A DNA stretch of 63,182 nt, counting the filler, from Kipferlia bialata (lineage: Eukaryota), in assembly GCA_003568945.1 (NCBI GenBank). It is 6 parts of 6 records of this genome, joined end to end, with 100 filler letters (N's around TTAATTAATTAA, not from the genome) between each part and the next. Parts side by side here need not be neighbours in the genome. Positions count along the whole stretch, not along the records: positions 21,106 to 31,555 come from BDIP01001422.1; 5 more parts are not named here. One strand, written 5' to 3'. A program made the position numbers and the translations under genes. Within the stretch, counting starts at the first letter, position 1; each line of letters starts with the position of its first letter. This document shows positions 1-63,182 of this stretch, piece after piece. Below the pieces are notes generated by a model. It saw nothing but the letters and a program-made list of their open reading frames with translations, ran no database searches and had not been told where the DNA came from.

Positions 1-50
<50 letters not shown>

Positions 51-65
51 GCGCAACATCCTCAC

Positions 66-3000
66 CTGCATCCGACCTCTCCTCTCTCTCTCTCTGCTTC
101 CTAGCCTCTGCATTCTGTCTGCGCTTCTGGGCTGCCACACTCTTGGCCTTCTTCCTGGTGTCATACTCAAGGCACAGGGTACATAGAATATATATTCAGT
201 ATCAGTATCAGTAAGAGAGACCAGCGGCCGGGGTGAACGGTGAGTATCAGTATGCGTACCTCTTCTTGGCGGCCCCACGGATGGGGTTGACAGTACGGAT
301 CTCAAGCCGGGCCTCGTTCAGCGCTAGAGTGAGACAAGGGAGAGAGTGGAATAATACATACTGTGTTATACTGTGCGGTAACACGAGATGTATTGGCATA
401 CGACTCACCGCCCTCTGCGTTGTAGTGTACATGGCCAGACTGGATGGTGACATAGAAGGTCTGGATCTCCTGGGGTCAGTGGTGCATTAAAATAGACACA
501 CGTTATCAAGAGACGCCAGTCGTAGAGGGGATATACAACATGGATGACCCGTATGCATTCACGCTCACCTTGGAGAGGTTGAGTCCCTTCCCACCCTGGC
601 TCTTGAGAGACATGGAGTGGTTCACATTGAGGGTGTAGATACAACGCATCCTGGGCATAAGCACAAACACTTGAACGTGACCCAACGGTGAATGAAGCCA
701 ATACAGACTACCACACTCATACCACCACACCGTTACCTGTAGCTGATGTGGGGTCCATAGGAGATGGGGCACGCCATCCTAGGGTCCACCGACCCCACCC
801 TCCTTCTGTGCAAACCGAAGCTGGGGTCAGACAGGATGATACTCAAGAAGGCAGGGGTATGCAGACAGAACAGAGCAACATGCACAATAAAAGAATGCTA
901 ACCTGGTGAGCTTCATGCTCCTGTGGCACCTCCTGAAGGTACTCTCAGCCATCTCCCTCGACACCACCTGAGGTCAGACCCGAGTCATAACGATACTCGA
1001 ACAGATACCATAGCATACATTAACCCTACCTCGAACAGATGTCTCCGAGTGGCATATCCCTCAGTCAGAGCATCGTCGGACAGGAGGCTGAGTAAGACAG
1101 GGACAGAGAGGGGAAGGATAAATTGTGAGAGTGAAAGTGTGTCTAATACTGCGGATACTACTATCGCACCGTGTGACCACTGCAATGGCAGCCTCAGGGC
1201 CCAGGTTGGGGAGACAGGCAAAGAGTCTGGGGGGTGAGATAATCGGCGGGAAATATTGAAGAGTCCAATGCTGAAGTGCAGCCTCTATACATGTGTGCTG
1301 TACCTGAGCCTCCAAGGGTTGCAGAGCGCCTCGTTCACTGTGACACCACGCCTAGCCACAGCATAGAGCAGAGAGTCCCTCATGCACAGGGCGGACTGGG
1401 CACGGCCGAGGATCTGGGGTGAGAGCAGATGTATTGCATTACCATAATAGACACACTGGCAGAACTGAATGGCAAGGTCACCAAGAGCAGCTGATATCGA
1501 GAGGGAGGACTACCTGCTGCACTGGGTTGACAGACAGAGAGGCCATGACCCTCAGGCCAGCAGGGATGGACGCAGCCATAGTCTGCCTGCAGGATGAGGG
1601 GGGGGGGGGACACACAGAATCATTGGTGATGCCGCACTATGTTAATATGACTGTAACATCACTATAGCATAGGCATCTCCGTACTTCCCCTCCGTGGCCG
1701 TGATGGGAGCAGGGCAGCCCCTGGCCAGATAGGCAGCCACGGCCATGACGTCCTGGTACTCACGTCCGACCCAGGTGCCGTACCTGCAATGAGAGAGAGG
1801 AGAGGAAAGGGACAGGCGAAACAACATCCCAATCACCTTGTGGCGGCACTGGCAAACATGAGGCCGTCGGCAGCGGTGGACCGTGTCTCCAGACAGTCGG
1901 TAGGGGTGGAGGAGGAGAGGTTGCGCTGACACATGGCGTGGTCGGCAGCAGCAGCGGAGTCCTGGCGTCAGAGGTGGATATGGAAGCAGGGAGATAACAA
2001 GGGGAGATGTGTAGAGGGGTACCTTGAGGTCGTAGAGCAGACTGGCCATCTCGTCACCTGCCACACACAGGCCAACCTTCCTACGGGTCAGAAGACTCAG
2101 ATGCATTAGACATACATACGTGGTTGAAGAGAGAACCCTACGGACATGCAAGCAAACAGTACTCAAGAATAGAGCCTACCTGATGAATGGGGCAAGCATC
2201 TGGGCGTTCTCTCTCTCGTTGATCTGGGTAACAAGATCGAAGACACCCCTGGAGTGAATGGACATGAAGGAAAGGCACACAGTTGTATAGTGTTGGGGCA
2301 TGCTATATGCCATACCTGTATGTCTGCTTTGATCCAAAGCCAGGCCCCCTGGCAACCACAACCATGGAAGCTTGTCCAGACACAATGAAGTCCTATGGAT
2401 AAGACGCAAGACATTTGGGGAATGCAGGTAGTGAAATAATAGCTGTCTGATTTAGGGGAGTGTGAGACTGGATACACACCTGGAGCTCTGCGTGGGACAG
2501 CAGCCTCTTGGCGTTGGCAGCTGTGATGTTGCCCTCATCCCTAGGCCTGGGGTGAGGGGTATACGGCAGTATCAGTACGACGATAGGAGATGGACCAGTC
2601 ATGACAAGAAGCTGTAGACATAGAACAGGAGAGAGTCAACACACATATCGACGCACCTGGGCAGGTGGAATCCACTCAGGGCCCTCGAGTCGAGGAGAGT
2701 GCCACTGGCGTCCAGGAGGACAGCCTCCGTCTCACACTTCTCGGTCTTCCTGGGGTGAGTTAGAGACGCGACACATGTATGATCACAGACAATGTGACAT
2801 CGGAACCGATACCTCCTGATCTGGTGACTCTTCTCCTGCACAGACCCCCTGGGGACAATCACCACCAGTCTGCTGTTTCTGATGCAGTGCTCGTGCTCAG
2901 TGCGGGTGTATCTGGAGTCAGGGTATGTTTGATAAGGACACTGACTGGCCTGTCACATGATCAGAAGCATCAGAGTATCACTTGGCGTACCTACTGGCCT

Positions 3001-3883
3001 CGTCTCTGACCTTGTTAGACCTCTTGGCTGCACCTAGGCTACCCCTGGGGTCATAAGAAGATGTATTGAGTCCAATAGCATAATACCAGAACCGGTGATG
3101 CATCTTGCGGTTCGCCCTATACACCCCTACCTGGTGCCCTCATCGGCCAGCCATGCATCCTCCATGTCAACCTGGCAGTGAGGCAGAGGGGATGTATACA
3201 GAGGCGCATATATATAGGCACCAACCCACCTCGACGTCGTCCTTGTTGTCCTCAGGGTGCAGCTTCAGATGGGCAGCCTCCTCTCTGGGGTCAGACAAGC
3301 GAGACACAACAATATACACCATTTACACTTCCGCCTTATGATGCTGATATACACATAAAGAGTACTCCATATCATACAGGTCTCCCTTACCTGGCAAGAA
3401 TGGCCTCAATGTTGTCTATGGTCTCCTCATAGTCACATATCTCGGGTCTGATACTCTGGGAGTGAGAGGGTTGACTGCTATGTTGGTAAAGAGGGGTGCA
3501 ACGTATACCCACAACCATGCTGCACCTGGAGGTCTGGTGTCCTCTCCGGCCTCTCCATGCCCATGTCCCCCTCTGGGTACTGGGGCTGGATGCCGTGCCT
3601 GGCAGGTCAGAGAGGCACGTATATACTGTATAGACTGGTGACGGGGACTATCAGAACATTGAATTGACACAATACTCGACGGTACTCGACTATGCTTCAA
3701 CATACAACACTATACGCATACCTGGACACACACAAGGGGTTGAACTGATCCTTGTCAAACTTCTTGACGCCACTCTCAAAGAGGTCTCTCTTGGCATGTG
3801 TCACGGACTGGCGGAGCAGCACCTGCCTCAGTCTCCGCCTGGCAGTGCCCACTGCCACCTTGATGGCAGACGCCACCACCTGT
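66..3883 (-). CDS. SPT6: Spt6/Tex-like transcription elongation factor, partial, about 20 short exons
   Basis: GT-AG exons stitch in frame to ...EAVLLDASGTLLDSRAL...DFIVSGQASMVVVARG...GDEMASLLY (YqgF-like) ...AAYLARGCPAPI...LSVNPVQQ...AVARRGVTVNEALCNPWRLRLFACLPNLGPEAAIAVV...ATRRHLFEVV...ESTFRRC. This resembles the Spt6 HhH region (LHPLQ...VGVDVN...GLGPRK...R..L...VFMNC). Both ends are truncated by the scaffold edge or a gap. Confidence 0.6.
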
Positions 3884-3900
3884 CTGAAGGGTCAGCAAGG

Positions 3901-3936
<36 letters not shown>

Positions 3937-4649
3937 ATAAAAAATANNNNNNNNNNNNNNNNNNNNNNNNNNNNNNNNNNNNNNNNNNNNNNNNNNNNNN
4001 NNNNNNNNNNNNNNNNNNNNNNNNNNNNNNNNNNNNNNNNNNNNNNNNNNNNNNNNNNNNNNNNNNNNNNNNNNNNNNNNNNNNNNNNNNNNNNNNNNNN
4101 NNNNNNNNNNNNNNNNNNNNNNNNNNNNNNNNNNNNNNNNNNNNNNNNNNNNNNNNNNNNNNNNNNNNNNNNNNNNNNNNNNNNNNNNNNNNNNNNNNNN
4201 NNNNNNNNNNNNNNNNNNNNNNNNNNNNNNNNNNNNNNNNNNNNNNNNNNNNNNNNNNNNNNNNNNNNNNNNNNNNNNNNNNNNNNNNNNNNNNNNNNNN
4301 NNNNNNNNNNNNNNNNNNNNNNNNNNNNNNNNNNNNNNNNNNNNNNNNNNNNNNNNNNNNNNNNNNNNNNNNNNNNNNNNNNNNNNNNNNNNNNNNNNNN
4401 NNNNNNNNNNNNNNNNNNNNNNNNNNNNNNNNNNNNNNNNNNNNNNNNNNNNNNNNNNNNNNNNNNNNNNNNNNNNNNNNNNNNNNNNNNNNNNNNNNNN
4501 NNNNNNNNNNNNNNNNNNNNNNNNNNNNNNNNNNNNNNNNNNNNNNNNNNNNNNNNNNNNNNNNNNNNNNNNNNNNNNNNNNNNNNNNNNNNNNNNNNNN
4601 NNNNNNNNNNNNNNNNNNNNNNNNNNNNNNNNNNNNNNNNNNNNNNNNN

Positions 4650-7047
4650 CCTCTTATACCTGGATGTAAATTTATCATCATAGCTACCCACCCTGTCCCC
4701 CCCCCCCAATCTCTCTCATACCCTAGGAATAGCACTGTTGCTCTGACCCGGCGTCTCCCTCTCTCTCTCCCTCCCTCCCTCCCCCCACCCCTCTCTCTCT
4801 CTCTATATATATATACATCTTACCCCAGGTATAGCACTATCGCTGCTCTGACCCCCACCTGTTACACAAGGACAGAGGCAGCCATACACAGAATGTCAAG
4901 GTAAGAATAATTACATTCTAGTATACTATAGATTATAGGGTGTATCATATAATGAATCAGAAGTATCGTAATATATACTGTATTATATTGTGTATAGTAG
5001 GACAGAGGCAGCCATACACAGAATGTCAAGGTACACGGATACATCCACTAATATGTCTATACCACCAGCGTTGAGCGTTGCATACATGTTTGGTAGCTAT
5101 CTCTAACCGCAGGCTGGAGGGTGTGATTGCGGGAGAGATTATGAAGGGAGAGACAGAGACTGAGGGAGAGAGAAAGATTGAGAGAGAGATTGAGGCTGAG
5201 GGAGACACAAGGGCCCTTGGCCTAGTAATGCAGTTGGTCAGAGTCAGGGCACTGCAGGTAAATACTAATATATATACATTTGTTCGTAATTCTCCTTCTC
5301 ACCTCAGTGTGTGCTGTACATGCATGCCAGACAGTACACTGCCTGTCTGACTACACTCAGGGGGCTCATAGCAATAGCACCAGGTGAGTGCATCAATGCA
5401 TTGTTCTGCAAATATTGTGTATCATTACAGCTAGGTCCTTACTCTAGACTGTTTGCCACCCTTGTCTGTGTGCACATATTTATCTATACTATACTCTATA
5501 ATACATTCATATATATACTATGGATAATATGTCATGTACTTCACACTATAACCTTATCTAAGGACCTTGTTCTGGTCTGTTTCCCACCCTTGTCTGTGTG
5601 CACATATACATCTATACTAATGAATATACACTAATCATACCATCCCATATGGATACTATCGAGTATATCTTATAGCTAGGCCCCTGCTCCGGTCTGTTTG
5701 CCACCCTTGTCTGTGTGCACATGGGCGAGATGGGCATGGCCCAGCAGTGGATGCAGGTAGAGTATATAGTGTATACCATTATGTGTTATATATATGTGTA
5801 TATGTAAATATATTCATTATAGTGAGTGTATATTGTGTATGTGAGATGGGCATGGCACAGCAGTGGATGCAGGTATGGCATATGTTTATATAGATATAAT
5901 AATTAGATATGGCTCTATGTATACATAGAAGTTGTGTGCATAGTGTTATTATATGGTGGGCGTGGTGCAGCAGTGGATGCAGGTAGGGTATAGTAGTAGA
6001 AGATTTGAGACTCATATGTGCAGGATGTTTCGTCATATGTGTTCGTCTAACCTCAGTATGTCCAGGACAGTCTCTCTCTCTCCTTTCCCCCTCTCTCTCT
6101 ATATATATATATTCTCTCTCTGTACTCTATCTTACACCAGTATGTGCAGGACTGTCTCTCCCTCTATTCAGAGCAGTATGGGCCTGGGAAGGATGACTTC
6201 ACTGGGGACATCACACCCCTAAAGGATGCATATGCGGCACTAGGTAACCTCCGATATATATTTCTACGTCCGTCGGGAATCGAACCCTGACCCCCCAGGT
6301 GTGAGTCTGCTGTCACTTGCCCCAGTGGATAGGGACACTGGCGTAAGGCGTAAGTCGGCCAAGGATGTGGTTGCCACCCCAGCCACACCCCCTGTCATCA
6401 CAGACCTATCCCTGCAGAGTGCATTCAGCTGTATGAGGTGGGTATATCATATATTCATAATGAATTAGGGTATCGTGTGTTGACTAACCTAGCATATAGG
6501 TATAAGTATGTAGACTAAATATATCTGTATGCTCACCCCAGGGCCAGCAAGGCTGTTGACTCTGGTGACCTAGTAGGGGCACTGGACGGGGTGGAGGACA
6601 CAGTGAGGTATTCAGTATATATAGTATATACATGTATATATATTCTATATGGATATGTATAGTGGATAGATGACCTAGTAGGGGCACTTGATGGAGTGGA
6701 GGACACAGTCAGGTATAGTACATAATCATGTGGATATACTGTACCAGTCGTATTGAAATGTGGAGTCTGGGAATATACATACATTCCCTCTGACCCCCAG
6801 GTCCAACCCAGAAGCCACAAGGACACCCCTGCTACGGTATATGAGGTAAGGACAGAATGCATGTATATCATATCATAGTGGCACCAGCGAGAATCGAACC
6901 GTAGTCCCTCCAGTCCTCACCCCCAGGATACTGCACCGTCTGTGCTACCCGTTGGATGTCCAGGACACCCTCTGCGACTGTCTGGATGCCATTGTGTCCC
7001 AGTGCCAGGGGAACAGATGGGCAGACTTCTACCACTCTAGCAAATAG
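4650..7047 (+). CDS. Hypothetical helical protein, 5'-truncated, multi-exon
   Basis: In-frame exons: RLEGVIAGEIMKGE...LVRVRALQ / CVLYMHARQYTACLTTLRGLIAIAP / GPCSGLFATLVCVHMGEMGMAQQWMQ / YVQDCLSLYSEQYG...DAYAAL / ASKAVDSGDLVGALDGVEDTVR / ILHRLCYPLDVQ...WADFYHSSK* (TAG 7045-7047). No family recognised. Confidence 0.55.
6265..6390 (-). mobile_element. tRNA-derived SINE-like or tRNA-Val(CAC)-like remnant inside an intron
   Basis: Minus strand reads GGTGTGGCTGGGGTGG (A-box-like) ... GACTCACACCTGGGGGGTCAGGGTTCGATTCCCGACGG (CT-CAC-AC loop, B-box GGTTCGATTCC). The cloverleaf is not intact. Confidence 0.4.
6879..6916 (-). pseudogene. tRNA 3'-half-like fragment inside an intron
   Basis: Minus strand GGAGGGACTACGGTTCGATTCTCGCTGGTGCCA gives a T-loop/B-box plus an acceptor-like end. 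No 5' half is present. Confidence 0.3.
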
Positions 7048-7365
7048 ATAAGAGAATGTGTAGAAATGAAGGTGTTGAAATTACAAAGCAATCCACACTA
7101 CACCCTTTTGTGTTTTTGTTTCCAATTCTCTTGAATGTTGGCCTCAGTGAGGGTCGGTTCACGCTCTGTTCTCTGTCGCATATCCCAGACTGAGGTTTGT
7201 AGAGTGTAGGCGAAGACATACACTGCTACCTGGGCCCATAGTCTTGTCCTCTGTGTGGAGAGATTGAGAGAGAGACACCCTATCCCAAAGGGTATAGTCT
7301 CTTACTCTGTGCCGACGCTTTAGAGCACAACGAGAGAGGGAGAGACAGAGAGAGAGACAGAGTAG

Positions 7366-9233
7366 ATGGCGCTATCTGCCGATCTATTGATCCTGCTCAA
7401 CGCATTCAGCAACATTGATCTGTATGAAGCAGGTAGGATCAGTATATGCATAGTGGTGTATACATGTATATATGCATTTTATGAAGCGGAGGTCCTTCGT
7501 CTATTGATACTGATCTCTGCAGAGCCCCCCCTCATCTCTCCCTCTCTCTCTGTCACAATACACTCCTACATCACTCACCCCCAGGTGTCTGTGTCTTCAA
7601 CTCCTTATTCTGCATCCCCCCTCCCCCTCACACACCTCTCTCTCTCAGTATACAAACTCACTCCCAGGCGTCTATGCCTTCAAGGTCCAGGCTCTGAATG
7701 AGTCAGGCATCCTGGTGAGTTATATGGCTCTCTTCTCCCTCTCTCATGATGGATCCTTCTCATCCTGCCTATTTCTCTCTCCCTCTCTCTCTCTCTCTTA
7801 CCCGGCACACGCTGTTCCCTTATCCATACAATGGAACTCTCTCTCTCTCTCACTCCACATATCTCTTCACGCTTCTCTCTCTCTCTCTCTCTCTTTATAT
7901 AACCCCAGCACCCCCTGATGTATGCCAATGTGGTAGGGGACCTGAGTGACTATCAGACACTGACTCCGGGGAGATACAGGTACATGACAATATGTAGAAG
8001 AGATAGGAGTATGTACTTATATATACTAGTTGTATACATCTTGATGCTGACCTGAGTGACTATCAGACACTATACATCTAAGAACACAGTACGTATCCGT
8101 AGTCGTCTATACTGACTCACAGGATTGACTCCCTGCCCCCCACCATTGCAGAGAACAGCCCGACATTCTACTCGCAGCCAATACAGGTATTGCATGATGC
8201 ATATACGTGTTACTGGTACAGTAGATGTATTATTAGTATTAGTATTACTATGGTAACTTAATTATTATTGTAGTATTATTATCGTGTGCTCACCTCCAGG
8301 TCAAGTACTGTGACCAGTTCGTGCCCCTGTCCAATCTGCTCAGGTGCAATAAGATATATATAGTTGCGTATATAGGAATCAGTACAGTCTGATTCTCCGT
8401 CTACAGCTTACCCTCTGACTCATCTCCTCTTGTATACTCTTATTCCAGAATGCGTGTTGATCTAGATGCTGACTCCTGTGAGTCAAGTCTGATCCTGGTC
8501 TTCTCTCTGCTGTACCACTCCAAGGATAACCCGGCACCCTTGCCTACCCACCAGAGTGAAATGGAGGTATGAATCCTAACTTGAGAGTGATGTGTATGAT
8601 TATATCGGTACTTACATCGAGTCCCCCTTCTCACTCTAGGTTGTGTCTCGGTCTGTATGCAGTGTCACACATACATATACATAATAGCACGAATATAGAT
8701 CTGTATTACTATATATATATATATGTATATACCCATTTTGATGCCAGGTTGTGTCTCGGTCAGTCTTTAGGGTCAGGCACTGTCTGTTGCCAGGTATGGC
8801 AGTTATATCTACCCACTTCTGTATCTTGACCTCTCTCTCTCTCTGTCTCTCTGTCTCTCTCTCATATTAGGCGCCTCTGCCTTCACCGTGACATTTGATG
8901 ACACCCACTTCTGTGCCCTTGATGTCATGCTGACATGCTGTCCAGCAGGGGAGAAGGCTGTAGTATNNNNNNNNNNNNNNNNNNNNNNNNNNNNNNNNNN
9001 NNNNNNNNNNNNNNNNNNNNNNNNNNNNNNNNNNNNNNNNNNNNNNNNNATATATATACATACATACATTGTGCATTGGATGTCATGCTGACATGCTGTC
9101 CAGCCGGGGAGAAGGCAGTCGTGTTAGGTACATACTCTATAGACTCATGTCAGAGAGTGTGTCTCTCTCTCTCTCCCTCTCTCTAACATCTATCCGAGCC
9201 CCCCATGTCCACCTTCCCCACTGCCAGTCGGGC

Positions 9234-9276
<43 letters not shown>

Positions 9277-9471
9277 ACCCTAGCTGACCCACCAATGTCC
9301 CCCTCCCCCACTGCTAGTCAGGCCCTGCTCACAAGGGACACAGAGGGGGGAGCTAGCTTATCAGGTAATGTAATAGAGTGATGTATATATATAGAGAGAT
9401 TGAGTCAGGCCATATTGACAAGGGACACAGAGGGTGGAGCCAGTCTGTCAGGTAGTATATATAGAGTAATG

Positions 9472-9505
<34 letters not shown>

Positions 9506-10453
9506 TATTGAGTCAGGCCCTGTTGACAAGGGTGGAGCCAGTCTCATATCAGGTATTTCATTGTGTACACAAGTGTGTGTTGCGTGTGTGTCATACTCTC
9601 ACCACTCGAGGAGTCCTCTATCTCTCCCTCTCTCTCTCTCTCTCCAGTTGTAGGAATGGGCATATACATTTATATAAGTCACCCCCCAGGCATGGGCAGT
9701 CCCCTCTCCTCCAAACACTCTATACGTGTCTTACAGTATGAATATATAAATACTTGTATATGTATTGCATTGAATACTATACTCTATCTCACCCCCTAGG
9801 CATGGGCAGCCCCCTCTCCTTCAGACAGAGTGTGCGCATGAAGAAGAGAGATGCAAGGTGTGATGTGGGTATTACGTGGATCTTTATAAATGTATATATA
9901 TAGAGAGACACACACACACACACAGAAACAGAGAGAGTGTGTGCACGAAGAAGAGAGACGCAAGGTCTGGGTTAGTATATATATATACATATATGTGTGT
10001 ATATATATTGAGAGACAGAGAGAGAGCCTATGAAGAAGAGAGACGCAAGGTATTGATTAGTATGTATATGGAGATAGATAGAGATAGAGAGGGAGAGAGA
10101 GAGAGTGTCCATGAAGAAGAGGGCCGGGAAGTATGGGCGAGTGTATGTACATCATCGATTGTTCTATCCTCTACGCGATTCCTCACCATTAGTCTTGTCC
10201 CAGATGAGGATGACATGCCAGAGTTCTATGTTTTTATATCTAGTATTGTCATGTCTATTAACATATACTGACTGTTACTCGATTCCTAACCTTAGTCTTG
10301 TCCCAGATGAGGATGATATGCCAGAGTACTATATATGTATATATATATATATTTTCTTTTCACGGTTATTTCATATATACTATTCAATGCCTCACCCCCA
10401 GCCTTGTCCCAGATGAGGATGACATGCCAGAGTAGCACATTTTACAAATATAA
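7366..10453 (+). CDS. FAM135-like protein, N-terminal part, 3'-truncated
   Basis: MALSADLLILLNAFSNIDLYEAGVYAFKV...FYSQPIQVKYCDQFVPLSNLL...VVSRSVFRV...FTVTFDDTHFCALDVML parallels the FAM135 N-terminus (FYNVDLFQRGYYQIRV...SRVFQILYRNEEV...VPVMFDYFHLSVISV). Confidence 0.65.
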
Positions 10454-10553
10454 NNNNNNNNNNNNNNNNNNNNNNNNNNNNNNNNNNNNNNNNNNNNTTA
10501 ATTAATTAANNNNNNNNNNNNNNNNNNNNNNNNNNNNNNNNNNNNNNNNNNNN
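10454..10553. other. Artificial scaffold linker N44-TTAATTAATTAA-N44
   Basis: Six-frame-stop 12-mer at 10498-10509 flanked by 44 N on each side. Confidence 0.97.
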
Positions 10554-10559
10554 GAAGAG

Positions 10560-10605
<46 letters not shown>

Positions 10606-10667
10606 CGTACAATGACACACTCAATTGATACTTACTGGATACTGACAGTGACATCCCTACCCCTCAC

Positions 10668-11476
10668 CTTCGTTGGACTGGTTGAGCTCTCTCTGCCTCT
10701 TCAGCCCCAGCAGGGCAGCTCTCTCAAAGGCAGTGTCGACACCGTCACCCGCCTTGGCAGATGCCGCAAACACCTCGACTATGTGTCTGGCATCAGACAG
10801 AGCCCCCTGGGCCCTGACAAGGAGAGGCTTGACTATACGGGTGGACTCAATGTCGTCAACCTGGCGTCAGGCAATCATGTCATATCATGTGGTGTACAAC
10901 GGATACTGAAAATAGGACAGGACTGATTCGCAAACAAACCGAAGAAGACAACATCAAAAGTATACCTTGTTGGCAATGACGACCAGAGGGAAAGGAATGC
11001 GCTCCCTCTCCCCGCCCTCCCCGTCACTCTCCATTTCACTGTCATCATCCCCGTCCCCAATGCACAGGGCGTCGTCCAGACTACTGCGCCACCTGTTCAG
11101 AGAGTCCACAGTGCTTGGTCGAGACAGGTCGAAGACAAGCATGCACGCATCTGCCCCACGGAGGGACGCCACGCTAATCTGGCTGAACGACTCCTGACCG
11201 GCAGTATCCCAAATGGCCAGCTGCACCTTGGTCTCAGGTCCCTCAGTGCCGTCCTCGTTTGTTTCCCGCACCAATACACTCTTGTTCAGGAAGTCAAGCC
11301 CAATCGTGGCCTTGTATGCATTGGAAAAGTCGTTATTCACGAACCTGATGGGGTTAGTGACCTGGTAAACCACTCAGAACCATACAACAACTGCACAGCA
11401 TGTACCTCCGCATAAGGGATGTCTTCCCAACGGAAGAATCCCCTAGGATCACCAACTTCAGGTTCCTGCTTGACAT
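10668..11476 (-). CDS. Rab family small GTPase (Rab7-like, divergent), 3 exons visible, C-terminus truncated
   Basis: MSSRNLKLVILGDSSVGKTSLMRR / FVNNDFSNAYKATIGLDF...IWDTAGQE...RGADACMLVFD...VVIANK / VD...SAKAGDGVDTAF. G1-G5 motifs are present. Confidence 0.9.
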
Positions 11477-11697
11477 TGACACTTGTTCACGGACTCACAG
11501 GCTGTGTAACTGCTCTGGCCCTTCTTCTCCTGTGCTGAAGAGCAGAACTGAGTTCACTCGCTGCGCCCTTATTGTAGAATGAAAAACGGCTGAGTTCCAG
11601 TAATACAGCCTCCTTGATACTCTTTACACTGAGTGTCAGGCGCTGTCCTACTGACTATTCGGGGAAAGGATAAGGTGACTGTGGGCAGTTGTGTTGC

Positions 11698-13395
11698 ATG
11701 CTGCCCATGTGGGGAAATGGCGATCCCTTGAGTGAGCGGGTTGCTGAAGAGCAGCGATTTTCCTTGGGTGAGTACTGGAATTGTATACTGATGCTGATGT
11801 CACTTGTCTTGTATTGGCGCGGTTTAAATCTTCTAACTCCAGGTCCGCAAGCATATATGGACCGGTTCAGCGTGCCAATATATGTACATGATCTGTATGA
11901 GCAGCAGGTACGATGTCTCCCCTTGTACTGTTCACTGGTTGTCTCTTGCCACTAAATCAGGCCAAGACCCGGCCTAGTGATCCAGTTCTCTTTGCTGAGC
12001 ACTACTTTAGGGATCTGGACTCTGGCGCAGGTATGTAACTCTGTGCAGTCCAGTATGGATCGTTGTCCCCTTACCCAGCTGTACTGTACCGGACGTATGA
12101 CTTCAGTATCAGTATCAGTATCATAGATCTATCATAGATACTGATACTGATACTGACCCAGCTGTACTGTACCGGACGTATGACTTCTGCACTGCCACCA
12201 CCCGCAACACCCTTGCCCTGCTCTCCAACATTAGGAAGGGGGTGGCGGGGTTTGATGCCTCAGCCCCGTCCCAGGGAGATGGGTCCGACCCAATATCAGA
12301 CCTGGGTACTCCTGACCTACCCGCCCAGGCCCTGTCCATACCGGACTGGACAGAGCTGTTGCAGGTGGGGGGTGTTACTAGTGATGTGGTGTGTTGGTGT
12401 ATGACTGATACTTGTATTGGGTATCCCAGAGTCCCTATGGTGCCTGGCCCCACCCCAGATGATGTGCCCCGACTTCCCGTCCCGGGTGCTGGATGATGTG
12501 GCAGAGATACTCCTGGCCAACCCATCGCTGCAGGGCACCAGCACCATCCCGGGGGAGGAGGGTCGGAGCGTGAGTGACTTCACCCCAGCAGAGTTCCTGC
12601 CAGTGCTCGAGACACGTGTGTTCTTTTCACGCTTTCTGAAGAAGGTATCTTCTGCTATCCAGATCCCACAGCTGCAGTGTCACTGCCCCTGTCTTACATA
12701 CTTACATATTCTCTGACAATGTCGACTGCAGGTCCTGACTGCCTTCCAGACCCAGTATCAGTATCAGTATCAATATATACAGTAGTGCCTTCTCTATAAA
12801 CACTGATGCTGATACAGGTCCTGACTGCCTTCCAGACCCAGTATCAGTATCAGTATCAGTATATAGTAGTGCCTTCTCTATATATACACTGGTACTGATA
12901 CAGGTCCTGACTGCCTTCCAGACCCAGCTGGTGGAGGCCAAGCCCGAGACCCCGAAGGACAGGGCTGGGGCCAAGAGCCCGAAGGCGGCCAAGGCCCAGC
13001 ACCCGAAGACAGGGCGGGTCAGGGTCAACGGGATGAGTGCCGTACTCAGTGCGGTGTTGGTTGCAGAGAAGGCCACGTGCGTGTGCCCGCCCCCCTACCC
13101 GTGCCGCAAGGCTGCAGTGCGTACCGAGGATGCCCTGAAGGAGTGGAACAAGGCCAGGGACCAGGAGCTGCTGGCCCAGCGGGAGGTGGCCTGTCAGAGC
13201 AAGGCAGTGTCAGTGTCAATGGGGTCTGCCTCGCCCTCTGCCCTGCGGAGGACTGGGTCTGGGTCTGGGTCTGGGTCTGGGTCTGGTCTGGGTGGCATGG
13301 GTACCCCGGTTGCAGTCAGAGCACCCCTCACCATCGAGAGGATATTCCTGCTCTTCTGCTACTACCTCTCCTCCCAGGAGATCCTGCACCAGTGA
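11698..13395 (+). CDS. CSTPP1/C11orf49-like tubulin polyglutamylase complex regulator, multi-exon
   Basis: AYMDRFSVPIYVHDL...FAEHYFRDLDSGAAVLYRTYDFCTATTRNTLALL...LSIPDWTELLQMMCPDFPSRVL...FTPAEFL...FFSRFL matches recalled C11orf49 (EYFNSVCQGTHILFREFSFVQATPHNR...LLQLLCPDFP...YSEFL). Start is ATG 11698 or 11707. Confidence 0.7.
12073..12187. repeat. 32-bp direct repeat flanking a 51-bp palindromic (CAGTAT)3...(ATACTG)3 insert
   Basis: ACCCAGCTGTACTGTACCGGACGTATGACTTC occurs at 12073-12104 and 12156-12187. A perfect 19-bp inverted repeat lies at 12104-12122/12137-12155. Confidence 0.95.
12729..12927. repeat. Three 27-bp acceptor+exon-start copies separated by (TATCAG)n...CTGATA spacers
   Basis: CAGGTCCTGACTGCCTTCCAGACCCAG occurs at 12729, 12815 and 12901. 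Confidence 0.95.
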
Positions 13396-14160
13396 CCGCC
13401 ACCTCACAAAACAAGGCTGAGGGGTATATGCAGTGCTATGGCTCTATGGAGATGGACAGGGTTGTGTGGTGGCTTGTTGTATTATGTGTTTATTGTATTT
13501 GGTTATCCCCTGTGTGTCACTCCATTCTAAGCAATAGAGACTCTGGCTGTATCTATATGACTGTGGCAGCGGATGGGACATATGTGTATTTACATATATA
13601 CTGGAAGGGCGGTGAGTCACCAGTGGTGACAAAGTGAATACTATCGCCCCACTTGGAATCCCAAATATCATAGTCAGCTATCATGCCCAGAATATCACAC
13701 TAATACTCTGGTACCATAGCCAAGCACACCAGTCAAAACGTACCATGGCAACTCCAATTCAGCACATCATGCCAAAAGTGCCAGATTCCAAGGGGAGAAC
13801 CATCCGATAGGTAGGTCAACCCTGCAACACGAGGGAGACGACACCATACAAGGTGATACCTCATGTGTTGATACATCTCACTTCGGGAAAAGCTCTGATA
13901 GCCACTTCTAGACCACATACCCTGGACCCAGACACGTGCAGATAGAGCAAACCCTTCTCAAGGGCTCAGAGCACAGAAGGGATCAGAACCAGCCACACCA
14001 GTATTAACAGGACACACCGCTGACAGTACCGTGGTGCACTTACACATACCGGTGGACACTGTCGATGTAAACACAGTGAGTGTACACATATGGACATGGG
14101 GGCACATGCGTGGCAACAATGGCCCCTGTGTTGGATACAGTGTGCATCAGTCACCAGTCC

Positions 14161-15540
14161 TCAGTCCTCCTCTGTTGTCTCCTGGTCGATGCCTGACCAG
14201 GTGTCAGTGTCAGAGGTGTCACACAGACTGTCCTCCAGGGCATCACCTACATCACCTACATCACCTACATCACCATCCCCCTCCCCACCACCATCACTGT
14301 GTGTGGAGTCCGTAGGTAGGGAGGGTATGTCCCCAGGGCCATGGGGAGCAGCCTTCCCACCCTTGGTGACCATAGCCACTAGTGATGCCCAGACACCCCT
14401 GACCACGGCATACCCCACCCCCCCGCCCACCTCTGGGGCAGCATCCCCCACCGCCACAGACACCACCCTGACACCTGCAGCACCCATGGCCCTCAGACAG
14501 GCACCCACGTTCACACCCAGCACACACACCTGGTATCAGTATCAGTGTCAGTATCTGTCAGACACCGCTCCATATGATACTGATCTATATATTGCATATA
14601 TCCACACACCTGGACCCACGATGCAGTGGGGGCTCCCGCCACAGCCTGCCGCACCTCTAGGTAGAGGAGGGGGAGAGAGGCGTGGAGGGCGGCAGGGGAC
14701 ACGAGTAGAACCCTACAGAGTGTGACTAGGGATGGTAGTGCGGCACAGAGAGAGAGGGCGGGCCCCCAGTCCAGCAGCCATAGCACATTGAGCCAGACGC
14801 ACACCAGACACTCCGCTGTCCTGGGCATAAAAGGGAAGGATGGGGTGGGGGGGGATGAGAGGGGGGGGGGGGACACGATAACCTGAAGAATGATAGACCC
14901 AAGAATAACAAAGTGTTCACTGCCCCCTGCCTGTCTCTCAGCAGCTGTCTTGATGATACTGATACTCATACTGATACTTTTGATACACGGACACATGATA
15001 CGCATACCTGCCTATCAGCAGCATGTGGATGCCGATGGACTGGTACTGCGGCACCGACCCCCATATCAGTAGGGTCTCGGTCACAGAGAGAAGGGCGTCA
15101 GGAGGAAAGAGGTCAGAGTACCCTACTACACAAGAGACATCAGAGGGGTGCGGGTCCGGGTCTGACAGAAGCCCCTCTGATAGTACTGTGGCTGCTCGCA
15201 CAGAAGTGTCCAAGGCCACCCACAGCCGGAGGGCAACGGGGGTGATGTCCTGAGACCCCTGACACGTGGGGTGGTCATTGGGGAACATCACCCGCCACAG
15301 ACACCATAGGGCGCACACCCCGGCCACTCCCAGCAGCATCGTCCGTAGCATGGTCCGGCAGACGCTGCTGAAGTATGGGGAAGAGCCAAACCGAGCCAGA
15401 GACCAGCTAACAGATAGGGTAATCGCCACAATGGTGCTGGTGACTGTGCACCATCCTATGAACCAAAATGTGGCAGGAAGAGACTCAACTACCCGTGTCA
15501 GGGAACAGACGTCAATCAATGCCTCTAAGCCTGGCATGCC
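14161..15540 (-). CDS. Hypothetical multi-pass membrane protein with acidic C-tail, about 3 exons, start uncertain
   Basis: Hydrophobic segments (FWFIGWCTVTSTIVAITLSVSW; LLGVAGVCALWCLW; LVCVWLNVLWLL) joined through GT-AG introns to ...DQETTEED*. Confidence 0.5.
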
Positions 15541-15707
15541 AGGATGGCGGTAAAAGAGTGACAGACAGAGCAATAGTTGGAAATGACATTGCAAAAGCGA
15601 AGGCAATGTGTCAACCATTGCATCAACGGTTGCATCAATGATTGCAACCAAAACGTTGCGAAGAGGAAAGCTGTCACGAAGAGCATTCTTTACGACTGAT
15701 AACACAA

Positions 15708-15809
15708 GTAAGTGGGTCAGGGTAGTAGATTGACGCTCTTAACGTGTGGCTGAGTGTCATAAGGGTGTTTATTTTGTTGCTGCTCTTCCCTTCCGTTTGC
15801 TAACCTCAG
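15708..15809 (+). other. Probable 5'-UTR intron of profilin
   Basis: GTAAGT at 15708 and GCTAACCTCAG ending at 15809, 2 nt before the ATG. Confidence 0.6.
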
Positions 15810-15811
15810 AA

Positions 15812-16408
15812 ATGTCTTGGGATGGAATTCTGAGCCAGATGCTGACCTCCAAGGGCAACTGCACTGAGGGTGCTGTCTACGGACGCAACGGTGCTGTGTG
15901 GGCCAAGTCTGCCAACTTCTCCCTCAACCCTGAGGTTTGTAGATGGTCATGATGGGTCTTTGACAATTTGACAAGTTGCCCTCTCTTCCTCTGTTCTCAA
16001 CCCAGGGCATCATCCAGTCCATGTTCTCTGACGCTGGCCGCGAGTACCTCCAGACCAACGGACTTTACATCTCCAACTCCCGCTTCAGATTTGTTCGCGG
16101 AGACGATGAGGTATGAGTGAATGTACAGTGATCATAACAATTACACTCTTCCTTTCCGTACAACATGTTGATGTGTCCCCTCATATTATCACGACCACTA
16201 TCAATATGGTACAGAGCCTTGTGCTGACTTCCAGGTGATCATCATGGCCGCCTCCAAGCCCGAGGACGAGAACCTCCCCCACGGAGCCTTCTTCATCGCC
16301 ACCAACCAGACCGTGGTGTGCGCCGTGTTCCCCGCCCGCACCTTCAAGGGCGCTGCCTCCCTCGACGCCCACGCCCTCGCTGACTACCTCAAGACATCTG
16401 GGTACTAA
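15812..16408 (+). CDS. Profilin, 3 exons, complete
   Basis: MSWDGILSQML...EGAVYGRNGAVWAKS / ...LQTNGLYISNSRFRFVRGDDE / ...ATNQTVVCAVF...ALADYLKTSGY*. Strong C-ending codon bias; AATAAA near 16493. Confidence 0.93.
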
Positions 16409-16938
16409 GCAGGCACTTTGGTGCACCCAGGTTTTGTGGTGCGACAAGCTGCTCTGTAGGTCATTCTCCCAGCAGTGTGTTCCTCTTGTTGGAATAAATG
16501 TGTGTGTGTGTGTGTCTTTTCAGTATTGTGATGTCGTGTATACATGTTTTGGTTGAGTTTGAAAGAAGGTGGTTTGGTAGTATTTGTGGCAATTGGCTCC
16601 TCTGTGTATTGTCACTGGTGTGATCAAGGGTGTGTATCAGTCCCCAGCAGACAGATGTTCATACCCTAGATGGTATTCCCAACGTGATACTCATGTCATA
16701 TGACTGACTGTGTCAGAGCGGTTGCTCGTAGAAAGTTGCCTGTAGAGTGTTCAATACCACTTCATATAGTATGAGAAGTCAGTGCTGGATACATCGTGTA
16801 AACTCTGTATGACAATGCTAGGCCTAGTCACTGTGCTTAATACCTATCATCATGAATTCACTCAGGCATTGGGCAGTAATCAGGTCTTGGTTCTTGGAAG
16901 GTATTAAGTCTGGCACCCGTAGACATGTACAACGATAC

Positions 16939-19900
16939 TCAGTTGCAAGTGAGTATCCTCCCATCTATACATTTCTTCTTAGCCTCAGTGTCTTTGTCTG
17001 ACCACAAATCAGTACTGCACCTGACCACCCCATCTGCATGTACGTGTCTATTAATATATGAATGTGTGTGTGTCCATGTCACACCATGTGCACCCTGAGT
17101 CTGTCCTCTATGTCTGGGGTGTACCAGTGGGAGTGGAGGCACTTCCTGGCCTGGTGGGTGAGACATTAGAGAGGCATGAGGCCATACAGAGGCATGCATG
17201 TGAGTGTGCATGTATGGATACTGGGATCACTCATACAGGCACGGATAGATGACGGGGGTAAGATGCAAACAAATAGACACGGTGCATGTTCATCCATATA
17301 CTATAACTAGTATGAGCAGTATTCAACCACACCCATCCCACACAGTATGTCATAGAACAATACAAGATGACATCTGAACAACCCCACAGGACAGAGTCTC
17401 ATGAGCATGTATATATAATAATGCAATAGCACTCCCTACCAGTGTGAGTTCCTGCTTCCGCTGTGCCTTGTTGGAGGACAGAGGTATGCCAACTGGCGTC
17501 AGTGCTAGTATGGTATGCAAATGTATGGGGTATCAGGTAAAAGTAGAGTATAGCCATTGATATAGGTATCAGTGCCAGTATACTCACGCAGCAGGCACAA
17601 TTCAGATACACGGCACCATACACCTCTCCGGCAGGTATATATATATCATACCACATTCGTATACACAGAGGGGTAGCACCCGTACCCTTCTCCAGGAGGT
17701 ATGGGATGGAGTACACAGGCTGGGCTCCTCGCTCATAGGCTGACAGGGCCTGGGGTGGGTATGGAGACACGGAGACGCACTCATACATATATGTATATAT
17801 ATACACGTGTATAACCACAAAAGACACAAATATAAAGAGGTATGAGTGTCAGTCCAGATATATATACACATCCCCCGATACCTTCTTGGATGCAGGTAGT
17901 GCTAACACAAACACCCTGTCAATCTGCAGTGCCTTGAGAGGCCTGGTAGGGTGGTAGAGAGAGGTGTGGGCCAGGAGTGGGGGGAGGGACCCAAACTTAG
18001 CCTGGAATCAGTGGTTAATACAATTATTCAGTGGTTGTAACATTGGTATGCATTATGACTGTGTTATACATGTAAAATACTATTAGGATTCTGCTAAACC
18101 AACCATATATATACACTATTGAATTGTCAAACACATACATATACTGGTACAAACCCATGAAGGAGTGTGTCTGTATATATATATTACACACCTGACACAG
18201 GGGACACAGGAAGGGACACACATGCTCGTTGGCAGTCATAGTGTCTGAGTGTAAGATGGATATGGAGAGGAATGTGTGCACTTTCCCACCAATACACGCA
18301 TCATATGGGTGCATACATGTACACATATACATCCATGCACACACTGATGCCCCCATACATACATACATGGATATACCTAGACACCGCCTGGGCACCTTGC
18401 GCCCAGTGCAGTCAGTCACACCGACCCCAGCCACACTCTCAGGCAGCAGAGAGACACGGTCGAGGGTGGCCTGGGTCAGCACAACCTGCTCATATACACG
18501 TATACATGGAGGTATGGATAGGTATACTGGCATGGTGTAGGGACCGCTACAGGTGGGGCCAACAAAGACACTCTCACCATTGAGAATCGTATATATATGT
18601 GTGTATACGATGCATGCCCACCTGCACCGCCCTGAGTCTCTTTGCTGTGAACATGCCCCCGTCCCCCACAGACGCAGAGGCAGGCATCTTGGCTGAGGGT
18701 AAGGAATTACAATGTACTATTATAGGTCAGACACAAGGTATGAATGCAGGGCATATGGGACAGGTATCCCACACGCAACGACAGGATAATGAGACTGAAT
18801 ACACATGCCACCTTGTATGAAAGGGAGTGCCCCTGCAAATGTGAACACATTGAAGAAGGCATCAAATGCCGCATAGAGGCACTGCTGCTTGGTCAGAGGC
18901 CACTGGGCCCAGTTAGACATGGACACCTGGCGTCAGTGGATATGGGTATATGTACAGAGGATACTGGCCCTGACCAGCAGAAGGAGTGTACCATACCTTT
19001 CTAGACTTGGGGGTGGCACTTCCACACCCTGGGGTGAGAGGAGGGTGAGAGGAGGGGGTAGTGGAAGAGAGATACACTGAATACCTATAGCTGTTCTACA
19101 TATGTAGAGTTTGAGAGCCAACCACCCTATCACATAGATGCGTGATGTCCCTGCTAGACTATCCATTCGTCACTACGATAAAATACAGTACATCAGCCCC
19201 TACCTAGCCCCTCTGCGACCACCCCCATCTGCAGGGAGCCATACCTCAGTTGGGTCATGTAGGGATGGATGTCTGCGGTCGGGGGGGGGGGACATATGGA
19301 GATATCTTGCGCCCTGACCACCCTCCCTCTACTTCTACATACCCATATATATTCCCACACCCATACCTACACTCTCTAGCAGGGGCTTCCCAAATGACTT
19401 CAGGTACTCTGCCTTGTCTGCCTGGGGGCCTAGGGGTAAGGGGGCACATAACATACTGAATACTTCATATATACAACTACTACAACTGCAAGTGTGATCT
19501 AACGGGGCAGCGTCAGTGGTTGAAGCTAAGAGGAATAACCTATGACGATCCTATCCAGATTGCAATGCCATACTCTACCCCTGTACAATATATGAGGTGC
19601 TCCACCCCAGAGACATACACATACATGTGTGACCCCATGCACACACACCCTGACACTGCCTGCACTAGGCGAGGTATATATATGTGTAGGTGTGTCGACG
19701 CCATGCACAAATAGATAGGTATGTATACCCTTGATGAGGTAGAGGGGCTGGCCGTGCTGGCCTGCCCTGTCAAGGAGGTCAGAGAACAGAGGGGATCTGC
19801 TATCAACACCATGAGTATTACCAGAAGGACTCTAGGGGGGAGCCACATGCTGTGTGAAGCCATTGATGCACTGATATTGTTGCATAACTACAAAATGACA

Positions 19901-20860
19901 TCGAAACACACCTATGCCTTTTGAATACAAATGCAACCACTCCCATATATACCCCCACCCACCTGTTAGCAATGTCCATAGACGACCCCGGCGTGACATG
20001 CAGCACAAAGGACTCCCTGGGTGAATAATGATATAGGGTATACTAATATACAATATATATATATATATATATTGTATATTATATAGGGTGACAAGTCAGA
20101 CACAGGTACACAGCATACATATATACACACTCCCGAGTGTTGCCAGATCCGCACAGAGAAGTATCCACACACACACATACACCCGCACCTGAGGGTTGCT
20201 AGTTGTATGACACTGATGGGAGAGAACTGTCCCCTCTGGAAGGCAGGTCTCCACTCGCTGAAGGGTCAGGCGGAGGGATATAGTATGCACACAGCTGAGT
20301 ATCGATATGCACAGGCACATCTGGGTGTATGTGTGTATATGTATATATATATACTTCCACCCCACGTACAAGTCCACCCCCAGGACGGGTTGGGTCTGTA
20401 GATACTTGACCACACGCCGGATATCGGCAGGCTGGGGGTCAGAAGATGTAACACTCTTGACTCTTGTTACGCGAGAAATCAGGGGGGGGGGGTTATGGTA
20501 TATCTGTAACCCGATATGTATGGTATATCAACCGTCACCTGCTTCTCTATGTGTATGAAGTAGCACCGCACGTGATGGGTGGGAAGTAGCTCCAACGTGT
20601 TGAGGCATCCACTCAGCTTGCCTGATAGGGTAAGACTAGGTCAATATACGCACATAATGTCTATAGCAACTCTTTCGCATCTGCCTGGGCTGTGCGGGAC
20701 ATGTCAGATATTGTGTAGTGACTTGTACATACACATATCCATGTATCCCTATATGGTATTGACACCCACCCCCCGTATCGAATCTGCCTGGGCTGTCTCT
20801 GCTCTGCCGTACTGCCTCCAGTATGGACGCAAGGTCAGAGTGCGGGTTGGACCCAGTGGC
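16939..20860 (-). CDS. DEDDy 3'-5' exonuclease domain protein (WRN-exo/EXD/Mut-7-like), 5'-truncated, multi-exon
   Basis: The spliced ExoI motif reads VLGVDF|EWRPAFQRGQFSPISVIQLAT and the ExoIII region reads SMSNWAQWPLTKQQCLYAAFDA. An unrecognised C-terminal extension ends ...DGRILTCN*. Confidence 0.8.
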
Positions 20861-20952
20861 CTGAGGGGTGAGGGGAAGAGGGATATGGGGACATTGGTAC
20901 CGGTATCAGAATTGGCTCAAGCTATTAATAAGAGATTAAGAGGGGGGAGGGG

Positions 20953-20989
<37 letters not shown>

Positions 20990-21005
20990 GAAGAGAGAGA
21001 GAGAG

Positions 21006-21105
21006 NNNNNNNNNNNNNNNNNNNNNNNNNNNNNNNNNNNNNNNNNNNNTTAATTAATTAANNNNNNNNNNNNNNNNNNNNNNNNNNNNNNNNNNNNNNN
21101 NNNNN
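21006..21105. other. Artificial scaffold linker
   Basis: TTAATTAATTAA at 21050-21061 within N runs. Confidence 0.97.
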
Positions 21106-21154
<49 letters not shown>

Positions 21155-21162
<8 letters not shown>

Positions 21163-24100
21163 AGGTGGGCTCTGCCATCCCATAGGTGTATATACAAGGT
21201 AGATATGCACGTAAGATCATTACCGTAGAAGACATGATTCTTGCAAATACCAATGTATATCCACGCCACTCACCGTCCAGCAGTAGAATCGAGGGTCTCC
21301 CGGTCAGTGCGATGGCCAGACTGCACCTGATGGGTCAGTGAAATATGGTATGTATATACTATATACACATACTATATACACTTGTATGATGTCAATGTAA
21401 TGGCCAGACTGCACCTGAAGGGTCAGGGGCGTATTACAATATACAAATGATGCCCCCAGACAGGGTGTATCTCTCTCTCTCCCTAGCTCTATACACATAC
21501 CCATACTACACATATAATATACTGTACCTCCGCTGCATGCCCCCAGACAGGGCCCCGATGCGGTGGTCCCTCTTCTCGGTCAGGCCTAGGGGTAAGGTCA
21601 TACACAAGGAGAGGGAGGGAGAGAGGGAGGGAGAGAGTAAAGAACCACACACTCTAGCGTACCTACGCTCTCAATGAGTGGGTCAACTGCAGCCAGTGCC
21701 TCCTGTCTAGACAGACCCCTCAGCCTCATGTAGAAGACAACCTCCTCGTGCACAGTAAGCTCGAGGTGGAGTCTAAGGGGTCAGTACGTCTGTACGTGTG
21801 AACACATACAACAGTAACAGTTCAAATACACTAGATCTATATACTGTCTCTCACCTGTCATGCTGTGGACACACTCCCAGCTGACTCAGCAGCCTGGCCT
21901 TGTCCAACCTGGTCACATCGCCACCAGCTATGTAGACAGTGCCGCTACGGTTAGTATATATAGTCGTATGTATATACATATATTATGAATGTCTGTAAGT
22001 GTGGCCTTGTCCAACCTGGTCACATCGCCACCAGCTATGTAGACAGTGCCGCTAGAGTTAATGTCTGTAGTCGTTTGTATATATATATACTATGTAGGTA
22101 TGTATAGTACTTGTCCAGCCTGGTCACATCACCCCCAGCTATGTAGACAGTGCCGCTAGGGTTAGCATGTAAAGAGTGGAATGAATACAAAGCTATGTAG
22201 ACAGTGCCACTGAGGGTAAGGAAAGGTAGTTGGAATGTATGATGACACGACATAAAACTATACTAACACAATAGGTGTGTGGTCCCATCAACAGTACCAC
22301 TGAGTGTTAGTATGTATAAATATTGAATCGAAAGAGTGGTACACTGGAAACCGCAGTATACCTAGTTGGTCTGAGTGTGCCGCATATGAGGTTGATGGTG
22401 GTAGATACACATTCATATATGTATATAGATAGATATATACTCATATATATATATATATATATATACTATACCTTGTGGGTCTCAGTGTGCCGCATATCAG
22501 GTTGATGGTATATATACAGTATATATGCTTATAATACTATACTCATATAAAGATATAAGTATACATATATACCTCGTTGGCCTGAGTGTGCCGCATATCA
22601 GGTTGATGGTGGTATATATACGATATACATATGAATACACTCATATATACATGTATAGATGTTTCATATACCTAGTAGGTCTGAGTGTGCCGCATATCAG
22701 GTTGATGGTGGTATATATATATAGATAGATATATAGATATATAGATATATAGATATATATTTGTGTATATATATATGTACTATAATGTACTATATGTTAC
22801 CTAGTTGGTCTGAGTGTGCCGCATATCAGGTTGATGGTGGTAGATACACATTTATACATGTATATATATAGATATATACTCATATGTATATATATACTAA
22901 TGCATTCTACCTCGTTGGTCTGAGTGTGCCGCATATCAGGTTGATGGTGGTATATATACAGTATATATACTCATAATACTATACTCATATATAGAAATAT
23001 ATATATACTATACCTAGTAGGTCTGAGTGTGCCGCATATGAGGTTGATGGTGGTGCTCTTGCCAGCACCGTTCTCTCCTGGGGTGTGAGCAAATGTATAC
23101 ATACGCATATTTATATATATATAGAGAGAGAGAGACGAGTTAGAGGTCATTCGAACAAGAGCAAGGAATATCCATATATACACTTAGCATCCCGAAGCAC
23201 ACGAGAAACAGACACAACACACACATATACAGGTATATAATCATTGAGAGAGAGATACCTAGCAATCCGAAGCACGTGTCCTTGTCGACAGCAAGGGAGG
23301 TACGGTGAACGGCAGTGTTGGCTGGGTCTCTACCCGTGGCCGGGAATACCTGGGTATGGGAAAGAATACAGAAAGACAGCGTGTGAATAATAGTAGAAAT
23401 ATCACTCCTAGATCGAATATGAGAGAGGGCCGGGAAAACTCACGCAACACACTAAGCACTATACCTGCAACTCTATTGTATCCATTTATACCAGTTTATA
23501 TACATATACCTTCTTGAGCTGTGTGATGACCAAGGGTGGCAGACCACTTGCCATATATATAGTACGTCATGCTTTTAGAGAGTGTACATAATATGTAGTG
23601 TATAGTACATACCTTCTTGAGCTGTGTGATGACCAGAGGTGGCAGGCCACTCTCTCCCTCTGTCTCTCCCTCTCCCCCTCCCGCTGTCCCTGTCTCCCCC
23701 TTGACCAGTGTCTGCACCCTCTCTCTCTCAAGGGCGACATCGGCATCCTCATCTACAGTTAGGGGCGTATAGATATACTTACTTATGATATATAGTATAT
23801 AGTAAACACTATGTGTCTGTATTCTCTCTCAAGGGCAACATCGGCATCCTCATCTGCAGTGAGTATAATTTGTATGAGGTATTGTCATCCCATACATGTA
23901 TACTACACAAATACCAGTACCTTCCTCGTCTCTCTGCCCATCTACCAGTAGGGCAGTGGTCTCTGTACCAGAAGACTCTCCCTACAGTGAATGATATAGA
24001 TATAGCTAGAGGTAGTAATAGTGGGAAACAAATGTTCACTACACTCTATATGTACAGCTGTGCAGTGCATATCCTCACCTCGCAGGCGTTGGCCCCGTAC

Positions 24101-24353
24101 TTCTCTCTCTCTCTCTCTCTCAATGTGTATGTATAACTCATATATAAATATAGGAACACTATGGTACATTGCATCCTCACCTCGCAGGCCTTGTTCTTGG
24201 CCTTGGCCCCGTACTTCTCTCTCTCTCTATATATATATCTATACATACAGAATGTAGCTACTAACCTCGCAGGCCTTGTTCTTGGCCTTGGCCCCGTACT
24301 TCTCTGGGAATATGTACCCAAGGAAGAAGAGAGGGTTCAGACGGGACTAGAAT

Positions 24354-24393
<40 letters not shown>

Positions 24394-24700
24394 GAGATGT
24401 ACCCGAGGAAGAAGAGGGGCTAGGGTAAGTTACATATTAATAATTTAGAAAATGACAGATATAGAGAGAGAGAAGGAAGAAGTGGGGGTTCAGACGGGAC
24501 TGGGGTAGGAAATATTGAAGCTCAAACATTGACAACACAGAAATATCAATACGCTATACAGTAGAACCCTACCTCCCCAGCCGTTGGGAGTACGTTGTCC
24601 AGATAGCTGCCTATCAGTCCATAGACCAGACCCTCAAGCACAAGCATAGCACAACCGAAGAGGAATTGTCTACCTCTGGGGGTAAGTATCGGGTATGGAC

Positions 24701-24731
<31 letters not shown>

Positions 24732-26344
24732 ACACTCCCCAAGCACGCATGCATGAAACAGTAGAAGAGAGAGTACTCTATATACATACATCAGTGTGAG
24801 TCCAGTCATATCGACAATGATGAGGGAATATAGAGCAGTCGCAGAAACTATACCATATATCACATACCTCAGTGTAAGTCCAGTCATATCGTCCATGGTG
24901 ATCCTCTCTCTCCCCCTCTCTCTCTCTCTCTCTCTCTAATACTACTTATATATATACCTCAGTGTCAACCCAGTCATATCGTCCATGGTGATCCTGGAAT
25001 CCAGAGGGCCAACGGGGGTGAGGTAGGCTAAGAGTAAGGAGAGAGAGAGAGAGAGACAGAGTTACACAAGATGTTGAAGAGCAGGAAGAACGCTATATAT
25101 ATATGAACAGGTAAGGAGAGAGAGAGAGAGAGAGAGAGTAGCCAGAGGGCCAATTGGCGTGAGGTAGGTGTTAGATTGGAGTGAGAAACCAACAGAGCAG
25201 AAAGACATAGTACACGTTGAGCGGGAGGAAGACACACACGCACATGTATACTGAACTAAAACATGAATGGAACACATGTAGTTGAATAACGGTTCTAGTA
25301 CTCTACGTACGTACACAGAACGCTACATATACATGAACAGAGACAGAGAGACTACATACACAGCATGTTGAAGAGCAGGAAGAAGGGCCAGACGTATATG
25401 CAGTCAGGGACACCGAGGAGCAGGAACACATTCTGGTAGATGGGGGCCTAAGGGTTAGATATATATATATATACATAGAGAGAGAGAGAGAGAGTCTGGG
25501 ACGCCGAGTAGGAGGAACACATTCTGATAAATAGGGGCCTGGCAATAAGGGGGTAGAGGGGGGGGGGGAGAGAGAGAGAGAGAGATTATGTGACACGCAG
25601 CAGCAGTAACTCTCTGCACGTGTATGGAAATGGATGAACTATACCTGGAACAGTAGGATGATGACTGAAGATATCTGTAATAGAGACTGCCAAGAAGATT
25701 GCTGTCTTTGTCTTTTTGATAATACATATAACATCAATAATGGCCAGTAATCAATAACATCAATTCCCTAACTACACACCTGGAACAGTAGGATGATCAC
25801 TGCCAGGAAGATGGCCGTCTTAGTCTTTGTGAAGAATATACCAGCACACAATAATAGTAATCAATTCTCTCAGTGTGTACCTGAAATAGCAGGATAATCA
25901 CGGCCAGGAATATAGCCGTCTTTGTACCTCTAAATACTAGTCTCTAAAAGGATAAAATACCTGGAATAGCAGGATAATGACTGCCAGGAATATAGCTGTC
26001 TTTGTCTTTGTGAAGAATGCGGCATAGCACAGAGAGACACCGGCACAGGCTATACCCCAGGAGACACCTGGTGGTTAAAGGGTGTAGAGAGAGAGAGAGA
26101 GGGAGAGAGACACCGGCACAGGCAATGCCCCACGAGATACCTAAGGGTTAAAGGGTGTATAGGGGGAGAGAGAGAGAGAGAGAGAGAGAATGCCGCATAG
26201 CACAGGGAGACACGGCACAGGCAATGCCCCACGATACACCTATAGTCAGAAAAAGGGTGTAGAGAGAGAGAGAGAGAATGCCGCATAGCACAGAGAGACA
26301 CCGGCACAGGCAATGCCCCAAGATACACCTAGGGATTAAAGGGT

Positions 26345-26396
<52 letters not shown>

Positions 26397-28790
26397 TACA
26401 CACCCACAAAAGCAAAGTCACCCATATACTCATAGTATATAGGTCTAAGTACTGAGAGAGTGTCGGTATCCAACTGTGCACTCATGATGACCCAGGCCGG
26501 CATAGTATACACACATATACTTACATACGTATAGAAAATGAATATTGGCACTACTATAGTATACTATAGTATACAAGTAGATATATATATATATATATAC
26601 TCACTCAGAATGCCTATAAGTATATATATATATATGTCTTCACTCACTCATGATGACCCAGGCCAGGCCAGCATTGTCTGTGTACTCGGGCTGGGGTTAT
26701 GAGAGACAGAGAGAGAGAGAGAAAAGATACAAACTTATACCGGCATTGTCAGTGTACTCGGGCTGGTGAGTCAGACATAATGAGAGAGAAAGGTATAGAG
26801 AGAGACTTATATATAATAGAAATAGAAGAAAATATTTCATGTATACATTGAAAATTGTATACCCACCTGATTTGTGAATAGTCCGTAGAAGTACACAAAG
26901 GCATAGACCAGGACAGAAGTCTTGCATTCATATACAAATACATATACATATAGTACATGAGTATAAGTATAATAGTATGTGGAATACCCACCTGATTTGT
27001 GAACAGCCCGTAGAAGTACACAAAGGCATAGACCAGGACACTGATGGCAAAGCAGGAGATCATCCAGGAGATGTAGTAGGCCTTGAACCTGCGAGATAAG
27101 CATTTCATATTCATATTACGCGAGATATGCATAGACCAGTACACTGATGGCAAAGCAGGAGATCATCCAGGAGATGTAGTAGGCCTTAAACCTGCGAGTT
27201 AAGCTATTACTATATCGCGAAATAGGCACTGAGGCATATACGCGAAACAAGCTCTGTCAAAATGGTTCACAATGAGAGAGAGAGAGAGAGAGAGACTTAC
27301 CTCATTCCAGCCAGGAGCATGTTCTCCTTGAGCTTGTTCTCCTTCTCCTGGGGTGAAGAAGATATATATACGTATATATATATACATATAAAAATGAACA
27401 AGCGCAATAATGATGAATGAGTGTCAAAAGAATGCTCTCCTTGAGCTTGTTCTCCTTCTCCTAGGATGCAGATATGATGATACAATGTATATATATATAT
27501 ATCTATTTATTTATATATATGTATATATATATATGAAGTAATACAATAGCTTCTCCTAGGATGTTAATATGATGATAATACAATGTAAACACACAAATAT
27601 ATATATACACACACACATATATAAATATATATATAATAGTAATAGAATGGCGCACAATGATGACGAATGGATGTCAAGATGATGTTCTTCTTCCTCCTGG
27701 GGTGAATGACAGACCCCTACACACAGTGTTGAATTGATACAATAATGGTGAACATTTGGGTTGTGAACAGATATGAGTCCATGCAAATAGAACACACACC
27801 TGGATGATGCTCATCACAAACACGAACGTCATTATAAGAAATACAATACACTACAAACAGTATATATATAGTGTAATCTTTCCTTACTATGTCTAGCTAA
27901 TATCCACGAGATATATATATTAGATATATATATATATATTATGCATGTCCATGTACCTGGATGATGCTTGTGATGTGTATCACAAACACAAAGGTCAGCA
28001 CGAAGCAGAGCAGGGGGAAGGTGAGGGAGGAGATCTGGAAATGAGGGTGTTGGGAGAGAGACAAAGTGTATGTAGATTCACACTGTGAAGACATAAGCCA
28101 GTATACTGATATTACTAAATATTTTGGTACATATTGATTGTAATGAAAGAGCACAAATACTGTCCCTCTGTATCAACATGCACTCACCACTGTGTTGGTG
28201 CCCATTGGGATGGGGTAGGTCAGGATGCTGAGTATATCAATGTATATTTATATGTATATATACTAATACACATATATACTAACAATATGGATGCACTCAC
28301 CACTGTGTTGGTGCCCATGGGTATGGGGTAGGTCAGGATGCTGGGGGTGAGAGGGTGAGTGCGACAAGTATACATCTATATTCATATACACGTACTTAAT
28401 TTCTTGTGACCGTTTGACCTGCCCTTGTCCAAAAGAACCCCAAGTGTAAACAAAGAGAGAGTATATGTAAAATATATAGTATGTAGAAGTGTGTTCAATA
28501 AGTATAAATGTACTGATATATCATACGCAGTACGTACTGTATCTCCTGGGAGGGATATGCCTTAGATCTCCCCCCCTTCTCGGCCCATGCCTCTAGGGCC
28601 AAACAAATGAGGGTGTAGACTATATTACATATATATACACATATGTATACACATATACGTACTGTATTTCCTGTGAGGGATAGGCTTTGGATCTGCCCCC
28701 CTTCTCGGCCCATGCCTCTGGGTCACCAGATACAATGAGGTCAGAGACAATGCCCTCGAAGATAAGGAGCATCTGGGTGCCCTTGAGTTA

Positions 28791-28822
<32 letters not shown>

Positions 28823-29303
28823 CAATGAGGTCAGAGACAATGCCCTCAAAGATGAGGAGCATTTGTGTACCCTAATGTAAGAGAGAGAGAGACAATGAGG
28901 TCAGGCACAATGCCCTCGAAGATGAGGAGCAACTGAGTGCCCTATGGTGAGTGCTATACAGTATCTATAGTATATATAGAGAGTATATGTGTATACATGT
29001 ATATATATACTGGACAATGAGGCCAGAGACCATCCCCTGGGGTTAGAAAGAGAGAGAGCATATAGATATACATTCACTTACCACAGAGTACATACATCAA
29101 TATATAGGCATCATATATATCTATATATACATATACTCATTATTGTTGCTGTTCCCATTGTTACATCTATACATATACATATATACTCTGTGTATTATAT
29201 ATATATACATATTATACCTGTATCATGATGTTGGTCTGCATGCAGTTGATGTAGCCAATGAGGTCACTCTATACAATAGTACTATCCACAGAGTACTATA
29301 TCA

Positions 29304-29341
<38 letters not shown>

Positions 29342-31555
29342 TACCTGTATCATGATGTTGGTCTGCATGCAGTTGATGTAGCCAATGAGGTCGGCCATCT
29401 GGATGGTGTAGTCTGCAACAATAGTCTGAGATAAGGGTGTAGAGGGGGAGAGTGTGTGTATAGACATACGCCACAGTGTAGACCTATACTTATCCAGTAC
29501 CTCTGGCTTATGTGGGTATGATGCTGTCTCTGCATCATAGAGGAACATGTCTGTGCCCTCCCTCACAGTATATATACATACAAATCAATATATACATATC
29601 CAATACTATACAATATAGACAGATTAGACAAAGGCATATCTAATACCTCTGGCTTGTGTGGATAGCTAGCTGTCTCGGCATCATAGAGGAACATGTCTGT
29701 GCCCTCACATATATGTATGATACACTGTATACTACTGTAATATCATAGCAGATATTGTACCTCAGGCTTATGTGGGTATGATGCAGTCTCTGCATCATAG
29801 AGGAACATGTCTTTGCCCTCACAAAGTATATACATACATATCTATATATACATATCCAATACTATACAATATAGACAGTATATACAAAGGCATATCTAAT
29901 ACCTCTGGCTTATGTGGGTATGATGCAGTCTCTGCATCATAGAGGAACATGTCTGTGCCCTCCCTCACAATGTAGGCAGCATTGGGCATGATGTTGACAT
30001 AGGCCTATAGTTAGGGGTGTAGAGGGAGAGAGCGAGAGAGAGAGAAGGTGTGCAGCATGATGTGGCTTCTGTACTACTGTACTGTTACTATACATACCTT
30101 AGTATCCATCATGTCCTGCATCCACAGGTTGTAGTTAACATATATAGTCTCTACTTCTATATTATTGTCACACTATGTCTTACTACATTTATACCATAGT
30201 AGTGAACATATGTATAGATACACTATACCTTAGCATCCATCATGTCCTGCATCGACAGGCTGTAGTATACACACACATACTAGTACGAACATATATGATA
30301 AATATACCCATCGTACAGTCTACTACATAGTATAATATAGATATACCTTACTGTCTACCATGTCCTGCATTGATAGGTTGTTGTTGCACCACTCCATCGT
30401 GTCATAGAGATACCAGTATTCTATACATATATACATGCCTTACTATCATATATATACACTAGTATACTATATACATATATATATGTGTGTGTCTGTACCT
30501 TACTGTCCACCATATCCTGCATTGATAGGTTGTTGTTGCACCACTCCATGGTGTCATAGAGATACTGGTCCATCTCATACTCAGAGTCAAAAGGCTCCTA
30601 GTCATTAGAATAAGGGGAGTTTCATTAGATTAGGCTATTGCATATATATATATATGTTAGATCTACAAACAGGGAGAGAGGGGGAGTTAGATCACGGTCC
30701 ATTCCTATTCCTTCTTGGAAGAAGAGTGACTGTGGTAATAACTGTGGATTCTCTTCTAATCTCTCGATACATAGCTCCATACATGCTTTACATTTCCAAT
30801 ACAAATAAAAAATTTGCATACCTCTACTACGTTAGGGAACCTCTCACAGTAGTACACTGGGTATGGCTGGTCCTCGTCCCAGTAGTTAGGGACGCAGTAC
30901 TCAGACAGAGTATCTATCTGACAATAAGGGTGTAGAGAGAGAGAGAGAGAGAGAGAGATAGGGAACTAGAATGATACTAGTATGGACTACACACAAGGTA
31001 TCCATCAAGTAGTGACTGCAGTATTCGCTATACTCCAGATTAGAAGAGACCATTGAGTGGTTCCACGTGCCGTGTAACCAAGCATAAATTGACCATGTAC
31101 ATATGTAAATGTATACATATGTATGCTAAAAATTCACGTACCGTGTAACAAAGCAAATTCCTCCACATCCCACTGTATGTAGTGTCGTCTCCCTATAGAG
31201 AGCACATACTATGCGTATACTACATGCTATGAATACTATACGTACCGTGTATCCTAAGACGTTCCTCCACATGCCACTGTATGTGGTACCGTCTCCATAG
31301 AAGTGGTTGGTCTCATTCATGTGGATGTAGCCCCACTGCGCAGCGTCTAGGAGTTAGTGAAGAGTATACACTCCTATTTACACAACCACACACACCTACA
31401 CCGTTACACTATAGTGTCAAAACGATATATCGCGTAATGACTCACTTGCTGGGTCCTCGAATGTCTGCACAATGGCACTGATGAAGCCATTCCTGACATG
31501 AGGGTGTAGAGAGAGAGAGAATACAAAATGGCACTGATGAAGCCATTCCTGATAT
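21155..31555 (-). CDS. ABC transporter subfamily A, internal fragment spanning the whole scaffold, about 30 tiny exons
   Basis: EKENKLKENMLLAGMR..FKAYYISW (ABCA hallmark), TM exons, Walker A GENGAGKSTT, GVCPQHD, LTVHE, signature LSGGMQRR, Walker B ILLLD|EPTSGL. Confidence 0.92.
22003..22951 (-). repeat. Intronic half-exon echo arrays (6 donor-side and 3 acceptor-side copies)
   Basis: Copies of ACCATCAACCTSATATGCGGCACACTSAGRCCNACNAG|GT at about 22361, 22471, 22572, 22671, 22800 and 22910. Copies of AG|YGGCACTGTCTACATAGCT.. at about 22003-22054, 22110-22158 and 22192-22212. Confidence 0.95.
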
Positions 31556-31655
31556 NNNNNNNNNNNNNNNNNNNNNNNNNNNNNNNNNNNNNNNNNNNNT
31601 TAATTAATTAANNNNNNNNNNNNNNNNNNNNNNNNNNNNNNNNNNNNNNNNNNNN
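31556..31655. other. Artificial scaffold linker
   Basis: TTAATTAATTAA at 31600-31611. Confidence 0.97.
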
Positions 31656-31825
31656 CTATACCCTCAATACAGAGTCCGTATATTATAGGACAACAGATAG
31701 ATGCCAATGAGTGATTGAGTTATACTTGTCAGATATGATCTATCCCCTCTCTCCCTCACTCTATGTGTTCCTTATGTCCCATGTTCTATATATCATGGCA
31801 TATATGACTCTCTATCCCTCTCTAT

Positions 31826-31894
31826 GAGTGGTTAAGGCGATAGCCTAGAAAGCTATTACTTTCTGAATGCGTGGGTTAAATCCCACTTCTGTCG
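31826..31894 (+). pseudogene. tRNA-Ser(AGA) pseudogene, 5'-truncated
   Basis: GAGTGGTTAAGGCG D-arm; ATAGC-CT-AGA-AA-GCTAT perfect anticodon arm; long variable region; GTGGG-TTAAAT-CCCAC T-arm with a defective loop. The 3' acceptor strand TTCTGTCG has no 5' partner. Confidence 0.75.
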
Positions 31895-31977
31895 ATTCTT
31901 CTGTGTTCAAGCCGTCAAGAGAACGGAGATCATTGACACCATATCTCTCCTTCTTTCAGTCCACCATCGCTTTGGAC

Positions 31978-32860
31978 CTACCTTCCCCATCCATTACTGA
32001 CATAGCCACACAGTGAGAGAGAGAGTACAGTGCGGCTGGATGGCTGAGGAGGCTGGTCTGGTTGATGACGGTCAGATACCCGGTGTGCAGACTGAGAGGG
32101 GTGTGGGTAAGACCCCTGCAGGTGGAGAGGTAGCGTCATTAACCAGGACAGGAGATGGAGAGAGAGAGGGAGAGCAGGGACACCATGGTGAGCAGGGTAC
32201 CCCTGAAGTGAAGGGGGATCAGTCACCGTGTATGGAGGACTATAACGCATCAGCCCCTGGGGTGTTTGGGTTCCTAGGCGCCGAGGTGTGTGGTGTTGAT
32301 ATGCATGCCTCTCTATCCACGTCTATAACAATTCCATACATTTGAGTCTATTATTCAGGTCCTGAATTTCAGGAACCCGAATTTCGGGTGAGTGCGTGAT
32401 ATGTGGTATGGAACGAATAGTCGAGGCGTCAACAGCAATGACCAAGTTGTCTCTCCCCCTCCTCACTTCCCAATGGTGTTACGCCACACCTCCTGGAAGT
32501 ACCTGTTCAGTGGGATGCACTGCAGGGTGTCACCTGGGGTTAGTGCACTAAGTCACATATTGACCAACTATGCAAGGATCTCCAATACTCAGATTCTCAG
32601 TCTGTCTGATACCCCCACCCCTCTCCCGATCTCTGCCTGTGCCACCTTGTCGACATACTCTCTCTCTGTATACATGTATGTAGCATATATGATAATAGAT
32701 GTACCTCTCTCTCTCATCTGTGTCTGCGTCTCCTGTGTCACCTTGTCGACATACCCTCTCTCTCTCTATGTATATAGAATAGATAATACACTTACTATAT
32801 ATCCCTCTGATCTCTGTCTGTGTCCCCTCAGAACGGCAAGCCGCCAAAGACATATTACTT
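31978..32860 (-). CDS. Possible small multi-exon hypothetical gene
   Basis: Exon-like blocks with splice sites (EYVDK|GDTLQCIPLNRYFQEVWRNTIGK) and one echo duplicate (32641/32740). I could not complete a model. Confidence 0.3.
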
Positions 32861-33033
32861 CAGCACGGCGCACTCAGTCTCTCCCAACTCTTCTGGTTTC
32901 TTCACCAGTACCACTTCAATACACTATTAACGTCTAATCTTAGTATCTATTGGTAGTTGGGAGAGGAGCAGCGTTTCTCCACATTGACTGCTGGAATATT
33001 GTGATATATCTGTCATCCATATGCGAGAGTGGA

Positions 33034-36000
33034 TCACACGAAGCCCAGGTCTACGAGCAGGTTGACCACTCCTGGGGTTAGAGTATCACATATACACAAT
33101 CGATGAAATACATATATGCAAATATACTGGTGCATTGTTACATTCGGAATACCCACCTGGCAGTATCTCTATGGACCCCAGGCAGAGTGATAGGAATGTC
33201 TGGACCAGTATCTTGATGGGGTCATTGACCACAGCGTCCTGGGCTTAGGGGTGTACTATCGAATAGGGGAATACACTGTTATGTATAGCAACATAGTAAT
33301 GCCACTATTTGCTACCTGCACCACCCCGAGTAGATTGGCCACCATCCATGCTCTGCCCACCGTCTTTGCAAACTTCATGCTGTAGAGGAGCATCAGGAAC
33401 CCAACGCCCAGTAGGTACAGGAAGGAGAGGCTGTACCACAGGTATGCGTAACCGTAGGGGAGGTCGACCAGGGAGAGAGAGAGGATGGCACGTGAGAGCC
33501 AGTTCCTCTCCCTCGGTGGGAACCTCTTCCGCAGTGCACTATCCTTATGCTGGCCTATGGGTCTAGTGTGGGAGAATGCATACCTGAGCAGCATTGATGG
33601 AGGCAGGGCTATGATGGTGGTGCCACACGCTATCAGGAATGTTTGTGTGTATGTGTAGGGGACACACACGACGTCTGTGACAAGTAGGCCCTCCTCCCCT
33701 GGTCTGGCCACCCCTTCCTCACAGTCTGCTCTGAAGAACATGGCCGAGGTCAGGAATATGCCAAAGACAAAGACAAAGATGTTGGTCACTCTCCTAAGAG
33801 TGAGTGTAACGATAGGAACAATACAACCGTTCTGAGCAGTGTTCTTTGAATTGAAGAATCTACTAGCGAGTACCTCGGTCCTGTCATGTTATCGTCCTTG
33901 GCTGCCTTGTTGAACACCAGGGCACTCCACTCGTGGCCGGTGTAGATGTTAACCTTTAGCTTGCGCTTGAAGGTTGTCCAGAAGTTGACCTTCTCTCCAT
34001 CCTGGATGTGCTGCACCTTGGCCTGTGTAAGTAGATATATATATATATACACATATATACTGTATATACAAAGTAGATGGATATACATGATACTGTGATA
34101 ACACTTGCCTTGATGAAGCGCTCTGTACGCAGCTCCTGCAGGTCTGGCTGTGGTATGCGGAATGTGGTAGTCTTCCTCATGTTTGTTGTTGCACTATCTG
34201 GTGGAGTGTGGCAGGCGCGAGATAGTACAGTGGTATCAGCCCAGTTGAGTTCAGGAACACCCTTGGGTCTCTCCATATCACTAGAAGAGCCTCCACCGCC
34301 ACCAAGACCAGGATCGTAACTATCACTCAATTCCTCTGGGTTAACGTCCTTGACGGATAGAGTACCAGGACTAGGCGGAACGTCAAACGGTGTGAACACC
34401 ACGCTGTGCATTGACACACAAGACAGTTCATTACCAGTAGAGTCAGTCGCATTGGTGGCTCTAGCTGTCATGAACTCCCACTCATTATCACCGTCTCTGA
34501 CAGCCTCATCTGGCAGTGACGCGTCATTCGATGATGCATACATAGGGTTGACATTCCTTGCAGCCTTTGGCTTGAAGACCTGGGCTCTAAGGAAGGTGGC
34601 CATGCCGTTCTGCAGATTGTCAAAACTCAACACGATCATCAAACCCGCGTAGACAGAGAAGCACACACCCAACAGGTAGAGACCAAGTGGGTTATCTTCG
34701 ACTGATGAGAGTAGGTCAGGTATCTCCTCTGGGTCGATAGTGTTGACGTCAATGCCGTACTGGTGGAAGAATGCGACGAAGGATGTGAAGTGGTCTGTAT
34801 CGGCTAGGATATACCCAAGGTCAGGGTCGTAAGGGAGTGTGGTGATACCCGACTCACTCCATGCAGTGCCGTCCCAGGCCTTCACTAGGAGTGTGGCATT
34901 GAGAGACATACACTCATCAGGGTCGGGGAAGGAGGAGAGGGGGAGCTTGATACGGACAGGACTGCTTAGACCAGTGACCGACTGTTCCATACCATTCAGT
35001 GTATCAACTACCACAATAGATGTCATGGGCGAGTAGAATGATGTTGAGTTGTCTCCCATGTAGGGCTGGGCAACCGAGACCATTGCTAGAGCCAGGTCAC
35101 TGGTTGATCCAACCTCACTGCCGAATGTGGGAGGTATAGTAAATGAGGCATCTGATCCTGGTACTGATACCTCCTGCTCTACAGACTGAGTCGTCACTGC
35201 CTGAGCACTGAACTGAACATGCTGTGTCTCAACCTCCACAGGGGTCTGACCATCAACGAGACCACTTGCAATCTCTGCAGCCATAGTACTAACAGCACTG
35301 AATGCAAGCTCTGCAGTAATGCTACTGGTATCCGTCTCATCTTCACTCCAGATATTGTATTGCACACCGGCGTATATCCTCTCAGTCACACTCACAACGT
35401 CTCGCACTACTCTTGCGTCTACATTCCCACTCTCTGCCAGTGTGCCAACAATAACAGCCAGGGACTCAAGAGGTGCGGACTCCATATGAGAGAGGAGACC
35501 TAAGATGCGTGTAGCTAGCTGTTGGGCACCAGGTAGGGATATGATGTCATCCAGGGCTGACTCCACAGTAGCCGTCAGAAGTGCCACCACATCAGCCGAG
35601 AGAGTGTGATCATTGTCTGAAACAGTCTTTGTCAGAGCATCCAGAATGTTAAGTGCACTCGGTACATTGGCAGCCACAATAGCAGACTCCAATAGCTCAG
35701 CCATTCTCAAGGAGTATGAAGCCAAGTCAGTGCCATCCTCAAGAGTGACAGAGACTGTAGCAGTGTCAGTGTACGTCACACTAGCGCCACTGTCGTCTGT
35801 GACTATGACCCCCAGGTTATAGTCACCAATGGGTAGATACAACTCAGTTGAACTCCAGTACTCACTGGAGGCCATCTGTTTAGGTTGGGTCTCTGAACTG
35901 TCAACCGCTTGATAGGTGAATGTGTACTTCAGTGGACCAAGACCTAGGGGTGCTACCCATCCTTCAGCAGTGACAGACAGAGTCTCTGTTGCAGTCAACT

Positions 36001-39000
36001 CATGAGTGGATACTGTGAGTGATCCACTAGAGGGGGACTCTGAGGGAGATATCGTCTGATATGCAACACCCTCTTGGCCATCAGAATCTGTACATGTCAA
36101 CTGGAATTCATACTGGAAGAAGGAAGACATAGAGTCCGCAGCAAGAACCAGGTTAGGTGTCTCCAGAGATGTTGACAGGAGAATGTCAGGACTGTCCAGA
36201 TCCAAAGTGGGGCCAGATATTTGCTCCCACAGGAATGAACATGTTGATCCAGTTAGGGATATGCAGTTACTGCGGAGAGTGGTTTGAGCTGACTCCATTG
36301 GAGTCTCAGGGCTGATGCTGATACTACAATCTAACCCGGTGTCCTCAGTAACTGTGAGGGTGACTGAGGAGTATGATGTCTCACTGTCGACAAGAGATCT
36401 TGATGCAAGGAGTCCAATCACATATTCTCCTGTATCAACGTCGGTAGTGTCAATGCATACGGTGTCTACAGCATCACTGACTACTGCAGCCGTAGATAGA
36501 GTGTCTGGTATGTCCCACTCCAGAGAGTCGTAGTGTGTAGAGCACGATGTCAGACACACTGCCTCTCCACTAACTACAGTCCTACTCTCAGCACTTATGC
36601 AACTGACTGGGTCCAGTATCTGTGACACAATCTCAATGGAGTCCTCCCCAAATGTCTCAGTGGCACTCACGTCATAACGGGCACGCACACTAATCGTGTG
36701 GGTTGTACCCTCATCGAACGATGCTGCAGGTACCGACAGATAAGCCGATGTTGACCAGACATCAGTGATACCAGCCAGGTTCTCGCAGTTATCCCCACTG
36801 CAGATCCACATAAACTCAATAGAGGTTGCATCCCAGGATGACTCATACAGAGTGGAGTGTGTGCCTTCGGCCACCAATACAAAGGCATCCTGAGAGACAG
36901 AAAGAGGGCTGCTTGCCAGTATCCGTACCTGTGGCACAGTCTGGTCAATGATCAGTACCGTCTTTGTAGCAACAGATGAGTATCCACTAGACGTCGACAG
37001 AGTCAGAGAAACCACAAGATCAGTTTCAAGCGGCAACTCGTTCTCCGCAACATCGAGTAAGAGTGTGGACTGGGCCATGTACTCGTCGCCAAGGTTAAGT
37101 CTGGCCCCATTGTATGATGGTATGGTGACACTCCACTTATAGGATACGTCACTGTTGGTCTCTGTCTCTCCCGCAGAGAGGGAGAGACTACCTGAGGAAG
37201 GGAAGGCAGTACCACCCAGAATGGATGCTTGGGGGTAACTCACTACAACAGGTTCTTGGATGATGACTGCATGTGGGGTCTTAAGGTGACCAGGGTATTG
37301 GATTAGGTCATAATACTCGGCATCCGAGTCAACTTGTGGCAATACAGCAATGGTCTCGGAGAGGATGAGTGACCCTCCACTTGATATCTGAGCTGTGTCA
37401 ATATCACTACCAAGCAGTACAGTGAGAGTACTACCGACACCCCTGGTAAGTGACACATCTGACAAGTAGCACTGAGGGTCTGTGCCCAGCCAGGACACAT
37501 CAGCTAGCAGGTCATCACAGGATACAGTGCCGATGGTGGCGTCCAGTGATAGCTCTGGGAGGGAGAGAGATATGCGGCTGTAGTTGCCAGACCACACTGC
37601 TGTTGCATCATCATGCATCACACAGACACTCACTGTGGTAGAGGCTGTATCCCCATTGGATGTTGTAGCCTCGACTAGGATAGTGGTAAAGATATCCACC
37701 TCTAGGGTCAGTGTTGGATCGACCTCCAGTACCAGACTGCTCAGACAACTGTTGATGTCATCGACTAACCCGTTCCATACACAAGTGGTTATTCCGTCAT
37801 CGGTAATAGTAATGTCAGCAAATGACTCTGCTATCCACTGCAGAGTGCCGTCTGCCAGGGGGTTACCATCCTCATCCCAGAGGCCATCAACCATTGACAC
37901 TGTCACTTCCAGAATCTCATTGATATCTCTGTACTCAACCAGTGGCAGTATCGAGATATCCAAGACCTTACTTACGTAGAGTGTGCCGTCGTACTGGATG
38001 AAGGTAGGAAATTCCGGTATCATTGTGACCTCAATTGGCGATGTTACTATGTCCCAATCCCCATGGATAGTGTCAAGGACACTGATGGATAGCGTGTCTG
38101 TGCCATAGAACTCTAAGGGAGGAGAGTATGTCACACTGTCCATTAGAGTGCTCAGGTCCACAGATGTACCAGTCAGGCACAGAGACCCTTCCACCACTGT
38201 GGTCTCTGCTGAGGAATGCAGTGTACCGTACTCTACCGACAAGCAGCCAGTAAGACTCTCATCATCGTATGGTGCGTGCTCAAAGGTGATACCGGAAAGA
38301 ACAGTGGTACTCCCCTCCTCTACAGTCAAGGAGGGTACTGTCACTTGTGCTGTATACTCTACCACAGTAAATGTAGTAGTTGTGCCAGTGAGTGTCTGAT
38401 TCTCTACAAGTAGAGTCAGTTTGTATTCCCCGAGGTCTGCAAGTATAGTGGAGCCAAGTGTACATGACTGCTGTAGATCCTCTCCTTGAGACATAGTGAG
38501 TGTCTGTGATCTCACATAGTCTCCGAGATCAATGGATACCCTGACATACACTGTCTGCGATGTGACCGTGTTACCAAACTGGTCACGGACAGTAGCCAGT
38601 ACGTCCAGGTCGGTTCCGGAGAGTTGGGTAGATTGGTCACCTGGAGTGACAATCTCAGACATGGCACCGGAAGCGGCACCGTGGCCGATGGTAAGGGATT
38701 CTTCTGTTGTTGGGTACTCTGTACCTTCTAGACTCAACACCATCGAGTAGCTCCCACCGACTGTCAGTGCTGAAGTCTCACCGGTGTACAGGGAGAGAGT
38801 GTCGCTGTAGGACAATGGGAGTGAGAGGACCAAGTCAGAGTCTGATGCATAAACATTGAGAGCAACAGTAACGCCTGTGGGTATTGTGTTACGACATCCA
38901 TCAAGTACTGCGGCAGCCAGACTGAGTACATCATCAGGACTGTGCACCTCTGTAACAGGAACAATGGAACTCTCATAGGGCGACATGGCGCCAACAGTCA

Positions 39001-42000
39001 CCGTCACTATAGCTGTGCCCAGGGTAATACCGTCGACTTCAAGAGATACCGTGTAGACTCCGACAACCCCAAAGTCACTGACGGTCGATGTAGTGTATGA
39101 GTATTGATCGTCATCGGTATATAGCAGGGTGTACGGGCCAGTATCCACATATCCAGCAGGACCATCTGTGACAGAAATAGTAACAGAGCAGGAGTCTGGT
39201 ATGATGTTTCCATACTGGTCCCGTACGTATACTACCAGGGACACACTAGTACATGCAGTGTGTTGTGTGTCGTCAATGTGTGTAAAGGAAGTGGTGCCAT
39301 CAGCATAGGGGATGTCAGGAAGGACTTCAAACTGGACACATGACTTTTGAAGCAAGACTCCATCCACCTCCAGACACACATCATAGGAGCCTGCCAGAGT
39401 GAAGTCGGAAGGGGAAGTCGATCGTCTGAAAGCACCATCAACGTAAGACAGAACCAGTGAAGTGTCAAAGTATTCTTCTGTGCTGGACGAGACCTTGGCT
39501 GTAACAGGTAGGTCAGTGACCTCATTCTCATAGGCGTCTCTCACATACGCTGTAAAGACAGCCACCGTCTTAGCAGTGATATCAGGCATGCTTGGGATGT
39601 ATGAGAAGGTAGTTGTGCCATCTGATACAGCAGCACCAGGCACAACAGATAGGGTCTCTGCGGAGTGGGCTAGCTGAATACCATCCACAAGAAGAGTCAT
39701 AGTGTAGTCACCAGTTAGAACAAAGAACTGTCCTAGTATGGCAGCCTCATTGACTGTCACATAGTGACCCAATCCGGTGTGAACTAATTCTAAAGAGCCA
39801 GGACCAGTGTATCCAGAGACATCAGTTGTGACCTCAATGGAAACTACACCACTGGTGACTGGGTTGTTGAACTGATCAGCAATGTTCGCAGTCAATGTAA
39901 GAGTAGAGCCTGGCACATGGGAGGATAGGGAGTCACATGTAAGGCTGGAGTATGCCCCATCTTGCGCCAATCCGTGGGCGGTCTCGAAAGTCACCGAGGT
40001 CTCTGGATACGCTGTGCCATCCACACTCAGCTCCATCGTGTAGATACCAGACACGGTGACATCATTAGTGACACTCGTGTACCCGGATTCACCGGAGGAG
40101 TAAAAGAGGGCAGTTGACGCAACCAGTGTAGGAGTAGAGTCGTAAATGTTGACGGCTACATCATATCCACTGGATATCGGATTCCCACATGCATCGGCTA
40201 AAGTTGCAGAGAGAGTGAGGGCAGAGTCTGGGTTGTGTGGGGAGGGAATTTCCACTAGTGTGCTCTGTCCAACAGCGAATGGACCGACACCCACAGTGAC
40301 CACAGCTGTGTCCAGTGTCGAGCTCTCGACTTCAAGAGAAATCGTGTAGGATCCTACCAACCCGAGAGTGCTCAGTGTGGTAATTGTGTACTGACCATTG
40401 CCGGTGTTGGTCAGGGAATACGGCCCAGTGGTCTCATATCCACAGGGGGCATCAGTTATGGACACTGTCACAGTGCCAGAGTCTAGAATGGGGTTCCCAA
40501 ACTGGTCCCGCACATAGCCAGAGAGAGTGAGAGGGGCGCACGCGGTGTGGGTCCCGCCCTCCAGATACGTGTAGCTAGTAGTGCCATCAGAGTATGGCAC
40601 ATCAGGCAGCACTTCAAAGGTGATATTCGAGAGTGGCAGCTCTACACCCTCTACCTCCAGGCATACTGTATAGGTACCAGCCACTGTGAAGACAGAGGTG
40701 GAGGTGGTGAGCCTGTAGGCACCAGCAGAGTACGACAAGGGAAGGGGAGTGGGTGTGTACCCTGCAGGACTTACTCTCACACTGACGGTTACACCAAGAT
40801 CAGATATCTCATTCTGATTGACATCCCTCACGTAGGCAGTCAGTTCGACAGCCTCACCAGCTGTGATGTCGGGCAGGTCAGTAATGTATGAGTAGGTTGT
40901 AGAACCATCTGCTATAGCAGTACTTGTCACAACTGTGAGTGTCACTGCTGTAGTTGGTAGGGCAACACCATCCGCCTTGAGAGTCAGCGTGTAGTCACCC
41001 GCCAGTGTGAAGTGACCTCCCAGTGTTGCAGCGTCCATGGTTGGGGTGTAGTGGCCACCGGCAGTGTGTGTCATTGCAATTGATACAGGCCCAGTGTACC
41101 CTGCCACAGTGGTAATGACATCGATTGTGACTACACCACTGGTGACTGGGTTGTTGAACTGATCACCAATATCAGCAGTGAGTGTAAGACTGGAGCTAGA
41201 GGCATGGGAACCGAGATCAGGACAAGTTATACTGGAGTTGGCCCCATCATGGGCTGATCCATGACCAGTTGTGAATGCCTCCACTGCTGATGGGTAGGCA
41301 GTACCATCAACACTCAGCTCCACAGTGTATTCTCCAGATACTGTGACAGCAGTTGTGTCACAGGAGTACTTGAACACACCAGCAGAGTAGTATAACTCTG
41401 GAGATGCAACAAGTGATGACGCGGAGTCATAGATGTTGACGGCTACCGTATAGCCACTGGATATGGCATTACTACAGGCATCAGCCAGGGTGGCCGTTAT
41501 AGTGAGAGCAGAGTCTGGGTTGTGGACAGAGGCGATTAGTACTATACTGCTGTCGGCGGCAGAGACGGATCCAACACCAACTGTGACAGAGGCAGTATCC
41601 AGAGGTGTGCCGTCCACACTGAGGGATATCGTGTAGGTTCCCGCCAGTCCGAAGTCATTTGCATCGAGGGTAGTGTCTGTGTACTGACCGTCCGTCGTGT
41701 GTGTCAGGGTGTATGGACCTCTGTCTACATACTCACCAGGCCCCTCAGTGATGGAGACAGTGACAGGGTCAGCAGTTGGAATGCCATTGCCATACTGGTC
41801 TCTCACATAGGCAGCGAGTGTCAATGGTGTACACGCACTATGTGCCTCAGCTTGCACATGCGTGTAGGTTGCAGTGCCGTCGAAGTACGGCTCATCAGGC
41901 AGCACCTCAAAGGTGACATCTGCTAGTCCTAACTCAGTACCATCAACCTCCAGACAGATCGTGAAGGATCCAGCCACAGTGAACTCGGTAGCAGGGGCGG

Positions 42001-42099
42001 TAAGCCTGTATGCCCCTGCCGAGTATGTGAGGCTGAGGGTGGTTCCAGTGTAGCCGGCAGGGCTGGACGTGACCTTGGCCACCACAGCCGCAGTCGATA
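33034..42099 (-). CDS. Giant polycystin-1-like receptor: Ig-like repeats + cadherin-like + REJ + GAIN/GPS + 5 TM, 5'-truncated
   Basis: An ~8-kb open exon (34109-42099) carries repeated LTAYVRDQYGN Ig units, REJ-like segments (FLWEQISGP, PSSGSLTVS, LKYTFTY, LYLPIGDY), GPS-like AWDGTAWSESG...DHFTSF and TM1. Further exons give HEWSALVF...RRVTNIF..TSAMFF and LLYSMKF...AW...QDAVVNDPIKIL, ending VDLGFV* (stop 33034-33036). Confidence 0.85.
34023..34108 (-). other. GC-AG intron
   Basis: AAG|GCAAGT donor and TTACACAG| acceptor join ERFIK|AKVQHIQ in frame. Confidence 0.75.
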
Positions 42100-42199
42100 N
42101 NNNNNNNNNNNNNNNNNNNNNNNNNNNNNNNNNNNNNNNNNNNTTAATTAATTAANNNNNNNNNNNNNNNNNNNNNNNNNNNNNNNNNNNNNNNNNNNN
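42100..42199. other. Artificial scaffold linker
   Basis: TTAATTAATTAA at 42144-42155. Confidence 0.97.
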
Positions 42200-42254
<55 letters not shown>

Positions 42255-42409
42255 CTGATGGTACTTATATACTGTATGGTAATCAAATATTTCAAGTATA
42301 TGTTATAGTGTAACCATGTCATTGTTATTCATTTTGCATTACATTGCACATTGCCACAAAAGTGTCGTTCTTTTCATCTATATACCTATTGTACTATGAC
42401 TCTTACCTC

Positions 42410-42433
42410 TAGATTGCCCTTGAGACTGACTGG

Positions 42434-42479
<46 letters not shown>

Positions 42480-44888
42480 TATATACTATACTATATATAC
42501 TATATATATATATACTAAATGTATAGCTGATACTCAGATTGCCCTGGAGACTGACTGGGCATTTGGGTCTATATGTATATACTATAGTATATATATTATA
42601 TATACTATTTAAATATTCTTAGTATATATGTCTGACTCTTAGATTGCCCTTGAGACTGACTGGGCATTTGGGTCCGTAGTTGCAATAGGGGAGACATACA
42701 TGGTAGCATCCGCCAAGCATGGTATGGCAGTGCATATTTCAGTATATTTCTATATATGTAGAGAGAGAGGGTAGGAGACATACATGGTGGCATCATCGAA
42801 GAATGGTATGAGAGTGTGACAAACTCTCTCTCTCTCCCTCTCTCTCTCTTCCTCTCTCTCGGGAGCGGGTAGTTTATATCCCATTATTGTTCACTCTATA
42901 TATCACTATACCCTTACCCATTCAGGCCTCTATGTATCTGCCCTATCTGACTCTGGGGAGGGGGCATTATTAAGATATATACATATAGTAGATTTATACA
43001 TGGCTATGTATGATTATATAACACCAGGCCTGTATGTGTCTGCCCTGTCTGACGATGGGGAGTGGGTTATATATATATGTGTGTGTGTATATATAGTATT
43101 ATAACACCAGGCCTGTATGTGTCTGCCCTGTCTGACGATGGGGAGTGGGGTAGTGCCATGGCAGTCAGTGCACCACAGGGTATGGATACATATACATATG
43201 TATATATAGAAATATTCAGTTATGTATAATGTGTATATCATTGCCATAAACACATAAATACCAGTGTGTGCCTCAAAAGCTATGTGTAACTATTGTTATG
43301 TATATAAATTCCTTGTCAGCTATATTGGTGAATGTATGTTCTATGTATTGTGTTCAATGACACACTCTTCTCACCCTATAGATATTGCTCTACTTTCTAT
43401 ATATTTATATATATATGTATACATATTACCCATCCTCACTCCCATGCACTCTCTGGGGTGGCCTGAGTGCACTGGCCCATGAGGGGGACACACTGGCAGT
43501 AGGTATGTGTGTACATGGGTGTATATTTCTATATATACATCTATATAGAGAGAGACTTTGTACTGCATGGGGGGGGACACAATGGCAATAGGTGGGTGGC
43601 GTACTATTGGGTCTTGTTTTTGTTATCACGTGAAAATGTAGATACTGATGTAGCGCACTAGACGTGTCCACATTGTACGTGTTTATATATAGGTGAGTAT
43701 ATATGTATGTGTCTTATGTGTACCTGTCTAACCGCAGAGGCTGTAGGTAAGCCTCTTAATATATATATGTATACATAGGTGTATATCAGTATGTACATAT
43801 TACTATTATGTATGTGTCTTTCGTGTGCCGGGTTTATATATGAGATAGATATGGGTATATATACATATATATATGTATGTCTTATGTGTGCCTCTCTAAC
43901 CGCAGAGGCTGTCGCTGACGATGTCACCGACTATGAGGATGGTCTTCCACTGGTACGGTAATATATATACACTATATATATATATACTATATACATCACG
44001 CCCTCCCTGATGCCACTGCCTATCCACTAGGATGGTCTTCCACTGGTACGGTATTCTTGTGTATCTAGCGATTATTGTTTGTTATTAGTAATGTATATTA
44101 GTATTCTTAATACATTAAGTGTGACGATGGTCTTCCACTGGTACGGTGCTGTATACTGAGTTAGTATATAAATATATATATATGAATATATGGATGTATG
44201 CATACATATATGGATAGTCTTTCACTGGTACGGTATTGAATGTATACATGCACACATATATACATTGATTCTATTGGAGTAAAGTATGTATTAAACTCTA
44301 ATGTGTATATGAGTACTATGATACAAATCCTATATTTTGGCATTCCTTTTTGTATATACTCCCGCACATATGACACGTAAGATTTCTATGTATGACACAT
44401 TATTTCAACTGTTCATACTTCAACTTTAGGTGGTTATCTATCTTGTTTGTAGCCAATTCTAGCCGGTTATGTATCTAACTCTAGGTTGTTGTCTTCTCCA
44501 CCAACATCCCTGAGTGGTGGACAGAGGGCAACGTGGCAATGGCACAGGTATATTTACATATATATAGTAACCTATACATATAATGATGCATGTATAGTCC
44601 CCCTAGTGAATGTGTGTGAAGAGAACTATTATGCCATATATTGATTCTCTCTCTCTCTCTGTCTCTCTTTGTCTGTGCGTAATCCAGCGTCTGACATTCC
44701 CTGTCTGTTCCTCTGGTCTATATGTACATAATAATATAGGAAATAGTATATATTATTAATACAATAATATGTATATATAGTATTATATATATAATATATA
44801 TATTATATATATTATATATATTGTATATAGACCAGAGGCATGTATACATATTTCTTAACTCTTCTTACCCAAGCGTTTCACCTCCCGT

Positions 44889-44939
<51 letters not shown>

Positions 44940-45708
44940 ATACATATATATATATAAACATAAATATACTCCTTACCCCCAGCGTCTCACCTCCCCTGTC
45001 CACTCTAGTGACACTATCCAGTCCTATGGGGTGTCGATATCACTGCCCTATTGCAATGAGGGACAGAGGCCGGCATTCCTAGGTGTATATATATATATAC
45101 AAATATATGTGTGTATAATTGTATATATATATATATATATATATTTGTGTGTATATATATGTATATATATATAATTACTCTACTATTAGGACAGAGGCCG
45201 GCATTCCTAGGTGCCTTTCTCTATGGATATAAGAAAATGTATAATAGTGTATGTAGATGCTTACATATATCACTCACACACTGTTACCCAGGGGACGAAG
45301 CCCACATTCCTAGGAAAGTTTGCATATGTAATATACATTAATTGTACATTTACATTAGAGTATGTATATAGATGTCCTGTGAGCGGTACTCTTTCTTCTT
45401 GTAACCCCTAGCCGTTGGCGAGCCCTCCAAGACTGTGATGGGCATGGAGATATACCACTATATATATGTATGTATATTAATATATCAAGACTGTGATAGT
45501 ATGTGTATATACATACTATATTACTATACCTGACTCCCAGCCGTTGGCGAGCCCTCCAAGACCGTGATGGGCATGGAGATATACCACTATATATATGTAT
45601 GTATATCTCTCTGGAATTGTATATATAAATATATCATCTTGTCTACAACACTTTCTCTCCTTACCCCTAGCCGTTGGCGAGCCCTCCAAGACTGTGATGG
45701 GCTTGGAG

Positions 45709-45739
<31 letters not shown>

Positions 45740-48700
45740 CAAGACTGTGATTGTATGTGTATATATATACTATATTACTATGCCTGACTCCCAGCCGTTG
45801 GCGAGCCCTCCAAGACCGTGATGGGCATGGAAGAGGGGGGGCTGGTGCACATATACACGGCAGATGGTATGGATATAAATTATAATAAATATAAATATAT
45901 ACGTGTGTGTGATATAATATATATATGTATATATATATATATGGACTGGTGCACATATACACGGCAGATGGTATGTGTATGTATCATTATTATATATATG
46001 TATACATATATATATATATATATATACGTGTGTGTGATATAATATATATATGTATATATATATATATATGTGGACTGGTGCACATATACACGGCAGATGG
46101 TATGTACATGTATTTTTCACCTATATATATATGTGTGTGTGTGTGTGTGTATGTATATATATATGTGTAAAGACTTGACTATATATACTATGTGGTCGAC
46201 TGGTGCACAAATACACGGTAGACGGTATGTACATGTATACTTATATATGTGTGTATGTATGTGTGTGTATGTGTTTTGTATATACTTGAATATATATACT
46301 GTATATATGCTGGTGCACATATACACGGAAGACAGTTCAGTATACACAATGTATGTGTATGACTATCTTATCACCATTGGCAGTGTGTATTCATGTATGA
46401 AAGACACATTTGTATGGGTATTCTGTAAGAAATGTATATGTGGGTATAACTGATTAACCAGTTACCCTCCTCACCCTCAGTTGGCTTCTACCAGTATCAC
46501 ACCTCTCTGTCACAGGCACCGGTCACCACAGGGGCACACTTTGGGTGGAAGGTACGCGGTTTATGTGTGAATATATACTCATGCGTAGTGTATATACGTT
46601 TGCATACAGATATCTTCGGTCTCCATCGTCACTCTGACTGTTTCTCTTGCAGATTGAGTTCTCTCTATATCGATATGTACTCTGTATGCAGTAACACTCT
46701 AGGTCTCCATGGGCGCCTTCACTGTTGCCGGTGCATTCACCTATCTTCCAATATGGATCCATACACATACATAATTACACTAAGCACATATTCACACTGT
46801 ATATTCACGCATCAGGTCTCCATGGGCGCCCTTGCTGTCGCTGTCGCCGGTGGCTATGGCTCAGACACCTATGTCACACTGTACAAGATGGATCCCAATG
46901 TCGGTGCATTCATACCGGTACTCGATAAGTGGACAGGTGGGGGTATATACATAGTATGTGTATATACACATATATCATTCTCCAGTCTCCTGTGTGAAGA
47001 CTCTAGGTACTATATGTGTAAGCACTATTCATTTGGAGGTAAGATGGTCTGATCCCAGGTTCCGTATCCTCTCTCGCCCTCCCTCCCTCTGGAGACGAGG
47101 TCTATATAGGGGCACCTACCTCAACAGAGGAAGGTACACACAAAGAGGGAGAGGGAGAGAGAGAGATATCTCGAGAGGGAGTTGGAAAGGACCTAGATGG
47201 TGGGTTCCATGGGGGTGTTCTGCCCCTGTCACAACTGTATGTGTACATTGATACCTTCGTACGCCCTGTAGAGGGCACGTTCCAGTGCTGCCAGCCACTG
47301 GGAGGTATGTGTATGGATATATATATGGTATATATATATATGTGTGTATGATCCAGTGCTGCCAGTCACTGGGGGGTATGTGTATGGTGATGTATATGGT
47401 ACATCGACATATGTATGTATATTGCAAGTATATACATGGAATATCCCCAAACTTCACATCCTTCTATAGCAAGGATGCCTACGGATATATGTGGATATAC
47501 GTATAGATAGATATATGTATATAGCATAAGCATTCATATCCTGTAACCCCAGACCCCATGTCCTTCTATGTCAAGGATGCCAACGGATATATATATATGA
47601 ACACACACATATACCTATATGTGTACTTATATGTACAGCATATGTATGTGGCATATCCCATATCTTAAAACCCCAGCCCCCATGTCGTTCTTTGTCAAGG
47701 ATGCCTACGGGGGGTTCATCAGTGAGGATATGTCGGACAAATTGAAGGTATGGTACCTTTATGCTACTCATATATATTGTATACATTCATATATAGAGAC
47801 ATATGACCCAGTGTCTCTGGACATCAATGAGGACATGTAGGACAAGTTGAAGGTACATGGTACAGGGTATATAATGGATATATATATGTATGTTTCCATG
47901 TATAGTATGTCTATATTATTGTATTATGTATTTGTATTGATATGGGATGGATATTTGTGGATACGTATATTGGTATTGTATTCACACGAATCCGTATGGG
48001 ATCATGTCACTGGGGACATGTCAGACACGCACCTGTTAGGCATTTACGGATATACATATATATATAGTATTATCATGTATGTATACCTGCACCCCCTGCT
48101 ACATCCTAATACCGAGTATAATTGGACATTGACACAGAGCAGTGAATACATTTGAACAAAATGATTTCATATAGATGACTCTCTCCCTCTATATATATAT
48201 ATATATATATGTGTGTGTATGTACTGATATGCCCTTCTCACCCAGGTCTATTGGGACATTGACACTGACCACCTGTACCCCCAGCCCATCACACACATAG
48301 AGGGTGTGTATGGTGATGGGACCCCTGTCATTGGCAAGTACGATGTGGACGTGACATCACCAGCAGAGATAGGTACATATGTGTATATATGGATGTATAC
48401 ATATATAGAGAGAGAGTACATAGAGCACGGAGACCAGTGTATGGGGGGACCTGTCATGGGGCCTGGAATAAGACTGTGTATACACATGTATATACACACC
48501 AATAATATTGTAATATTATAATACTCAGGCAGCCACGGCATCACTGTGTATATATGTATATATATACTGTATATATACCGTATATATACAGATATATACT
48601 TATACCCATACCCTATGTTCATAGTCTATATACCCTAACACACTTAGGCAGCCAGGGCATCACCGTATATCTTGACGGTCTCCCAGCCGCCAAGGCATAC

Positions 48701-50861
48701 AACACCGTATACTCCTACACATGCCCATCCCTATCCACCGTAGAGGGAGGGGGGGTGGAGGGGGAGTCATTCCCCTTGAGTGTTACCTTAGTGGATGGCT
48801 GTGGCACACCTAGAACATCAGGTATCCATTGAGTGTACATTGAGTGTATTACTATCCACCATAGAGGGAGGGGGAGTGGAAGGGGAGTCCTTTGAGCTTA
48901 GTGTCACCTTAGTGGATGGCTGTGGCACACCTAGGAAATCAGGTAACAATATGTAATTCTGTGTTGTTTATGTATAGTGTACATATATATTGTGTACCAC
49001 TGCTTGATGGCTGTGGCACACCTAGGACGTCAGGCACTCAATTTATACACATGACGTGTAGTATTACACAATAGTCTAGTGCACAACGGACCGTATTGAC
49101 TTCACTGCTACAGTGTAATGTACATATTAATTGGAGAGTATTCATATTGTGAATATATATTGTAGTGATTGATAAATATTACTTTCTCTTGTCCCCAGAC
49201 AACAGCCAGGCTGTGGTGGTATAGAAGGAATATAGGTTATACATACACGCACATATATAGTATATATATACACTAGAAGTTTACAATATATTTCTATATG
49301 TACTAATATATATCATACTAACATGCATCATTGACCCCACATACTACCCAGTCTGTTGTGGTGTCAGACAAGGACACAGATAACCTCTACTCTACTATCA
49401 TATACAATTCACTATACACTATCGGTCTACAATCTTCTTTCCTCTCTTACAGTCAGATACCAGCCAGGCCTTGGTTGTGGTGGTGTCAGACAAGGACACA
49501 GACACCGAAGTGTTCTCTGACATCGCATACGACTACGGTACCGGTACGTACACCATATATATGGATATACACACACCTATATATATATGTGTGCGTGTGT
49601 ATATACATGTATATACATATATCATTTGTCTTCTAGTCAGATGTGACTGAGTGTTTCTCTCCATACTGTATTATCTCCCTTGTTCTTTACTCTTACTGTC
49701 CAGGCGTGTATGTCACCACTGTGACACCTCTAGAGGAGGGTGTCTATACGGCAGCGGTATATACAGAGGGAGAGAAGGTGCGTTTGTTTGTGTATGATTA
49801 TCCATACTCCAGTTGGGAACAACTCAATGGCAACAGACTGTATTGGCATAGTCCTGTTATGTTAGTATATTTCAAATGTCATTTGTATCTACACTTGCAT
49901 TCTAACACCCAGGTCTCCAGCGATATATACATATGCCAGCAGACTGTGCCAGAGAATGATAATTGTAATTCATCATATATATAACCACTGGGTCTAGTAA
50001 ATCTTCATTTAGATATATATATATCTATATATCTACTTCTAACACCCAGGTCTCCAGCGATATATACATATGCCAGCAGACCGTGTCGGATAGTGTCCAT
50101 CTGAGTAACCAGTCGGCACTGGCGGTACCAACCATCGTTACAGTGGGGGACAAGGTGGGTGGTCACGAATGTATATATGCATAGTTCTCACCTACATATA
50201 ACCCCAGGTCACAGCCACCGTCTCTGTTGTTACCCTTAAGACTGGTCCCACTATATATGTATCTCTCTCTCTCTGTGTGTATGTATATAGATATGGACGT
50301 TCATATCTCATCCTAGGTCACTGCAACCGTGTCACTAGTTACCCTTGAGACTGGCCAACTACATCTGACTCTCTCTCTCTATCTCTCCATGTTTCTCTCT
50401 ATATATATATATATCTCATCCTAGGTCACAGCCACTCTCTCCCTTGTTACCCTTGAGACTGGTCCTACTGTGTCAGTATCCCCTGTCCGTATAGACATAG
50501 ACACTGCATCATACACCATGCATGCAGAGGGAGAGCTCTATACTGCAGATGTGGTGTTTAATGAAATAGGTAATGATGTGTGACAATACCGAGATAGGTG
50601 TGTGATTAATTCCTATCCTCTTTTACTCTAGGATCTGCTTCCGTCTCTGTCTTTGTGGCCGGTTCCGACACCCCTCTAATATCCACCCACATAGAGGTTG
50701 ATGGCATACCACCAGAAACTGGCATTAGCATATCAGCAATTGTCGGGTGGTGTCTGCTAGTGATACTGGGTATATACACTGTGGTTAGGGAGCTAGCACT
50801 AGCCAGGGTGAGGAGGAAGAGGTATAGCATGCTGGCCAATGGCCTTGCCAAGAAGATGTGA
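42410..50861 (+). CDS. Type I membrane protein with FG-GAP-like propeller repeats and Ig-like stalk (integrin-alpha-like architecture), 5'-truncated, about 20 exons
   Basis: Exons WAFGSVVAIGETYMVASA, EGDTLAVG, SYGVSISL..FLAVGEP...GLVHIY, AHFGWKVSM, EVYIGAP. Ig-like units FFVKDAYGG, VTLVDGCGTP, GVYVTTVTPLEEGVYTAAV. TM SAIVGWCLLVILGIYTVV, then basic tail RVRRKRYSML..KKM*. Confidence 0.65.
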
Positions 50862-51537
50862 GGGGGTGATTCACATTGAATGGGAGTAGAAGCATTCTGT
50901 GTGTTTCCCTCCTAAGTTGTGGCTGTTTCAATAGTTTTTGTAACCATTGGCCACTGACTAAGAATAGAATTATCAATTGGAAATTTCCATTCTGGAATGA
51001 ATGGATAGTTGCATTCTACATGCAATGATGTTGATCAGTCACCATGATTGGCAGCGGATACAGCTTTTGTCCTGAAGCAGTTATAGATTGTTTGTCTGAC
51101 ACCACATCCACCGTTGGATGCTGCAATGCAGCCTGCATACTGTCATGGACTGTATCAGTTCGGCATACGAATGTGAAATTGTTGCAAAAATGAATCAACG
51201 AGGTCACTTACGAATCGTAAGTTACGATTTATCTCTGTCAATATCATTCTGACATCCTACTGTAAACGTCTACTGTCTGGTTCACACGTATATATAGTGA
51301 CACAATACCACGGATGTTGTCACAATAGATGGTATCATTGCTGTATACATAGGTAAATCAGTACCTCATGACGTTTTGTATCGTTTCTCTAGTATACAGA
51401 CTTGCACAGATATTCCACTCCACATAGCACCACACAGTCTGTGTCTAGTCAGTATAGTCCTTGGCGTTGCTCTCTGTCTACTGACACACTACATACCAGA
51501 GGAGAGACCACCACTTGTGTTCTTCAGTCATAAGGGT

Positions 51538-52641
51538 ATGTACTCTCCGTACAAGTCACACGAGGCACTGCTAGAGCACCTAGTAGACGAAGGGCTACTA
51601 AAGAGGCAAGTGTGACTGTCTGATATCGCACGAGTGTGTCACCAAGTCTGTTGGAAGTGTACACAGTAGCATAGACCATATAGTTACTTCAGATATCAGC
51701 TGTCTGACGACATCACCCTTAGTATTTCCCTTACTCTTCAGCGCTGACCTCATTGATGCCTACAGAGCTACGGACAGGGCTAGGTTCTGGTATGTTGATA
51801 TCAACTTGATACTATCGAGTGTAAATGCTGTCCCATACTCAGTGAGTAGGCTACTCACCCTGTTCCCCCACATAGAATCGTGCCATAACCTATACAAACA
51901 GAGTACATACTGTAAATTGCACACATAAATACCAAAGAGTTATGAATCTCTAAACCCTATTACGTCATATTTCCATTGCATAACTGTACATGAACATGCA
52001 TTCACTCCTCTAGAAGATTCATAACTTCCTCACCTCCAGCCTGCCCGGCATAGGTGCCCATGCCCATCATGAGAGCAATACATACAATTCATACATACAA
52101 TCCCAAAGAGATGCACTACATACACTACATATACCATATTATTACTGTATTGATATGTACTTATCTCCAGTGTGCCCGGCATAGGTGCCCATGCCTATCA
52201 TGACAGTCCCTCCCAGATAGGGCATGGGGCAACAATATCGGCACCTCACATGTATGTCATAGTACCATACTGGTACTGAATATTGTAGTTCATAATTAGA
52301 TGCAACCATATCGGCACCATATATGATAAGTACAAAACCTCTCTGAGGCTGTTGAGTGTTTCCATCTTTTGCCAGCCTTACTTCTAGGCATGCCTGGGCT
52401 GGTGAGTTACTAGGCCAGCACCTCAGGGGCAAGGAAGGGGCAAGGTTCCTAGACGTTGGGTCAGGTATCCCTACTCTGTTATAGACGATAACCGAGTTAA
52501 AGTCTCTAACTTATAGAGAATAGAGCATATTACTATTTGAGGCATCCACAATGTAGAGTCTACATTGTATACTACCGTCTTCCTCCAGGCTCTGGCTTCA
52601 TGCTAGAGTTCATGGCCCGTGCCTTCCCCGGCACAGATGTC
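51538..52641 (+). CDS. PCMT1: Protein-L-isoaspartate O-methyltransferase (PIMT), 3'-truncated
   Basis: MYSPYKSHEALLEHLVDEGLLKS|ADLIDAYRATDRARF..AYHDSPSQIGHGATISAPHM|HAWAGELL...FLDVGS|GSG. The first intron (51606-51741) is GC-AG (AG|GCAAGT). Confidence 0.92.
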
Positions 52642-52741
52642 NNNNNNNNNNNNNNNNNNNNNNNNNNNNNNNNNNNNNNNNNNNNTTAATTAATTAANNN
52701 NNNNNNNNNNNNNNNNNNNNNNNNNNNNNNNNNNNNNNNNN
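52642..52741. other. Artificial scaffold linker
   Basis: TTAATTAATTAA at 52686-52697. Confidence 0.97.
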
Positions 52742-53148
52742 TGGTTGGTTTTTTTCCCCCCCCCCCCCCCCTCCCTTCTCTCTCTCTCTCTCTCTCTCCT
52801 TTTCTCCCCCTCGGTCTCTCTCCCCCTCTGTCTTTCTTTCTCTCCCTCCCTCCCTCTGTCTTACCACTTCGGATATACCTCTTCTCATCTATTACTCTCC
52901 CCCTCTTTTCTCGCCGTTGGGTACTCTCTCCTTATGAAAGCTTCTGGCTGTCCCTCCCTCCTCATATGCATACATCATGTATATACTCTCTCTCTCTCTC
53001 TCTATTTGTGTGTCTATCTCTCTCTGACCATAGTCTTGATGACGATTGCCTGGGCTGGGCTGTCCCCCCCACCACCTTTGCATACATCCTGTACATATAT
53101 ATCTCTCTCTCTATCTATTCTTCTTGTGTATATATGTTCTAACCTTAG

Positions 53149-54267
53149 CCTTGATGACGACTGCCTGGGCTGGGCTGTCCCCCCCACCACCTTTGCATAC
53201 ATCCTGTGCTTCAGACTGGATAGGGAGAAGGAGAAGCTAGAGAGGGAGAAGGGGGAGGCCCCTGAGTCTGTGTCTGTTCCAGAGAAGGTGAATACATCTA
53301 TGTACTGTACTCTTATTATTGTTTTGTGAGTGAATATAGAGTACTGTGCTTCAGACTGGACAGAGAGATGGAGAGGGTGGAGAGAGAGAGGGGGAGGGTG
53401 GGAGCAGGCTGCTCCAGTGGGAGTGTCAGGGAAGGTAGGGGTAAACACAGTTATCTATATATTCATACACAGAGATTAATATATTCATATGCGTATGTAC
53501 GTTCCTCTGCTCACCCTAGGTCTGGTTCACCAAGCAGACTGTGCCCAATCCCTGTATCTATATGAATACTCACACACACACATATATATATTTAGGCACT
53601 TATACATGTATATATGTAGTTAAACTCTACTAACACAAGGTCTGGTTCACCAAGCAGACTGTGGAAACAAACAAACATATATATATATATATATGTATAT
53701 ATGTACGTTCGCCTCCTTTCCTCAGGTCTGGTTCACCAAGCAGACTGTGCCCAATGCATGTATGTATATGTATACTCAGACACACATATATATATTTAGA
53801 TACTTATACATGTACATATGTCGATATACCCTCCTTACCTCAGGTCTGGTTCACCAGACAGACTGTGCCCAATGCATGCTGCACAGTGGCCATACTGCAC
53901 AGCATATTCAACAGCGGGTATTTTTCCTATCCATCTATCTATGAGCATATTCAAGAGTAGGTATACATAATGACTCATTAGCATATATATATATATATTC
54001 ATATATATATGTTCTCAGACTGTGCCCAATGCATGCTGCACAGTGGCCATACTGCACAGCATATACAACAGTAGGTATTATACACTATTAGTATATAGGA
54101 GAACTGCCTATATATGCAGAAGTCAATAATTTGTGTAAAATGTGTATAGAATACTTTCATATATATATGTTATCAGACTGTGCCCAATGCATGCTGCACA
54201 GTGGCCATCTTACACAGTATATATAACAGCGGGTATGTATACTAATACTATGCTATTTGTATATTAG

Positions 54268-54299
<32 letters not shown>

Positions 54300-56484
54300 G
54301 ATATCTACTTGTGCCTAATGCATGCTGCACAGTGGCCATCTTACACAGTATATATAACAGCGGGTATATATACTAATACTATACTATTAGTATATATAGA
54401 CTGTAGTATATAGTGTAGTTTACATTTATTCACTCCGATGCATGCTGCACAGTGGCCATACTGCACAGCATCATGAACAGCAGGTATGGAATCTGAGAGA
54501 TGCGGATACATGCCTGATGTAGCATATGTATATACACACTCCTGGTGCACATCATATATGTTTAATTACTATAATTATTGTATGCATAATTAGTATAAAA
54601 CAGAAGGCCTGTGTCAGCCAGTGTATGCATGTATGTCTCTCCAAGGTATCAGTCATACAGTTCCTTACCCCACAGTGTGTGCATGACCTGTATATTTCCT
54701 TTACATATGTATACACATTCCATTCTATATTTTTCTTAGTTTGTGGCTCTTACCACGCAGTGTCTCCCTGGCCCCTGACTCCCCCCTTGCCCTGTTTGCA
54801 CAGACCACAAAGGACATGAGTGCTGAGGTAGGGGTATTTGTGTACTCATATTGTATCTGACAGTATTCCATATGTTCATAATTTCATGGCTCTGTTTGCA
54901 CAGCCACAAAGGTAATGACCCGGAGGTATACGAGTATTGACATAGTTACAGTGTAAAGTTGTTGGAAGGAGTCAATATATATCTGAGGTTAAGAGTTCTT
55001 ACATTTGTCCTATTGTCTAAAGTACTATTATATATATGTGTATATACTACATATCTAACTGCAGGACAGTGCACCTCCCTTCACTCTTTTACAGACATTG
55101 CAGAGTATATATGTGTATACTAATATATATATATATATACGTATAGTATTCAAATATGTGGCTAACACTATAGGACAGAGCCGCTGCCCTGCACTCTGCC
55201 ACAGACATTGCAGAGTNNAACACTATAGGACAGAGCCGCTGCCCTGCACTCTGCCACAGACATTGCAGAGTATATATGTGTATACACATATAAGTATATA
55301 TATACACACATATATATATACAGAGTGAGAGCGATAGTATATATCTTACATCAGGATAGAGCCGCTGCCCTGCACTCTGCCACAGACATTGCAGATATTA
55401 TATGTGTACACGTATAAGTATATTATAATAATTGTATACAGAGTGAGAGGGATAGTATATATCTAACAACAGGATAGAGCTGCTGCCCTGCACTCTGCCA
55501 CAGACATTGCAGAGCTGCACAAGGAGTTTGGCCAGGTACCTGATATGAATGTAAAGTGTTCCTACTTCTGGAACTGCATGAATACTGGTAACGTCACCTA
55601 TATATTGTTCATATATATAACTACATGGATATTGATAACGTCTCCTATGTGTTCTATATATACAATGTATACTCCCACCCCCAGCTTGGTGCGACCGGTG
55701 TCCCAGGCACAGGGGAGGACATAGGTACACATAGACCTCCACTATCACTTTCATTTTACCTGACACTGAATCAATAGTTGATACATATATATATATATAT
55801 ACATTGTATGGTGTTGTCTCTGATGTCTAGATCTACACTACGCTGCCATTGTGCATGTGACCCATGCTCTAACCATGTAGTGAATTATACCAAGATACCA
55901 TTATTCAATATGGTGCTGTTTATACATATATCTGGTCTCTCTCACACCATATCTGCACTATGCTGCCATTGTGCCTGTGACCCAGGAGAGTGAGGGGGCA
56001 CTGGTGGTGGGGCTGGACGGAAGGTTAGTTTCATTCATATCACAATTCCCAACATACTCTAGTATACCACCTCCCCTGAATAACCGGCCCACGGTCTATC
56101 CCGAGGGAGATTCTTGGTTATCACCATACTAGCTTGTGACAACTATATGTTTTCTTCCCTTTTAGCTTTGTGTCTTAGCATAGACAGCCCTCCCCCTCTG
56201 TCCACGGGCCATTCCCCGAGGGATTCGTGGTGGCAGGGGCAAAGGTACAGTATATTCACATATGTATGTAATAGCTCTGTATATCCTCCGGTCCCTCATA
56301 GCCAAGGGTGACCAGAACTTACTCTCTTCATTATGTAGTCTGCAATGATTATCATTCTTACAAGTAGGCTGCATTAATATGTTTCTGTTGTAACCATGGC
56401 TCTAATAACTAGGTCCTCCGGTCCCTCATAGCCAAGGGTGACCAGAACTCTCCATTCTCAGTGGTGGCACTCAGCACAGTCTAA
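53149..56484 (+). CDS. Ubiquitin C-terminal hydrolase (peptidase C12, UCH-L3-like), 5'-truncated
   Basis: LDDDCLGWAVPPTTFAYILCF; VWFTRQTVPNACCTVAILHS (catalytic Gln/Cys); DRAAALH..ELHKEFGQ; DLHYAAIV...LDGR (His/Asp); FSVVALSTV* (TAA 56482-56484). Confidence 0.92.
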
Positions 56485-56647
56485 GTGTACATAGATCTAT
56501 TAGATAGATGGACAGGAATATACTCTGTTGAGAGATGGTTACTCTTGGTACCAATCGACTACATGTGTCCAAGAAACTCCTTCTGAAGGAGTAACACTAG
56601 GATATTCAATTGAATTACACCTCTGACACTTCCATATGGAACCTTCA

Positions 56648-59010
56648 TTATGTGTGTCCAACAAACTCCCTCTGCAGAAGTGGCACCCTGTCTAGATTCA
56701 GATAAGGACATCCACTGAAAGCAAATACTCCAAGGGCCTCAAGAAGTACCTCGAACAGCTCGGTTACACTGTACACTGGGTATGAGAGTGACGGGGCATC
56801 TGACCTCACCTGTGCACTGAGGGCTAGACACACTCGGTGGTCACACCTCGGGTAGAGTGCTGGAATATACCTGAAGGTTAGACCATAGGAGTAATAGTGT
56901 CTTGTCAGTTTTTATGTTTCCGTAACACATATCCAAAGTACCTGTCAGGGCCGAGAGATAGATAAGTCCTGACGATTGGCAGACATGCGTTGAGGAGACC
57001 GTATGTAGATGTATCCTCCTCTGTCACTGTGTAGCCCTCCTCACAAGGCTCCACACCCTGTAGTAGCATTGCCAGCGCCACTAATATATATGGTGCGATC
57101 ACCCCCTCTATCACCTCTCTGGTGACTATGGAGAGCAGCATAGTGCGCTGCAAGTCAAACGGTGACAGTGTATGTAGTGCCTCACAGTCCTCTGAAGCAA
57201 GGGCAGCTAGGGCAATAAACCTGTCCCGCTCAGTGGTGTTCATATCCCCATCCGCTGGATACACGTCACAGAATGTGGGTAGGAGTGTCTGAACTAGAGT
57301 ACCATCTAATGAGAGAGTGCCACATGTGCCAGTCAGTGCTGTTGGTATGGAGTAGGGCTGGGAGCAGGAGTAGGAGGATATCGTGAATCTTGGTGCAGCT
57401 AGTGTCTCATCGTAACAAAGGGCGAGGTTCCCTAGGTTGGTCAGAAACCTGGAATCAGTAACAAACATGAAGGTATATACGTAAAATTCCTGGAGCTGCA
57501 AAACTAGAGACGATAAATACGTCAAGACAATACTGGCAATTAGTGACGTAGAAAATGTCACGTAGTGTTTGTTGCATTGTTGGCTTCCCTCATTCCTTAC
57601 ATTCTACAAGACGTATTAACAATATCCACCTTCTGTTCACTGCCTTGCATGGTGAGTTGTCACCCTCGCACTCTAATCCCGGCTCATCGTGGGCTATACC
57701 CTGGGCCACAATGTCTGCAAAGGTGTTGGCGATACGGTCTGGGATGAGGGAGCATATACAACACAGAGTAGAATGGTAAAGTGTACAGAAACACCTTTCA
57801 AACGCACATTATACTTATATATATAGAGAGACAGAGAGTGTGTATACTTATATATACTGATCAATGCTACCTTGTTTTAGCATATCTAGGAACCTCTCTG
57901 GCAGTGGTTGTCTGCTCACACAGTGGGTGTACACTCTGTCGTCTGGTATGGCTGGGACACACCTTTGTTCCTAGGAGGTTAGGACTAGAAACATTCAAGT
58001 TGTAATGTTAAAGAGGACTCAATTGTTACCATAAACTAGAGAGTGTATTGAGTAGTCTCATAATCATTAGCAAGGTGGACCTGCTTGAAGTACTTGAGCA
58101 GCGGTTGCACTTCTACTACTGCTAGAAGTACTAGATTGCAGAAATATAGTACTATATATGTACCTGCTTGAAGGACTTGAGCAGTGTCTGTACCTCTGCA
58201 CTGGCACAGTCAGTGACGGGTATGGTGGCTGAGACACCCACTGATGATAGGGAGACAAGTGTCTCCCAGAGGTCAAAGACCCAGATGAGGGTGGTGGGGA
58301 CCTGCTAATCAAAATCAGTTATATATAGACCAGTACACGAGGATACCAATACACTACAATGAGGGTGGCGGGGACCTATCATAGGCATTTCTACACTTGC
58401 ACATCAAGAAATATACATGCAGCCCATAATAATATGTACATATATACATATACACGCATATGTGTTTTCACACCTTGCACATGTCTGTGTCGTTGGTGAG
58501 TATGGCTACAGAGGGGTCCTTGAGAGCAAGGTTAGTCAGGATGTCGTCGACCTAGCGGGAGAGACAGAGACTGACATGACAATGAACATATACTGATGCT
58601 TACACAAATACTGGTCCTGAAGGTCAGTCAGGATGTCGTCGACCTTGGGGGTAGAGAGTGAGAGATATTTGGAAGGATATTCTGTGAGGAGGAGAAGATG
58701 GGGTCGACCTGGCACCTTGGAGGGAGATGTTATTGTGAGAGTAATTGGGGGGGGGGGTCGACCTGGAATGAAAGAGAGAGAGTAGCGATCCAATCTTTGT
58801 CTTATGGAGGTTCTGTTTGTATTGCTGTTATACAGGGGGGGGGGGGGGGGGGGGGGGGGAATGAGGGGGGATGAGATCAAATTCCAGAGACACCCAGCCT
58901 AATGCACCAGTAATCTGAGGAGGATGTGCTTGATTACTGTGAGCACATACCCTGGTCAGGAAGTCATTGTACTCCGCATTGAACTGGCTGCGGGTGCTCA
59001 GATCACGCAT
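56648..59010 (-). CDS. Hypothetical protein, about 7 exons
   Basis: MRDLSTRSQFNAEYNDFLTR / VDDILTNLALKDP..MCK / VPTTLIWVFDLWE..FKQ / EQRCVPAIP.. / DRIANTFAD.. / long exon from ORF 56905-57561 / ..QREFVGHT*. Confidence 0.6.
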
Positions 59011-59391
59011 CTCTCAGAAGTGGGTCTCTCTCACTGCTAGAGTGATTCCTCTATCCAGAGCAACTAAGCGGTCGAACGGCCACAATATTACTATGCCCTC
59101 CTGTCAAAGGACCAGTGTCGTCCTGCAAGTCACCAACAACAGCTAGTGGACGGCACAAACACGCTCACTAGTGAGGGTGACAGTGTCACTGACACTCAGA
59201 TATCTCCAACCGAAATCGAGCAAAAACGTCAAAAGGGGCTAGGAGCAGATCCAAGAAATAGCGACTCTCCACACGGCGTCGTAACAAGAGGCTACTAGTC
59301 CCGTACTCCCCCTCTTGACATCAGCGGGGACGCCTAGAGGCAGTCAAAAACCTGGAGTTTGGCCTGCTTCCCTTGTGGGAGACCTAGCAAT

Positions 59392-60895
59392 ATGGGTGAC
59401 TCTCTGACCAACTTCCTGTTTGCCCCCCTGGTGGAGAGGCAGAGGCTGGCCAGGTGAGGGAGACACACTCTTACGGCAGTGGACAGCTCATATACATACT
59501 TCATAATAGTCTCCAGACAGAGGCTGGCCAGGTGGGATTGGGAGATATGTACTCTGACGATAGTGGGGGCACTCATATAGACTTCATACCCCCCCCCCCC
59601 CCCTTGCTCTCTTCATTAGTGATACTATTCTTATCTCCAGAGAGACCAAGGCCCGAACCAATCAATCACACAATCCCCCCTATCTCTATTCATATCCTCA
59701 TCTCCAGAGAGACCAAGGCCCGTGCCAAGCAGTCCAAGGGCAGGGGCCGCAGAGAGGTAGAGACCGAGGCAGAGAGTGAGATACGGGAGGCTGCGGCCAA
59801 GTTGAGACGGCAGGCTGCCAGTAAGGGGCTCACCCATGGGAGGGGTACTACTCACAGGGACAGGGATAGGGACAGGGGGCACAAGAAGGTGTGACTGCCC
59901 TATCAGAGGGGTACTTGATTGTCTCTCTCTACTCTCCCCTCACACTCAGGCCAAGACCCTGCCTCCCCCTGTGAAACCTGCCTATGACCCGATGGCCATA
60001 TTCTCACAGGACAAGGTACCCTATGAATACTCCCTCCATCAATCTTACACACTCTACTACTCCACTATCGCTGTCTCTTCTGAAAGGACATGAACTCTAC
60101 TACACTCTACTACTACACTGTTTGTATACAGAGTATGTTGCGCTGTTCAATCGACATTGTCCCTTCCTCCCTCTCACCCCAGGAGTCCCGGCGAAGTGAT
60201 CTCACCTCCAATCGTACCTTCTCGACCTCCAAGCACTCAGGTCAGTCACAGTGAATGTGTGCCATCCACTACAGTGTTATATGTCCCTGTATCTTACTTA
60301 ACGCTGATACCTAGGGCTTGATGCTGCCAGGAAGCAGTATCTGGAGGACAAGAAGAAGGCAGAGGAGAAAGAGAAGAGGAGAGAGAGGGAGAGAGAGAGA
60401 AGGAGGGCCGAGAGGAAGGCAGTCTCTTCAAAGGGTGCATCTGCACAACATACAGTTAGGGATAGGAAGAGAGAGATGGAGATGGAGAGGCCGGTGGCAG
60501 CCAAGCCGAGACGGGAGACTGAGAGAGAGAGACAGGCCAGACTGACAGCCAAGAGAGAGGGCAGGAGGCCACCATCAAGGGAGAGAGAGAGAGGGAGAGG
60601 GGGAGAGAGAGATGAGGATGATGAGCCAAGTGAGGCCATGGAGAGTGGGTATCTGGCCATGATGGAGGAGGAGGAGAGGGCAGGTATGTGGATGTTTGTA
60701 TATGTATAAGCAATCTATACACACACACAATATACCCTGTATATTTTGCCGTCTTTTGTGATTAATACCTTCTCACACCCAGGTGAGCTTGCCGAGGCTA
60801 CTGAGAGACGTCTGGCCAGGGAAGAGAGGGAGAGAGAGAGGGAGATCAGAAGGAGAAGGAAGGCAAAGCGAGAGAGGGAGGCGGCCAGACAGTGA
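59392..60895 (+). CDS. SPT2-like chromatin protein (charged, low complexity), 6 exons
   Basis: MGDSLTNFLFAPLVERQRLAR... with C-terminus DEDDEPSEAMESGYLAMMEEEERAGELAEATERRLAREE..RRRRK, resembling the SPT2 motif (DDDMEA..I..EE.RS..A..ED). Stop at 60893-60895. Confidence 0.5.
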
Positions 60896-61120
60896 TCATA
60901 TGCTGAGCACCTCCCAGATATATCGAGGTCCTTTCACTATTCTTTCTACAGAGATCAAGTCTTCTTTGCACCTTCAATACTACCCAAATAGATTCGCGTC
61001 CCTTTGAAGAGTGCGTAGAGTAACTGTGTTTAGTATCAACCCTATCCGGAGATCTATTTGGCATTCACATGTACTAAGTGCAAATACATGTAAAGCTGTG
61101 TTCCCATACAAAACCTCTCT

Positions 61121-63077
61121 TCACATGTCCTCTGGCTCCTTGTCTGTCTCGAGGGGTGTGTCAGATATGGCCATACAGTCCCTACACATTAGGGGCTAGA
61201 GAGAGAGAGAGAGAGACAGTGAGGGAGAGAATATGGCCATAGAGTCCAAACAAGTAAGGGGCTAGAGAGAGAGAGAGAAAGAGAGAGAGAGTCCCACCTT
61301 GTGACTGGCATAGGGGACACCTCCTCCAGGGCTGACTCCTCAGGGGACATGGCCCAGGCAGAGACAGGGCTGGGGGTGGGTCATCTATCTATACATCCAT
61401 ATCTTGATGTACATCCATCGATATACGTATATACAAGAGACATGGCCCAGGCAGAGACAGGGCTGGATATCAGGCATGAGAGAGATATATACACAAAGGC
61501 AGAGACAGGGCTGGGGGAGGGACATATTATGTGACAATGTGGATATGTGTATCTATATATATATATATAGACAGTGGACATGGACCAGGCAGAGACAGGG
61601 CTGGGGTATGCATATATATACATATATGCATATTTATAATGGGAAGAAAGAGCTATACCCCATTGTCACACACCTAGCAGGTGTTGACTCCACCCTGTGC
61701 TCTCTAGCAGGGATATACCATTAGAGTATGTGGATATATCTATCTATATATAGTGGGATATATATACATATATACCCCATTGTCACATACCTAGCTGGTG
61801 TTGACTCCACCCTGTGCTCTCTAGCAGGGGTATACCATTAGAGTATGTTGATATATCTATCTATATATAGTGGGATATATACATACATACCGCCTGTCCC
61901 CATACCTAGCTGGTGTTGACTCCACCCTGTGCTCTCTGGTGCGGAAGGTGGTCATAAGGATACGGACAGCAGCCACAGACGAGCTGGGGTTATTCATTTT
62001 AGAAGAGTAAGTGAATAGGGATATACATATAGGTCCAGGGACAAGAGCGAACTGCACCAACAATGGGAAACACAGTGAATTAACACAGATCTCGTACAAT
62101 ATCCACACACATATATATACATGGATCTATATACATAGTACCTGAGGCACAGGGCGCCCATCAGGTTGGACACGGCCAGGACATCCTGGCACCTGGCACC
62201 AGAGTGACTGGAGGGTGAGAGGGTAGATGCATAATAATACCAAGGTGATACCCAGTGTGACTTGAGGAAAGAGGTGTACCTACTCTACCTCGTCCCTGGA
62301 TACCCCATATATCTTGACTGTACCACATATATGTGGGATAGCAGTACCTTATCCCTGTGAAGAGGAGGCCAGCCAGGAAGGGGAATACAGGCTCGGCGAA
62401 GAAGAGACCCGTGAATACAGCCAGGCCGAATAGTGCGTATAGGATGCCTGGAGGGTAGAGACGGGAGAATAGGACCGAGGACACCACACATGGAGGGATA
62501 TATGCCATGATGGTGTGTATACCTGTCAGGAGTGAGCATATGGGCATGAGTCTCTGCAGTGGCAGCCATGTGACAAAGGAGGAGAGGGGTCCCAAGAGAG
62601 TGGGAACAGAGCTGGGGTGAGGGGAAACAAATAACTTAAGCCGGGTGGAGGTATAGAATTATTGATGGACAATTATATAATAGGCAAGTGTATTAAGCCG
62701 GGTGGGAAGAATAGGACTAAAATGTACCTCGCAACGATTATCCCAATCAGGGTGCGGGATATGAGGGTGTTCTGCATATCGGAGAGCGGGCCTAGGGTCA
62801 GACAGAGAGAGAGAGAGAGATAGAGAAAGAGTAGGGGATCGACCACAACACACGCACCCTTCTTGAATGACAGCTGCGTGTATGCAAACCCGGCACAGGA
62901 TACACCTGGAGGGTGAGAACAGGAGAGAGGAGAGTGATACACCTGAATAACATGGAGAGAGACATGCCCCACCTATGTACGAGCATACCAGACAGACCAT
63001 GGGGTGCCCTGCCTCGTAGGCCTTGAGGGAGCATAGGTGAAGAACATGGCTGGTATAAGAGGGGGAGAGAGAGTAGA

Positions 63078-63108
<31 letters not shown>

Positions 63109-63120
63109 TGCAGGACATGG
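61121..63120 (-). CDS. Hypothetical multi-pass membrane protein, 5'-truncated
   Basis: In-frame exons GVSCAGFAYTQLSFKK / GPLSDMQNTLISRTLIGIIVAR / ..GILYALFGLAVFTGLFFAEPVFPFLAGLLFTGIR / ..REHRVESTPAR / ..DKEPEDM*. Confidence 0.55.
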
Positions 63121-63131
63121 CTGGGGTAAGA

Positions 63132-63182
<51 letters not shown>

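What the first reader, a model, noticed from the sequence alone, without database searches (positions are those of the whole stretch)
12073..12187. Palindromic (CAGTAT)3..(ATACTG)3 insert with a 32-bp target-site-like duplication across a 3' splice site
Seen: an identical 32-bp acceptor+exon-start duplication flanks a 51-bp insert with a perfect 19-bp terminal inverted repeat built from a hexamer. The first copy runs into a stop. The second continues the ORF, and its branch motif (ACTGAC-CCAG) is contributed by the insert end. The insert begins GTATCAG and ends CTGATAC on either strand, so it offers donor-like and branch-like signals in both orientations. Inference: this is a freshly made echo that points to the mechanism, either a tiny introner/MITE-like element or staggered-break repair with hexamer filler synthesis.
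Basis: partly seen in the sequence, partly recalled or inferred. Interest (0 to 1): 0.85.

Follow-up and report, generated by a model that had tools for sequence, protein, structure and literature searches.

The report
Duplicated splice site with palindromic filler
In the intron-rich protist Kipferlia bialata, a splice site and the start of an exon were copied around a short palindromic filler that the spliced RNA skips; it is likely a DNA-repair scar, one of about one such 'exon echo' per kilobase in this stretch, and it may show how this genome builds its introns.

Summary
The feature is real. An identical 32-bp acceptor-plus-exon-start duplication (12073-12104, 12156-12187) flanks a 51-bp insert with 20-bp inverted (CAGTAT)3 arms. 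The window is Kipferlia bialata; the host gene carries a CSTPP1-like name. DNA contigs give the same structure at flank depth, with no empty allele seen. The RNA contig's coordinates fit a splice from 12030 to 12162, so copy 1 and the insert sit inside a lengthened intron (48 to 131 nt); no new intron was made here. It is not an introner or MITE by the tests run: duplications are 11-32 bp and variable, the middles differ, and a published screen found no introner family in this species. It is one of 65 near-tandem 'echo' loci in 63 kb (0-1 pairs in shuffles). In 21 of 31 mapped pairs the copy stops within 10 nt of the splice site. Best reading (0.55): a staggered break repaired by alternative end joining in a Ku-less, Pol-theta-bearing organism, both ends extended with a hexamer likely copied from tracts 650 bp away. 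Open: why breakpoints hug splice sites, and whether this process makes new introns.

The parts
11698..13395 (+). Host gene, six coding exons; public model P0066 (361 aa), named 'Centriolar satellite-associated tubulin polyglutamylase complex regulator 1' by UniRef
   Evidence: the name is the source's, homology not re-tested here
12031..12161 (+). 131-nt GT-AG intron removed in the main transcript; holds copy 1 and the insert
   Evidence: RNA contig record 9 coordinates reproduced exactly by this exon chain; the joint row itself was not printed; same structure in P0066
12031..12078 (+). Inferred original 48-nt intron ending at the first acceptor (CTTAC-CCAG)
   Evidence: inference: left flank + one copy + right flank; sequence
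12073..12104 (+). Copy 1 of the 32-bp duplication: 6 nt of intron end plus 26 nt of exon start; now intronic
12105..12155 (.). 51-bp filler
12103..12122 (+). Left arm of the 20-bp inverted repeat, (CAGTAT)3 in register with the last 2 nt of copy 1
12123..12136 (.). Middle: 10-bp palindrome ATAGATCTAT plus 4 extra nt
12137..12156 (-). Right arm of the inverted repeat; its end completes a CTGAC branch-like motif for the second acceptor
12156..12187 (+). Copy 2 of the duplication; acceptor at 12161 and exon start used in RNA
12079..12105 (+). Possible in-frame 27-nt micro-exon (would add 9 aa, no stop); not seen in RNA contigs
   Evidence: X2 depth 0 at 12132 and bin depth explained without it
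12729..12927 (+). Sister echo in the same gene: three 27-bp acceptor-plus-exon-start copies (12729, 12815, 12901) separated by two 59-bp fillers with GTATCAG...CTGATAC inverted ends; the last copy is used
14530..14609 (-). 80-nt GT-AG intron of a neighbouring gene, flanked by an 11-bp direct repeat holding AG|GT and ending in (CTGATA)n-CCAG; candidate intron made by the same process
   Evidence: RNA record 11 starts a piece at 14603; upstream piece inferred from bin depth, joint not printed

Best explanation
A 32-bp stretch across a 3' splice site is duplicated around a 51-bp near-palindromic filler that the spliced RNA skips, and it likely arose when a staggered DNA break was repaired by alternative end joining that extended both broken ends with the same (CAGTAT)n repeat. 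Inferred steps: nicks 32 bp apart left two 3' overhangs. Each 3' end primed on a (CAGTAT)n tract through 1-3 nt of homology, probably the tracts 650-740 bp away in the same gene. The two extensions annealed through the self-complementary 10-mer in the middle, and fill-in doubled the target. Pol theta is the likely enzyme. The allele is tolerated because the filler's end completes a CTGAC branch motif, so the second acceptor is used and the protein is unchanged. The same duplication-plus-simple-repeat-filler event appears to have struck most exon edges of AT-rich genes in this genome; this is the palindromic subtype.
For: Shown: exact duplication and arms. Skipping in RNA and in the public model. 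The 19-nt arms have exact matches at 12754 and 12840, and 6 of the window's 7 hexamer tracts of 12 nt or more lie within 12103-14966, against a rough 40-45 other-locus matches in the whole DNA run. Both arms start at the duplication borders in register, here and at the sister locus. 65 echo loci versus 0-1 pairs in each of 20 shuffles. Exact duplications run 20-53 nt and fillers 30-146 nt; 1054 distant filler pairs share only microsatellite words among the 12 longest matches printed. K. bialata has PolQ and lacks Ku70 and Lig4 (PMC8516963, Supplementary Data 2 rows). Complementary 3' overhangs give tandem duplications, sometimes with in-cis templated inserts under TMEJ (PMC5730883 passages; PMC8355091 abstract). 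Pol theta mixes untemplated, snap-back and in-trans synthesis (PMC4912351 passages).
Against: No empty allele or outgroup was seen, so the order of events is inferred. Breakpoints hug splice sites (21 of 31 pairs share 10 nt or less of intron), which random nicking does not predict; selection should favour larger intron shares. In mammalian cells most 3'-overhang duplications need Ku and Lig4, which this organism lacks. Templates 650 bp away are distant for typical Pol theta insertions (recalled), and the direction of copying between the tracts is unknown. Only 2 of 48 fillers have inverted ends, so two-ended extension is visible only in this subtype. All 4 tracts of three or more units could also reflect local hopping of a tiny element.
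Confidence: 0.55

Rival explanations
1. RNA-linked origin: a reverse transcriptase or Pol theta acts at transcribed splice junctions (R-loop edge, splicing intermediate, or twin-primed target-primed reverse transcription on a simple-repeat tail), so one breakpoint is set by the splice site.
For: Median intron share 6 nt versus exon share 43 nt, near the 2-3 nt that unrelated splice sites share by consensus. At this locus the duplication starts at the putative branch A, position -6. Variable long duplications suit target-primed insertion (recalled). 0 of 54 exact echoes of 20 nt or more lie in the 8.1-kb intronless ORF.
Against: Acceptor-side shares vary from 0 to 13 nt and do not line up on the branch A in general. 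No common element body lies beside the arms: flank agreement 0.54-0.62 among 3-4 contigs per place. Purifying selection alone explains the empty ORF. The search needed 14 or more exonic bases, which biases shares toward the exon.
Confidence: 0.2
2. Ordinary tandem duplication of exon-plus-intron units by slippage or unequal crossover, followed by fast microsatellite turnover that erases the intron part; the 'filler' is old intron.
For: Some units are near-perfect whole duplications (111 nt of a 117-nt period at 96%; 81 of 86 at the sister locus). In three pairs the intron part is 77-80% alike beside a 97-100% alike exon part. An earlier scan note reports junction echoes in a sea-urchin gene (unchecked).
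Against: Here the copies are 32 of 32 identical, yet the insert does not resemble the intron upstream of copy 1 and is a perfect inverted repeat, which slippage does not make. In another whole-unit pair exon and intron parts diverged equally (90% versus 91%).
Confidence: 0.12
3. A tiny non-autonomous DNA transposon (MITE or introner) with GTATCAG terminal inverted repeats inserted here and at the sister locus.
For: Inverted ends at the duplication borders in three fillers. Another genomic contig matches both arms over 12106-12156 with 4 substitutions and 4 gaps. The ends are donor-like and branch-like.
Against: Duplications of 32, 27 and 11 bp are variable and longer than cut-and-paste target duplications (about 2-10 bp, recalled). 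Arm number and register vary. Middles are unrelated. 0 introner families for K. bialata in PMC12130899 supplementary file 7, though a low-copy, low-complexity family could be missed.
Confidence: 0.1
4. Assembly artefact at a repeat.
For: Fragmented short-read assembly; the DNA run may be its source.
Against: Separately assembled contigs span both junctions at flank depth.
Confidence: 0.02

Closest known systems
Daphnia pulex new introns from staggered double-strand-break repair (PMC4202315, passages read; reviewed in PMC3443670, passages read)
   Same: AT-rich insert of no clear source flanked by a direct repeat of exon-edge sequence; repeated rounds at one place.
   Different: Daphnia exon-intron repeats are 4-12 bp and mark new introns inside exons. 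Here repeats are 20-53 bp, span existing splice sites, mostly lengthen existing introns, occur at about 1 per kb, and arise without Ku or Lig4.
Tandem duplications at breaks with complementary 3' overhangs, and Pol theta insertions (PMC5730883 and PMC4912351 passages; PMC8355091 abstract)
   Same: Duplication of the stretch between two nicks, with templated or snap-back filler and 1-3 nt junction homology.
   Different: In mammals these mostly depend on classical end joining and rarely carry 30-150 nt of simple-repeat filler; no tie to splice sites is reported in the passages read.
Introners / MITE-derived introns (PMC12130899, passages and one supplementary table row read)
   Same: Short, inverted ends, splice-like signals at both ends, flanking direct repeat.
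   Different: No conserved interior, no fixed duplication size, no new intron at this site; K. bialata scored 0 families.
Internally symmetrical sister (stw)introns of Hypoxylaceae (PMC8469720, passages read)
   Same: Intron-sized palindromic sequences with 45-55 nt terminal inverted repeats and a central 10-nt palindrome; end-joining proposed.
   Different: Those insert seamlessly with no flanking duplication and are similar along their length; this one has a 32-bp duplication and hexamer arms.
Intron gain by tandem genomic duplication of AG|GT (PMC3443670, passages read)
   Same: The 14530-14609 intron sits between 11-bp repeats holding AG|GT.
   Different: Here unrelated filler lies between the copies; at the finding's own locus the duplicate holds no AG|GT.

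Membership tests
Introner / MITE | Terminal inverted repeats at the element's ends | tested here: met
   20-bp arms, overlapping the duplicates by 1-2 nt; 14-bp imperfect arms at the sister locus
Introner / MITE | Short target duplication of fixed size (about 2-10 bp; recalled) | tested here: not met
   32, 27 and 11 bp at the three hexamer-bearing sites examined
Introner / MITE | Dispersed copies alike along their whole length | tested here: not met
   Other-locus contigs share arms but differ in the middle (tables 4 and 5c; only part of the rows shown); distant fillers share only microsatellite words; 0 families in a published screen
Introner / MITE | Insertion creates a new intron spliced out of an exon | tested here: not met
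   The insert lies inside a lengthened existing intron
Introner / MITE | Autonomous transposase partner with the same ends | not testable with these tools
   No genome held
Break-repair duplication with filler (Daphnia type / alternative end joining) | Direct repeat of target sequence on both sides of new sequence | tested here: met
Break-repair duplication with filler (Daphnia type / alternative end joining) | Filler built from nearby templates or fold-back, with short junction homology | tested here: met
   19-nt exact matches at 12754 and 12840; internal palindrome; 1-3 nt in-register junctions; direction of copying unknown
Break-repair duplication with filler (Daphnia type / alternative end joining) | Empty pre-insertion allele or outgroup | tested here: inconclusive
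   Junction contigs at full flank depth; contigs drop rare variants; one DNA sample
Break-repair duplication with filler (Daphnia type / alternative end joining) | Dependence on Pol theta | not testable with these tools
   Gene present, Ku70 and Lig4 absent per PMC8516963 Supplementary Data 2; dependence untested
Non-LTR retroelement (target-primed, twin-primed tail) | Simple-repeat tail attached to a shared element body | tested here: inconclusive
   Flank agreement 0.54-0.62 among 3-4 contigs per place suggests no shared body; small sample
Telomerase-made interstitial repeat | Hexamer equals the species' telomeric repeat | not testable with these tools
   No chromosome ends at hand; one paper search gave three listings, not read for this point

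The most novel reading that the evidence does not exclude
K. bialata runs an ongoing, splice-site-directed 'echo' process that duplicates exon ends, fills the gap with simple-repeat DNA whose two strands read as donor and branch signals, and thereby moves splice sites, bulks up introns and, where the duplicate holds AG|GT, makes new introns. Much of its 125,000-intron load would then be young and home-made, not ancestral.
Probability: 0.3. Interest if true: 0.85.

Novelty: new variant of a known kind. Interest (0 to 1): 0.6.

Why it matters
The genome paper reads K. bialata's 124,912 introns as ancestral while allowing independent gain (PMC5874029, passage read). A published introner screen found none in this species. 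This locus and its neighbours record a different, high-rate process: long duplications at splice sites with newly made simple-repeat filler, in an organism without classical end joining. If genome-wide, it gives thousands of datable events to test whether break repair alone can grow and create introns, and whether splicing directs where the DNA breaks. It also warns that exon echoes can mislead gene models. As a single locus it changes no protein.

Tried and rejected
No whole genome is held, so the proposed genome scan was not run. A metagenome scan for the two-armed pattern gave 11 loci, all bacterial-looking palindromic repeats with no flanking direct repeat longer than 8 bp; unrelated. Rejected: the insert as a self-contained 56-nt intron in the main transcript (in frame, but no RNA contig shows it; rare isoforms are not excluded). 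Rejected: inverted ends as a general trait of fillers (2 of 48). Rejected: single-strand snap-back as the whole story, because copy-back stops at the duplication border instead of running into the exon copy (inference). Not supported: a general stop at the branch A (shares vary). RNA support for echoes outside 10620-16500 was not obtained; the ABCA analysis rests on a predicted gene model. The profile search to confirm CSTPP1 homology never ran; Pfam gave no family for the four host-gene frames tried at a useful score. Two scan look-ups found nothing for this genome or sequence. Not found in print: searches for Kipferlia + intron (29 of 33 listed), Kipferlia + introner (0), duplicated splice sites in protists, and introner/TIR/TSD/metamonad showed no description of these echoes; listings only for most, and subscription papers are not searched. 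Two supplementary files of PMC12130899 and one of PMC8516963 were not searched.

Full report
Observation. The window holds an exact 32-bp repeat at 12073-12104 and 12156-12187 around a 51-bp insert. The inverted repeat is 20 bp, 12103-12122 with 12137-12156, so it reaches 2 nt into the first copy and 1 nt into the second. The 14-nt middle is a 10-bp palindrome plus 4 nt; without those 4 nt the whole is a perfect 50-bp palindrome. The hairpin has z = -7.5 against 200 shuffles, and the two-armed pattern is found at this one place and in 0 of 100 shuffles.

Organism and gene. A neighbouring Rab-like frame is 100% identical to a Kipferlia bialata protein. The host exon 12459-12644 finds one protein, P0066, 361 aa, which UniRef names as a CSTPP1-like regulator; I could not confirm that homology myself. 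The window is six joined scaffolds. No whole genome is held.

Reads. Four runs hold the stretch, all as contigs. In the DNA run, contigs span 12075-12132 and 12106-12185 at depth 543 and 503, against 516 and 520 in the flanks. The structure is therefore real and no empty allele shows, with the caveats that contigs drop rare variants and this run may be the window's source. Run X2 is labelled RNA only by guess but shows GT-AG joints. Its record 9 has printed pieces ending at contig position 1743, starting at 1877, ending at 2079 and starting at 2267. The exon chain 11842-11904, 11958-12027, 12159-12361, 12456-12642, 12902-13243 reproduces all of these exactly. The joint across the finding was not among the printed rows, so it is inferred from this arithmetic; P0066 has the same structure. 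The main transcript thus splices 12030 to 12162. Copy 1 and the insert are intronic, and the intron has grown from an inferred 48 nt to 131 nt. Using the first acceptor with the insert kept hits a stop at codon 85. Using the insert's GT would give an in-frame 27-nt exon, but X2 depth is 0 at 12132 and the bin depth (118.8) is nearly explained by record 9 alone (106-111), the rest fitting a short match from another locus.

Sister sites. In the same gene, three 27-bp acceptor-plus-exon-start copies at 12729, 12815 and 12901 are separated by two 59-bp fillers with 14-bp imperfect GTATCAG...CTGATAC ends and a middle unrelated to the finding's; the last copy is again the one used. A minus-strand intron at 14530-14609 is flanked by an 11-bp repeat holding AG|GT and ends in (CTGATA)n-CCAG; its splicing is consistent with RNA record 11 but the joint was not printed. 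Six of the window's seven hexamer tracts of 12 nt or more lie within 12103-14966, and the finding's 19-nt arms match exactly at 12754 and 12840. Excess DNA depth suggests roughly 40-45 matches from other loci (rough), with different middles and unrelated flanks in the rows shown.

The wider pattern. Exact repeats of 14 nt or more within 260 bp, low-complexity ones excluded, give 125 pairs in 65 loci; 20 block shuffles gave 0 pairs in 19 and 1 in one. With one multi-copy array left out, the median period over 63 loci is 110 bp. Among 48 clean cases, duplications are 20-53 nt and fillers 30-146 nt; only 2 have inverted ends, both in the host gene, and distant fillers share only microsatellite words. 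Mapping the public ABCA model on its scaffold, 18 of 24 exon blocks counted have echoes, upstream ones matching exon starts and downstream ones exon ends (hand count). For 31 pairs (17 of 25 ABCA blocks given to the script, plus the host gene; not independent) the median shared length is 43 nt on the exon side and 6 nt on the intron side. In 21 of 31 the intron share is 10 nt or less; unrelated splice sites share 2-3 nt. This is biased by the need for 14 exonic bases and by faster change in intron repeats, and it rests on a predicted model, but it is the most striking unexplained feature.

Mechanism. Both 3' ends at a staggered break would have received the same strand of the hexamer, starting in register with 1-3 nt of homology, and the two extensions share a self-complementary 10-mer through which they could anneal. 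This fits alternative end joining. K. bialata has PolQ and lacks Ku70 and Lig4 (PMC8516963, passages and supplementary rows). Complementary 3' overhangs yield tandem duplications, with occasional in-cis inserts under TMEJ (PMC5730883 passages; PMC8355091 abstract), and Pol theta alternates untemplated, snap-back and in-trans synthesis (PMC4912351 passages). Against it: mammalian duplications of this kind mostly need Ku, no empty allele was seen, and random nicks do not explain breakpoints at splice sites. I give it 0.55, an RNA-linked cause 0.2, plain duplication with intron turnover 0.12, a MITE or introner 0.1, artefact 0.02. Shown: structure, skipping, echo density. Inferred: break geometry, template, enzyme, order of events, branch use.

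Comparison. It works like the staggered-break insertions behind new Daphnia introns, whose exon-intron repeats are 4-12 bp (PMC4202315 passages), but with longer repeats across existing splice sites. It is not filed as an introner: three defining features were tested and not met, and K. bialata scored 0 families in a published screen. Symmetrical fungal sister introns lack flanking duplications (PMC8469720 passages). A metagenome scan found only unrelated bacterial-looking palindromes. An unchecked scan note describes junction echoes in one sea-urchin gene, so the echo theme is not unique. My searches found no description for Kipferlia; the genome paper treats the introns as probably ancestral.

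Verdict. Real, recent and harmless to the protein; a palindromic example of a dense duplication-plus-filler process at splice sites. New variant of a known kind, interest 0.6. The bold reading, a splice-directed engine of intron growth and birth, has probability 0.3 and would merit 0.85.

Noticed in passing
window 33956-42099 (-): Intronless open frame of about 2,700 codons with MG2 (E 1e-16) and bacterial Ig-like Big_1 (E 3e-8) matches; looks bacterial, so a lateral transfer or a contaminant scaffold; it holds no exon echoes.
   Followed up: partly
window 21106-31555 (-): ABCA transporter gene (model P0067): 18 of 24 exon blocks counted have echoes; upstream copies match the exon start and downstream copies the exon end (hand count; one multi-copy array left out, five isolated 5-residue hits set aside as chance).
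   Followed up: yes
window 10620-16240: All 10 RNA-backed or RNA-consistent introns checked have 3-4 nt (one 11 nt) of direct repeat across the junction, i.e. strong (C)AG|GT-like sites; branch-like motifs sit 5-8 nt from the 3' end.
   Followed up: partly
L001-L011: Bacterial-looking intergenic palindromes with AGTATCAG...CTGATACT ends, several beside tRNA-like sequences, resembling REP elements (label recalled); unrelated to the finding.
   Followed up: no
window 10620-13395: A Rab-like GTPase gene (-) and the host gene (+) are divergent and joined in one RNA contig. The host protein is listed under two accessions on two contigs, and a half-depth contig differs at 14591-14592, suggesting two haplotypes.
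   Followed up: no
whole window: Six scaffolds of about 10.4 kb joined by N-linker-N spacers, in line with the published N50 of 10.5 kb (PMC8516963 Table 1).
   Followed up: yes

What the first reader, a model, noticed from the sequence alone, without database searches (positions are those of the whole stretch)
14523..14613. Apparent intron birth: whole intron bounded by an 11-bp direct repeat containing CAG|GT and filled with the same hexamer
Seen: the predicted minus-strand intron 14530-14609 has CCAG|GTGTGTG at both ends (plus strand CACACACCTGG at 14523 and 14603). It contains GTATCAGTATCAG and GATACTGAT in inverted arrangement, and its acceptor reads GATACTGATACTGATACCAG. Established: duplication of an AG|GT protosplice site around an insert is a recognised intron-gain route (introner TSD and tandem duplication models). 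Inference: one process makes new introns when it hits CAGGT inside an exon and makes echoes when it hits an existing junction. That could explain the extreme intron density.
Basis: partly seen in the sequence, partly recalled or inferred. Interest (0 to 1): 0.8.

Follow-up and report, generated by a model that had tools for sequence, protein, structure and literature searches.

The report
Repair-scarred intron among splice-junction echoes
An 80-base intron in a gene of a free-living relative of Giardia is spliced out and bounded by an 11-base direct repeat; it is likely the scar of the same sloppy DNA-break repair that has copied exon ends into many nearby introns, but whether its position is evolutionarily new is untested.

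Summary
Observation confirmed, with one base misread. The intron (14530-14609, minus) is skipped in an RNA-type contig, and the spliced gene gives a 369-aa orphan protein named KIPB_005844 (Kipferlia bialata). Its 11-bp boundary repeat is the longest of 205 modelled introns (0.017 expected; about 7-10 expected genome-wide by chance). Its 3' end and hairpin resemble the fillers of two neighbouring junction duplications, so a break-repair scar is likely. Birth is not shown: no ortholog was found. It is not an introner and not a decayed exon duplicate. The density claim is unsupported: other boundary repeats match chance, and only 1 of 90 AG|GT repeat pairs spans a whole intron. The larger result is the 'echoes': 37 of 206 modelled introns carry partial copies of the adjoining exon end. 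These copies differ from the exon mostly at silent sites (61 of 82; 23 expected), and from each other too. That points to copying from diverged working alleles at existing introns, not target-site duplication. Closest known: Daphnia staggered-break introns and amphioxus 'mirages'.

The parts
14530..14609 (-). 80-nt GT-AG intron, phase 0, between Gln and Val codons of P0001
   Evidence: skipped in a contig of run X1; spliced frame equals P0001
14603..14613 (-). first copy of the 11-bp direct repeat: last 4 nt of exon 2 plus first 7 nt of the intron (donor)
14523..14533 (-). second copy: last 4 nt of the intron (acceptor) plus first 7 nt of exon 3
14533..14555 (-). hexamer array (ATACTG)n next to the acceptor; holds CTGAT 10 nt from the 3' end, the commonest position of branch-point-like motifs in this window
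   Evidence: branch-point use is inferred
14575..14584 (-). 10-nt inverted copy of the array, predicted to pair with 14535-14544 (fold-back hairpin)
   Evidence: z -1.5 as RNA for the whole intron, -2.6 as DNA for the filler
14610..14820 (-). exon 2 of the host gene, directly upstream of the first repeat (no older intron remnant)
   Evidence: covered by the X1 contig
14161..14529 (-). exon 3 of the host gene, ending at the stop codon
15008..15537 (-). exon 1 of the host gene (P0001, 369 aa, source name KIPB_005844, no family or relative found)
14821..15007 (-). intron 1 of the same gene, with a third hexamer array at 14954-14978 and no echo
12031..12161 (+). neighbour intron with an acceptor echo: 32-bp exact repeat (12073-12104 and 12156-12187) around a 51-nt hexamer hairpin filler
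   Evidence: spliced whole
12645..12903 (+). neighbour intron with two acceptor echoes: 27-bp exact repeat at 12729, 12815 and 12901 around hexamer hairpin fillers
   Evidence: spliced whole
25433..25960 (-). example of a multi-copy donor echo: three intronic copies of the exon end; all 9 scored differences between adjacent copies are silent
   Evidence: gene model only, no RNA laid here

Best explanation
This spliced 80-base intron is likely the scar of one imprecise DNA double-strand-break repair event, of the kind that likely made the two neighbouring echoes, and it likely gave this chromosome an intron at a CCAG|GT site that had none. Shown: splicing, the 11-bp repeat, the hexamer array at the acceptor with an inverted copy, and the likeness of the 3' end to the two neighbours. 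Inferred steps: (1) a break fell 7 bases into what is now exon 3; (2) the downstream end was extended back over those 7 bases and CCAG, then over intron-end sequence taken from another template (a neighbouring intron 1.6-2.4 kb away, or an allele that already had an intron here), slipping on the hexamer; (3) the new strand folded back on itself, giving the inverted copy, and was end-joined to the upstream end, as polymerase theta does (recalled property); (4) the duplicated AG|GT supplied donor and acceptor and the hexamer supplied a branch-point-like CTGAT at the usual distance, so the insert is removed without changing the protein. In the wider window the same class of event acts almost only at existing introns, mostly with a diverged working allele as the likely template; it lengthens and renews introns far more often than it makes them.
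For: Splicing. Repeat of 11 is top of 205 introns, 0.017 expected. Best 3'-end matches are the two neighbouring echo introns, whose copies have no mismatch over 26 and 24 exon bases and whose fillers are the two strongest hairpins of 41 (z -6.7, -4.4; target -2.6). Four of five introns with long hexamer arrays lie within 2.8 kb (301 of 200,000 random draws; chosen after the fact). Exon, not old intron, lies upstream; it is the only one of 90 AG|GT-centred repeat pairs of 9 bp or more with modelled exon on both outer sides. K. bialata has PolQ and Spo11 and lacks Ku70 (PMC8516963 supplement rows). Daphnia new introns carry 4-12-bp repeats of an adjacent exon end (PMC4202315 passages).
Against: No ortholog, so gain is unpolarised. 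Only 5-6 bases go beyond splice consensus and they are a GT run: 2 of 205 other introns start with the same 7 bases and 90 of 205 end in CCAG, about 0.4% for this junction; about 7-10 such cases are expected genome-wide. The 7-base exon part is shorter than any of the 47 echoes (12-67, though the search could not see below 12). Allowing mismatches adds nothing: 5 and 6 of 205 other introns score as well on each side. The whole-intron hairpin is weak as RNA (14 of 200 shuffles fold as well). The likeness to neighbours lies in a periodic array that could arise independently around the branch point. An 18-base AT-rich stretch separates the first repeat from the hairpin, unlike in the neighbours.
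Confidence: 0.5

Rival explanations
1. An old intron whose donor happens to match the start of the next exon; the hexamer hairpin arose later inside it.
For: CAG|GT is consensus at both ends; 2 of 205 other introns start with the same 7 bases, 90 end in CCAG. About 7-10 chance cases genome-wide. No extension of the repeat with mismatches. Intron 1 of the same gene has a hexamer array without any repeat.
Against: 0.017 expected in the window, and the one case falls in one of only three introns with the array at the acceptor plus an inverted copy, the other two being echoes.
Confidence: 0.3
2. A short acceptor echo at an existing intron, after which the older upstream part was lost precisely (deletion between the two CCAGs, or reverse-transcribed loss). 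The sequence is new, the position old.
For: 47 echo junctions against one whole-intron case show that the process acts at existing introns. Exon 3 starts with GT, so the echo is itself a donor.
Against: Needs a second, precise event; no remnant lies upstream.
Confidence: 0.12
3. An introner or MITE with hexamer terminal inverted repeats and a target-site duplication.
For: Three nearby inserts have inverted hexamer arms.
Against: Flanking repeats are 32, 27 and 11 bp, against 3-9 bp for introner TSDs (PMC9860276 passages). Interiors are unrelated; the best matches elsewhere in the window are only the periodic array, score 18 of 69. A published screen scored K. bialata as introner-free (supplement row).
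Confidence: 0.04
4. Not an intron: reverse transcriptase skipped a hairpin between direct repeats (template-switch artefact; recalled phenomenon).
For: Direct repeats plus an internal hairpin are the setting for such artefacts; the RNA support is one contig of one run.
Against: GT-AG ends, branch-point-like motif at the usual distance, 80 nt with in-frame stops if retained, and no intron-retaining contig among the 2 laid.
Confidence: 0.02
5. On the echoes only (a separate question): they are an assembly artefact, diverged haplotypes chained in tandem, which would also explain the silent differences.
For: Silent-site bias is what two alleles would show. No DNA run was listed to check. One duplicate at 55164-55216 flanks an NN gap.
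Against: Joins run from mid-exon into mid-intron with no gap and no shared overlap; arrays reach 3-7 copies; some echoes have no mismatch yet a hairpin filler; X1 contigs show no other letters over 10700-20900, though contigs drop variants.
Confidence: 0.1

Closest known systems
Daphnia pulex new introns attributed to staggered double-strand-break repair (PMC4202315, passages; PMC3443670, passages)
   Same: A short repeat of an adjacent exon end (4-12 bp there, 11 here) at the opposite end of an intron with an interior not derived from the exon.
   Different: There, gains are polarised by intron-less alleles; here none is available. Daphnia gains were put down to NHEJ, which metamonads lack (PMC8516963 passages), so alternative end joining is the likelier route. 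The interior here resembles neighbouring intron ends.
Amphioxus 'mirages' and human junction-spanning minisatellites such as F7 intron 7 (PMC3087553 and PMC1557585, passages)
   Same: Tandem copies spanning a donor or acceptor junction, units of tens to about 160 bp, silent to splicing, proposed as a route to new introns.
   Different: Reported at a few loci with whole units 81-100% alike. Here 37 of 206 modelled introns are affected, the exon part stays alike while the intron part is barely alignable, and differences fall mostly on silent sites; the passages read report no such bias.
Intron gain by tandem genomic duplication of AGGT-bearing exon sequence (Rogers model; PMC3443670, passages)
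   Same: A duplicated AG|GT serves as donor and acceptor with no change to the protein.
   Different: The interior is not a copy of the flanking exons.
Introners (PMC9860276, passages and supplement rows)
   Same: Splice sites recruited from a duplicated site; inverted repeats near the ends.
   Different: No family of end-to-end similar copies in the window, variable repeat length, species scored as introner-free.

Membership tests
Spliceosomal GT-AG intron | Removed from the transcript at GT...AG ends | tested here: met
   one contig of run X1 skips 80 bases; spliced frame equals P0001
Spliceosomal GT-AG intron | Branch-point motif at the usual place | tested here: inconclusive
   CTGAT starts 10 nt from the end, the mode for CT[AG]A[CT] (26 of 65); use not shown
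Break-repair intron gain (Daphnia type) | Boundary repeat above the background of other introns | tested here: met
   1 of 205 at 11 or more, 0.017 expected
Break-repair intron gain (Daphnia type) | Intron absent from outgroups or other alleles | not testable with these tools
   no relative found; the exhaustive profile search could not be run
Tandem genomic duplication (Rogers model) | Intron interior copies the flanking exon sequence | tested here: not met
   75-123 of 126 other exon ends align as well over 8 settings; exon 3 side 325 of 1000 shuffles
Introner | Family of introns alike from end to end | tested here: not met
   window only: matches confined to the periodic array; published screen ie = 0
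Introner | Short TSD (3-9 bp) and/or TIR | tested here: inconclusive
   inverted arms present but the 5' arm starts 26 nt into the intron; repeats are 11, 27 and 32 bp
Mirage-type junction duplication (the echoes) | Tandem copies spanning an exon-intron junction | tested here: met
   47 junctions in 37 of 206 modelled introns; local-alignment scores of 13 or more: 30 donor and 32 acceptor, 0.07 and 0.0 expected
Mirage-type junction duplication (the echoes) | Normal splicing at the authentic site | tested here: met
   2 of 2 echo introns with RNA joints shown are skipped whole; the other 35 were not tested
Mirage-type junction duplication (the echoes) | Whole units alike, with length polymorphism between haplotypes | tested here: inconclusive
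   intron parts weakly alike at best (6 of 17 single-copy echoes at p <= 0.05); polymorphism not testable

The most novel reading that the evidence does not exclude
Kipferlia introns are continually rewritten by a hybrid repair route: a break in an exon is extended on a strongly diverged allele (about 0.19 silent changes per site) into that allele's intron and then end-joined. Each intron thus keeps a stack of fossil exon ends from past mating partners, a one-genome record of outcrossing in a fornicate, and when the event hits a bare AG|GT, as at 14530-14609, a new intron is born.
Probability: 0.35. Interest if true: 0.85.

Novelty: new variant of a known kind. Interest (0 to 1): 0.62.

Why it matters
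The genome paper left open whether K. bialata's 124,912 introns are ancestral or gained (PMC5874029, section 12). A repair-made intron would be a candidate gain in a lineage without NHEJ or known introners. The echoes matter more: if real, about one intron in six carries datable duplications whose silent-site pattern tests for sex and allelic diversity in a fornicate, explains fast intron turnover, and misleads gene prediction (my model read 12 echoes as exons). I found no description of this in Kipferlia in searches; the library lacks most subscription journals and I read passages of only three of the Kipferlia papers listed.

Tried and rejected
No whole genome was held, so all counts come from one 63-kb window and a self-trained gene model. 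No RNA holder was listed as such; X1 and X2 are RNA by guess, and X1 behaves as spliced RNA. Homologs: only P0001 itself among 837 longer candidates and 7,996 near-length candidates; 40 pattern matches in metagenome contigs, none confirmed; no usable Atlas hit; no Pfam family for the three exons; the exhaustive profile search was never run because the queue was full. A by-eye 19-base extension of the repeat into exon 2 was not significant. Error-prone copying alone was rejected for echoes: 6 silent and 0 replacement changes in 57 bases at 28341-28662 cannot come from filtering. Echoes as alternative exons was rejected for most: 41 of 47 are partial exons and most lack a splice site at the inner end. 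The test of filler against old intron was flawed in 13 of 47 rows (empty filler) and is weak: 9 of 47 at p <= 0.05, 6 of 17 single-copy, and 0.24 and 0.33 for the two hexamer echoes. A second whole-intron candidate at 58081-58163 is an ordinary donor echo by eye. Telomerase addition of the hexamer was considered; other fillers are TA-, CT- or GA-rich, so it was dropped untested. Searches gave no paper on allele-templated junction duplication. Earlier scan notes by place, sequence and one word set gave nothing.

Full report
Observation. The 11-mer lies at 14523-14533 and 14603-14613, and once more at 27793. On the minus strand 14609-14530 is an 80-nt GT...CCAG segment. One contig of run X1 joins 14522 to 14603; X2 laid nothing here. 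X1 is RNA by guess only, but it skips GT-AG segments throughout 10700-20900 (15 joints shown, 12 not shown). The spliced frame gives 369 aa identical to P0001, which its source names KIPB_005844 of Kipferlia bialata. The retained form is out of frame and has stops. The acceptor was misread by one base and the hexamer covers about 33 of 80 bases.

Chance. The 16 other RNA-seen junctions have boundary repeats of 1-4. I trained a gene model on those 17 introns and self-trained it on the window. It returned 15 of the 17, which is not an independent test; the two missed were echo introns that it split. After merging 12 echo 'exons' there were 205 introns, 16 of 17 right, and 206 after one hand correction. 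Pairing each intron with other exons gives 8.2e-5 per intron for a repeat of 11 or more: 0.017 expected, 1 seen. At lower lengths there is no excess: 5 or more, 13 seen and 15.8 expected; 7 or more, 1 and 1.7. With 138 introns between exons of 25 nt or more the expectation is 0.008, or about 7 per 124,912 introns. Against this: 2 of 205 other introns start with the same 7 bases and 90 end in CCAG.

Anatomy. After the 7 repeated bases come 18 AT-rich bases, then a hairpin whose outer arms are 14584-14575 and 14544-14535. The array puts CTGAT 10 nt from the end, the modal place of branch-point-like motifs. The interior is not a decayed copy of either exon. Its 3' end matches the neighbours at 12031-12161 and 12645-12903 best of 205. 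Both are spliced whole and hold exact 32- and 27-bp repeats of the old acceptor plus exon start around hexamer hairpins. These are the two strongest hairpins of 41 fillers; fillers fold somewhat better than 131 control intron ends (6 of 41 against 9 of 131 below z -2; p 0.004). Four of five introns with long arrays lie within 2.8 kb.

The echoes. Exon ends align inside the adjoining intron far above chance: 30 donor and 32 acceptor cases at score 13 or more, 0.07 and 0.0 expected. Requiring the copy to span the junction gives 47 junctions in 37 of 206 introns. The exon part has a median of 36 (donor, n 21) or 27.5 (acceptor, n 26) bases, the matching intron part only 4 or 9; periods are 67-157 in 45 of 47; 41 of 47 are partial exons. 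In 46 echoes scored (one had no phase; codons split by introns skipped), 61 of 82 differences from the exon are silent and 62 are at third positions. Keeping each substitution type and placing it at random gives a mean of 23, maximum 37 in 20,000; a neutral copy beside an exon that takes only silent changes predicts 44% (p 1.7e-8); 16 of 24 introns have more silent than replacement differences, 3 tie, 5 have fewer. Partial-exon echoes alone give 56 of 75, about 0.19 silent and 0.019 replacement changes per site; adjacent intronic copies differ from each other silently in 29 of 48 cases. New acceptors carry a branch-point-like motif in 9 of 13, as do old ones, against 34 of 565 internal YAGs. 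Likeness of filler to the old intron is weak and that test was partly flawed. Inference: both copies were under coding constraint for most of their divergence, so the second came from a working allele; no second copy of P0001 was found to suggest a paralog. One-ended invasion of a diverged allele followed by end joining (recalled mechanism) accounts for long exon parts, short intron parts and fillers with their own splice signals. Frames and exon calls outside 10700-20900 rest on the model alone, and no DNA run could be laid, so assembly error is not excluded. The published K. bialata assembly used short reads and SPAdes (PMC5874029, section 7); I did not establish that the window comes from it.

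Back to the intron. Of 90 AG|GT-centred repeat pairs of 9 bp or more, only this one has modelled exon on both outer sides. It looks like an acceptor echo with a 7-base exon part and no old intron in front. The single-event reading is a repair-made gain on this chromosome (0.5); chance on an old intron (0.3) and replacement at an old position (0.12) remain. The two hexamer neighbours have no mismatches, so for them and for this intron the template could be a nearby intron end and not an allele. K. bialata has PolQ and Spo11 and no Ku70 (PMC8516963, supplement rows; one supplementary file was unreadable).

Comparison. It works like Daphnia staggered-break introns, with repeats of 4-12 bp (PMC4202315, passages), but membership needs an intron-less allele. 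It fails the tandem-duplication test (model as in PMC3443670, passages) and the introner family test (PMC9860276, passages; supplement row ie = 0, file cut when stored). The echoes resemble amphioxus mirages (PMC3087553, passages) and human junction-spanning minisatellites (PMC1557585 and PMC2812944, passages); an earlier scan note (e1-7810567) led me to these and to the spectrum-aware null. Hairpins in long introns of diplomonads are known (PMC6679479, passages). Other papers in searches were seen as listings only.

Verdict. A real intron and a plausible but unproven gain; the density claim is unsupported. The prevalence and silent-site pattern of the echoes are the surprising part. New variant of a known kind; interest 0.62.

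Noticed in passing
window 10454-10553, 21006-21105, 31556-31655, 42100-42199, 52642-52741: The window is six pieces of about 10.5 kb joined by N spacers; long G runs lie at or near several piece ends.
   Followed up: partly
window 22357-23054: A donor-echo array of about seven copies, period about 100-110; my model misread it as tiny exons and introns, which inflates the 206 count slightly.
   Followed up: partly
window 31656-42099: 0 of 31 modelled introns carry an echo, against 16 of 36 in 21106-31555: echoes are patchy by gene.
   Followed up: no
window 28035-28300, 24676-24957, 30116-30498: 6 of 47 echoes cover a whole short modelled exon, some with both splice sites; possible alternative exons, no RNA laid.
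   Followed up: no
window 12079-12105: This echo has AG before and GT after and is 27 nt, so it could act as an in-frame cassette exon; the X1 contig skips it.
   Followed up: partly
window 21895-22164: The nearest echo is identical to the exon over 50 bases while the adjoining intron parts match at 41 of 53: exon and intron parts of one unit diverge unequally.
   Followed up: partly
window 4650-10450 and 23900-26400: By eye, fillers after donors are often GA-rich and fillers before acceptors CT-rich, a mirror symmetry around exons.
   Followed up: no
window 55164-55270: A 53-bp duplicate flanks an NN gap, likely a scaffolding artefact inside an echo array.
   Followed up: no
window 13296-14238: One unspliced X1 contig spans the stop codons of both convergent genes, suggesting overlapping 3' regions.
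   Followed up: no
window 155-259 (minus): A distant intron with two hexamer arrays in the same orientation, no hairpin and no echo.
   Followed up: partly
window 10554-11476 (minus) and 15812-16408 (plus): A Rab-like GTPase and a profilin-like gene; names recalled from the translations, not tested.
   Followed up: no

Follow-up and report, generated by a model that had tools for sequence, protein, structure and literature searches.

The intron that follows the Walker A exon of an ABCA gene in the free-living protist Kipferlia bialata contains repeated partial copies of the exons on either side of it, and the question raised by this locus is how sequence lying within an intron could diverge from those exons without altering a single amino acid. 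We analysed six K. bialata contigs (10,441-10,453 bases each) joined into one stretch of DNA, referred to here as the window, and all counts cover these 63 kb. One Rab exon in it matches a K. bialata protein at 100% identity. Each joint is an artificial linker of 44 N, TTAATTAATTAA and a further 44 N, and neighbours across the linkers are probably unrelated. All 25 hand-drawn exons of the ABCA gene are found exactly in the protein GIQ84370.1, so its reading frames are independent of the copies, which we term echoes; GIQ84370.1 is a gene prediction, and the agreement is therefore not independent RNA evidence for the exons. The parts of the gene and of the intron in question are as follows.

21274..31492, minus strand: ABCA gene, 25 exons in the contig, 47 echoes in 18 of 24 introns
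23014..23077, minus strand: genuine exon R (ENGAGKSTTINLICGTLRPT), Walker A (GENGAGKST), functional copy; ABC_tran match at E=1.7e-4, exact in GIQ84370.1
22911..22951, minus strand: donor echo E1, 13 codons plus GT, 3 silent differences
22801..22841, minus strand: donor echo E2, 2 silent differences
22672..22712, minus strand: donor echo E3, 1 silent difference
22573..22613, minus strand: donor echo E4, 4 silent differences
22472..22509, minus strand: donor echo E5, 12 codons, 4 silent differences
22362..22402, minus strand: donor echo E6, 1 silent difference, final unit of the array
22403..23013, minus strand: six spacers of 58-88 nt, rich in AT, separating the donor copies
22210..22361, minus strand: core remainder of the intron
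22191..22209, minus strand: acceptor echo A3, AG plus 19 nt
22110..22155, minus strand: acceptor echo A2, AG plus 46 nt, 3 silent differences
22002..22051, minus strand: acceptor echo A1, AG plus 50 nt, 0 differences from the exon start
21855..21944, minus strand: genuine next exon (GTVYIAGGDVTRLDKARLLSQLGVCPQHD), matched with 0 differences by RNA-like contig 9, with CT..AC joints

The layout described in the earlier note is confirmed. Six donor echoes repeat the last 38-41 nt of exon 23077-23014, each ending in GT and none of the six preceded by AG, while three copies of AG plus exon start (22209-22191, 22155-22110 and 22051-22002) lie before the genuine exon 21944-21855. A cassette or mutually exclusive exon would carry its own acceptor and donor in every copy; the focal echoes have one site each. 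The focal variants listed in that note are all present, and all 10 distinct whole-codon variants are silent (P=3.7e-6 against a neutral silent share of 0.29); the AGT/AGC variant lies in a split codon, was read by eye and is outside these 10. Each of the four possible pairings of the first Leu site with the Pro site occurs, and there are three alleles at Pro and three at Thr.

The spacers of this array are related to one another (s1 and s5 agree at 56 of 61 aligned bases, s2 and s6 at 58 of 69) and unrelated to the intron after E6, scoring 14-94 among themselves (control mean 17, 95th percentile 43) and -22 to 1 against the terminal intron. The pattern is that of concerted evolution inside a cluster with the boundary unit excluded, in one array only. 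About 8-25% of aligned bases differ between spacers, and the echoes adjoining them carry no amino-acid change. The spacers descend from one ancestor, and the array is an old one in which the exon-like parts were kept up or replaced afresh. Nor are the units introners, as the repeats are local and exon-derived, and within the window the focal spacers score at most 56 (mean 17) against those of other arrays.

Two possible sources of the variants were set aside. Contigs of an ABCA paralogue are too distant to be echo donors (9 differences in about 51 bases), and P0106, considered as a diverged paralogue or allele, is identical at 688 of 688 residues and matches none of 27 echo amino-acid variants. 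Two accessions with identical sequences are deposited for ABCA and likewise for the Rab protein (P0105, P0106, P0001), which suggests redundancy in the deposited records. One DNA contig of the paralogue, with 9 mismatches in 52 bases, connects the two sides of 21904-22377, so the paralogue appears to be without the focal intron.

The exons of 12 genes across the window were curated by hand because an automatic gene finder called echoes as mini-exons, showing that echoes can mislead such programs. Outside ABCA the reading frames come from phase-consistent exon chains rather than from RNA, and it is on these chains that the codon counts there depend. An ungapped nucleotide search recovered 124 echoes, compared with none in 350 control exon-intron pairs. 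They occupy 49 of 120 introns on five of the six contigs, and echo-plus-spacer units make up 11,955 of 61,954 bases, or about 19% of the DNA. Beyond ABCA the genes are distributed as follows.

4829..10435, plus strand: two further echo-rich genes, 19 echoes, hand-curated exons
42413..50862, plus strand: gene C, echo-rich, 29 echoes, 13 of 18 introns
52946..63049, both strands: four genes, 25 echoes
66-3883, 17094-20860 and 33038-34022, minus strand: genes without echo-bearing introns (0 of 23, 0 of 16 and 0 of 4)

The gene at 66-3883 has short, GC-richer introns. All three of these regions lie beside echo-rich genes. Introns free of echoes are mostly 41-310 nt long and those bearing echoes 143-1069 nt, and purely intronic repeats occur in 14 introns, only 3 of which are echo-free.

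Each echo is a tandemly duplicated unit of about 107 bp (median period 107.5 bp) across one exon-intron boundary, and the main spliced form observed leaves the echoes out. Their polarity is strict: 51 of 59 downstream echoes reach the 3' end of the exon and 57 of 64 upstream echoes start at its 5' end, and those that reach the boundary retain GT (49 of 51) or AG (52 of 57). Flank similarity between echo and genuine copy exceeds control for about 10 bases past GT and 16-18 bases before AG and is near background further out; 10 of 49 and 11 of 50 flank pairs can still be aligned beyond the splice signals. A branch-like motif accompanies 41 of 52 echo acceptors, 103 of 120 genuine ones and 276 of 1094 other intronic AGs. 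Silent divergence does not correlate with the similarity of these intron flanks (rho -0.07 and 0.03). The spacers are AT-rich (GC 0.28-0.32 vs 0.43).

The codon test used 123 echoes and 1340 codons, one echo having been dropped from a gene with uncertain frames. Across this set pS was 0.235 and pN 0.041, a ratio of 0.175, with differences at the three codon positions numbering 67/49/236. If the copies were dead and the exon next to them drifted silently, pN/pS should be no lower than 0.5 for echo vs exon and about 1 when echoes are compared with each other. With transition bias included and bootstrapping over 74 arrays, the ratio was 0.21 (0.15-0.29) overall, 0.12 (0.06-0.20) in ABCA and 0.31 in the other genes; echo compared with exon in ABCA gave about 0.10. 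The proposal that these pieces diverged while coding is therefore supported, as 0.175 is far from the neutral value of 1 and from the dead-copy minimum, and echoes compared with each other give equally low values (0.22 overall, 0.105 in ABCA, 0.385 elsewhere). Nor is the ratio near 1 that the earlier note offered as grounds for rejection seen when echoes are counted window-wide, where it is about 0.18. The claim that changes are only synonymous holds at the focal ABCA locus and fails across the window, where 205 silent and 109 amino-acid-changing codons were counted among the 1340, with 3 stops, and where 37 of 66 distinct among-echo changes outside ABCA are non-silent.

These values bear directly on the simplest reading, that the echoes are ordinary dead repeats undergoing neutral decay, with the silent excess contributed by drift of the genuine exon after copying. 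The layout suits that reading, weak echoes are more decayed, and 17 of the 23 distinct differences specific to the genuine exon are silent. It is nevertheless contradicted, and we consider it extremely improbable: it expects an echo-echo ratio near 1 rather than 0.22 (0.105 in ABCA, with 39 silent to 17 non-silent distinct changes, P about 7e-11), and a dead-copy simulation passed through the same detector is far from the data, giving 1.5-1.8 amino-acid changes per silent codon change compared with 0.53 observed and 0.26 in ABCA (29:112). The ABCA ratio resembles that of two coding lineages. Constraint also follows the protein domain, with silent to non-silent changes of 24:1 in nucleotide-binding exons (147 codons), 52:14 in membrane exons and 38:20 in the outer domain. 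Together the codon tests, the simulation and this domain dependence indicate that most of the divergence arose under protein-level selection. Some decay is visible, with pN of 0.063 in distal echoes vs 0.027, and 18 amino-acid to 19 silent changes in 13 weaker echoes. More frequent refreshing of splice-proximal codons is not supported, since amino-acid changes per codon run 0.074, 0.081, 0.057 and 0.031 from proximal to distal.

Parts of this arrangement have been described elsewhere. Amphioxus "mirages" (in Adh3, troponin C, the globins BflGb6/BflGb9 and PGBD5) are likewise tandem duplications of 5' or 3' exon-intron boundaries, with units of at most 160 bp, AG/GT kept and cluster boundaries outside homogenisation; the amphioxus genes are spliced normally, and in the text available the mirages concern few animal loci, with no silent-site bias reported (PMC3087553, PMC3902484). 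In Kipferlia, unlike the mirages, 49 of 120 introns in a protist window are involved, exon halves have pN/pS of about 0.1-0.2 and introns have diverged past the splice signals. The pseudogenes of trypanosome VSG and chicken immunoglobulin serve as silent donor cassettes for gene conversion, diversifying one protein family. Like echoes, such cassettes are untranslated partial copies that keep coding features and exchange with an expressed gene (as is proposed for echoes), whereas echoes lie inside the introns of their own gene, occur in many unrelated genes and leave the protein mostly unchanged. In intron 7 of human F7, a 37-bp VNTR has, as in Kipferlia, a first unit spanning the exon-intron boundary; its downstream pseudo-donors are silent, the most upstream donor being used, an arrangement that Kipferlia would share. 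The F7 repeat differs in being a single locus with a short unit and identical pseudo-sites, without coding-like divergence (PMC1557585). The Rogers model of intron gain by tandem genomic duplication (cited in PMC3087553) also involves intragenic duplication that includes splice signals, but here no new intron forms and existing introns lengthen. A literature search covering few subscription papers found no boundary repeats in Kipferlia and no silent-biased mirages; the original Adh3 mirage paper was outside its scope, and supplementary alignments of the mirage papers could show bias. The view that no such system had been described is thus wrong as to layout, which is that of an amphioxus mirage or F7 repeat, and within that search stands as to silent-site bias and density. 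The echoes are a real feature that combines a known repeat layout with a coding-like signature at high density, for which no published description was found.

Could non-canonical splicing or template switching make use of the echoes in RNA, with selection on the protein preserving them? Echo splice sites score much like genuine ones (donor 5.0 vs 5.3, acceptor 5.3 vs 6.0, with matrices partly trained on echoes), and the K. bialata spliceosome is described as reduced, with no snRNA candidates found (PMC6679479). An RNA-like contig from run X2 (presumed RNA), at depth 153, links five exons through joints with CT..AC ends; it matches 21855-21944 with 0 differences, bypassing A2 and A3, while A1, being identical to the exon start, is indistinguishable from the genuine exon by sequence. 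On the donor side it differs from E6 at 1 position and is compatible with the genuine exon or with E2; rare forms are lost in contigs. A second splice site is also missing, as none of 59 downstream echoes begins at the exon start and, of 64 upstream ones, 3 extend as far as the exon end. Use in mRNA is quite improbable on this evidence.

That the arrays might be haplotypes or strains of a non-clonal culture set in tandem by the assembler is suggested by the short-read SPAdes assembly and by methods that leave clonality unstated; "clonal" and "heterozyg" are absent from the available text of the genome paper (PMC5874029), which gives coverage peaks at 10x and 130-150x and 124,912 introns. We aligned DNA contigs (run X1, maybe the window's own source) to 21160-22845 only. 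Bins 22414-22527 and 22699-22845 are empty, repeats having been skipped, E1, E2, E5 and the R-E1 junction are uncovered, and R lies outside. Depth is 422-431 in spacers, 361-447 in flanks and 990 in a 53-nt stretch common to two copies, and two spacer contigs share fewer than 31 bases with their echoes. A single contig at depth 422 covers 22025-22397, from E6 through A3 and A2. Spacer contigs at full depth make half-depth haplotypes unlikely, and alleles would not be expected to join intron to mid-exon at one fixed position six times. Misassembly, named beforehand as grounds for rejecting the arrays, is therefore unlikely within 21160-22845, where spacer depth equals full single-copy depth, and as a general explanation it is very improbable. 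No alternative letters are listed over the same interval and depth is full, so the isolate looks homozygous or haploid at the focal intron, with the caveat that contigs drop variants.

If two copies diverged under protein selection while one was translated, the working copies must have been in different chromosomes or have taken turns. The explanation that we favour, to which we give an even chance, is the first: the silent copies would be captured or refreshed by unequal recombination from diverged working alleles on other chromosome copies. Among the candidate models of the earlier note, such capture of alleles appears to fit best, a cassette swap is a live rival and use in mRNA is unsupported. 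A short duplication would arise first, and one spanning a single boundary would be tolerated; with exons and introns of only about 60-110 nt, a duplication must include a boundary. Only the copy with both acceptor and donor would be spliced, as the RNA-like contig indicates on the acceptor side and as we infer for donors. In a very diverse population homologues might then mispair, an echo lying against the genuine exon of another allele, so that crossover or conversion would install at the echo position the end of a functional exon, silently diverged and complete with its splice signal, and selection would remove products that carry damaged echo sequence into the exon. Between refreshes the echoes would decay slowly, like dead DNA, in line with the decay noted above.

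In fornicates NHEJ and Rad51A are missing and two Dmc1 proteins, sex genes, Hap2 and Gex1 are retained, one relative being predicted haploid (PMC8516963), and Dmc1 residues have been proposed to stabilise mismatched joints (PMC6719624); allele capture fits this repair biology. It requires silent diversity near 0.2-0.3 in Kipferlia, and some free-living protists do have very high silent diversity (PMC11334263). Counting against it, the DNA contigs over 21160-22845 contain no second allele of any exon. Homology of 25-60 nt, moreover, is short for recombinase-driven exchange, and the excess of non-silent among-echo changes outside ABCA (37 of 66) also speaks against it. A search of metagenomes for other strains gave 0 matches to a degenerate exon pattern, and of 36 pattern matches 0 were confirmed. 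In favour of allele capture, three-allele codons and four-gamete patterns occur in 3 of 13 arrays with at least three echoes, the focal array included; four-gamete patterns are absent from the other 10, and same-chromosome exchange also yields them.

Taking turns is the alternative, in which slippage, single-strand annealing or sister exchange would often delete from the exon into an echo. The echo end would become the working exon end, and echoes that code part of the time would be purged of damage without outcrossing. Such turnover explains the low pN/pS, domain dependence, intact splice signals and mosaic copies, with near-identical whole units as recent expansions, and single-strand annealing is apparently available to metamonads (PMC8516963). 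If turnover were quick enough for selection to work on it, however, silent divergence should be erased, so that a pS near 0.23 would need slow turnover in an extremely large population, and no exon-echo deletion form was seen in DNA contigs over 21160-22845, from which rare forms drop out. We think this explanation unlikely, if worth serious attention, and the two processes can act together.

Homoeologous copies left by past hybridisation or polyploidy, shuffled into tandem once before the genome returned to one copy, would account for a divergence of 0.2-0.35 with a coding-like pattern and no need of a hyperdiverse population. The echo at 29706-29647 (minus strand) would suit such an origin, as its 6 changed codons are all silent and one is a TCA/AGC serine switch. 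Seven versions with three-allele codons in a single array, and a pS that ranges between echoes from 0 to more than 0.4, are unlike the product of two to four parents, and the second ABCA record, identical at 688 of 688 residues, is no diverged copy. This origin is improbable.

Should the variants be captured alleles, a single genome becomes a large test of outcrossing and silent diversity, in a group, the Metamonada, where sexual or parasexual processes have yet to be observed directly (PMC8516963). A bolder version of allele capture, tentative and in our judgement some way short of an even chance, is that introns in the tens of thousands (about 50,000 by extrapolation) form a fossil archive of former alleles, with Dmc1-only recombination, without NHEJ and Rad51A, passing exon ends back and forth between diverged chromosomes and the spare copies in introns. 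If it is true, one haploid genome shows the diversity of its population and proves recurrent metamonad sex, and the spares amount to about a fifth of the genome. If the echoes are instead kept by selection, they are untranslated intronic DNA under protein-level constraint. Echo units may also explain part of the size of the Kipferlia genome, 51 Mb vs 24-29 Mb in relatives (PMC9933649).

Several other features of the window were recorded. On the minus strand a whole 40-nt exon is doubled with both splice sites (28340-28301 and 28227-28188) and 2 silent differences, a candidate mutually exclusive pair of which the annotated protein has one copy. A 2731-codon open frame at 33956-42151 (minus strand), with internal repeats of 1287-1293 bp, probably encodes a large surface protein; a 400-residue piece of it gave no clear match in Pfam. 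An echo-type repeat pair of period 96 lies at 32636-32763, for which no source exon was found. Exons at 43446 and 55951 (plus strand), both needed for frame, start after CAT rather than AG and may follow GT-AT introns; a normal TAG is present in the echo upstream of 55951. Spacers at 12105-12161, 12756-12817 and 12842-12903 (plus strand) contain inverted CAGTAT/ATACTG repeats that could form hairpins, and similar motifs occur near 14540-14580 and 14960-14990.

Follow-up and report, generated by a model that had tools for sequence, protein, structure and literature searches.

Half-exon copies with mostly silent divergence in the introns of an ABCA transporter gene of Kipferlia bialata, and their probable origin from diverged alleles copied during repair

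Introduction

Of the processes already described, the closest are intron gain by tandem duplication and, in hybrid Arabidopsis, microhomology duplications accompanied by chimeric alleles. In one-ended invasion or MMBIR, duplications are begun by homology and ended by microhomology. Intron gain by tandem duplication is treated in the available sections of PMC2891723 and PMC4974935, and an ASY3 tandem-duplication allele together with chimeric alleles of Arabidopsis lyrata/arenosa hybrids in those of PMC7392332. Introners, repeated sequences that add to protist introns, are covered in the available part of PMC9860276.

The genome of Kipferlia bialata, a free-living fornicate, has 124,912 introns, and the available part of the main text reporting them makes no mention of duplication, alleles, ploidy or heterozygosity (PMC5874029). 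The spliceosome of the lineage is reduced, with 87 of 174 proteins and no snRNA candidates found, according to the available part of PMC6679479. Stacked half-exon copies (here called echoes) with silent-only divergence were not found described for this species or elsewhere in the literature covered, most subscription papers lying outside its scope.

Methods

The window, the whole stretch of DNA that was analysed, is 63,182 nucleotides long (assembly GCA_003568945.1) and is composed of six unrelated contigs of about 10.45 kb each; the main case lies within 21106-31555. The spacers between contigs consist of 44 N, 12 nt and 44 N, at about 10454, 21006, 31556, 42100 and 52642, and runs of G or GA stand at the ends of several of the six contigs.

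Echoes were searched for by nucleotide-only alignment of each exon with its two flanking introns, at a score of at least 30. For the headline set, 39 of the 49 ABCA matches were retained after removal of six in which no splice site was reached and four with gaps, and two codons were trimmed at each free end. In the simulations of decay, the exon accepted only silent changes and the copy drifted freely. Exons of other genes were taken from the annotated protein P0010 or from hand-built chains with a single stop-free frame. Contigs of two runs, X1 and X2, were compared over 29345-30095 only. X2 was treated as RNA-like because its contig skips a GT-AG intron, the run type being a guess, and X1 may be the source of the assembly itself. 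The X1 joint 29452-29568 (side 21) was left out as a likely repeat match.

Results

Host gene

Used as a protein query, the exon under study returned one cluster with the source name ABCA transporter, partial, Kipferlia bialata. The gene occupies most of one contig:

21274..31492, minus strand: ABCA gene, partial, 25 exons, 688 aa, with 49 echo matches and about 25% of intron bases in echoes.

Its protein (P0001, 688 residues) maps exactly to 25 minus-strand GT-AG exons, each 40-140 nt long, and carries Pfam matches to ABC2_membrane_3 (E 4.7e-13) and then ABC_tran (E 3.1e-28); it is partial, the second half of an ABCA transporter being absent. Another annotated protein, P0002, from a separate contig of 13,299 bp, is identical to P0001 across all 688 shared residues, has 160 extra N-terminal residues and shares its last residue; the two may be one locus that was assembled twice, or P0002 may be a recent duplicate. 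The nearest distinct annotated ABCA paralog, P0003, is 44-50% identical, and the echo peptide differs there.

A real exon and its three echoes

Four direct copies of one exon end, designated A to D, are present on the minus strand, each followed by GT:

29903..30004, minus strand: real exon, fifth of 25, AYVNIMPNAAYIVREGTDMFLYDAETASYPHKPE, copy A; exact spliced map of P0001, and RNA-like contig with no other letters.
29426..29902, minus strand: GT-AG intron of 477 nt containing three echoes; X2 joint 29425-29903, with CT..AC ends on the plus strand.
29821..29902, minus strand: start of the intron behind copy A, sharing 73 of 82 nt with the spacer that follows echo C.
29761..29820, minus strand: echo B, final 60 nt of the exon plus GT, with T>K and one silent change.
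29647..29706, minus strand: echo C, final 60 nt of the exon plus GT, with six silent codon changes including TCA>AGC.
29501..29572, minus strand: echo D, final 66-72 nt (approximately) of the exon plus GT, with one silent change.
29345..29425, minus strand: next real exon, TIVADY...NIMIQ; RNA-like contig and spliced protein map.

The initial annotation had described an intronic echo with six silent codon changes, among them a TCA-to-AGC serine switch, and alignment to the real exon confirmed it: echo C differs from A by GCA>GCC, ACT>ACA, GCA>GCT, TCA>AGC, TAC>TAT and CAT>CAC, that is by 8 nt in 6 codons, with the same peptide. The two further echoes that it mentioned, one with a T>K change, are B and D. 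Echo B carries ACA>AAA (T>K) and also a silent CCA>CCT, unmentioned in the initial annotation, and echo D a single silent ACT>ACA, the differences at its edge being alignment overrun. The exon parts of B and D are nearly identical to A despite unrelated flanks, their intron flanks resembling that of A at near background level. Echo C has an intron flank 89% identical to that of A and a silent divergence of about 50%, a combination with P of about 0.003-0.04 under one shared history. The intron beside copy A has a 256-nt period (1.8 copies, 90%), and the motif of C occurs once in the window when up to 3 mismatches are allowed.

Among random sets of eight changes in the 60 nt of C, 0 of 400,000 were wholly silent, which rules out a single mutational burst as its origin. 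Threonine occupies the position of the switched serine in P0003, a distant paralog, and a tolerated Ser-Thr-Ser path is therefore a plausible explanation of TCA>AGC; as a donor of the echoes P0003 was rejected, given its low identity and different peptide.

DNA and RNA contigs over the locus

The X1 contigs listed match 29345-30095 with no other letters, contigs being prone to drop rare variants. A single X1 contig (29593-29794) runs without a mismatch through the donor of B, the spacer and the whole of C, at a depth of 433; its neighbours have depths of 351-481, and a stretch common to two copies has 863. Among the X1 pieces listed there is no cover of 29795-29862. An assembly or library artefact that chained pieces of different haplotypes might be suspected from this uncovered stretch, from the short-contig nature of the draft and from the possibility that X1 was the assembly's own source, but the contig through C has the depth of its neighbours, and a chimera would not obey the splice-safe layout given below; such an artefact is highly improbable. 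The initial annotation had named an exact match in a separate ABCA paralog, together with a chimeric contig, as grounds against its interpretation; what was found is a paralog of 44-50% identity and a DNA contig that spans C.

One X2 contig joins 29903 to 29425, matches copy A with 0 mismatches and skips B, C and D, so that the first of four donors is used in this RNA-like contig. In this one contig the main transcript skips all three echoes, rare isoforms being invisible in contigs. The codons of C were not seen in a full exon among the X1 and X2 contigs listed; the search for them in a full exon or in mRNA, which had been proposed from the sequence, was thus carried as far as these contigs and returned neither. 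The 5' part of the exon lies in one unbranched X1 contig of single-copy depth and, because X1 also shows no other letters, the sample looks haploid or homozygous at this exon.

The initial annotation had allowed that the fragment might itself be used. Service of echoes in mRNA as alternative exon ends or starts would account for the peptide identity and the full-strength splice sites, and rare isoforms could be hidden in contigs. Against it, splicing in the RNA-like contig is from the first donor and leaves out B, C and D, donor echoes come without an acceptor of their own, and some echoes carry stops or frameshifts; such use is very improbable. Read-through from the real exon to the donor of B or C changes the frame, and to that of D meets a stop.

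Echoes through the ABCA gene and their silent bias

The 49 echo matches occupy 19 of the 24 ABCA introns and 2,012 of 8,153 intron bases, and 3 of 600 non-adjacent exon-intron pairs reached the threshold. That echoes run through this gene, and through several others, had gone unnoticed in the initial annotation. Two sets of donor-side echoes lie at:

22362..22951, minus strand: six donor-side echoes of exon 21 in an array, all differences silent.
25645..25925, minus strand: donor-side echoes of exon 13, with 8, 4 and 3 silent codon changes and 0 non-silent in three anchored matches.

Across all 49 matches, differences by codon position numbered 31, 25 and 134, with pS 0.289, pN 0.039 and a ratio of 0.136. 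In the 39 anchored ungapped echoes (451 codons) pS was 0.307, pN 0.019 and pN/pS 0.062, and amino-acid change was absent from 31 of them. When each distinct codon variant was counted once, 72 were silent and 13 non-silent. Third-position changes had no GC/AT polarity (31 vs 30), and AT-biased decay of the echoes was not seen. Local duplication followed by decay gave simulated pN/pS values of 0.42-0.54 with a minimum of 0.31 (6 settings x 200 simulations), and simple decay was rejected for ABCA by binomial test (p<=2e-11, kappa 1-10). One-way conversion from real copy to echo was likewise rejected, its simulated ratio being 0.45-0.54 against the 0.062 observed. Since the observed ratio lies below the simulated minimum, the initial claim that the silent divergence needs long purifying selection is supported, as regards the fragment's past.

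Stop codons occur in 2/49 ABCA echo matches and in 3/29 matches of the P0010 gene described below, and frameshift gaps in 3/49, 2/29 and 3/15 echo matches, so that some echoes are in decay. The seven copies of exon 21 are mosaic: every one of the four possible allele combinations is found at two sites that lie 21 nt from each other. The changes V>M and N>Y recur together in two exon-4 echoes.

Layout, splice signals and junctions

A donor echo is an exon end with its donor and an acceptor echo is an acceptor with an exon start. Donor echoes stand after their own exon and acceptor echoes before it, with 1/110 matches on the wrong side. A whole exon was copied in 1/110 matches, and the other echoes have one splice site. 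Where an intron holds both kinds, the donor echoes all come first in 9/11 cases, and the two exceptions have either lost the AG (25168) or have no branch-like motif (28227):

25066..25168, minus strand: acceptor-side echo before the donor-side echo of another exon, the only such place; AG lost.
28188..28227, minus strand: whole-exon copy with AG and GT both present, the only one; branch-like motif absent before the AG.

The splice dinucleotides of the echoes are kept (GT/GC in 50/50, AG in 43/46). The median acceptor score of echoes, 9.0, is like that of real sites, 9.8, other intronic AGs having a median of -2.9, and a branch-like motif was present in 16/40 echoes, 24/47 real acceptors and 27/664 other intronic AGs. 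The acceptor -3 base is unlike that of the real site in 21/38 echoes, and a pyrimidine (C/T) is retained in 19 of these 21. Mismatch between echo and real copy was 0.11 on the exon side, a value partly lowered by ascertainment since echoes were found through exon similarity; at intron positions 3-12, which were unconditioned, it was 0.48 for donors (n=42) and 0.40 for acceptors (n=39), and unrelated introns gave 0.65 and 0.59, respectively. Flank identity did not track silent divergence (Spearman 0.08). The free ends have a dinucleotide periodicity of 0.60 vs 0.42 (p=5e-10, n=81) and adjoin microsatellites of (TA)n, (CT)n or (GA)n. No inverted or cross-contig echo copies were found in the six contigs (63 kb) after low-complexity filtering.

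The head-to-tail layout and the microsatellite junctions are what plain local tandem duplication at microsatellites, with later neutral decay of the intronic copy, would produce. Eight of 81 anchored echoes have at least 10 intron bases in common with the real copy, as such duplication would leave them, and the P0010 gene taken alone fits. This course of events predicts a pN/pS of about 0.4-0.5, which is already rejected for ABCA at 0.062, and young copies should match the flanks of the real exon, whereas 11/13 near-identical echoes have no more than five intron bases in common with it; it is accordingly a quite improbable account.

Echoes in other genes of the window

Echo-like direct repeats are present in 5/6 contigs and are densest where introns are TA-rich; the fourth contig has long coding repeats only. 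Two genes outside the ABCA contig carry many echoes:

42643-50858, plus strand: P0010 gene, 626-aa hypothetical protein with a weak filamin-repeat match and a likely C-terminal membrane helix; 29 echo matches.
53149-56024, plus strand: UCH (Peptidase_C12) gene with many echoes; Pfam match on the second exon.

The pN/pS was 0.30 in the P0010 gene (25 echoes), 0.12 in the UCH gene (11), and 0.13 (7), 0.10 (2) and 0.22 (4) in three further gene pieces. None of these five pieces alone rejects simple decay at kappa of at least 3 (p=0.06-0.34 for the P0010 gene alone); pooled, 68/116 steps are silent (p=2e-5 to 3e-3). The echo layout is thus general in the window, and a strong silent bias is proved for ABCA only.

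These distributions bear on the possibility that the donors were close paralogs, since lost or unassembled, rather than alleles. The identity of P0002 with P0001 on another contig favours it, as do the V>M and N>Y common to two exon-4 echoes, which look like one diverged working source. The sole other close annotated ABCA, however, has a different peptide at 44-50% identity, the unbranched 5' part of the exon in X1 gives no sign of a second copy with different introns, and the same pattern recurs in the UCH gene and four other unrelated gene pieces. Paralogous donors are for these reasons considered improbable.

Several observations concern the annotation of these contigs. The annotated P0010 exon 47059-47304 looks as if an intron had been left in it, and near 43430-43600, outside the P0010 annotation, lies a stretch that resembles an exon and has an echo of its own. 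A Pfam scan of the first UCH exon gave no match. Three acceptor-side echoes of the UCH gene have K in place of the R of the real exon, K being the residue of the UCH family. The UCH exon near 55940 appears without an AG, and an upstream copy at about 55835 has one. At 55164-55271, two identical 53-nt copies with NN between them are probably a scaffold-gap duplication, so that one UCH echo may be counted twice. On the minus strand, 33900-42099 holds a very long, apparently intron-free frame that probably encodes a large surface protein and contains repeats of about 1,293 nt at 66% identity, on a contig without echoes. A small gene with two introns and no echoes at 15814-16408 (plus strand) is presumably a profilin, and another at 10650-11340 (minus strand) is taken from its motifs to be small GTPase-like (Rab-type). 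The introns 12104-12144 and 12755-12900 are made of (CAGTAT)n and, after it, the reverse-complementary (ATACTG)n, so that stem pairing is possible, and the CAGTAT hexamer recurs near 205-250, 14535-14590 and 14955-14980. Short intronic stretches at 6277-6292 and 6887-6903 resemble a reversed tRNA T-arm.

Discussion

The echoes are likely exon-intron junctions that repair copied from other alleles, diverged but functional, of the gene in which they lie, a reading to which we assign a probability of about 0.57. Each echo was most likely once a functional junction elsewhere, judging from the sequence features of the copies: similarity drops at the splice site, the signals are of full strength, and pN/pS is low. 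That the splice signals have diverged and yet kept full strength is as expected of junctions that diverged while working. The silent bias would then go back to the time when the donor sequence was still a real exon, and echo C would be the former real exon end of another haplotype.

In such a process, homologous recombination would mend a break in a microsatellite-rich intron with another allele as template, aligned chiefly through its exons. Copying would run past that allele's splice site until microhomology at (TA)n, (CT)n or (GA)n let the strand rejoin; the product would be a tandem insert made of an exon end with its donor or of an acceptor with an exon start. The polarity of the echoes and their free ends at repeats fit such homology-initiated, microhomology-ended repair. 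Metamonads are reported without Ku70/80 and DNA-PKcs and are thought dependent on homologous recombination and alternative end joining, according to the available part of PMC8516963. Only inserts that form no AG...GT pseudo-exon would persist, which may explain the layout observed. Later gene conversion of the exon part only could have mixed silent variants, as the mosaic copies suggest, and some echoes then decay through stops and frameshifts. Splice sites seem to be paired across the exon and not over the shortest intron, that is by exon definition (pairing across exon and intron is defined in the available part of PMC3488318): the one transcript contig takes the first among four strong donors, and where several acceptors follow one another the annotation has the last; survival only of inserts without a pseudo-exon would imply the same.

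The initial suggestion of a deeply diverged functional version as the source fits all the data, and no such version is among the contigs listed or the annotated proteins. No donor allele was seen in the X1 and X2 contigs listed or in the annotated proteins, and the metagenome matches listed comprised one unrelated ABC ATPase (L001, 30% identical). Origin from alleles requires that alleles differ at silent sites by about 0.3 on average and by as much as 0.6-0.8; the highest known silent diversity in eukaryotes is about 0.15-0.2, below this need. The donor that was not found and the very high silent diversity implied are the main weakness of the allelic origin. Echo C, with its close flank and silent divergence of about 50%, requires an extra conversion step.

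Peptide identity without a visible donor could also be explained if echoes were spare exon ends under ongoing selection, swapped into the real position by recombination, through conversion or through single-strand annealing once an intron breaks, often enough to purge those with changed amino acids. The mosaic exon-21 copies, the full-strength splice sites and a clade without NHEJ are compatible with this. Purging, though, would need a swap rate times population size above 1, and a silent divergence of 30% would be kept only if the swap rate were near the mutation rate; both needs imply very high diversity or exchange between homologues, so that the proposal shades into the allelic origin. Stops and frameshift gaps indicate decay of echoes, and no pop-out joint between copies is among the X1 contigs listed. 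Swapping of spare ends is hence possible but doubtful. It is similarly doubtful that spare ends still selected for protein stand beside most exons of TA-rich genes, their introns acting as a repair backup and allele archive in a hyperdiverse, cryptically recombining population.

If the copies do come from diverged alleles, a single genome would record alleles absent from the sequenced cells, diversity would be estimable from one assembly, and the echoes would be evidence that very diverged haplotypes of this free-living fornicate undergo exchange. They would also represent a route of intron growth that has given about one quarter of ABCA intron sequence, and the rule of their layout would serve as a natural experiment in how splice sites are chosen, one that points to exon definition. 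The full-strength splice sites of echoes can mislead gene prediction and read mapping.

Comparison with known systems

Intron gain by tandem duplication resembles the echoes in that coding sequence is duplicated head to tail and then spliced out, with no change to the protein. Unlike that process, each echo spans an existing exon-intron junction and makes no new intron between AG|GT copies; echoes sit inside existing introns and are removed with them. There are up to six copies per array with mostly silent differences, and tandem-duplication intron gain would be expected to show neutral decay at a pN/pS of about 0.4-0.5, against 0.062 for the ABCA echoes.

Duplications left by repair resemble the echoes in their direct orientation, in the simple repeats at the free junction and, if the donors were alleles, in the chimeras of diverged alleles, but those known are single events, whereas echoes recur in most introns of a gene, in 5/6 contigs and over about one quarter of ABCA intron bases. 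Tandem or mutually exclusive exons and pseudo-exons are likewise exon-like copies beside their parent, sometimes with a conserved peptide; the echoes differ from tandem and mutually exclusive exons in having both acceptor and donor in only 1/110 matches and, for B, C and D, in being skipped in the one transcript contig. Introners also are repeats that enlarge protist introns, but each echo matches its neighbouring exon only and none is shared across the six contigs. Unlike retrocopies, echoes end in GT or start after AG, have intron-like flanks and do not join neighbouring exons. The ABCA host protein, with its ABC2_membrane_3 and ABC_tran domains, is ordinary, and the novelty lies in its introns.
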